Assembly: GCA_963842525.1 (NCBI GenBank)
Contig: CAWJGT010000003.1
Span: 448,001-512,000 of the forward strand
Direction: 5' to 3'
Source: an uncultured Holophagales bacterium
Lineage (GTDB): Bacteria; Acidobacteriota; Thermoanaerobaculia; Multivoradales; UBA5704
DNA length: 64,000 bases
Positions 1 through 64,000 of this stretch are shown one piece after another (the stretch's first letter is position 1; the number at the start of each line of letters is the position of its first letter). The translations under genes were made by a program, and so were the position numbers. The notes under the pieces are model-generated. The model had not been told where the DNA came from. It worked only from the letters and a program-made list of their open reading frames with translations, and did not search any database.

Positions 1-1
1 C

Positions 2-5644
<5,643 letters not shown>

Positions 5645-5653
5645 GGAGCACCG

Positions 5654-11368
<5,715 letters not shown>

Positions 11369-14300
11369 CCTGGAGGATGCCTACCCCCTCGCGCCGCTGC
11401 AGGAGGGGATGCTGTTCCACACCCTCTACGATCCCGCAGCGGGGGTGTACGTGGAGCAGCTCAGCTTCCTGCTCCGCGATCGCGAGCCCTTCGATACCGA
11501 GGCCTTCCGGCGGGCCGCTCAGCGCGTGGTCGAGCGGCACCCGGTGCTGCGGACGGCCTTCACCTGGAAGCGGCGCAAGCGGCCTCTGCAGGTGGTCCGC
11601 CGACGGGTGGAGCTGCCCTTTCTGGAAGAGGACTGGAGCGGCCTGCCGACCGCCGAATGCGATGGACGGTGGCAGCACCTCGTGGCCGACGACCGCCGGC
11701 GCGGGTTCGATCCGTCCCGGGCGCCGCTCGCCCGGGTGACCCTGGTGCGGCTGTCGGCAGGCGAGCACCGCTGCCTGCTCAGCTACCACCATCTGCTGAT
11801 GGACGCCTGGTCCCTGCCGCTCGTCCTCCGCGAGCTGCTGGCCTTCTACGACGCCTTCCGCAGCGGGAACGACCTCGAGCTGCCGCTGCCACGCCCCTAC
11901 CGCAACTACATCGCCTGGCTGGAGCGCCAGGACGCCGCGCGAGCCGAGGGCTTCTGGCGGCAGCGGCTCCGCGGGATCACAGCGCCGACTCCTCTCGGTG
12001 TGGACCGTCCGGCCGGAGCAGGGGGCGGCCGCTACGAACGGCGCGCGCTCGCCCTGCCGCAGGAAACCACGGAGGCGCTGGAGGCCTTCGCGCGGAGCCG
12101 GCGGCTCACCCTGGGGAGCCTGGCCCGGGGGGCCTGGGCTCTGCTGCTCGGGCGCTACAGCGGCGAGCGGGACGTGGTTTTCGGGGTCACCGTCTCGGGC
12201 CGCCCCGACGAGCTGCCCGGGGTCGAGCTCATGGTCGGCCTGTTCATCAACACCCTGCCGTTTCGCATCGACCTGCCGCCCACCGAGCGGCTGGCGCCCT
12301 GGCTCCAGCGGGTCCAGGAGCGGCAGTTGGAGCTGCGCGAGCACGAGCACACCCCCCTGGTGGCGATCCAGGGCTGGAGCGAGGTGCCGCGCCATCTCCC
12401 CCTCTTCGAGAGCATTCTGGTCTTCGAGAACGCGCCGGAGCCGTCCGGCGGGGCTGCCGGAGGGAGCCTCGAAGTGCCGGACGCGACTTATGCGCCACAG
12501 TCCAACTACCCGCTGAGCCTGATGATCGTGCCCGGCCGGCGGCTGTCCCTGCGAGCGCTCTCGGCCTCGGAGCGGCTCGACGGTCCGACCGCCTCGCGGC
12601 TGCTCGGACATTTCGCGGCCCTGCTGAGCGGCATGACGGCCGCTCCGGACTGCGTGCTGGCGGACCTGCCGCTGCTGACACCGGCCGAGCGCCACCAACT
12701 CGTCGCCGAGTGGAACGACACCGCCGCCGCCTACGACCGCGAAGCCCTGATCCATGCCCTGGTGGCCGCCCGCGCCGCAGCCGATCCCGCAGCCCCTGCG
12801 GTGCTCGGCGAAGGCGGGGAGCTGTCCCATGGCGAGCTCGACCGCCGTGCCAACCGGCTCGCGCACCTGCTCGTCGACCTCGGGGTCGGACCGGGCGTGC
12901 TGGTCGGGATCGACCTCCACCGCTCGGTCGAGATGGTCGTCGCCGTCCTCGGCGTGCTCAAGGCGGGCGGCGCGTACGTCCCGCTCGACGTCGCGCTGCC
13001 CACGGCGCGGGCGGCGCGGATCGTCAACGCGCTCGGGGTCCGCCACCTGGTGACCGAGAGCCGCCGTGGCGCGGCCCTCGCCGGCCTTGCCGCCGCGGCG
13101 CCAAGCCTGCGGCACGCGGTGCTGCTGGAGACCCCCGGCAGCTGGATCGAAGCCTGCGGCGAGGTGCGCCTGTGGACGGACCGGGACCTCGCGCGGCAGC
13201 CGGACGGCGACCCCGGACCGCGGGCCACCGCCGGCGACGTGGCCTATGTGATCTTCACCTCCGGCTCGACCGGCGTGCCCAAGGGCGTGGTCGTCCGCCA
13301 CCGGCCGGTCGTCAACCTGATCGAATGGGTCAACCGCACCTTCAGGGTCGGACCGGCCGACCGGGTGCTGTTCATCACCTCTCTCGGGTTCGACCTCTCG
13401 GTGTACGACGTCTTCGGCCTGCTCGCCGCCGGGGGGAGCGTCCGGGTTGCCGGCGACGACGATCTGGGCGAGCCGGCGCGGCTGCTCGAGATGCTCCACC
13501 GCGAGCCGATCACATTCTGGGACTCGGCGCCCGCGGCGCTGCAACAGCTCGTCCCCTTCTTTGACGCCGCCGAGCCCCGCCCCGGCCGCCTGCGCCTGGT
13601 CTTCCTGAGCGGCGACTGGGTCCCGGTGAATCTGCCAGGGCTGGTCGAGAGCGAGTTTCCGGGCGTCGAGGTCGTCGCGCTGGGCGGAGCCACCGAGGCG
13701 ACGGTCTGGTCGAACTTCCACATTGTCCGGGAGGTCCCTCCGGGCGCGACCAGCATTCCGTACGGCCGCCCGATCCGGAACGCGCGTTATCACGTGCTCG
13801 ACGCCTCGCTCATACCCTGTCCCATCGGCGTCGCCGGGGATCTCTACATCGGCGGCGAGTGCCTCGCTGCGGGATACGCCCGCGAGCCCGTGCAGACCGC
13901 CGAGCGGTTCATCCCCGACGGCTTCGCAGCCGGCGGCACGGTCCTCTACCGGACCGGCGATCGCGCTCGCCGCTTTGCCGACGGGAGCCTCGAGTTCCTG
14001 GGACGCGTCGACCAGCAGGTCAAGATCCGCGGCTTCCGGGTCGAGGCCGGGGAGGTCGAGGCGGCGCTGCTCGAGCATCCGGACGTCCGCCATGCGGTGG
14101 TGACCGCGCGTGGCGCCGGCGGCGAGAAGCGCCTGGCGGCCTATGTGGTGCCGCAGCCGGAGACCGAGTTGGACGTCCAGACGCTGCGCGATCACCTGGC
14201 GCAGCGGCTGCCCGCCTACATGGTCCCGGGGACGTTCGTCCCGCTCGCGGCGCTGCCGGTCACCGCCAATGGCAAGCTCGACCGGGCCGCTCTCCCCGAT

Positions 14301-15360
14301 CCGGAGCGTCCGCAGCCGGCGGCAGGATACGCGCCGCCGAGAAGCTCCCGCGAGCTGCGCCTCGTCCAGATCTGGGAGGAGCTGTTCGGCATCCATCCGA
14401 TCGGCGTCCGCGACGACTTCTTCGAGCTGGGGGGCCATTCGCTGCTCGCGGTGCGCCTGCTGGCCGAGATCCAGAGCCGCTTCGACTGCGACCTGCCTTT
14501 GCGGACCCTGCTCGCGGAGGCGACCGTCGAAGGGCTCGCGCGGCGGCTGGCCGGTGTTGCGGCCAACGCATGGTCTCCGCTCGTGGCGCTGCAGCCGAGA
14601 GGCTCACGCCCCCCGCTGTTCTGCATCCACTCCGGCGGCGGCGGCGTGCTGAGCTACGTCGGCCTCGCCCGGCATCTCGGCGAGGACCAGCCGGTCTATG
14701 CCCTGGAGGCGCGCGGCCTAGAAGCCGGCCAGGAGCCGCTCGCTACGGTCGCGGAGATGGCGGACCTCTACCTGGAGGCGCTCCGCGGCCTGCGCCCCGC
14801 GGGACCCTATTGTCTTGCCGGCTGGTCCTTCGGCGGCTATGTGGCCTACGACATGGCGCAGCGGATCCGCGCCTCCGGCGGCGAGGTCGCGGTGCTGGCG
14901 CTGCTCGACACCGCCGTCTGGCGGTGGGGCACGCGCCAGGACGCCGAGTTGCTGGCGGATCTGCTCGGCGAAAGGTTCCCGGGGCTGGAGCTGGACGAGA
15001 TGCAGCGCTGCGGGAGCCGCGACGAGCTGCTCGCCCACCTGGTACGGCGGGCGAAGGAGCTGGCGCTGGTACCGCCGGGGTTCGAGGTCGAGCAGGCGCG
15101 CCGGATGTTCGCCGTCCACCGCCGGCACCACGACGCTGCCGCGGCCTACACACCGGCGCCCTATCCCGGCAGGCTTACGCTGGTGCGCGGCCGCGGCGGC
15201 TGGCCGGAGTGGGCCGAGGACCGGAGCCTTGGATGGGGGGATCTGGCGCTCGGCGGCGTCGAGATCCTCGAGGTCTCCGGCGGTCACACCAACCTGCTCG
15301 ATCCGCCGCACGACCGGGAGGTCGCGGCGCGCCTCCGGCAGTGCCTCGACCGGCTCTCCC

Positions 15361-17754
15361 TCAATCCGCCTTGAGCGCCACCGTCGGGCTGACCCGGCTG
15401 GCGCGCAGAGACGGCAGATAGCTGCCCGCCAGTGCGCCCGCCAGCAGGAGGAGCGGGATGAGCGTGAAGGTGAGCGGATCCCGCGAGCTGACCTCGAAGA
15501 GGAGGCTCGCCATCAGCCGCGTGGTCCACAGGGCGGCGGCGAGGCCGAGCACCACGCCGAGCAGGGCGAGCAGGAAGCTGCGCCGCAGTGTCCAACGGAC
15601 GATCTGGCCACGCCGCGCTCCCAGAGCCATGCGGATGCCGATCTCGTGGACCTTGTTGCGCACCGCATAGGACATCACGCCGTAGACACCGATGACGCCG
15701 AGCAACAGGGCGACGCCGGCAAAGCCGGCGAGCAGGGACATGATCACCCGCGGCTGGGCGGCCGATTCGTAGAGCACCTGCTCCATCGAGCGGACCTTGA
15801 AGACCGGCACGCCCTTGTCCACCTCCCAGATCTCCTGGGACGCCGCGCGGGCCACGCGCATCGGGTCGGACCGTGTGCGCAGGAGCAGGCTCATGGTGAG
15901 GTTTCTCCCCACCTGGCCGTAGGGCCGGTACATGACCGGCGCGGGCTCCACACCGAGGCTCTCGTAGCGGCTGTCGCCGACGATTCCCACCACCGTCGCC
16001 CACTCCTCGCCCCCCTCGATCCTGTTGCGGATGCGCTTGCCGAGCGGGCTCTCGCCGGGGAAGAGCTGGCGGGCCATCGCCTCGTTGATGACGGCGGCGG
16101 GCGGCGCGCCGGCCCGGTCGCTCGCGTCGAAGAGCCGGCCCGCCGCCGGCCGCAGGCCCAGGGTCTTGAAATAGCCGGGCGTGACCACCCGCCAGTTGAC
16201 GACCGGAGGGGTCTCGCCGGGTGCCGGCCGGTCCTCGATGGTGAGCCCTCCCCGCCAGCCGCTGCCGGTCATGGGCAGGAAATGGATGGCTCCCGCGGAC
16301 TCCACCTCGGGGAGCGCGGCGAGCTTCTCCAGCGTCTGCTGGTAGAAGACCTCGCGCTGCGCGGCCTCGGCGTAGCGGCTGTCGGGCAGCACCAGGCGGA
16401 GGGTCAGCATGTTCTCCGGATCGAAGCCGATTTCCACGTGCTGGAGTCGCCAGAAGCTCTTGACCAGCAGACCGGCCCAGATCAGCAGGACCAGTGCGAG
16501 AGCCATCTCCGCCACGACGAGAGCGCCGTGGAGGCGGCCGCCTCGCACGCCGCCGGCAGTGCTCGCGGAGCCCTCTTTCAGGGTCTCCTGGAGGTCCGTC
16601 TTGCGGGCCTGGAGGACGGGCGCCAGGCCGAACAGAAAGCCGGTCGCGATCGAGATGGCGAACGTGAACACGAGCACCGGCAGGTCGACGCCGATCTCGT
16701 GCGTCCGCGGCATGCCCTCGGGCAGGAGGGCGACCAGCACGCGGACGGCCCAGAAGGCCAGGAGGAGGCCGAGCCCGCCACCGACCAGGGCGAGCACCAC
16801 GTTCTCGGTGAGGATCTGGCGCACCAACCGGCGGTAGCTCGCTCCGAGCGCGATCCGGACCGCGATCTCGCGGCGGCGGTTGACCGCCTGCGCCAAGGCA
16901 AGGTTGGCCACGTTGGCGCAGGCGATGAGCAGGATGAAGCCGACCGCGCCGAGCAGGGTCCAGAAGACAGGCCGCATGTTTCCCACCATCTGATCGAGCA
17001 GCGGGACCACCGAGGCGTCGGCGCCGAAGTCCTCGGGCAGGGAGAAGCGCTCCCGCATGCGCGCCGCGGCAAGCCGCACCTCGCTCTGCGCCTTGTCCGG
17101 AGTGACGCCGTCCGCCAGCCGTCCCACCGCCAGGAGGTAGGTCCCGTGATAATCCTCGGCGTCGCTGGGATCGAAGGTGAGCGGCAGCCACAGCGCGGCG
17201 TCGATGGGCAGGAACCTGAAGCGGGGCGGCAGGACGCCGATCACGCGGACGGACCTGCCGTCGACGAGGAGGGTCTTGCCGAGGATCTGCGGATCCGCCG
17301 CGAAGCGGCGCTGCCAGAGCTCATGGCTCAGGAGCACTACGTTGCCCCGCCCCGGCTGCTCCTCCTCGGGCAGGAACGTCCTGCCGAGCACGGGCTTGAT
17401 CCCCAGGGTAGGGAAGAACGAGGCCCCCACCGACATGCCGTCCAGCATCTCCGGCGTGCCATCGCCGGTCAGGGTGAAGCCTCCTCCCGCGCCACTGAAG
17501 GCGGCGAGATTCGCGAACGACTTCACCTGCCCGGCGAAGAAGGAGTACTCCTCCTTGGAGAACCACTTCTCGGGGAAGACGCCGACCAGGCGCTCGGGAT
17601 CGGCGTAGGGCAGCGGACGCAGCACCACCGCATTGACGACGCTGAAGATCGCGCTGTTGGCTCCGATCCCCACGGCGAGCGTGATCACCGCCACCACCGT
17701 GAAGCCCAGGCGCTTGTACAGGATCCGCACCGCCTGCTTCAGGTCCTGCTCCAT
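15361..17754 (-). CDS. ABC transporter permease, duplicated MacB/FtsX type (ADOP-like)
   Basis: [54 protein letters not shown], two [20 protein letters not shown] motifs; 797 aa; strong SD (AGGAGGGAGGAG) upstream. Confidence 0.93.
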
Positions 17755-17795
17755 CGGCTCCTCCCTCCTGACGTCGTCATGGTCCTTTGCGGCCC

Positions 17796-18887
17796 TCAGC
17801 GGTCGCCGCCGTTGTGGATGCCGAGGACCTCTTCGAAGAATTCGAGCGCCCGGGGGTCTTTCGACCGGCCCAGCCAGAAGACCGCTTCCTTGCGCAGGGC
17901 AGCGTCCGGATGTGTGCGGGCGACCCGGATCAGGCGCGGCACCGCCTCGGCGGCCGGCAGCTTGCTGAGCGCGAAGATCGCCTGCTTGCGGACCTCCAGC
18001 TCCTCATCGCTCGTGGCCGCCGATTCGATGGTGGCTCCCGCCTTCTTCCCGGCCTTGTGCGCCAGCCAGAACAGGGCCTGGCCGCGGACGTACGAGCTGT
18101 CATCGCCCCGCGCCACCTGGGTCAGCAGCTCCAAGGCTTCGGGCTCCTTGCTGGCCGACAGCCCGAACACCGCACGCTCCCGGATCCTGGGGCTGGGGTC
18201 GTCCTGCACGAGGCGGCGCAGGACCTTCAATCCTTCAGCCCCCCGCGCCTCCCCGAGCCAGAAGGGCACCCGCTTGCGCAGGTCGTTGGGCCGGCCCGGT
18301 GCCGCGAGGTCGGCGAGATGGCGGTCGGCGGCCGGATCGGCGTGACGGGCCATGGCCCCGAGGGTCGCATGGCTGGCCTGCCCGAGCCCACGACCCGCGA
18401 AATCGAGCACCAGGGCCGAGAGGGTGTCGAGGCTTGCCGCCGGAGCGACGCCGGTCAACCACACGACGGGCATCCCCCCGGCGTCGACCTCGCAATTATC
18501 CGAGAACATGCGGACGAAATCGAAGCCGCCGCCGGCGGCCCGCAGATAGACGATGAGATCAGCCGGCGTGCCCGGGCAGCCCGGGCTGGGCCCGTCGGAC
18601 AGAGCCGTGACGTCCTGGCCGCGGAGCAGGCAGCGTGTGCAGCGGCCGTTCGCGGCATGGCAGCAGATCCAGGAGCGGTCGACCTTGATGGGGACGGAGT
18701 AGGCGATCCACCCCGTTCCGATCTCGCGGGCGAGGGCGCGCACCTGCCGGGTCAAATCCGGCGCGGCGACGACCGTGCGGCGCTGCGCGGCCACGAGCCG
18801 CGGCTCGACCGCACGCGCCGCGGGCGATACGGCGGTCCACGCGAGGAGCAGCGCCAACAGCAGCGGTCCGGAGGATCGGGCTTTCAT
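17796..18887 (-). CDS. Secreted HEAT-repeat protein
   Basis: Signal peptide, then repeated VRxxAxFWL/ALS HEAT units ([40 protein letters not shown]). Confidence 0.85.
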
Positions 18888-20113
18888 GGGGTCTCCTTGG
18901 GCTGTGCAAGGCCGGAGAGGAATTCGAGGGCCTCCCGCGAGCCGATCCGCGACAGGCCCTGGAGAGCGGCCCGCCTGAGCTCGGGATCGCGTTCGCCTCG
19001 GGCGATTGCGATCAACGCCTGGTCGCGGCGCTGGATGGCGAGCCCTTCGAGCGCCGCGCGGCGGAGCTCACGGTCGGTCTCGCGTTCGTAGATCGCGGTC
19101 AGGGCTTTCTCCAGCCGGCCGGCGTCGACTCCGCGCAGGCTGCCCAGGTGGCGCGCGGCGATCCTGCGCAGACTCTGCGGCTCGCGTCCGTCGGCGGCGA
19201 TGCGGGCCAGGTCTTCGAGCTGGCGTGCGGCGGCCATGGCGGTGAGGACCGCTTCCTTGTCCTGCGGGGCCGACCCGTACAGCTTCCGGAGCTGCTCCGC
19301 GGCCCGGCGTGTACCCAGCCATTGGATGGCGCTGCGGCGCAGGCCGGGGTCGCGCTCGCTCCGGGCGACCGCGAAAAGCCGCTCGACGTCGCCCGCCACC
19401 ATGAGGCCGTGGAGGGCCGCCGCCTTGACCTCCGGGTCGGTAGAGGAGCGATAGACCTCCTCGAGCAGGCGGCGGTTCTCCCCGCTGCCGAGGCTCCCCA
19501 GATGCCGGATCGCCTGGAGCTGGAGGCCGGGGAGGGTGGCACCGCGGGAGACCTCCGCCAGGAGCGTGCGTGCGCGCGGCGACGTGCACTGCGCGAGCAG
19601 GAGGAGGGCCTGCTCCTTGAGAGCCGGCGACGCATCGCTCCGCAGATAGCGGTCGAGCTGCTGCACCACGCGGTCCTGATCGGTATGGAGAAGGCTCGAC
19701 AGGGCGAGCAGCATGGATTCGTCGCCGGTCTGGGCTGATGAATCCACCGCCATGCCCGCGGCGAGCTGTATCTCCGTGCGCAGCGAGGCCGCGTCGTCGA
19801 GCCATGAGCTGCGTGGAGACGAGCGTTGCAGCTCGTCCAGCACGGCGAGCGCCAGGCGCCCCTTGCCTCCCTTGTGGAGTGCGTAGGCCCGCCAGTAGAG
19901 GGCGCCTTCGACACGGGGGCCGCGTTGCCGTGCCGCTCCGTCGAAGGCGCGCGCGGCCTCGTCCCAGCGGCTGCGGTTCAACAGGTCCATGCCCTGCTGA
20001 TAGAGCCGCTCCGCCGCCGCTCGATCCTCCCCGGCCTGCGGCGGCGTCAGGGGAGCTGCGGCGAGCCAGCAGGCGGACAGGAGAAGCCAGATTCCCAGTG
20101 CCGCCGTGCGCAT
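18884..20113 (-). CDS. Secreted TPR + HEAT-repeat protein
   Basis: Start MRTAALGIWLL (ATG 20113, overlapping the upstream stop as TGATG); signal peptide; TPR-like LYQQG..WDEAARAF..ALYWRAYAL; HEAT repeats DPEVKAAALHGL, DPGLRRSAIQWL, DPELRRAALQGL. Confidence 0.85.
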   Translation of the reverse strand: MRTAALGIWLLLSACWLAAAPLTPPQAGEDRAAAERLYQQGMDLLNRSRWDEAARAFDGAARQRGPRVEGALYWRAYALHKGGKGRLALAVLDELQRSSPRSSWLDDAASLRTEIQLAAGMAVDSSAQTGDESMLLALSSLLHTDQDRVVQQLDRYLRSDASPALKEQALLLLAQCTSPRARTLLAEVSRGATLPGLQLQAIRHLGSLGSGENRRLLEEVYRSSTDPEVKAAALHGLMVAGDVERLFAVARSERDPGLRRSAIQWLGTRRAAEQLRKLYGSAPQDKEAVLTAMAAARQLEDLARIAADGREPQSLRRIAARHLGSLRGVDAGRLEKALTAIYERETDRELRRAALEGLAIQRRDQALIAIARGERDPELRRAALQGLSRIGSREALEFLSGLAQPKETP

Positions 20114-20850
20114 CAGAGGCTCCTTTCCAGGGGCGTGATCCCCGCGGCCTGCAACCATTTCCGCTCGACGTCCTGCCGTGCGAGCCGCAGTTCGAAGAGC
20201 AGCCCATTGGCGTCGATCGAGGAGGCGAGAGCGGAGGCTCCCGGAGGCTGGTCGGCGCTGTGGGCCGCTTCGACCAGGACCAGCTCCAGCGCTTGGAGCG
20301 GCGGCAGCAGCCCGGGCTCCTGCCGCGCGGCGAGCTGGCGGTACAGCCGGTTGGCGGCCAGCAGCTCCTGGGCCCGGCTCCGCACGCCGGGAGAGCCGGC
20401 GGCGGGCTCGTTCAACAGCTCGACGAGCAGTCTTTGCGACCGCTCGAGATGCTCGTCGACGGCGTCGAAGAGGAGCACGTCGCGACGGGCGGCGATCTGC
20501 CCGCTGTCCGGGCGCGCCGTGCTGCGCCACCACAGGAGGCCCCCGCCGGCGGCGATCAGGAGCGAGGCGGCCAGGGCGGCCGCGAGGGTGCGGCGGGGCG
20601 CCCACCAGCCGAGCGGTGGCAGGTCCCGTTCGATCTCGGGCTGCAGGCGCCGCCAGACCCGTTCGCCGTAGCCCTCCTCCGGCTCGGGCGGCGGGGCTTC
20701 GTTCAGCAGGGCGAGCACCGCGCGCAGCTCCTCGTACGCGCTACGGCAGCTCTCGCACGTCCGCAGATGGGCGGCCGTGTCCGGGCTCTTCGTCTCGCCA
20801 TAGAAGAGCAGGATCATCTCCTCCTCGCGCAGGTGTCGCGGCGCGCTCAT
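20113..20850 (-). CDS. Zinc-finger (ZAS) membrane-anchored anti-sigma factor
   Basis: HLREEEMILLFYGE..HLRTCESC (H..HxxxCxxC), one TM helix LAAALAASLLIAAGGGLLWW; coupled to the ECF gene by an ATGA overlap. Confidence 0.85.
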   Translation of the reverse strand: MSAPRHLREEEMILLFYGETKSPDTAAHLRTCESCRSAYEELRAVLALLNEAPPPEPEEGYGERVWRRLQPEIERDLPPLGWWAPRRTLAAALAASLLIAAGGGLLWWRSTARPDSGQIAARRDVLLFDAVDEHLERSQRLLVELLNEPAAGSPGVRSRAQELLAANRLYRQLAARQEPGLLPPLQALELVLVEAAHSADQPPGASALASSIDANGLLFELRLARQDVERKWLQAAGITPLERSL

Positions 20851-21524
20851 CTCGGCCTCACCAGGGGGGTCAGGATCTGGCGCAGCTTGCGCACCGCCCG
20901 GAACACCGCCTGCTTGGCGGCGCCCTGGCTCAGACCCAGGGTCCGGCCGATCTCCTCGATCGGCATCGCCTCGACGTGACGGAGCAGGAAGGCGGTCCTC
21001 TCGCTGGCCGTCAGGCCGCAGAGGGCCGCGTCGATCCTGCGCTGCGCCTCGGCAGAGGTGGCGGCACGCTCGGGAGAGGCCGCCGTCGACGTCAATGCAT
21101 CGAGATCCCCGGCGGGCTCCTCGTCGAGAGAGGCCGCCGGCCCCGGGGCGCGCTGGCGTGTGCGCAGAAGGTCGCAGGCGCAGTTGATCGCGATCCGGTG
21201 CAGCCAGGTGCCGAAGGCGGCATCGCCTCCGAACTGCGGCAGGCGGCGATAGGCCCGCAGGAAGGTCTCCTGCACGACGTCCTCGGCGTCCTGCCGCTGC
21301 CGTGTGAGGCGATAGGCCAGGCGGAAGACCTCCGCGCTGTGGATCCTGACCAGCGCGGCGAAGGCCTCCATGTCGCCGCCTTGCGCGGCTGCGGGAAGCG
21401 CGGTGTCGCGTTTACGGTCGCGCCGCGCGGGCAGTTCGAATCGCTTCACGTCAAAACCCGCAATGGGTGTCAGCAGGACGCCGAGTCCCGCGGCCAAGAG
21501 CTGTGCGTTGTCCGAGCCGCGCAT
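20847..21524 (-). CDS. ECF (sigma-70 family) RNA polymerase sigma factor
   Basis: GDMEAFAALV..AYRLT..DAEDVVQETFLRAY..FGTWLHRIAINC (region 2) and ERTAFLLRH..EEIGRTLG..KQAVFRAVRKLR (region 4). Start could also be GTG 21449. Confidence 0.92.
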   Translation of the reverse strand: MRGSDNAQLLAAGLGVLLTPIAGFDVKRFELPARRDRKRDTALPAAAQGGDMEAFAALVRIHSAEVFRLAYRLTRQRQDAEDVVQETFLRAYRRLPQFGGDAAFGTWLHRIAINCACDLLRTRQRAPGPAASLDEEPAGDLDALTSTAASPERAATSAEAQRRIDAALCGLTASERTAFLLRHVEAMPIEEIGRTLGLSQGAAKQAVFRAVRKLRQILTPLVRPR

Positions 21525-21530
21525 ACCAGG

Positions 21531-21557
21531 TTAGACGGTGGCGAGGCCAAACGGTTA
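21531..21557 (-). promoter_or_regulatory. Putative autoregulatory ECF promoter (AAC-N16-CGTCTAA)
   Basis: The minus strand reads TAAC-cgtttggcctcgccac-CGTCTAA, the classic ECF -35 AAC / -10 CGT spacing, ending 6 nt before ATG 21524. Confidence 0.6.
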
Positions 21558-21587
21558 GGTCGAGCTGCGAGCGGCTCTTTCTCTCTC

Positions 21588-21593
21588 TATAAT
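21588..21593 (+). promoter_or_regulatory. Putative sigma70 -10 box (TATAAT) for the cytochrome c/ASPIC genes
   Basis: Perfect TATAAT in very GC-rich DNA, 9 nt before ATG 21603; no SD and a weak -35. Confidence 0.5.
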
Positions 21594-21602
21594 AAGCGGC
21601 CC

Positions 21603-23888
21603 ATGCCACCCTTCCGTTCCGGGTCCTCCAGGCTGTGGCTCCGGGCCGCAGCGGCCCTGTTGGCGCTCCCCTGCACCCTGGCCGCAGCGGGGCTCCTCGC
21701 CGGGCTCGGGCGGGCCGACCAGGGCCCGGTCGCGGCCGGGTTCTCCAACCCTCCGGCACCGGCCTCGATGGCGGAGCAGGCCATGGGTGGGGAGCGCGGT
21801 CCCTTCTATCCCTCCGCCCTGAGTACCCGCGGCGGCGGCGTCCTGCCGGCGCAGGCAACTCCGCCACCCCAGGCCTGTGGCGGCTCCGGCTGCCATTCCG
21901 AGATCGTCGCCGCCTGGTCCTCGTCGGCCCATCGCTTCTCGGGCCTCGACAATCCGTGGTACCGGAAGACCTACGAAGAGATGAAGCGGCAGGCCGGCGC
22001 GGTCCCGGCGCGCTGGTGCAGCGGGTGTCACACCCCGGGGCTGCTCACCGCCGGCCTGGAGCAGCCGAACGAGGCCATGAGCGCAGCCGCCGCGGCTGTC
22101 TCCTGCACCGCGTGCCATCTGGTCTCGCGGGTCAATAGCTCGATGGGGCAGGCGGACTCCGAGCTCGAAGCCCCGCCGCCCGGCGCCCTGGCCGCGAGCC
22201 CGGACGGCAGGGAGTTGCTCGACCCCAGGCTGCACCGCCGGACGTATGGGAAGCCGCTGCTCGCGACGGCCGAGCTCTGCTCGACCTGTCACAAGGCCGC
22301 TGCCGACCGGCCGGTCAACGGCGGGCATTTTCTCAACGTGATGAACGACTACGACCCCTGGCAGGCGAACAGCAGCTCGGGCCAGGGGATCACGCAGTCG
22401 ATCCACTTCCCCGAGCCCAGGACCTGCGCCGACTGCCACATGCCCCTCATCCCGTCCAAGGATCCCGCGGCCCGCGGTGGACGGATCCACTCGCACCGTT
22501 TCGCCGCGGCCAATACCGGGCTGCCGGCGTTGCACGGCGACGCGGAGCAGTTGCGGCAGGTGATCGAGTACCTGAAGGCGGGCCAGGTCGGCGTCGACAT
22601 CTTTGCCATGGGCAAGGGACGGCCGCCCGGCGCGGGACCCGAATCGCGGGCGGAGCGGCTGGAGCACCTCTATGCTCCGCTGAACCGCCTGCGGGCCGCG
22701 GTGCGCCGAGGGGAGTCGACCCGCTTCGACGTGGTGCTGCGCACCCACGGCGTCGGCCACCTGTTCCCCGCCGGCAAGAATGTTTTCAAGGACTGCTGGG
22801 TCGAGCTCAAGGCCGTGGACAGCCGGGGCCGGACCGTCTTCTGGAGCGGCAAGGCGGACGAGAGCTGCGAGCTCGACCCTGGAGCTCACCGCGTGAGCAG
22901 CCTCTGGGTCGATGTGAACGGGCAGCCGGTCGAAGGCTACGAGGTCTGGAAAAGCCATGCTCGGATCTACACCCAGGCCGTCGAGCCGAATACGGGTTTC
23001 GTGGTGCGCTTCCGGGTCCCTGTGCCTGCCGACGCGGGCGACATGCTGACGCTCACCGCCCGCGTGCAGTACCGCAAGTTTCGCCTCGCGTTCACCCGCT
23101 GGGTGTTCGCCGGCGACGCCAGGGCGCCGCGCCTGCCCATCGTCACGATGGCCGAGGACTCCCTCACCCTGCCGGTCGTAGCGGCCGATGCCGAGCTGCC
23201 GGACATGAGCCGCGCCCAGGCCGAGCCCGAGACCACCGAAGCCGAGGCCGAGCGCTGGACCGACTATGGATACGGCCTCGCCGCCCGCGGGGACCTGCCG
23301 CTCTCGCGCAAGGTGCTCCAGAAGCTCGTCGCGCTCCGGCCCGCTGACCTCGAAGCTCGGACGACCCTGGGCAACATCGAATGGGCGCTGGGCGACCGCG
23401 GCCAGGCCAGGGCCACCTTCGATCGGGTGCTCGCGAGCCGGCCCGGCCACGCCCGCGCTCATTTCTATCTCGGCCTCCTGGAGCGCGACGAGTCCCGGTA
23501 CGACCATGCGCTCGAGCACCTGCGCGCCGCGGCTGCCGCCTTCCCGCACGAGGCCCTGATCTGGAAGGAGATCGGCCGTATCTCGTTCATGAGCGCGGAC
23601 TTCAAGGGAGCCGCCGAGGCCTTCGACAGGGCCCTTGCGATCGAGCCCCAGGACTCCGCGATCCACCTGATGATGTCGCAGGCGCAGCGCGCGTTGGGCA
23701 ACGCGGAGCGCTCACAGCGGCATCAACGGCTGTTCGAGCAGTACCGGCCGAGCTCCGAAGGGGGACGAGCGATCGGCGTCTATCTGGAGAAGGAGCCCCT
23801 CGCGGACGTCGAGCGCCGCCTGTTCCATGAGCATGGGTCCGTGCCGCTTGAAGGCACGGACCGGCCCGCGGCGGGTCACGGAGAATGA
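21603..23888 (+). CDS. Multiheme c-type cytochrome with C-terminal TPR repeats
   Basis: N-terminal hydrophobic signal; CGGSGCH, CSGCH, CTACH, CSTCH, CADCH; HSHRFAAAN and GVGHLFP motifs; C-terminal TPRs (AHFYLGLL, AAEAFDRALAIEP). Confidence 0.88.
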   Translation: MPPFRSGSSRLWLRAAAALLALPCTLAAAGLLAGLGRADQGPVAAGFSNPPAPASMAEQAMGGERGPFYPSALSTRGGGVLPAQATPPPQACGGSGCHSEIVAAWSSSAHRFSGLDNPWYRKTYEEMKRQAGAVPARWCSGCHTPGLLTAGLEQPNEAMSAAAAAVSCTACHLVSRVNSSMGQADSELEAPPPGALAASPDGRELLDPRLHRRTYGKPLLATAELCSTCHKAAADRPVNGGHFLNVMNDYDPWQANSSSGQGITQSIHFPEPRTCADCHMPLIPSKDPAARGGRIHSHRFAAANTGLPALHGDAEQLRQVIEYLKAGQVGVDIFAMGKGRPPGAGPESRAERLEHLYAPLNRLRAAVRRGESTRFDVVLRTHGVGHLFPAGKNVFKDCWVELKAVDSRGRTVFWSGKADESCELDPGAHRVSSLWVDVNGQPVEGYEVWKSHARIYTQAVEPNTGFVVRFRVPVPADAGDMLTLTARVQYRKFRLAFTRWVFAGDARAPRLPIVTMAEDSLTLPVVAADAELPDMSRAQAEPETTEAEAERWTDYGYGLAARGDLPLSRKVLQKLVALRPADLEARTTLGNIEWALGDRGQARATFDRVLASRPGHARAHFYLGLLERDESRYDHALEHLRAAAAAFPHEALIWKEIGRISFMSADFKGAAEAFDRALAIEPQDSAIHLMMSQAQRALGNAERSQRHQRLFEQYRPSSEGGRAIGVYLEKEPLADVERRLFHEHGSVPLEGTDRPAAGHGE

Positions 23889-23892
23889 TGCG

Positions 23893-25608
23893 ATGAACGT
23901 TGCCCTGAACACGATGAAACGCTCGGCCGCCCGGCTCTCCTCGCTGGGGCTGGCCGCCTGCATCGCGGCGTGCACTGCCGCTTCCCCCGAGGTGAAACCG
24001 GCTGCGGCGGTGCTCCCGGCACCGTCGTCTCCAGCGCCTCGCGAGACGGAGCCCCTGCGGTACGTCGACGTGACCGCCGAGAGCGGAGTCCACTGGGTCC
24101 ACAACCATGGCGGCTTCGGGCAGCGGTGGCTGCCCGAGACGATCGGCCCCGGTGTCATCGTGCTGGACGCCGACGTGGACGGCCGGCTCGACATCCTCCT
24201 CGTCAATGGCCGCAACTTCCCGGGCAAGCCCGGCGAGGCCACGACCTCGGCGCTCTTCCTGAACCAGGGCGGGCTCAAGTTCAAGGACGCGACGCGTGAG
24301 GCGGGGCTTGGCTTCAGCGCCTACTGCCTCGGAGGCGCCGCCGGCGACATCGACAACGACGGAGATGCGGACGTCTACCTCGCCTGCCTCGGGCAGGACC
24401 TGCTGCTGCGCAACGAGGGGGGCCGCTTCCTCGACATCGGCCGGCAGGCCGGCCTGTCGCAGGAGTATGCATTCGGCGCCGCAGCGGCTTTCTTCGATGC
24501 CGATCACGACGGCTTCCTCGACGTCTACGCCACCCGGTACGCCACCTGGACCCCCGAAACCGACATCTTCTGTGCCATCGACGGCAAGACCAAGGTCTAC
24601 TGCACCCCGGCGATCTACAACGGCGCTCCCCAGCGCTACTACCGCAACCGGGGCGACGGCACCTTCGAGGACCGGACCCGCGAGGCCGGCCTGTATGTCA
24701 CCGACGGCAAGATGCTGGGCGTCCTGCCCTTCGATGCCGATGGCGACGGCTGGACGGACCTGGCGGTGGCCGGCGACAACTCGCCGAACCTGCTCTACCG
24801 CAACCTCGGCAACGGCAGCTTCGAGGAGGTCGGGCTCGTCTCGGGGGTCGCGATGTCGTTGGATGGCGGCCTGCGCGGAGGCATGGGGATCGACGCCGCC
24901 GATTACAACCGAACCGGCCGCCCAAGCCTCGCAATCACCTATTTCGTCAACGACATGACCGGTCTGTACCGGAACGAGGGCAACACGTTTTTCCTGGACG
25001 TCGGGCCGAGCTCGGAAGTGGGACGCAAGACCTACGCCACGGTGGGCTGGGGGTGTTTTTTCTTCGACTACGATCTGGACGGCTGGCTCGACTTCCTGGT
25101 GGCCAACGGGCATCTCGACGCCGACCGGCCCTCCCCGTATGCCCAGCCGCAGCAGCTCTTCCACAATCAAGGCCAGGGCAACTTCGTCGAGGTCACCGGC
25201 ACAACGGGCGGCGACCTGGCGCAGCCGATGGTGGGGCGGGGCGCGGCCTATGCCGACTTCGACGAGGACGGAGACCTGGACCTCGTGCTGACCGCGAACG
25301 GCGGGCCGGCGAAAGTCTTCGAGAACCGCGGCGCGGGGCACGGCAACTGGCTGCGGATCGGGCTCCAAGGGACGACCAGCAACCGCGACGGCCTCGGCGC
25401 CGAGGTCAAGATCACCGTGGGCGGCGCAACGCAGATCCAGTACGTCCACAGCGGCGGCAGCTACCTCTCGCAATCGCAGATCGACCCGACGTTCGGACTG
25501 GGGTCTGCCACGACGGTTGACGAAGTCGTCGTCCGCTGGCCTTCGGGCTCGATACAGAGGCTGACGGGCGTCAAGGCCAACCAGAGCATCAAGATCCGGG
25601 AGCCATAA
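23893..25608 (+). CDS. FG-GAP/VCBS repeat, ASPIC/UnbV (CRTAC1-like) protein, possible lipoprotein
   Basis: Repeated DxDxDGxLD Ca-binding motifs, GRGAAYADFDEDGDLD, SNRDGLGA, GGSYLSQS..FGLG, VRWPSG; possible lipobox IAAC. Start 23893 or 23914. Confidence 0.9.
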   Translation: MNVALNTMKRSAARLSSLGLAACIAACTAASPEVKPAAAVLPAPSSPAPRETEPLRYVDVTAESGVHWVHNHGGFGQRWLPETIGPGVIVLDADVDGRLDILLVNGRNFPGKPGEATTSALFLNQGGLKFKDATREAGLGFSAYCLGGAAGDIDNDGDADVYLACLGQDLLLRNEGGRFLDIGRQAGLSQEYAFGAAAAFFDADHDGFLDVYATRYATWTPETDIFCAIDGKTKVYCTPAIYNGAPQRYYRNRGDGTFEDRTREAGLYVTDGKMLGVLPFDADGDGWTDLAVAGDNSPNLLYRNLGNGSFEEVGLVSGVAMSLDGGLRGGMGIDAADYNRTGRPSLAITYFVNDMTGLYRNEGNTFFLDVGPSSEVGRKTYATVGWGCFFFDYDLDGWLDFLVANGHLDADRPSPYAQPQQLFHNQGQGNFVEVTGTTGGDLAQPMVGRGAAYADFDEDGDLDLVLTANGGPAKVFENRGAGHGNWLRIGLQGTTSNRDGLGAEVKITVGGATQIQYVHSGGSYLSQSQIDPTFGLGSATTVDEVVVRWPSGSIQRLTGVKANQSIKIREP

Positions 25609-25650
25609 GGGCCCGTCACGAAATAAGCAGAGTCGCCGCAGTTCCAACGC

Positions 25651-26107
25651 CGCGGAACGGACAGTCGCTACCGGTTCCGGCGCAACCCGCTCCGGCAAAC
25701 GGACAGTGCCGAGCAAAAGTCGGACAGTCCACGCCGGCAAACGGACAGTCCACGCCGCGGAACGGACAGTCTGTTCCATGGAACGGACAGTCCACTCCGA
25801 CCAATGGACAGTCCATGCCGCGGAACGGACAGTCTGTTCGGCGGAACGGGCAATCTGTTCCGCGGAACGGACAGTCTGTTTCGTCAGTCGGACAGTCCGC
25901 TCCGGCCAACGGACAGTCCGTTCCGGTCCAGTGACTGCCCGTTCCACGGAACAGACTGTCCGACTCGTGGCGCAAACTGTCCGTTCCGGTCTGGTGCACA
26001 GCCCGAAACCGGCGTGATCTGTCCATTTCGGAGCCGTGGACAGCGCCAGACCCGAGCTGACTGTCCGTTTGGGCTTGGTGGACAGTTAGAGGCGGGTCCG
26101 ACCGTCC
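25651..26107. repeat. Degenerate 21-bp tandem repeat array (core CGGACAGT) that flips orientation near 25925
   Basis: GGACAGT-type cores at 25659, 25701, 25722, 25743, 25764, 25785, 25806, 25827, 25848 (variant), 25869, 25890, 25911; reverse-complement cores at about 25934, 25955, 25976, 26018, 26060. Confidence 0.9.
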
Positions 26108-26108
26108 G

Positions 26109-26138
26109 CTGGCATTTTCTGCGCCGGGTATCTAGAAT
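26109..26138 (+). promoter_or_regulatory. Putative sigma70 promoter of the second NRPS locus
   Basis: CTGGCA (26109-26114), 18-nt spacer, TAGAAT (26133-26138); lies directly after the repeat array. Confidence 0.4.
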
Positions 26139-26143
26139 CGGGG

Positions 26144-26337
26144 TTGCCAAACCTCTGGCCGAACCAATACACCAACGAGAGGAACGTCCTCGCGCACTAC
26201 GAAGGAACCACGCGCGAGATCGCGGCGCTCGACCGGCGGTTGGCCTTCCTGATGGAGCTCCGGGGAGGAGACGACCTGCTGTTGCAACGATGGATCGATG
26301 AGGGCGCCGCGGTTGTGGCATCCGAAGGAGGTATGGC

Positions 26338-26341
<4 letters not shown>
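26144..26341 (+). CDS. Small hypothetical protein translationally coupled to the NRPS
   Basis: 65-aa ORF (TTG start); its TGA overlaps the NRPS ATG (ATGA); contains QRWIDEG; normal amino-acid composition unlike the shadow ORFs. Confidence 0.4.
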
Positions 26342-40857
<14,516 letters not shown>

Positions 40858-43581
40858 TCGTCACCCGCGACCGGCTGGCCGCGGCGCTGCCGCCGCATGG
40901 CGCTCATGTGCTGTCTCTCGATAGCGGCTGGCCCGAGCAGGAGAACGGGAGAGACCTCCCCACGGTCGGCCCCGACCACCTGTCCTACGTCATCTACACC
41001 TCCGGCTCGACGGGCCGGCCCAAGGGGGTCGCCCTGCCACACCGCACGCTGGCCAACCTGATCGCCTGGCAGATCGGCGCCTCGGCGGCTCCGGCCGGCA
41101 GGACCTTGCAGTTTGCCTCGCCGAGTTTCGATGTATCGGTCCAGGAGGTCTTTGCGACCTGGGCCGCGGGTGCCACCCTGGTGCTGGTGCCCGAGGAGGT
41201 CCGCAGCGATGCCGAGGCCCTGCTGCTCTGCCTGCGTGAGGCCCGCGTCGAGCGCCTGTTCCTGCCCTTCGTCGCCCTCCAGCAGCTCGCCGAAGCGGCA
41301 GTCGGGGAGGATAAAGGGCTGTCGCTGCGGGAGGTCGTCACAGCGGGCGAGCAGCTCCAGATCACCTCCGAGGTGCGGGCGCTGTTTTCGCGTCTGCCCG
41401 GCTGCGTGCTGCGCAACCAGTACGGGCCCTCCGAGACCCATGTGGTCACCGAGGCCTCGCTGTGGCCGGGCGCAGTGGAGGAGTGGCCAGCCCTGCCGCC
41501 CATAGGCCGGCCGATCGTCGCCACTGCGGTTCACCTGCTGGACCCGCGTGGCGCGCCGGTGCCGGTCGGCGTGCCAGGGGAGGTCCACCTCGGCGGCGCC
41601 GGTCTGGCGCGCGGCTACCTGGGGCGGCCGGAGCTGACCGCGGAGCGGTTCGTGCCCGATCTCTGGGGCCGGGGCGCCCGGCTGTATCGCACCGGGGATC
41701 TGGCGCGTCGGAGCTCGGACGGCGAGATCGAATTCCTCGGCCGCATCGACCACCAGGTCAAAATCCGTGGCTTCCGCGTCGAGCTGGGTGAGATCGAGGC
41801 CGCGCTGGCGACGCATCCGGCGGTGCGCGAGGCCGTGGTCGTGGCCCGGGGGCAAGGAGCTGCCAAACGCCTGGTGGCCTGCGTGCTGCCGGCGGAGGGT
41901 GTGCAGGAGCTGCGCGAGCCGCTGCGGGCGCACCTGCGGGAGCGACTGCCGGACTACATGGTGCCGGCGGCCTTCGTATCGGTGGAGCGGTTCCCGCTGA
42001 CGCCGAGCGGCAAGGTGGATCGGCGGCACCTGGCCTTGAGCGGTCCGGAGCCGCAGGAGACGACCGGCGCCGATGCAGCCCCGCGCACACCGGTGGAGGA
42101 GGTGCTGGCCGGCATCTTTGCCGAGGTGCTGGGTCTCTCATTCGTCGGAGCACGGGACGGCTTTTTCGACCTCGGTGGTCACTCGCTGCTGGCCACGCGC
42201 GTCATCTCCCGGGTACGCACCGCGTTCGGTGTCGAGCTGCCATTGCGTGCCCTGTTCGAGTCGCCGACCGTGGAGGGTCTTGCTCAGACTGTGGAGGCGG
42301 CCCTGCGGTCCGGGATGGCTCCGGTGCCGCCCATCGTACCGGTTGGGCGCGAGGTCGACCTGCCTCTGTCCTTCTCCCAGGAGCGGCTCTGGTTCCTGGA
42401 AGAGCTGGCCCCAGGGACCGGCGCCTACCACATCCCCCTCTTCCTGCGCCTGTCGGGACGGCTGGACCCGGGGAGGATGGAGGAGAGCCTGGGAGAGGTC
42501 GTCCGGCGCCACGAGGCGCTGCGGACCGCCTTCCCGAGCCGCGGCGGGAGGCCGGTCCAATCGGTCACCTCCTGGCCGGGCCCGCGCCTGTCGAGCGTCG
42601 ACCTCTCCAGCCTGGCCACTGTGCCGCGCCTGGCCACGGCGGCGCGCCTCGCCCGGGAGGAGGCGGTACGTCCCTTCGACCTGGAGCAGGGGCCGCTCCT
42701 GCGCGCGACTCTGCTGCGCCTGGGCCACGAGGAGCACGACCTGCTCGTGACCGTCCATCACATCGTCGCTGACGGCTGGTCTCTCGGCGTCCTGGGACGG
42801 GAGCTGTCGACTCTCTACGCCGCGGCCTGCACCGGGGGATCCACCTCGCCCCTGCCGCCGCTGCCGGTGCAGTACCCTGACTATTCTGTCTGGCAGCGGC
42901 AGTGGCTCGCTGGCGAGGTCCTGGAAGCCCAGCTCGACTGGTGGCGGGAGCAGTTGACCGGAGCGCCCGCTACGCTCGACCTGCCGACGGACCGGCCGCG
43001 GCCACCTGTCCCGAGCTTCCGCGGCGCGGTGGAGCCGTTCGCGCTGCCGGAGGATCTGGCCCGCGGTCTGCGAGCCCTGGCGCGCGGCGAGGGAGCCACC
43101 CTGTTCATGGTCCTTCTTACCGGGTTCGCCTCCCTGCTGCACCGCTACAGCGGCCAGGACGACGTGGTGATCGGCTCTCCACTGGCCAACCGGGGACGCC
43201 GGGAGATCGAGGGGTTGATCGGTCTCTTCCTGAACACGCTTCCGCTACGTATCCGTCTGCACGGTGAGCCATCCTTGCGTGAGCTCCTGGGCCGGGTGCG
43301 GGAGATGGCGTTGGAGGTCTATGCGCGCCAGGAGGCGCCCTTCGAGAAGCTGGTCGAGGCCCTGGTGCCCGGGCGCGATCTTTCCCGCAGCCCGGTGTTT
43401 CAGGTGATGCTCGTCCTGCAGGAGCCGGGCGAGGGGCTCCGTCTGCCGGGCTTGGAGCTGCACGTCTCTGGCTCCGCACGGCGGCACCGCCAAGCTCGAC
43501 CTGCTCCTCGGTCTCCGCGAGACTGGTCCTGCGATCACAGGCGCCGCCGAGTGGAGCACTGACCTGTTCGAAGCCTCTACG

Positions 43582-46440
43582 GTGCACCATCTGCTGGGCC
43601 ACCTGCGTATGCTGCTTGAGGAGGCGGTCGCCGATCCGGCGAGGCGGGTCTCCGAGCTGCCTCTGCTCTCGGCCGATGAGCGCCGGCAGATTCTCGTCGA
43701 GTGGAACGCCACGGCCGCTCCCTTCCCGCGCGAGCTGGGGCTGCACGAGCTGTTCGCGGCTCAGGCGGCGCGCACACCGGCGGCGATCGCGCTGGTCTGG
43801 GGCAGCGAGCGGCTGAGCTATCGCGAGCTCGACCTGCGGGCCGCGCGGCTCGCTCGGAAGCTGCTTCGTCTGGGCGTCGGGCCCGAGGTGTTGGTGGGGG
43901 TCTGCTCCGACCGGACGCCGGCTCTGGTGATCGCCCTGCTCGCGGTCCTCAAGGCCGGGGGTGCCTATCTGCCGCTCGATCCGGCCTACCCACGCGAGCG
44001 CCTGGCCTTCCTGCTCGCCGACTCCGGGACAACGGTCCTGCTCACCCGGGAGCACCTTCTCTCCGTGTTACCCGCCTATGGTGGCGAGGTGGTGCTGCTG
44101 GACGGAATCGACGAGGCGGAGACGCCCGAGCTGCTCCGCCGCGATCACGATCCCGAGCAGCTTGCCTACCTCATCTATACCTCGGGATCGACCGGGCTTC
44201 CGAAGGGGGTCGCGGTCCGTCATGCGAGCGCGGTGGCCCTGGTTGCCTGGGCTGCGGAGGCCTATGCGCCGGAAGAGCTCTCGGGCGTGCTCGGCGCGAC
44301 CTCCATCTGTTTCGACCTGTCGGTCTTCGAGATCTTCGTCCCGCTCTCCACCGGCGGTGCGGTGATCCTCGCCGACGACGTTCTGGCTCTGGCCGGATGG
44401 CCCGCCGCGGGAGAGGTGACCCTGGTCAACACCGTCCCCTCGGCCATGGCCGAGCTGGTGGGGGCCGGAGCCCTCCCGTCCTCGGTGCGGACGGTGAACC
44501 TGGCCGGAGAGCCGCTGCCGCGCGACCTGGCCGACCGGATTTACGAGCTGCCCTGGGTGCGCAGCGTCCACGACCTCTACGGCCCCTCCGAGGACACGAC
44601 CTACTCGACCGGCACGCTGGTGCCGCGGCACGCGGGCGCACCTTCCACCATCGGGCGGCCTCTCGCCAATACCCGGGTCTACCTGCTCGACGCTCGGCTC
44701 CAACCGATGCCAGTCCGGGTCCCCGGTGAGCTGTGGATCGGCGGCGCGGGGCTGGCCCGCGGATACCTGGGCCGTCCGGAGCTGACGGCGGACCGGTTCC
44801 GGCCCGATCTGTTCTCCGGCGAGCCGGGCGGGCGCCTCTACCGCACGGGCGACCTGGCGCGCTACCGAAGGGACGGCGAAATCGAGTTTCTGGGCCGGAT
44901 CGACCACCAGGTCAAGGTGCGCGGCTTCCGCATCGAGCTTGGTGAGATCGAGGCGGCCCTGACCGGGCACCCCGGCGTGCGTGAGGCCGCGGTGGTGGCC
45001 CGGGGCGAGGGAGCGGAGCGGCGCCTGGTGGCCCTTGTCGTGCCGGCGGACGCGGAGAGCGATCCGCGCGGCGCCTTGCGCGCCTACCTGCGCAGCCGTC
45101 TGCCCGAGCCGATGGTCCCGCAGACCTTCGTCCTGCTGCCGGCACTCCCCCTGACGCCAAACGGCAAAGTGGACCGCCGGGCCCTGGCCCAGAGCCCCGT
45201 GCCGGAGGAGGAGCGGAGCACCGCCGGAGAGGCGCCCCGTACGCCGGTGGAGGAGGTGCTGGCGGGGATCTGGGCCGAGGCGCTGGGCCGCACCGGCGTA
45301 GGCCTCCATGAAGGCTTCTTCGACCTCGGCGGGCATTCGCTGCTCGCCACGCGGGTCCTCTCGCGCATCCGGGAGGTCTTCCAGGTCGAGCTGCCGCTAC
45401 GCGCCCTGTTCGAAGCGCCGACAGTGGCGGGGCTGGCGCGGGCGGTCGAGGAAGCGGCGCGGGCCGGCGTTCTTGCAGCGCCGCCGATCGTCCGGGTGCC
45501 ACGCACCGCAGACCTGCCGCTCTCCTTCGCTCAGCAGCGACTCTGGTTCCTCTCGCGGCTCGAGCCGGAGAGCGCGGCCTACAACATTCCCGTCGCCGTG
45601 CGGCTGACCGGCTCGCTCGACCGGGTCGCGCTGGCCGCCTCCCTGGGCAGGATCGTGGCGCGGCACGAGGCCTTGCGCACCACCTTCGCCACCGTGGCCG
45701 GCAGCCCGGTGCAGCGGATCGCCCCGGCCGGAGGCCCCATGGCGCTGCCGCTGGTCAACCTGGGGGAGCTGCCGCGCCCTGAGGACGAGGCGCGCCGCCT
45801 GGCCGCGGAGGAGGCGCTGCGTCCCTTCGACCTGGAGCACGGTCCGCTGTTGCGCGGAGCTTCTGCTGCGGCTGGGCGCGGAGGAGCACGCCGCGCTTCT
45901 TTCCATGCACCACATCGTCTCGGACGGCTGGTCGAGCAGCGTGCTGATCCGCGAGCTGGGAGCCCTCTATCCGGCGATGTCCGTAGGCGGGGCCGGGCAG
46001 CCGTCCCCGCTGCCCGAGCTGCCGGTCCAGTACGCCGACTTCGCGGTCTGGCAGCGCGGCTGGCTGCAGGGCGAAGCCCTGGAGAGCCGCCTGCGGTACT
46101 GGCGGGAGCGCCTGGCGGGGGCTCCGCCTGTCCTGGAGTTGCCGGCCGACCGGCCGCGACCCGCCGTGGCCGGCGTGCGCGGCGGGCTGTGCCGGCGCGA
46201 GTTGGGCGCGGACCTGACGGCCCGTCTTCAGGCGTTCGGCCGCCGGCAGGGGACGACCCTGTTCATGACACTCCTCGCCGCCTTCAAGGCCCTGCTCGGC
46301 CGCTCCACGAGGCAGGAGGACCTGCTCGTCGGTACGCCGGTCGCGAACCGCAACCGGGCGGAGGTCGAGGATCTGATCGGGTTCTTCGTCAACACCCTCG
46401 TCCTGCGCACCGACCTCTCGGGAGATCCGACGTTCCTTGA
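43582..46440 (+). CDS. Giant NRPS segment 3: end of C6-A(Ala)-T-start of C7
   Basis: The NRPS reading in this frame begins at about 43462 (GGTAKLDL). Pocket DLFNNALTY (Ala code); GGHSLL; frame lost at about 45861. Confidence 0.88.
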   Translation: MHHLLGHLRMLLEEAVADPARRVSELPLLSADERRQILVEWNATAAPFPRELGLHELFAAQAARTPAAIALVWGSERLSYRELDLRAARLARKLLRLGVGPEVLVGVCSDRTPALVIALLAVLKAGGAYLPLDPAYPRERLAFLLADSGTTVLLTREHLLSVLPAYGGEVVLLDGIDEAETPELLRRDHDPEQLAYLIYTSGSTGLPKGVAVRHASAVALVAWAAEAYAPEELSGVLGATSICFDLSVFEIFVPLSTGGAVILADDVLALAGWPAAGEVTLVNTVPSAMAELVGAGALPSSVRTVNLAGEPLPRDLADRIYELPWVRSVHDLYGPSEDTTYSTGTLVPRHAGAPSTIGRPLANTRVYLLDARLQPMPVRVPGELWIGGAGLARGYLGRPELTADRFRPDLFSGEPGGRLYRTGDLARYRRDGEIEFLGRIDHQVKVRGFRIELGEIEAALTGHPGVREAAVVARGEGAERRLVALVVPADAESDPRGALRAYLRSRLPEPMVPQTFVLLPALPLTPNGKVDRRALAQSPVPEEERSTAGEAPRTPVEEVLAGIWAEALGRTGVGLHEGFFDLGGHSLLATRVLSRIREVFQVELPLRALFEAPTVAGLARAVEEAARAGVLAAPPIVRVPRTADLPLSFAQQRLWFLSRLEPESAAYNIPVAVRLTGSLDRVALAASLGRIVARHEALRTTFATVAGSPVQRIAPAGGPMALPLVNLGELPRPEDEARRLAAEEALRPFDLEHGPLLRGASAAAGRGGARRASFHAPHRLGRLVEQRADPRAGSPLSGDVRRRGRAAVPAARAAGPVRRLRGLAARLAAGRSPGEPPAVLAGAPGGGSACPGVAGRPAATRRGRRARRAVPARVGRGPDGPSSGVRPPAGDDPVHDTPRRLQGPARPLHEAGGPARRYAGREPQPGGGRGSDRVLRQHPRPAHRPLGRSDVP

Positions 46441-49400
46441 GCTGGCCGGCCGTATCCGCAGCGAAGCGCTCGCTGCCTACGCGCACCAGGACCTGCCGTT
46501 CGAGAGGCTGGTCGAGGAGCTGTCCCCCGAGCGGAGCCTGGCATACACGCCCCTCTTCCAGGTCATGGTCGTGTTGCAGAACACCCCTGCCGGCGAGCTC
46601 GCGCTGCCCGGTCTCACTCTGGCGCCCCTTGATACGGCCGGCGGGGAGCGCTCCGCCAAGCACGACCTGACTCTGTTTCTCCAGCCGGCAGGGGAGACGC
46701 TCGACGCTGCGTCCGTCTTCCGTCGCGACCTGTTCGACCACCCCACCGTGGAGCGTCTGCTGGGTCACTTCACCAACTTCCTCAAGGCAGCCGTGGCCGA
46801 TCCGGAGAACTCCATCGGCGAGCTGCCTCTGCTCTCGGAGCCCGAAAGCGCGCAGCTCCTCCTGGAGTGGAACGACACCGGTGCGCCGCAGGCAAGGCTC
46901 TGTCTCCATGAGATTTTCGCAGCGCAGGCGGAGCGGACCCCCGCCGCGATCGCGGTGGAGATCGAGGAGGAGGCTCTGACCTATCGCGAGCTGGCGGAGA
47001 GAGCCGGCCGGCTGGCGGACCGTCTGCGCGCGCTCGGGGTCGGGCCGGATGTGCTGGCCGGCATCTGCCTCGAGCGGTCGTTCGACCTGGTGACCGCCCT
47101 GGTCGCTACACTGGCGGCCGGCGGTGCCTATCTGCCCCTCGATCCCGAATATCCACGCGAGCGGCTCGCGCTGCTGCTCGCGGACGCCAGGCCGGCGGTG
47201 GTCCTCACGCGCAGCGATCTGCGCCCTCTCTTCGGGGAGCCGCCATCCGGCGCGCCCTGCGTGCTCTGTGTCGACGAGGAGGGCCTCCCGGTCGCCGCAT
47301 CCCCGATCTCCGCGGTACAGCCCGCAAACCTGGCGTGCCTCCTCTACACCTCGGGATCGACGGGCCGGCCCAAGGGGGTGATGGCCACTCACGCGGGCAT
47401 GGTCAACCGCCTGCTCTGGGCGCAGCGGGTCTATCCCCTGGGCCCGCAGGACCGGGTGCTGCAGAGCGCTTCGTTCAGCTTCGACTTCGCGCTGTGGGAA
47501 ATCTTCGCTCCGTGGCTGGCCGGTGCCCGCGTGGTGCTCGCCCGGCCCGGCGGGCACCGCGACAGCGCCTACCTGGTGGACCTCATCGCGTCGCGCGGCA
47601 TCACGGTGGCGCACTTCATCCCCTCCATGCTGCGGGTCCTCCTGGAGGAGGAGGGTGTCGAGCGCTGCCGCTCGCTGCGCCTGGTCCTCTCGGGCGGCGA
47701 GCCCCTCTCCGTCGAGCTGCGGGAGCGGTTCTTCCGCCGTCTGGGCGCCGAGCTGCGCAACCAGTATGGCCCTACCGAGGCTTCCATCGACGTGAACCAC
47801 TGGCTCTGTCACCCCAGGGAGGGCTCGGGCGCGGTGCCCATCGGCCGCCCCGTCGACAATACGCGCATCCTCCTGCTGGACCGCGGGTTGCGTCCCGTGC
47901 CTGCCGGTGTTCCTGGCGAGCTCTGCATCGGCGGAGTCGCGCTCGCCCGCGGCTATCTGGGCCGTCCCGAGCTGACCGCCGAGCGGTTCGTGCCCGATCC
48001 CTGGTGCCCTGGCGAGCGCCTCTACCGGACGGGCGACGTGGCGCGCTACCGCTCCGATGGAGCCGTCGAATTCCTCGGCCGCCTCGATCATCAGGTCAAG
48101 ATCCGCGGCTTCCGGATCGAGCCGGGAGAGATCGAGGCTGTCCTGGAGTCGCTGGCCGGCGTGCGTGCGGCCGTTTTGGAGGTGCGGGGTGAGGGGCCGT
48201 CTCGACGTCTGGTGGCCTATGTTGTGCCGCAGGAGCCACCAACGGACCTGACACTCGCCGGGCTGCGCGCGGCTCTCCAGGGCCTCCTGCCGGAGTTCAT
48301 GGTCCCGTCCGCCTGGGTGCTGCTGCCCGAGCTGCCGCTCACCCCGAACGGCAAGCTGGACCGTCGTGCTTTGCCGGAGCCCGAGGCGCCGGCCGGCCGG
48401 GAGACCACGGACGCGGTGCCGCGGACGCCGGTCGAGGAGCTCATCGCCGGCATCTGGGCCGACCTCCTGGGCTACGCCCGAGTGGGGATCCACGATGACT
48501 TCTTCGACCTCGGCGGCCATTCGCTGCTGGCGACCCGGGTCGTGTCGCGCATCCGGGCCGCCTGCCGCGTCGAGCTGCCGTTGCGCACCCTGTTCGAGGC
48601 GCCGACCGTGGCCGGGCTCGCGGCGGCGGTGGAAGCCGCGGTGTGGACGGGCAAGACCGCCTCTCCACCCATCCTTCCGCGGCCCCAGAGCGGAGAGGCG
48701 CCGCTCTCCTTTGCCCAGCAGCGGCTCTGGTTCCTGGCGCAGCTCGAGCCGGAGAGCGCGGCCTATAACGTGCCCGCGGCCGTGCGGCTGACCGGCGCTC
48801 TCGACCGGGCCGCCCTTGCGGCCGCCCTCGGTGGGATCGTGGCACGCCACGAAGCGCTGCGGACTTCGTTCCCAACCGTAGCAGGGGAGCCGGTCCAGAA
48901 GGTCGCCCCGGCGGACGGTCCCTTCGAGCTGCCGCTGATCGACCTTGGCGCGCTGTCGGAGCCTGTGGCGGAGGCCCGCCGGTTGGTTGCGGCGGAGGCG
49001 CTGCGCCCGTTCGATGTGACGCGCGGGCCGCTCCTGCGCGGCGCGCTGCTGCGCCTGGAGGCCGCGGAGCACATCGCGCTGTTGTCCATGCACCACATCG
49101 TCTCGGACGCCTGGTCGAGCGGTGTGCTGATCCGCGAGCTGGCCGTCCTCTATGCCGCCTGCCGCGAAGGGCGTCCCTCACCGCTGCCGCCCCTGCCCGT
49201 GCAATACGCCGACTTCGCGGTCTGGCAGCGGAGCTGGATGCAGGGCGAGGCCCTGGAGTCGCTGCTCGCCTTCTGGCGCGAGCGGCTGGCCGGTGCGCCG
49301 GCCGTGCTGGAGCTGCCCGCGGACCGCCCGCGGCCGGCGATCCCCTCCGGCAGAGGTGGCCTGCGCACGGCCCGGATCGACGGCGGGCTCGCCGGCGCTC

Positions 49401-52400
49401 TCGCGCAGCTCGGCCGGCGCGAGGGGCTCACCCTCTTCATGACCCTGCTTGCGGCCTGGGATACGCTGCTCTTCCGGCTGTCCGGACAGACGGACCTGGT
49501 CGTCGGCTCTCCGATCGCCAACCGCAACCGGGTCGAGACCGAAGGGCTCATCGGCTTCTTCACCAACACCCTGGCCCTGCGCGCGCGGCTCGCGCCTGAG
49601 ATGGGCTTCCGGGAGCTGTCCGAGCGGGTGCGGGAGGAAGCTCTCCTGGCCTTCTCGCATCAGGACCTGCCGTTCGAGCGCCTGGTCGAGGAGCTGGCTC
49701 CGGAGCGGTCGCTCGCGCACACGCCGCTGTTCCAGGTGCTGTTCACCCTACAGAACGCGCCCACCGGCAAGCTTGCCCTCGCAGGCCTCACCCTGGCGCC
49801 CCTGGAGCCCGTGGGGCGGACGGCGAAGTTCGATCTCAGCCTCTTCCTGGCCGAGACGGGCAACGGGCTCTCTGCCATGCTCGAATTCGCCGCCGATCTG
49901 TTCGACGCGACCACGGCAAGCCGGATTCTGGAGCGCTTCCGGACGGTGCTCGAAGGGGTGGTGGAGGATCCGGAGGGCAGCCTGGCGGAGCTGCCGCTTC
50001 TGCCCGCGGCCGAGCGCCACCAGATCCTCGCCGAATGGAACGACGTTTCTGTCTGGGGTGGTTCCCCCTGCGTCCACCACCTCGTCGAGGCGCAGGCGCG
50101 GTGGACCCCGGAGGCGATCGCCGTCCTGGCTCCCGACGGCACAGAGCTCTCCTACGGAGACCTCGACCGGCGGGCGGACCGGCTGGCGCGCCGGCTGCGC
50201 GAGCTGGGCATGCGGCCGGACGACCGCGTCGGCGTCTGCCTGGAGCGGAGCTGGGAGGGGGTGGCGGCCCTGCTTGCCGTGCTCAAGGCCGGCGGCTGCT
50301 ATCTGCCGCTTGATCCCGCCTATCCCCAGGAGCGGCTGGCCTTCATGCTGGCCGACGCCGCCGCGCCGGTGATCGTCACCCGCGACCGGCTGGCCGCGGC
50401 GTTGCCGCCGCATGGCGCTCATGTGCTGTCTCTCGATAGCGGCTGGCCCGAGCAGGAGAACGGGAGAGACCTCCCCACGGTCGGCCCCGACCACCTGTCC
50501 TACGTCATCTACACCTCCGGCTCGACGGGCCGGCCCAAGGGGGTCGCCCTGCCACACCGCACGCTGGCCAACCTGATCGCCTGGCAGATCGGCGCCTCGG
50601 CGGCTCCGGCCGGCAGGACCTTGCAGTTTGCCTCGCCGAGCTTCGATGTATCGGTCCAGGAGGTCTTTGCGACCTGGGCCGCGGGTGCCACCCTGGTGCT
50701 GGTGCCCGAGGAGGTCCGCAGCGATGCCGAGGCCTTGCTGCGCCGCCTGCGTGAGGCCCGCGTCGAGCGCCTGTTCCTGCCCTTCGTCGCCCTCCAGCAG
50801 CTCGCCGAGGCCGCAGTCGGGGAGGATGAAGAGCTGTCGCTGCGGGAGGTCGTCACCGCGGGCGAGCAGCTCCAGATCACCCCCGAGGTGCGGGCGCTTT
50901 TCTCGCGCCTGCCCGGCTGCGTGCTGCGCAACCAGTACGGGCCGTCCGAGACCCATGTGGTCACCGAGGCCTCGCTGTGGCCGGGTGGTGTGGAGGAGTG
51001 GCCGGCGCTGCCTCCCATCGGCCGGCCGATCGCTGCCACCGCGGTCCACTTGCTGGACCCGCGCGGCCTGCCGGTGCCGGCCGGCGTGCCAGGGGAGGTC
51101 CACCTGGGCGGCGCCGGGTTGGCGCGCGGCTACCTGGGACAGCCGGAGCTGACCGCGGAGCGGTTCGTCCCCGATCCCTGGGGCCGGGGCGACCGGCTGT
51201 ACCGGACCGGGGACCTGGCGCGCCGGCGTCCGGACGGCGAGGTCGAGTTCCTCGGCCGTATCGATCACCAGGTGAAGATCCGCGGCTTCCGCGTCGAGTT
51301 GGGGGAGATCGAGGCCGCGCTGGCGACGCATCCGGCGGTGCGCGAGGCCGTGGTCGTGGTCCAAGGTCGAGGAGCGTCCAAGCGCCTGGTGGCTTGCATC
51401 CTGCCGGCGGAGGGTGTGCAGGAGCTGCGCGAGCCGCTGCGGGCACACCTGCGGGAGCGGCTGCCGGACTACATGGTGCCGTCGGCCTTCGTGGCAGTGG
51501 AGCGGTTTCCGCTGACGCCGAGCGGCAAGGTGGACCGGCGGGCCCTGGCCGCGAGCGGACCGGAGTTGCAAGAAGCGAACACTGCCGGCGCGGCTCCGCG
51601 CACCCCGGTGGAGGAGGTGCTGGCCGGCATCTTTGGCGAGGTGCTGAGGCTCGCCTCTGTAAGCGTACGAGACAACTTCTTCGATCTGGGCGGCCACTCG
51701 CTGCTGGCCACGCGAGTCGTCTCCCGGATACGCGCCGCCTTCGGCATCGAGCTGCCGTTGCGTGCCCTGTTCGAGACGCCGGCCGTGGAGGGGCTCGCCC
51801 GCACGGTCGAGGCCTCCCTGCGGTCCGGGGTGGCCCCGGCGCCTCCTATCGTCCCCGTGGGACGGGACGGCGATCTGCCGCTGTCCTTCGCCCAGCAGCG
51901 GCTCTGGTTCCTCGACCAGATGGAGCCGGGCAGCCCGGCCTACAACATGCCGGCCGCGGTGCGTCTGAGCGGTCGCCTCTCTCCGGCTGCCCTGGAGGCG
52001 AGCCTGGCCGAGATCGTGGCTCGTCATGAGGTGCTACGCACCCGCTTCGAGCAGGCAGGGGGAGAGCCGGTGCAGCGGATCCTGCCTGCGGGCGGCCGGG
52101 ACCTGCCGCTCGCCGATCTGGCCGGCCTGCCGGAAGGTGCGCGCGAGGCCGAGGCCCACCGTCTGGCGGCGGCGGAAGCCGTTCGGCCGTTCGATCTGGC
52201 CCGCGGGCCGCTGCTGCGCGGCGTGCTGCTGCGGCTGGAGGCCGGGGAGCACGTAGCCCTCCTGACCATGCACCACATCGCTTCGGATGGCTGGTCCATG
52301 GACCTGCTGGTCCGTGAGCTGGCGGCGCTCTATCCGGCCTTCGCGGCCGGCCTCCCATCGCCGCTCCCGCCACTGCCGGTGCAGTACGGCGACTTCGCGG

Positions 52401-55400
52401 TCTGGCAGCGGAGCTGGCTCCAGGGCGAGACCCTGGAGGCGCAGCTCGCCTTCTGGCGGCAGCGGCTGGCCGGCGCTCCACCTGTCCTGGAGTTGCCCAC
52501 CGACCGGCCGCGTTCGGCCGTGCGTAGCGGACGGGGCGCGGTCCTGCCCTTCCGCCTCTCCGGAGAACTCGCCGGCACGCTCGCCGCCTTCTCCCGGCAG
52601 GAGGGCGCGACCCTGTTCATGGTCCTGCTGGCGGCCTTGGAAACCCTGCTCTTCCGCATCACAGGCCTGGACGACCTGGTGGTGGGGGCTCCCATCGCCA
52701 ACCGCAACCGGGCCGAGATCGAGGGCCTGATCGGGTTCTTCGTCAACACGCTGGCCTTACGCGGCCGGCTCTCCCCCCGCGGCTCGTTCCGGGATCTGGC
52801 GGCCCGGACGCGCGACGAGACGCTCGGTGCCTATGCGCACCAGGATCTGCCGTTCGAGCGCCTGGTCGAGGAGCTGGCGCCCCAGCGCGATCTCGGACGC
52901 ACGCCCCTGTTCCAGGTGATGCTCGTGCTCCAGAACGCCCCGGGCGGCGCGCTGGAGCTGCCCGGGCTCACCCTCGCGCCGCTCCCGGTCGAGGCGAGCA
53001 CCGCCAAGCACGACCTCACGCTCGCTCTGGCGGAGAGAGGGGCCAGGCTGACCGGCGCCCTGGAGTACGACCGCGACCTGTTCGACCGGGCGACGGCAGT
53101 GCGGCTGGTGGGATGGCTGGAGACGCTGCTGGAGGGGGCGGCCGCCGATCCCGGCCTGTCCCTGGTCGAGCTGCCTCTGCTGTCCGCCGGCGAGCGGCGC
53201 GAGCTGCTGGAAGACTGGAACCACGCCGCCACGGCCTATCCGCGGGAGGCGACCCTCCGCGAGCTGTTCGAGGCGCAGGCCGACCTCGTCCCGGACGCTG
53301 TCGCCGTGGTCTTCGGCGCGGAGGCCGTGACCTACCGCGAGTTGGACCGGCGCGCGAACCGTCTCGCTCACCGGCTGCGCACCCTGGGCGTCGGCCCGGA
53401 GGTGCTCGTCGCCCTCCTGGCCGAGCGCTCGCTCGAGCTGATCGTCGCCCTGTTGGGCGTCCTCAAGGCCGGAGGCGCCTACGCGCCCCTCGACCCCGCC
53501 TTCCCGCCCGAGCGGCTGGCCCTGCTCCTCGAGGATCTCGGGGCCCCGGTGGTCCTCGCCCAGGAGCATCTCGCCGAGCGCCTGCCGGCGGGTGCCCGGG
53601 CCGTCCGGCTGGTGGAGGTCTGCGCAGGCGGCAGCGAGGAGCGGCTCTCCGTCCCTGTGGCCGCCGCGGGCCTCGCCTATGTGATGTACACCTCCGGCTC
53701 GACCGGGCTCCCCAACGGGGTGGCGGTCGTCCACCGGGCGGTCGTGCGACTCGTGCGGGAGACCGGATATGCGCTCTTCGGGCCTGGGGAGGTCTGGGCT
53801 CAGCTCGCTCCCATGGCCTTCGACGCCTCGACGCTGGAGGTCTGGGGCGCTCTGCTCCACGGCGGCCGCCTGACCGTCCTGCCGCCCGGAGCCCTGTCGC
53901 TTGGTGAGCTGCGGCACGTGCTCGCAACGTACGAGGTCACTTCTCTCTGGCTGACCGCGGGTCTGTTCCACCAGATGGCCGAGGAGGGCCTGACCGGGCT
54001 CGGCGCCGTACGCCAGCTCCTCGCCGGTGGTGACGTGCTCTCGCCCGAGCGCGTGCGCAGGGCCCTGGCGTCCCTGCCCGGCTGCCGCCTGATCAACGGC
54101 TACGGCCCCACGGAAAACACCACCTTCACCTGCTGCCACGCGATGAGCCGGCCGGACGAGGTGGTCTCGCCGGTGCCGCTGGGCCGGCCCATCGCCAACA
54201 CACGGGTCTGGCTGCTCGACGCCGAGCTGAATCCGGTGCCGGTGGGAGTGGCCGGAGAGCTCTATGCCGGCGGCGACGGCCTAGCGCGGGGTTACTTGAA
54301 CCGGCCGGCATTGACCGCGGAGCGGTTCGTCCCGGACCTCCATAGCGGCGAGCCCGGAGGACGGTTGTACCGGACGCGGGACCTGGCGCGCTGGCGGGCG
54401 GACGGGACCGTGGAGTTTCTCGGCCGGCTCGACCAGCAGGTCAAGCTGCGCGGGTTCCGGGTGGAGCCGGGCGAGGTGGAGGCGGCGCTGGCCGCGCTTC
54501 CCGCGGTGCACGAGGCGGCAGTGGTGGTGCAGGGCACAGGGGCGGACCGGCGCCTGGCGGCGTTCGTGGTCGGGGAGGTGGACCGCGCCGAGCTGCGCCG
54601 CCATCTCGAGCCGCGCCTGCCGGCCTGGATGGTGCCGTCGGCCTTCGTGGTCCTGGAAGCGCTGCCGCTGACGCCCAACGGCAAGGTGGACCGCCGCGCC
54701 CTGGCGGCTTTGGAGACGGCCGTGGAACGCGCCGCGGACCTGGTGCTGCCACGCACACCGATGGAGGAGCTGCTCTCCGGGATGTGGGCCGAGGTGCTGA
54801 GGCTCCAGGCCGTCGGCCGCGACGACGATTTCTTCGCCCTCGGCGGCCACTCGCTGCTGGCCACGCAGCTTGTCTCGCGCCTGCGCTCGCTACTCGGAGT
54901 GGAGATGCCGCTGCGCACCCTCTTCGAGCACCCGACCCTCGGCGGGCTCGCGGCGTGGCTGGAGGGAGAGCGCCAGGGCACCCTATCCGCCGAGCCTGTC
55001 CTGCCCGTGCCCCGCGACCGCGACCTGCCCCTGTCCTTCGCCCAGCAGCGCCTCTGGTTCCTCGATCAGCTCGAGCCCGGGAGCTCGGCCTACAACATCC
55101 CCTCTGCTCTGCGTCTCACCGGCGCGCTCAACCGGGAAGCTCTGGCCGCCAGTCTCGACGAGGTGGTGGCGCGCCATGAAACACTGCGCACCACCTTCGG
55201 CTTTGCGGGAAGGGAACCGGTCCAGCGCATCGCTCCGCATGGCTCCCGGTCCCTGCCGTTGATCGATCTGGCCGGCCTGCCAGAGGCCCGCCAAGAGGGG
55301 GAGGCCCGGCGCCTGGCCGACGAAGAGGCGCGCTCCCCGTTCGACCTGTCGCGCGGCTCTCTGATCCGCAGCGCGCTCCTGCGTCTGGCGGACCAGGAAC

Positions 55401-56407
55401 ATCTCCTGCTTCTGACGGTGCATCACATCGTCTGCGACGGATGGTCCAGCGGAATCCTGGTCCGCGAGATGGCGGCGCTCTACGCGGCCTTCGCGACCGG
55501 CCGCCCCTCTCCCCTGCCACCGCTGCGGGTGCAGTACGCCGACTTCGCCGCCTGGCAGCGGGACTGGATGCGCGGCGCGGCGCTGGAGGCCCAGGTCTCG
55601 TACTGGCGGGAACGCTTGGCGGGCGCACCTCACCTGCTGGAGCTGCCCGTCGACCGGGAGCGGCCGGCCGTCCAGAGCTTCCGCGGCGGCTGCGAGACCT
55701 TCACCTTCTCGCGGGAGCTGGCCACGTCTCTCGAGAGACTCGCCCGCAGTGAAGGCGTCACGATGTTCATGGCCCTGCTCGCGGGCTTCAAGGGGTTGCT
55801 GCACCTCCGCAGCGGAGTGACCGACGTCGTGATCGGAACCAACGTGGCCAACCGGAGCCGGCCGGAGATCGAGCCGCTGATCGGTTTTTTCGTCAACATG
55901 ATTGTGCTGCGGACCGACCTCTCCGGGGACCCGACGTTCCGCGAGTTGCTCGCGCGGGTCCGGGAGGTCGCCCTGGGGGCCTACTCCCACCAAGACCTGC
56001 CGTTCGAGCGGCTGGTCGAGATCTTGCGCCCGGAGAGGAGCCTGAGCCGTCAGCCGCTCTTCCAGGCCGTGTTCTCGCTGCAGAACGCACCGGCCGGAGA
56101 GGCCGTCGATCTCGCGGGCCTGGATCTCCGCTCGATGGCGATCGAAAGGAAGTCCGTGAAATACGACCTGGTGGTGAACATGTGGCACGCCGAAGGGCGG
56201 CTCGCGGGCTCCATGGAATACAGCCGGGACCTCTTCGAGGCCGAGTCGGTGCGGCGATTGTGGCAGCAGCTCGGGCGCCTCCTCGAGAGCGCCGTGGCAG
56301 CGCCCGACACCCGGCTGCGGAGCCTCAACATCCTGTCGCAGCGGGAAAGAGAGCTGCTCAGGGTCGAGGTGCGGGTGGAGGAGCTGGCCGAGGAGTTCTC
56401 TTTTTAA
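45905..56407 (+). CDS. Giant NRPS segment 4: C7-A(X)-T-C-A(Pro-like)-T-C-A(Val)-T-C(terminal, no A)
   Basis: Begins at the HHIVSDGWS of C7; three A-T pairs; ends with a full C domain (HHIVCDGWS) and a tail VEELAEEFSF; no TE or R domain. Confidence 0.93.
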   Translation: MHHIVSDGWSSSVLIRELGALYPAMSVGGAGQPSPLPELPVQYADFAVWQRGWLQGEALESRLRYWRERLAGAPPVLELPADRPRPAVAGVRGGLCRRELGADLTARLQAFGRRQGTTLFMTLLAAFKALLGRSTRQEDLLVGTPVANRNRAEVEDLIGFFVNTLVLRTDLSGDPTFLELAGRIRSEALAAYAHQDLPFERLVEELSPERSLAYTPLFQVMVVLQNTPAGELALPGLTLAPLDTAGGERSAKHDLTLFLQPAGETLDAASVFRRDLFDHPTVERLLGHFTNFLKAAVADPENSIGELPLLSEPESAQLLLEWNDTGAPQARLCLHEIFAAQAERTPAAIAVEIEEEALTYRELAERAGRLADRLRALGVGPDVLAGICLERSFDLVTALVATLAAGGAYLPLDPEYPRERLALLLADARPAVVLTRSDLRPLFGEPPSGAPCVLCVDEEGLPVAASPISAVQPANLACLLYTSGSTGRPKGVMATHAGMVNRLLWAQRVYPLGPQDRVLQSASFSFDFALWEIFAPWLAGARVVLARPGGHRDSAYLVDLIASRGITVAHFIPSMLRVLLEEEGVERCRSLRLVLSGGEPLSVELRERFFRRLGAELRNQYGPTEASIDVNHWLCHPREGSGAVPIGRPVDNTRILLLDRGLRPVPAGVPGELCIGGVALARGYLGRPELTAERFVPDPWCPGERLYRTGDVARYRSDGAVEFLGRLDHQVKIRGFRIEPGEIEAVLESLAGVRAAVLEVRGEGPSRRLVAYVVPQEPPTDLTLAGLRAALQGLLPEFMVPSAWVLLPELPLTPNGKLDRRALPEPEAPAGRETTDAVPRTPVEELIAGIWADLLGYARVGIHDDFFDLGGHSLLATRVVSRIRAACRVELPLRTLFEAPTVAGLAAAVEAAVWTGKTASPPILPRPQSGEAPLSFAQQRLWFLAQLEPESAAYNVPAAVRLTGALDRAALAAALGGIVARHEALRTSFPTVAGEPVQKVAPADGPFELPLIDLGALSEPVAEARRLVAAEALRPFDVTRGPLLRGALLRLEAAEHIALLSMHHIVSDAWSSGVLIRELAVLYAACREGRPSPLPPLPVQYADFAVWQRSWMQGEALESLLAFWRERLAGAPAVLELPADRPRPAIPSGRGGLRTARIDGGLAGALAQLGRREGLTLFMTLLAAWDTLLFRLSGQTDLVVGSPIANRNRVETEGLIGFFTNTLALRARLAPEMGFRELSERVREEALLAFSHQDLPFERLVEELAPERSLAHTPLFQVLFTLQNAPTGKLALAGLTLAPLEPVGRTAKFDLSLFLAETGNGLSAMLEFAADLFDATTASRILERFRTVLEGVVEDPEGSLAELPLLPAAERHQILAEWNDVSVWGGSPCVHHLVEAQARWTPEAIAVLAPDGTELSYGDLDRRADRLARRLRELGMRPDDRVGVCLERSWEGVAALLAVLKAGGCYLPLDPAYPQERLAFMLADAAAPVIVTRDRLAAALPPHGAHVLSLDSGWPEQENGRDLPTVGPDHLSYVIYTSGSTGRPKGVALPHRTLANLIAWQIGASAAPAGRTLQFASPSFDVSVQEVFATWAAGATLVLVPEEVRSDAEALLRRLREARVERLFLPFVALQQLAEAAVGEDEELSLREVVTAGEQLQITPEVRALFSRLPGCVLRNQYGPSETHVVTEASLWPGGVEEWPALPPIGRPIAATAVHLLDPRGLPVPAGVPGEVHLGGAGLARGYLGQPELTAERFVPDPWGRGDRLYRTGDLARRRPDGEVEFLGRIDHQVKIRGFRVELGEIEAALATHPAVREAVVVVQGRGASKRLVACILPAEGVQELREPLRAHLRERLPDYMVPSAFVAVERFPLTPSGKVDRRALAASGPELQEANTAGAAPRTPVEEVLAGIFGEVLRLASVSVRDNFFDLGGHSLLATRVVSRIRAAFGIELPLRALFETPAVEGLARTVEASLRSGVAPAPPIVPVGRDGDLPLSFAQQRLWFLDQMEPGSPAYNMPAAVRLSGRLSPAALEASLAEIVARHEVLRTRFEQAGGEPVQRILPAGGRDLPLADLAGLPEGAREAEAHRLAAAEAVRPFDLARGPLLRGVLLRLEAGEHVALLTMHHIASDGWSMDLLVRELAALYPAFAAGLPSPLPPLPVQYGDFAVWQRSWLQGETLEAQLAFWRQRLAGAPPVLELPTDRPRSAVRSGRGAVLPFRLSGELAGTLAAFSRQEGATLFMVLLAALETLLFRITGLDDLVVGAPIANRNRAEIEGLIGFFVNTLALRGRLSPRGSFRDLAARTRDETLGAYAHQDLPFERLVEELAPQRDLGRTPLFQVMLVLQNAPGGALELPGLTLAPLPVEASTAKHDLTLALAERGARLTGALEYDRDLFDRATAVRLVGWLETLLEGAAADPGLSLVELPLLSAGERRELLEDWNHAATAYPREATLRELFEAQADLVPDAVAVVFGAEAVTYRELDRRANRLAHRLRTLGVGPEVLVALLAERSLELIVALLGVLKAGGAYAPLDPAFPPERLALLLEDLGAPVVLAQEHLAERLPAGARAVRLVEVCAGGSEERLSVPVAAAGLAYVMYTSGSTGLPNGVAVVHRAVVRLVRETGYALFGPGEVWAQLAPMAFDASTLEVWGALLHGGRLTVLPPGALSLGELRHVLATYEVTSLWLTAGLFHQMAEEGLTGLGAVRQLLAGGDVLSPERVRRALASLPGCRLINGYGPTENTTFTCCHAMSRPDEVVSPVPLGRPIANTRVWLLDAELNPVPVGVAGELYAGGDGLARGYLNRPALTAERFVPDLHSGEPGGRLYRTRDLARWRADGTVEFLGRLDQQVKLRGFRVEPGEVEAALAALPAVHEAAVVVQGTGADRRLAAFVVGEVDRAELRRHLEPRLPAWMVPSAFVVLEALPLTPNGKVDRRALAALETAVERAADLVLPRTPMEELLSGMWAEVLRLQAVGRDDDFFALGGHSLLATQLVSRLRSLLGVEMPLRTLFEHPTLGGLAAWLEGERQGTLSAEPVLPVPRDRDLPLSFAQQRLWFLDQLEPGSSAYNIPSALRLTGALNREALAASLDEVVARHETLRTTFGFAGREPVQRIAPHGSRSLPLIDLAGLPEARQEGEARRLADEEARSPFDLSRGSLIRSALLRLADQEHLLLLTVHHIVCDGWSSGILVREMAALYAAFATGRPSPLPPLRVQYADFAAWQRDWMRGAALEAQVSYWRERLAGAPHLLELPVDRERPAVQSFRGGCETFTFSRELATSLERLARSEGVTMFMALLAGFKGLLHLRSGVTDVVIGTNVANRSRPEIEPLIGFFVNMIVLRTDLSGDPTFRELLARVREVALGAYSHQDLPFERLVEILRPERSLSRQPLFQAVFSLQNAPAGEAVDLAGLDLRSMAIERKSVKYDLVVNMWHAEGRLAGSMEYSRDLFEAESVRRLWQQLGRLLESAVAAPDTRLRSLNILSQRERELLRVEVRVEELAEEFSF

Positions 56408-56431
56408 AGGGATCAGCGAAAGGAAGCGGCA

Positions 56432-58063
56432 ATGTCCAAGAACGGGCGAATCGATTGCGTCACGATTGGCTACTACGAGCCGAGATTCGATCAATACGAG
56501 AAGCAGATCCGCGCCTTCGGCGAGGACTCCGAAGCCTACCGGGACCTGAAGTTCAGCTTCGTGGACCTCGGTGACAGGAAGCTGACGTATGCGGAGCTCC
56601 TGAGCCATGGGCACCGGTTGGCGACGGGCGGCGCGGCGGACGCGAAGGACGAGTTCATGTCCGGCGACATCCCGAACCTCGCGGCCGCCTACCTCACACA
56701 TTTCCTGCGCCGCCGGGGGATGAACGCCAGGTACATCAACCTGTTCCTGCATGAAAAGGAAAAACTCAGAGCGTATCTCGAGGAGGACCCGCTCTGTGTG
56801 GCGATCACCACGACCTTCTACAGCCTGAACTTCCCGGTCATCGAAATGGTGCGCGAGATCAGAGCGCACAACGCCGAGACCAAGATCGTGGTCGGCGGGC
56901 CTCTGGTAGCCAATCATCACCGCAGATATCCCCCCGACCAGCTCCTGATCGCGCTCGACGACATGGAGGCGGACATCTACGTGATCGAATCGCAGGGGGA
57001 GCTCACGCTGTTCCAGATCGCGCAGTGCCTGCGGGAAGGCGGCGACCTGTCCCGGGTGCCTAACATCGTCTACCGCGACGAGAGCGGGAAGCTGCAGAGG
57101 ACGGAGATCGCGCACGAGACGAATTCGCTCGACGACGATTCCGTCGACTGGCGCCTGTTCGGCGAGGAGGAGCTCGGCGCCACCCTGCAGACCAGGACGG
57201 CGCGGAGCTGTGCTTTCAGTTGCGCCTTCTGCGCCTATCCAACGCGGGCCGGCAAGCTCACCCTCGCCAGCCTGGAGACGATCGAGAGAGAGCTCGACGC
57301 CATGCGCGACGTGGGCGGAATCCGCAACGTCGTATTCATCGACGATACCTTCAACGTCCCCCTGCCACGTTTCAAGGACATCTGCCGGTTGATGATCCGG
57401 AAGCAGTACGGCTTCAACTGGTTCTCCTACTTCCGGTGCAGCAACTCCGACGAAGAGGCGATCGAGCTGATGGCACGAAGCGGTTGCAAGGGGGTTTTCC
57501 TGGGCATCGAATCCGGCTCGCCGGCGATTCTCAAGAACATGGACAAGCACGCGGCGACCGAACAATACCGGAAGGGCATCACTCTGTTGCGGCAGCATGG
57601 GATCCTGACCTTCGGCTCGTTCATCACCGGCTTTCCGGGCGAGTCGGCGGAGACGGTGCGGGAGACCGTTGACTTCATCAAAGAGACGCACCTCGACTAC
57701 TACCGATCCCAGATCTGGTACTGCGAGCCCGGAACGCCGATCTACCACCGCAAAGAGCAGTACGGCATCGAGGGGGAAGGGTTCAGTTGGAGCCACGACA
57801 CGATGGACAGCCTGGAGGCGATGGATCACATCGATCGCGCCTTCCTGGAGATCCGCGAGTCGCGTTGGCTCCCCCAGTGGTCTTTCGACTTCTGGATCAT
57901 CCCTTATCTGATGGGCAAGGGGCTGTCGCTGGAACGCTTCGCGAGATTCACCGACGAGGCGAACGGCATGCTGGCCCTCGAGATCGCCTCCGTTCCCGGC
58001 CATCAGAAGAGCCGGTTGCAGCGGGAGCGCCTGGGAAGGATCGTAGAGATCCTCAAGAACTGA
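56432..58063 (+). CDS. Cobalamin-dependent (class B) radical SAM methyltransferase, PhpK-like
   Basis: CAFSCAFC (CxxxCxxC); N-terminal B12-binding features VAITTTF, IVVGGP, ESQGE; FIDDTFNVP, FLGIESG, SFITGFPGE; 543 aa. The N-terminus DCVTIGY..AYRDL recalls the PhpK/BcpD family (from memory, not searched). Confidence 0.9.
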   Translation: MSKNGRIDCVTIGYYEPRFDQYEKQIRAFGEDSEAYRDLKFSFVDLGDRKLTYAELLSHGHRLATGGAADAKDEFMSGDIPNLAAAYLTHFLRRRGMNARYINLFLHEKEKLRAYLEEDPLCVAITTTFYSLNFPVIEMVREIRAHNAETKIVVGGPLVANHHRRYPPDQLLIALDDMEADIYVIESQGELTLFQIAQCLREGGDLSRVPNIVYRDESGKLQRTEIAHETNSLDDDSVDWRLFGEEELGATLQTRTARSCAFSCAFCAYPTRAGKLTLASLETIERELDAMRDVGGIRNVVFIDDTFNVPLPRFKDICRLMIRKQYGFNWFSYFRCSNSDEEAIELMARSGCKGVFLGIESGSPAILKNMDKHAATEQYRKGITLLRQHGILTFGSFITGFPGESAETVRETVDFIKETHLDYYRSQIWYCEPGTPIYHRKEQYGIEGEGFSWSHDTMDSLEAMDHIDRAFLEIRESRWLPQWSFDFWIIPYLMGKGLSLERFARFTDEANGMLALEIASVPGHQKSRLQRERLGRIVEILKN

Positions 58064-58086
58064 CGGTCGAAATGGATGGATGTCAA

Positions 58087-61000
58087 ATGATCCGAGATGA
58101 AGTCCAGGAGAAGCACGAGGCCGGCTCCCACGAGGTGTGGTTGGAGAAGGAGGCGGCCTACTGGTCGCAGAAGCTGGCCGGCCCGCCCGAGGCCGTGGGG
58201 CTCCCTCTCGACAGGCCTCGCCTTTTGGTCTCGGGTTTCCGACAGGCCCGCGTAGAGATCCCCGTCGAGGAGGAGGTCCAGAGGGGCCTGCTGCAGCTCT
58301 GCAAGGGCAACGACACGCTGCTCCTGGTCGCCTTCGTGGCCGTAGTCAAGGCCTGGCTGCACAGGTCCACGGGCGCCGAGGACATCATTGTCGGTACGAC
58401 GATCCACCGGCGCTACGCGGAAGCTCGCCTCGCTCAACAAGATCTTGTCCCTGCGCGATCGCGTGACCGGCGCCTCGATGCTCAAGGATCTCCTGCTCCA
58501 GGTCAAGGAAACGGTTTCGGAAGCGTACGCGCACCAGAAGCTTCCCTTCGACCGGCTGCGCAAGCTCCTGGCAGCCGCGCTGCCGGATCCTGTCTCGCCC
58601 CTGTTCCGGGTCGCCGTCCTGATGGAGCAGATCAACGATGTCGCGAGCCTCGAGCGCCTGCTCCCCGATGTGACGTGGATCGTGAGCCGGGCCGACGAAC
58701 AGATCCACTGCCGGATCGAGTACAACGCGGAGCTCCTGCAGGCAACTTCCGTCCAAGCGTTCGGCGAGGCCTGCATCCGGATCGCATCGGCACTGGTCGC
58801 GGACCCAGGAGCCCGGGTCGGGGAGCTTGCGCTCCTGGCGCCGGAGCGGGAACGCGAGCTGCTGCACGATTTCAATGCGAGCGGTCGGGAGTATCCCCGG
58901 GACTGCACGATCCACGAGCTCTTCGAGCGCGAGGCGGGGCGCTCCGGTGAGAAGACGGCCGTCCTCTGTGGCTCCTTGGAGCTCTCCTACCAGGAGCTGA
59001 ACCGCCGGGCCAACCGCCTCGCCCATCACCTGCGACGGCTGGGCGTCGGAGCGGGTGCGCGGGTGGGAATTCTGCTCGACCACTCTCCCGAGGCGGTGGT
59101 CGCAATCCTCGCGGTGCTCAAGGCTGGAGGGGCTTACGTCCCCTTCGACCCCTCCTCGCCAGCAGAGCGCTTGGCCTTCATGCTGGCGGACGCAGAGATC
59201 GCCGTGCTGCTGACGCAGGACCGGCTGGCGCAGCGGTGCAACGCCGGCGAGGCCGTGGTCCTGCGCCTCGACGCGGACCAGCAGCTCTTCGCCCAGGAGA
59301 ACACCGAAAAACTGCCGGCCGGCGCCATGCCACAGGACGTGGCCTACATCATCTACACCTCGGGATCGACCGGGCGGCCCAAGGGGGTCCTGATCTCGCA
59401 TTCGTCTCTGGTGAACTATATCTGGTGGTCGAAGGATGTCTACCTGCGAGGAGAAACGCTGGCTTTTCCCTTGTACTCCTCACTCGCTTTCGACCTGACG
59501 ATCACATCGTTTTTCACCCCTCTGGTCACAGGCAACAGACTTGTCATCCATCGCCCCGAGGAAGGCAGGACATCGGTTCTAGGTGTCTTGCAGGACGATC
59601 GGGTAGAGATTCTAAAGCTGACTCCCAGCCACCTCGCTCTGATCCAGGACCGCGACAACCGGGGCTCGAGCATCCGCCGGCTGATCGTCGGCGGTGAGGC
59701 CCTGGAGTCTGGATTGGCGAGACGGGTGTACGAGAGCTTCGGGGGCGAGGTCGAGATCTTCAACGAGTATGGTCCCACCGAGGCCACGGTGGGCTGCATG
59801 ATCCACCGGTTCGATCCTGAGGCGCAGGACTGTGCGTTCGTGCCCATCGGCCGGCCGGCGGCCAATACGCGGATCTACCTCCTCGGCAAGGATCTCAAGC
59901 CTGTGGGGATGAACGCGCCGGGAGAGCTGTACATCTCCGGGGACGGGGTCGCGCAGGGATACTGGCGGCGCGACGACCTCACCGCCGAAAGATTTCTCGC
60001 AGACCCCTTCCACGCGGGCGGCCGGATGTACAAGACCGGCGACCTGGCCCGCTGGCTGCCGGAGGGCGTGATCGACTTCCTCGGGCGCAAGGACGGGCAG
60101 ATCAAGTTCCTCGGGCATCGGATCGAGCTCGACGAGATCCGCTGGGCGTTGGGCCAGCATCGAAAAGTGCGCGACAGCGTGGTCTCGGCCACCGAGGACG
60201 AGAACGGCAATCGGGTTCTCCTGGCCTACTACGTGGCCCGCGAGGCGCTGGACGTCGCGGAGCTGCGGAGTTTTCTTTCGAGCTACATCCCCGAGGAGAC
60301 GATTCCAAGCTTCTTCGTTCACATGAAGCGGCTGCCGCTGACGCTCAACGGCAAGTTGAATCATCAGGCTCTGCCGTCCCTGAGCGAGGCGAAAAAGCAG
60401 CTTCGGCAGGAGATCGTGGCTCCCCGCAATGCCACGGAGCTGCGGGTCGCGGAGATCTTCCGGCAGGTTCTCGGCCTCCAGCAGGTCGGCATCCACGAGA
60501 GCTTTTTCACCCTGGGCGGCCATTCGCTGCTGGCCACGCAGGTGACATCGCGCGTGCGCGACGGCTTCCACCTGGAGCTGCCGTTACGGGCGTTGTTCGA
60601 GACTCCGACCGTCGCGGATCTTGCGGCGAGGATCGACGCGGCCGGCAACTCCGGGCATGAGCTCAAACTGCCGCCTCTGGTGCGCTGTCCGCGTGACGGC
60701 GACCTGCCGCTCTCCTTCGCCCAACAGAGGCTCTGGTTCATCCATCAACTGGAGCCCGAAAGCCCGGCCTACAACATCCCCGCCGCGGTGCGCCTGACCG
60801 GCAGACTGGACCAGGCAGCGCTGCTGGCCGCTCTGGGCGAGGTGGTGGCCCGCCATGAGACGCTGCGCACCTCCTTCGGCGAGGTCGGAGGGAAGCCGGT
60901 GCAGCGCATCGCGCCGCCGGCGCAGCTCGCCGCGCCGCTCCTCGATCTGACGGACCTGCCGACCGCGCAGCGCGAGGCGGAGACCCGTCGCCTGGTGACG

Positions 61001-64000
61001 GAGGAGGAGCGCCATCCCTTCGATCTGGCGCGCGGCCCCCTCGTGCGGGTCGCTCTGCTGCGCCTGGCTTGCGAGGACCATGTCCTGCTGTTGACCCTGC
61101 ACCACATCGTTTCCGACGGCTGGTCGACGGGGGTGCTGATCCGCGAGTTTGGAGCGCTCTATCCGGCGTTTCACGAGGGCCGGCCCTCGCCGTTGCCGCT
61201 GCTTCCGGTCCAGTACGCCGATTTTGCTCTCTGGCAACAGACATGGATGTCGGGAGAGGCGCTGACAGCCCAGCTCTCCTACTGGTTGGAGCGTCTGGAA
61301 GGCATCCCGGCCGAGATCGAGCTGCCTACGGACCACCCTCGGCTTGCCGTCCCCAGCGGGCGCGGCGGTTCCCAATTGCTCCGGCTGCCCAGGGGTCTGT
61401 CGGATGCGCTGGCCAAGCTCGGCGCGCGGCACGGTGCCACGCTGTTCATGACTCTGCTTGCGGCCTGGAAGGTGCTGCTCTCCCGCTACAGCGGCCAGAC
61501 CGATGTCGTGGTGGGCTCTCCAATCGCCAACCGGAACCGGACCGAGTTGGAATCCCTGATCGGTTTCTTCGTCAATACCCTCGCGTTGCGCACCGATCTG
61601 TCGGGCGGCCCCGACTTCCGCGATCTGGTCGGCAAGGTCCGCGAGGTGACGCTTTCGGCCTATGCACACCAGGATCTGCCGTTCGAGAGGCTGGTCGAGG
61701 AGATGGCGCCCGAGCGGGTCCTGTCCCGCACGCCGATCTTCCAGGTCGTGTTTGCGCTCCAGAACGCTCCCGCGAGCACCCTCGACCTGCCCGGTCTCAC
61801 CCTGTCCCGGCTCGTTCTCGAAGGGGGCACGGCCAAGTTCAACCTGATGCTCTCGCTCGCCGAGAGCGAGGCAGGGCTGGCTGGCAGCCTGGAGTTCAGC
61901 CGCGATCTGTTCGACCCGGCGACCGTGGCCTGTCTGGCCGGCCACTTCCAGACGCTGCTCGCGGCCATCGCCCTGGATCCTGCACGACGGACCGAAGATT
62001 TGCCGCTGCTTTCTCCGGAGGAGCAGGGCCAGTTGCTGGTGGAGTGGAACCGGACGGCCGGGGACTATCCGCGCGAGGCGACCTTGCCCGAGCTGTTCCA
62101 GGACTGGGCGAGCCGGACGCCGGAGGCCGTTGCGGTGGTGTTCGGGGACGAGGAGCTCACCTACCGGGAGCTGAGCCGCCGGGCCCGCCGTGTGGCGCGC
62201 CGGCTGCGCACGCACGGAGTCGGACCGGAGGTGCTCGTCGGGCTCTGCGCCGACCGCGGTGCGGATCTGGTGGCGGGCATGCTGGGCGTTCTCGCGGCCG
62301 GCGGTGCCTATGTTCCGCTCGATCCGACCTATCCTCGGGAGCGGCTGGCCTTCATGCTGGAAGACGCCGCGACTCCGGTCGTGCTCGTGCAGGGATCGTG
62401 GGCCGAGAGGCTGCCCGCCTCGCGGGCGGAGTTGGTGATCCTGGAGGAGGCCGTCCGGGACGAGTCGATGGAGGAGGCAAGGGAGCGGGCCCTGCCGGTC
62501 GCCTGGGCCGAGAGCCTAGCCTATGTAATGTACACCTCGGGCTCGACGGGGAGGCCGAAGGGGGTGGCGGTATCTCATCGCGCCATCGTCCGCCTGGTCC
62601 GCGACACGGATTACACCCAGGTGGAGCCTTCGGACCGGATGGCGCAGGTCGCGAGCTCCTCGTTCGACGCGGCGACGTTCGAAATCTGGGGAGCTCTCCT
62701 GAACGGCGCCTGCCTGGTGGGCATCGAATCGCCGGTGGCCCTCTCACCCGGCGCCCTGGCCACCTGCATCGCGGAGCAAAGGATCAGCGCTCTATTCCTG
62801 ACCACGGCGCTCTTCCAGCAGATTGCCCGGGAGGCTCCAGAGGCATTCCGGCCGTTGCGCCATCTGCTCTTCGGTGGTGAGGTGGTGGATCCGCGATGGG
62901 TGCGCGAGGTGCTGAAAAAGGGCGCTCCCGAGCGGCTCCTCCACGTCTACGGCCCGACCGAGAACACGACCTTCTCGTCCTGGTACTTGGTTGAGCAGGT
63001 CTCGGAACGCGCGACGTCTGTGCCGATCGGTCGCCCAATCCGGAACACTCGGGCATATGTGCTGGACGGGCATCTGCGACCCGTCCCCGTCGGGGTGAGC
63101 GGGGACTTGTACCTCGGCGGAGACGGGCTGGCCCGCGACTACCACAACCGGCCAGACCTGACAGCGGAGCGCTTTGTGCCTGACCCGTCGGGCTACGAGC
63201 CGGGAGGGCGGCTCTACCAGACCGGCGACCGGGCGCGCCATCTCGTGGACGGCACGATCGATTTCCTGGGCCGGCTGGACCACCAAGTGAAGCTACGGGG
63301 GTTCCGGATTGAGCTGGGGGATGTTGAAGCGGCCTTAGCCGAGCTTCCCGGGGTCCGGCAGGCCCTGGTCGTGGTTCGGCCAGGAGCGGACGGGAGCATC
63401 GATAAGCGGCTGGTCGCCTATGTCGCGGGGGAGGCTGAGAGCGCAGAGCTGAGGCGGCATCTCGAAACCAAGCTGCCGAGCTTCATGATCCCCTCTGCCT
63501 TCGTCGTGCTGCCGTCGTTCCCCCTGACCTCGAACGGCAAGGTGGACCGGCAGTCCCTTCCGGAGCCGGAGTGGGGGAGAGCGGAGGCAGAGGTCGACTC
63601 GAAGGCGCCGTGCACACCGGTGGAGGAGATGCTGGCCGGGATCTTTGCAGAGGTGCTGGGTCTCAGCAGAGTGGGTGTGCGCGAAAGCTTCTTCGATCTC
63701 GGTGGACATTCGCTGCTGGCCACGCAGGTCGTGTCCCGGATACGCGCCGCCTTCGGCATTGAGCTGCCGCTGCGGGTGCTGTTCGAGGCTCCGACCGTGG
63801 AGGGTCTCGCTCCGGCCGTCGAGGCCGCGATGCGGTCCGGGATGGCCCCGGTGCCTCCGATCGTCCCAATGGAGAGGGACGGCGAGCTGCCGCTCTCCTT
63901 TGCCCAGCAGAGGCTCTGGTTCATCCATCAACTGGAGCCCGAAAGCCCGGCCTACAACATCCCGGTTGCGGTGCGCCTGACCGGCAGGCTCGACCGGAGG
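58087..64000 (+). CDS. NRPS, 3'-truncated: half-C (Interface-like)-A(Asn)-T-C-A(Ile/Val)-T-C; +1 frameshift at about 58422
   Basis: Starts at the YWSQKLAG..LPLDRPR part of a C domain with no HHxxxDG lobe. After the extra A in GCGGAAGCTC, the frame from 58424 stays open to the window end (AYAHQKLPFD, FDLTIT/LKLTP/NEYGPTEATVG Asn-type pocket, GGHSLL, HHIVSDGWS, pocket DAFFLGVTF). Confidence 0.9.

Follow-up and report, generated by a model that had tools for sequence, protein, structure and literature searches.

A split NRPS module beside a PhpK-family radical SAM enzyme as a candidate site of carrier-bound asparagine methylation

Condensation-like domains and trans-acting enzymes in known systems

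For ribosomal peptides, the radical C-methylation of unactivated carbons is well established. In NRPS pathways, the X domain of glycopeptide NRPSs, which is of full length and situated in the last module, recruits the Oxy P450s, and diiron beta-hydroxylases of the CmlA type act on carrier-bound amino acids. The known members of the PhpK/BcpD group of P-methyltransferases belong to the pathway of an NRPS-made peptide and act on an acidic amino-acid analogue. The Interface (I) domain is a member of the condensation (C) domain superfamily, which lies directly before an adenylation (A) domain, has lost the histidines of the HHxxxDG motif and keeps a full-length, two-lobed fold. It reportedly works together with Fe/alpha-KG-dependent Asp/His beta-hydroxylases in siderophore NRPSs, which is said to go back to an article by Reitz et al. 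in PNAS in 2019. The antiSMASH 8 paper (PMC12230676) cites Reitz et al. on this domain. A tested nonribosomal counterpart of radical C-methylation is DscE, the cobalamin-dependent radical SAM C-methyltransferase of the discodermin NRPS cluster, which acts on the released peptide at Val5 (PMC12858407).

Here, we analyzed a locus in which a related radical SAM enzyme is encoded between a terminal C domain and a split module that opens with the C-terminal half of a C domain (half-C). A published description of such a system was not found in the literature.

The locus and its split module

The window, i.e. the whole analyzed DNA stretch of 64,000 nucleotides from an uncultured Holophagales bacterium, harbors the features compiled in the following table.

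Features of the split NRPS module and its surroundings (positions in the window)
Feature	Position	Strand	Characteristics
Upstream NRPS ORF	45905..56407	+	3500 aa; three C-A-T modules, then terminal C
Terminal complete condensation domain	55022..56359	+	intact HHIVCDG
Cobalamin-dependent radical SAM enzyme, PhpK family	56432..58063	+	TIGR04479, B12-binding and Radical_SAM domains, CxxxCxxC
C-lobe-only half-C opening the next NRPS	58087..58864	+	Condensation profile about 187-441
Adenylation domain	58922..60184	+	nine-residue code DLTKIGEVG by alignment
Thiolation (carrier) domain of the split module	60434..60637	+	GGHSL motif
Next canonical full-length C domain	60704..62026	+	assembly line runs on past the window

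The upstream ORF is probably the 3' part of a single giant gene starting from 26338, which has been split by assembly frameshifts. Its terminal domain spans positions 4-455 of the 456 in the Pfam Condensation model (amino acids 3040-3485), is placed at 55025-56353 by a purpose-built HMM and, with its HHxxxDG motif, represents a canonical C domain; between it and the stop codon (56405-56407) neither an A nor a thiolation (T) domain is present. Hence, the giant NRPS indeed ends in a complete C domain without A and T, as originally observed.

The radical SAM ORF (543 aa) begins 24 bp past the upstream stop. Searched against TIGR04479, as the original prediction had proposed, it reached 635.3 bits (residues 7-511 on model positions 1-501 of 504), which is above the curated cut-off of 600 bits for the whole-protein HMM score of this 'subfamily' model. 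The N-terminal B12-binding domain (PF02310, 39.6 bits with a cut-off of 32.1) and the radical SAM core (PF04055, 88.3 bits) with the cluster motif CAFSCAFC correspond to the domain architecture of class B radical SAM enzymes, so that its former assignment as a cobalamin-dependent radical SAM enzyme was correct. The phosphinate/phosphonate context of the TIGR04479 family (PEP mutase and related genes) was not found here: Pfam searches of the NRPS and non-NRPS ORFs revealed no phosphonate-pathway families in the window, and the sole PF13714 match of the source genome is situated on contig C14, with the same family matching 11 of 14 control genomes.

The downstream NRPS begins 23 bp past the radical SAM gene. 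It opens with the half-C of approximately 255 aa, which aligns to Pfam Condensation positions 190-456 and in which both this model and the purpose-built HMM found no N-lobe and no HHxxxDG, followed by A and T, in agreement with the earlier description. That description also called the A domain Asn-type; its code could be extracted, and by comparison with known specificity codes DLTKIGEVG may be Asn-like. The reference post-TauD (Asp) modules have H at the seventh code position instead of E. The suspected frameshift in the half-C is real and corresponds to one extra A at about 58421, compared with a 92%-identical paralogous module of the same genome. It most likely represents an assembly error, because both spanning contigs of the public metagenome run X1 (4 and 22 differences per 252 nt) lack the base and the same assembly splits other C domains between frames (about 40260, 43470 and 45860). 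The paralogous module (half-C-A(Asn)-T) lies directly 3' of another C-terminated NRPS (L072:4500/4591).

Related loci and the half-C clade

We surveyed 61 loci related to the radical SAM gene of the window, which are carried mostly by uncultured soil Acidobacteriota and a few cultured myxobacteria, among them Archangium minus Cbm 6 and Vitiosangium sp. GDMCC 1.1324. NRPS domains flank the homologue in 60 of them, and the order of full C domain, radical SAM gene and half-C-A-T, with gaps of about 100 bp on both sides of the enzyme gene, is repeated in 22 of the 61; hence, the recurrence of the layout, beside Asn/Asp-coded modules as had been anticipated, is far beyond chance. Both motif histidines of the upstream terminal C domain are retained in 19 of 21 loci, and the other two have NHAILDG, in which the second His is kept. 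The window shares the Asn-like code D[LF]TK[IV]GEV[GA] with 12 of the 14 half-C loci whose downstream A domain is complete; this code is also present in L076 and L083, while the half-C loci L024 and L025 show the non-Asx code DAFWLGGTF.

In 14 other loci, a His-less C-like domain of full length comes after the radical SAM gene, together with an Asp-type A domain, whose code is DLTKVGHVG wherever the A domain is complete (13/13). In eight of these the upstream NRPS is extended by 1.1 kb, which Pfam identified as TauD in L017 and in L073, the second copy of the source genome itself. These sister loci place the enzyme family right within the known C-TauD / His-less C-like / A(Asp) arrangement, in line with the earlier comparison with the hydroxylase slot. 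Altogether, a non-catalytic C-like domain at a split Asx module was found in 36 of the 61 loci. However, adjacency to the NRPS is not required, since in about ten loci 2.4-6 kb separate the radical SAM gene from the nearest NRPS gene. The closest homologue (L001, 75% identity) is not encoded beside a half-C but beyond the TE end of its cluster, with one Asp/Orn carbamoyltransferase-like gene on each side and an ornithine cyclodeaminase-like gene nearby, and the C / half-C-A(DLTKIGEVG) junction of that genome is situated on a different contig. In type III loci, a carbamoyltransferase gene and unknown genes surround the enzyme gene.

The C-domain tree, in which the half-C of the window was represented by its paralogue L072:4591, united the half-C domains in one separate clade (33 members, support 0.999) nearer to canonical C domains. 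The reference post-TauD domains from a Janthinobacterium siderophore cluster, Variovorax and Leptolyngbya (L090, L091, L092) are of full length (384-467 aa) and group with the His-less full-length domains (support 0.966). We therefore reject the half-C as an Interface domain: it belongs to its own clade apart from these references and is shorter than they are. It does lie directly before A without HHxxxDG, but trivially, as the motif region itself is absent, and with approximately 255 aa the full-length two-lobed fold is not attained. Thus, from the original interpretation, the TIGR04479 assignment, the embedding in an NRPS and the Asx linkage stood, whereas the Interface identity of the half-C had to be given up. 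The closest PDB relatives of the half-C profile are ordinary LCL-type C domains (TycC 2jgp, 160 bits).

The reverse search, starting from the half-C, showed that all 17 loci with a half-C of at least 35% identity carry the radical SAM gene. Members of the same clade also follow a CmlA-like diiron beta-hydroxylase gene (L052) and a Cupin_8/JmjC gene (Nostoc, L086). Every half-C found lies in a locus with the radical SAM enzyme or another tailoring oxygenase or, in the case of G041, in a genome with the radical SAM gene on another contig. C / half-C-A-T junctions without an intervening enzyme gene occur in the genome of the window (L072) and in G041 (L100), so the half-C could mainly be an inter-protein junction element. 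In the tree of the radical SAM enzymes, those from half-C loci and those with an Interface context do not separate from each other, so that there is no signal of co-diversification.

A sister clade of the enzyme (42-44% identity) is fused to a C-lobe. The L085 fusion comprises 821 aa, scores 719.7 bits on TIGR04479 and covers Pfam Condensation positions 189-446; similar fusions occur in L066/L097, L095 and L096, and the gene after the fusion opens with half-C-A-T in L066/L097, L085 and L095. Enzymes of the sister loci reach 637-720 bits on TIGR04479.

Proposed function and comparison with known systems

Gene order, domain content, recurrence of the layout, Asx linkage, the half-C clade and the fusions of enzyme and C-lobe are observed, and they are most plausibly explained by a methylation at carbon, with the carrier-bound residue and not free Asn or the finished peptide as substrate and with the half-C as adaptor. 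For this reading, i.e. trans methylation of carrier-bound Asn by the radical SAM enzyme with the help of a new C-lobe adaptor, we estimate a probability of about 0.5. The enzyme would act as a class B (methylcobalamin-using) methylase serving the Asn of the split module. The A domain would load Asn onto the T domain, and the radical SAM enzyme would add a methyl group in trans to the bound residue, most plausibly at the beta carbon, because this is the only unactivated side-chain sp3 carbon of Asn. The intact terminal C domain of the upstream protein would then join the modified Asn to the peptide. Devoid of the catalytic N-lobe, the half-C may keep A-T folded and present the loaded carrier, or it may alternatively dock the radical SAM enzyme or the upstream C domain.

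Among the alternatives, a methylation of Asx or another residue in the released or full-length peptide, with the gene position reflecting only operon packing, is rather unlikely. It would resemble the action of DscE on free discodermin D and is consistent with the loci in which the enzyme gene lies kilobases from the NRPS genes or after the TE (L001), and P-methylation by PhpK is likewise placed late in its pathway. Such a late reaction accounts neither for the position of the split, which falls exactly at an Asx module with a non-catalytic C-like domain in 36 of the 61 loci, nor for the C-lobe attached to the sister-clade enzymes, nor for the occurrence of the half-C behind hydroxylase genes, of which one belongs to the carrier-acting CmlA-like family. 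The same fusions and the split-module layout are left unexplained if the enzyme methylates free Asn, Asp or another small precursor and the A domain selects the product. In vitro, PhpK can use an N-acetyl amino acid in free form, and the small-molecule amino-acid enzymes around the L001 homologue and the carbamoyltransferase of the type III loci would fit such a precursor supply. But the codes linked to the radical SAM gene, DLTKIGEVG and DLTKVGHVG, occur likewise in ordinary modules for Asn and Asp, both in the same and in reference siderophore loci; therefore, there is no sign of a pocket fitted to a bulkier substrate, and we regard this possibility as quite unlikely.

The half-C might also be a mere junction or scaffold unrelated to the radical SAM enzyme, either a leftover C-lobe that stabilizes A or an element to which the upstream C domain docks, as the enzyme-free junctions and the close profile match to TycC may suggest. 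Its conservation as a single clade, its constant co-occurrence with the radical SAM or oxygenase genes and the C-lobe borne by the sister-clade enzyme itself make this improbable. A true P-methyltransferase, as the score above the TIGR04479 'P-methyltransferase' cut-off could indicate, or a non-methylating B12 enzyme with a non-Asx target appears very improbable. Class B radical SAM enzymes also perform non-methylation reactions, as is known for OxsB, BchE and AprD4, which are found among the weaker matches. Nevertheless, phosphonate genes are absent from the window, the single PF13714 match is encoded on another contig and belongs to a family common among the control genomes, TIGR04479 is only a 'subfamily' model, and the consistent neighbor of the radical SAM gene is an Asx module.

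More generally, we tentatively propose, with less than even odds, an undescribed adaptor system, in which the N-terminal half-C of split modules would bring radical enzymes in trans to the charged carrier. Enzymes of the PhpK family, free-standing or fused to a C-lobe, would use the half-C or a true Interface domain for on-line C-methylation, with beta-methyl-Asn as product here, beta-hydroxy-beta-methyl-Asp in combination with TauD, and, in the clade of the fusions, methylated residues of Gln-like or aromatic type.

The layout is probably the mark of a new route to on-line amino-acid methylation. In a large and phylogenetically widespread set of NRPS clusters, Asn/Asp modules are tied to a PhpK-type B12 radical SAM enzyme via C-like domains without catalytic function. 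Should this enzyme work on the carrier-bound residue, the principle of C-like recruiters known from the X and Interface domains would extend to radical SAM chemistry, a new half-size adaptor domain would be hidden among what is now annotated as truncated C domains, and genome miners would obtain a rule to predict methylated Asx residues. Moreover, the NCBIfam name 'P-methyltransferase' would then probably be wrong for most soil-genome members of the TIGR04479 family. Both the fused proteins and the cultured myxobacteria with this gene offer a direct way to test this.

With the PhpK/BcpD P-methyltransferases the enzyme shares the above-cut-off score over nearly the whole model and the B12-binding plus radical SAM architecture. 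It differs by the lack of a phosphonate gene context and by its Asn/Asp module neighbor, and for these reasons carbon is most likely the acceptor, as judged from the sequence context. DscE is likewise a class B enzyme encoded in an NRPS cluster and C-methylates an sp3 side-chain carbon. Its substrate, however, differs from the one proposed here: in vitro, it acted on free discodermin D, with Val5 as the methylated residue (PMC12858407).

The CmlA-like gene (Pfam CmlA_N) of L052 occupies the same slot between C and half-C-A-T, with a half-C of the same clade, but CmlA represents another enzyme superfamily and reaction, and such a gene is absent from the window. The X domain, compared by description alone, is a dead C-like domain that brings a trans-acting enzyme to a carrier-bound substrate, as proposed here for the half-C; unlike the C-lobe with its putative radical SAM partner, it is a full-length part of the final module with P450 partners. 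The half-C also differs from the Interface domain by its reduction to the C-lobe and its clade, and the enzyme of the window is a B12 radical SAM enzyme, not a TauD-type hydroxylase. Nevertheless, the overall order is that of the Interface system, i.e. an upstream NRPS with an active terminal C domain, a tailoring enzyme, a non-catalytic C-like domain and A-T for Asx, and in the 14 sister loci the radical SAM gene directly precedes a His-less domain that groups with the post-TauD references.

Anatomy of the split module and its reading frame

The layout described in the original prediction, a full terminal C domain, then a B12 radical SAM gene (rSAM), then a C-lobe-only C domain (half-C) ahead of A and T, was seen at the domain level in every part and had been described correctly. 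The upstream NRPS protein closes with a complete Condensation match (aa 3040-3485, Pfam positions 4-455 of 456), and only 24 bp separate the stop codon from the start of the rSAM ORF. Against the NCBIfam model TIGR04479 ('PhpK family radical SAM P-methyltransferase', cut-off 600), the enzyme reached 635.3 bits, with the runner-up family at 108 bits. A PDB search with rSAM returned only AprD4 (64 bits), TsrM (57 bits), 9ccb, RimO-type proteins and OxsB at E 0.001 or better. The code of the A domain, DLTKIGEVG, is one which we take to specify Asn. A phosphonate reading of the enzyme was rejected, and so was the idea that the lower GC at 56-60 kb reflects horizontal transfer: third-position GC of rSAM is 0.862, near the 0.886 of the NRPS.

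Coordinates of the features discussed (window positions unless a locus handle is given; G000, genome of the window; terminal C domain located with HMMs made from the window's own domains)
Feature	Position	Length	Content
Separate NRPS cluster	1-15374		
Genes following that cluster	15361-25608		MacB/FtsX permease (minus strand), HEAT/TPR proteins, TPR-multihaem cytochrome protein, FG-GAP/ASPIC protein
Upstream NRPS ORF	45905-56407	3500 aa	three A, three T, four Condensation matches
Terminal C domain	55025-56353		motif HHIVCDG
rSAM gene	56432-58063	543 aa	B12-binding and Radical_SAM domains, CAFSCAFC motif
Downstream NRPS frame	opens 58087		23 bp past rSAM; Condensation profile positions 190-281 only, then to ~441 after frame change
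A domain of split module	58922-60184		nine specificity positions DLTKIGEVG
T domain of split module	60434-60637		normal C-A-T-C comes next
Second half-C-A-T module	L072:4591-7200 = G000:C3:516591-519200		92% DNA identity to window 58087-60700
rSAM paralogue	L073:8280-11623 (G000:C9)		60% identity; NRPS-C-TauD / rSAM / His-less C-like-A(DLTKVGHVG)
Asp/Orn carbamoyltransferase-like genes flanking L001 rSAM	L001:3751-4782, 9152-10192		
Three ORFs around rSAM, with a NodU/CmcH-type carbamoyltransferase gene adjacent	L005:5472-7649, 7696-9879, 11646-13847	725-733 aa	no Pfam match at E 0.01 or better save one weak GDSL-like
Second B12-binding/radical SAM gene, Archangium minus	L039:18675-20846 (minus strand)	722 aa	beside the cluster, with an M28 peptidase gene
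CmlA_N + metallo-beta-lactamase-fold protein	L052:15945-17693	583 aa	277 bits; diiron hydroxylase gene
Nostoc sp. MAG contig	L086:4202-10724		stand-alone C (466 aa), Cupin_8/JmjC, class III aminotransferase, half-C-A(DIWEMVADD)-T
rSAM-C-lobe fusion	L085:10189-12651	821 aa	TIGR04479 719.7 bits at residues 18-519; Pfam Condensation positions 189-446 at residues 564-800
Protein directly upstream of the fusion gene (also in L084)	L085:7959-10220	753 aa	half-C, then full C

The half-C frame of the window is broken by one additional A at ~58421 relative to the second copy in the same genome (L072), whose reading frame is unbroken. Logan contigs from four soil-metagenome runs were compared over 57900-58900, and the extra base is absent from both spanning contigs of the public run X1 (252 nt; 4 and 22 other differences). 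X1 possibly derives from the source sample itself or from a close strain, and of its two contigs the more divergent one may represent the paralogue. C domains are also divided between frames at ~40260, 43470 and 45860 of the window assembly; the ORFs 26338-40857, 40296-43562, 43582-46440 and 45905-56407 probably belong to a single gene, and the frame splits of this giant NRPS look like indel errors of the assembly. We read the 58421 break as an assembly error too, although it may instead mark a strain-specific pseudogene. The giant NRPS shows further frame breaks within C and A domains at L072:17426 and L074 ~9745, 10271, 11679 and 16249.

The genome comprises 9.95 Mb in 34 contigs, and its assembly line extends at least 40 kb beyond the window. 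At a second junction an NRPS ends in a C domain (stop L072:4500), and after 91 bp half-C-A(DLTKIGEVG)-T follows with no intervening enzyme gene; hence, a single rSAM could serve two Asn modules of this genome. Among the rSAM paralogues, the one in L073 has a third-position GC of 0.714 versus 0.935 in the flanking NRPS and may therefore have been acquired, and a third (L098, 42% identity) follows another C-terminated NRPS. Genomes of the same genus contained no rSAM homologue above 44% identity. Closest to rSAM overall, at 75% identity, is the homologue in L001, which stands after an A-T-TE cluster end with an Asp/Orn carbamoyltransferase-like gene on either side; an ornithine cyclodeaminase-like gene lies nearby, likewise past the TE end. 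Another contig of the L001 genome contains a C / half-C-A(DLTKIGEVG) junction, scoring 278 bits versus at most 166 bits for the other C domains of this genome.

Relatives of the radical SAM gene and their Asn/Asp modules

A pattern-and-tblastn scan with one genome per species resulted in 62 loci with rSAM relatives, from which L062 (24% identity) was left out because it gave no phmmer match at 1e-20. The 61 retained loci belong mainly to Acidobacteriota MAGs (Pyrinomonadaceae, Blastocatellia, Thermoanaerobaculia; 57-75% identity), and three, from cultured organisms, are myxobacterial at 59% (Archangium minus Cbm 6, Vitiosangium sp. GDMCC 1.1324 and Myxococcus xanthus AM003). With our own C, A and T HMMs, a six-frame scan detected NRPS domains in 60 of them and none in L040. 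Furthermore, the protein database gave 2599 matches among 8000 candidates scored, many of them named PhpK-family or 'p-methyltransferase' by their source.

The expectation that the order C, rSAM, half-C-A-T would recur in homologue neighbourhoods was borne out by 22 loci besides the window. In this type I layout a full C domain, rSAM and the half-C, whose C match starts at profile position 179-214, are separated by ~100 bp each, and A-T follows. Type II (16 loci) has a full-length C-like domain within ~250 bp after rSAM, the HH pair of which is replaced in 14 (PALCADA, PSLCADG, SPLCADA etc.). The upstream NRPS runs ~1.1 kb past its last C in eight of these 14 His-less loci, an extension in which Pfam recognised fused TauD for L017 (153 bits) and for L073, the window genome's own second locus (174.5 bits); in the three myxobacterial loci the domain after rSAM is His-less too, but the TauD extension is missing. 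In about ten type III loci, 2.4-6 kb lie between rSAM and the NRPS genes, and in the example of L005 rSAM stands among a carbamoyltransferase gene and 725-733-aa ORFs practically without Pfam match. Of 21 terminal C domains ahead of rSAM, 19 retain the HH pair, and the remaining two read NHAILDG, which preserves the second His.

The A domain after the half-C is complete in 14 type I loci, and 12 of these, as well as the window, have the code D[LF]TK[IV]GEV[GA]. The exceptions are the close relatives L024 and L025 (DAFWLGGTF), with an Asn-like module coming next in L024. Two later finds, L076 and L083, have DLTKIGEVG as well. After the His-less full-length domain the code was DLTKVGHVG throughout (13 of 13 loci, plus L073), and six type III loci have DLTKIGEVG in their last module upstream. 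Because of these codes across all three layouts, the rSAM family appears tied to Asx modules, which is the strongest pointer to its substrate.

Proposed methylation of Asn on the assembly line

Several lines of evidence from sequence comparison suggest that the half-C is not simply a relic: its conserved clade, the rSAM linkage, other tailoring genes at the same junction and rSAM-C-lobe fusions. The clade is conserved across many genomes. A search started from eight closely related half-C rows found rSAM in the same locus for 17 of 17 matches at >=35% identity (six contigs new), a figure biased to this clade by the single peptide pattern used, which came from rSAM-linked sequences. Phylum-wide, among 201 genomes, only that of the window matched the half-C profile at 1e-60, which is not informative on co-occurrence given 13 candidates scored per genome (484 in G000). 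In L052 the CmlA_N gene comes after a C-terminated NRPS, and to its right stands half-C-A(DASTIAAVC)-T with a half-C of the same clade. The cyanobacterial clade member in L086 has no rSAM within 8 kb. Moreover, genomes from the same family as the window contain a sister rSAM clade (42-44% identity) whose enzyme carries a fused C-lobe in L085 and alike in L066/L097 (861 aa), L095 and L096, and the gene after the fusion starts half-C-A-T again in L066/L097, L085 and L095. The fused C-lobe is highly divergent, with a long branch in the tree of 204 domains, and the readable codes of the clade are not Asx (DAWQYGVVD in L084, DIRNFGVDV in L095). L093 has a long rSAM frame with no C-lobe match and the code DSCTIAAVC.

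The sequences show the anatomy and the associations of rSAM, half-C and Asx modules. In the mechanism we propose, rSAM would methylate Asn, most plausibly at C-beta, while this residue of the split module hangs on the T domain, and the C-lobe would act as an adaptor. We give such on-line C-methylation roughly an even chance (about 0.5). Action on the carrier is favoured because the assembly line is split precisely at the Asn module, the C-like domain at the split is non-catalytic, sister loci put rSAM within a beta-hydroxylase/Interface architecture, the half-C pairs with a CmlA-type enzyme too, and enzyme and C-lobe are covalently fused in the sister clade. However, rSAM adjacency is not required, as the type III loci and L001 demonstrate, half-C junctions without an enzyme gene occur, and half-C and Interface contexts are intermixed on the rSAM tree. 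Also counting against it, DscE of discodermin, the only tested precedent met in the open-access literature, methylates the released peptide (PMC12858407). Co-folding of rSAM and half-C (alignments A4 and A2) scored 0.00 in both runs and weighs neither way. Searches of main texts in the open-access literature found no described pairing of a B12/PhpK-like rSAM with an Interface or truncated C domain, and no C-methyl-Asn in NRPS.

The half-C and Interface domains

Interface reference domains were chosen by architecture: a tblastn search with the TauD domain of L017 against plasmid records gave three loci, namely a Janthinobacterium lividum siderophore cluster (with fhuF, N-hydroxylase, acetyltransferase and exporter), a Variovorax locus and a Leptolyngbya locus. 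In all three, one NRPS ends in C-TauD and the next opens with a C-like domain of 384-467 aa without HH (PALVADR, NPLAADR, PALCADA), after which comes an A domain coded for Asp. A FastTree phylogeny of 204 domains, computed from their C-lobe columns, places these three references with the His-less post-rSAM domains (27 members, support 0.966). The half-C, represented for the window by its paralogue at L072:4591, forms a separate clade (33 members, support 0.999), sister (0.88) to most canonical C domains, in agreement with an earlier tree without references. Ordinary elongation C domains are the top PDB matches of the half-C profile (TycC 2jgp, 160 bits). The better matches also include, at 110.6 bits, a chain whose PDB name is 'Special condensation domain in NRPS' (8z0q/8z0r/8z0s).

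Hence, the original proposal that the half-C is an Interface domain did not hold. The tree grouping and the PDB profile result lead to the distinction that the domain after rSAM in type II loci is a genuine Interface-type domain, grouping with the post-TauD references, whereas the window half-C is something else, a clean C-lobe in which C5-C7-like motifs are retained (A2).
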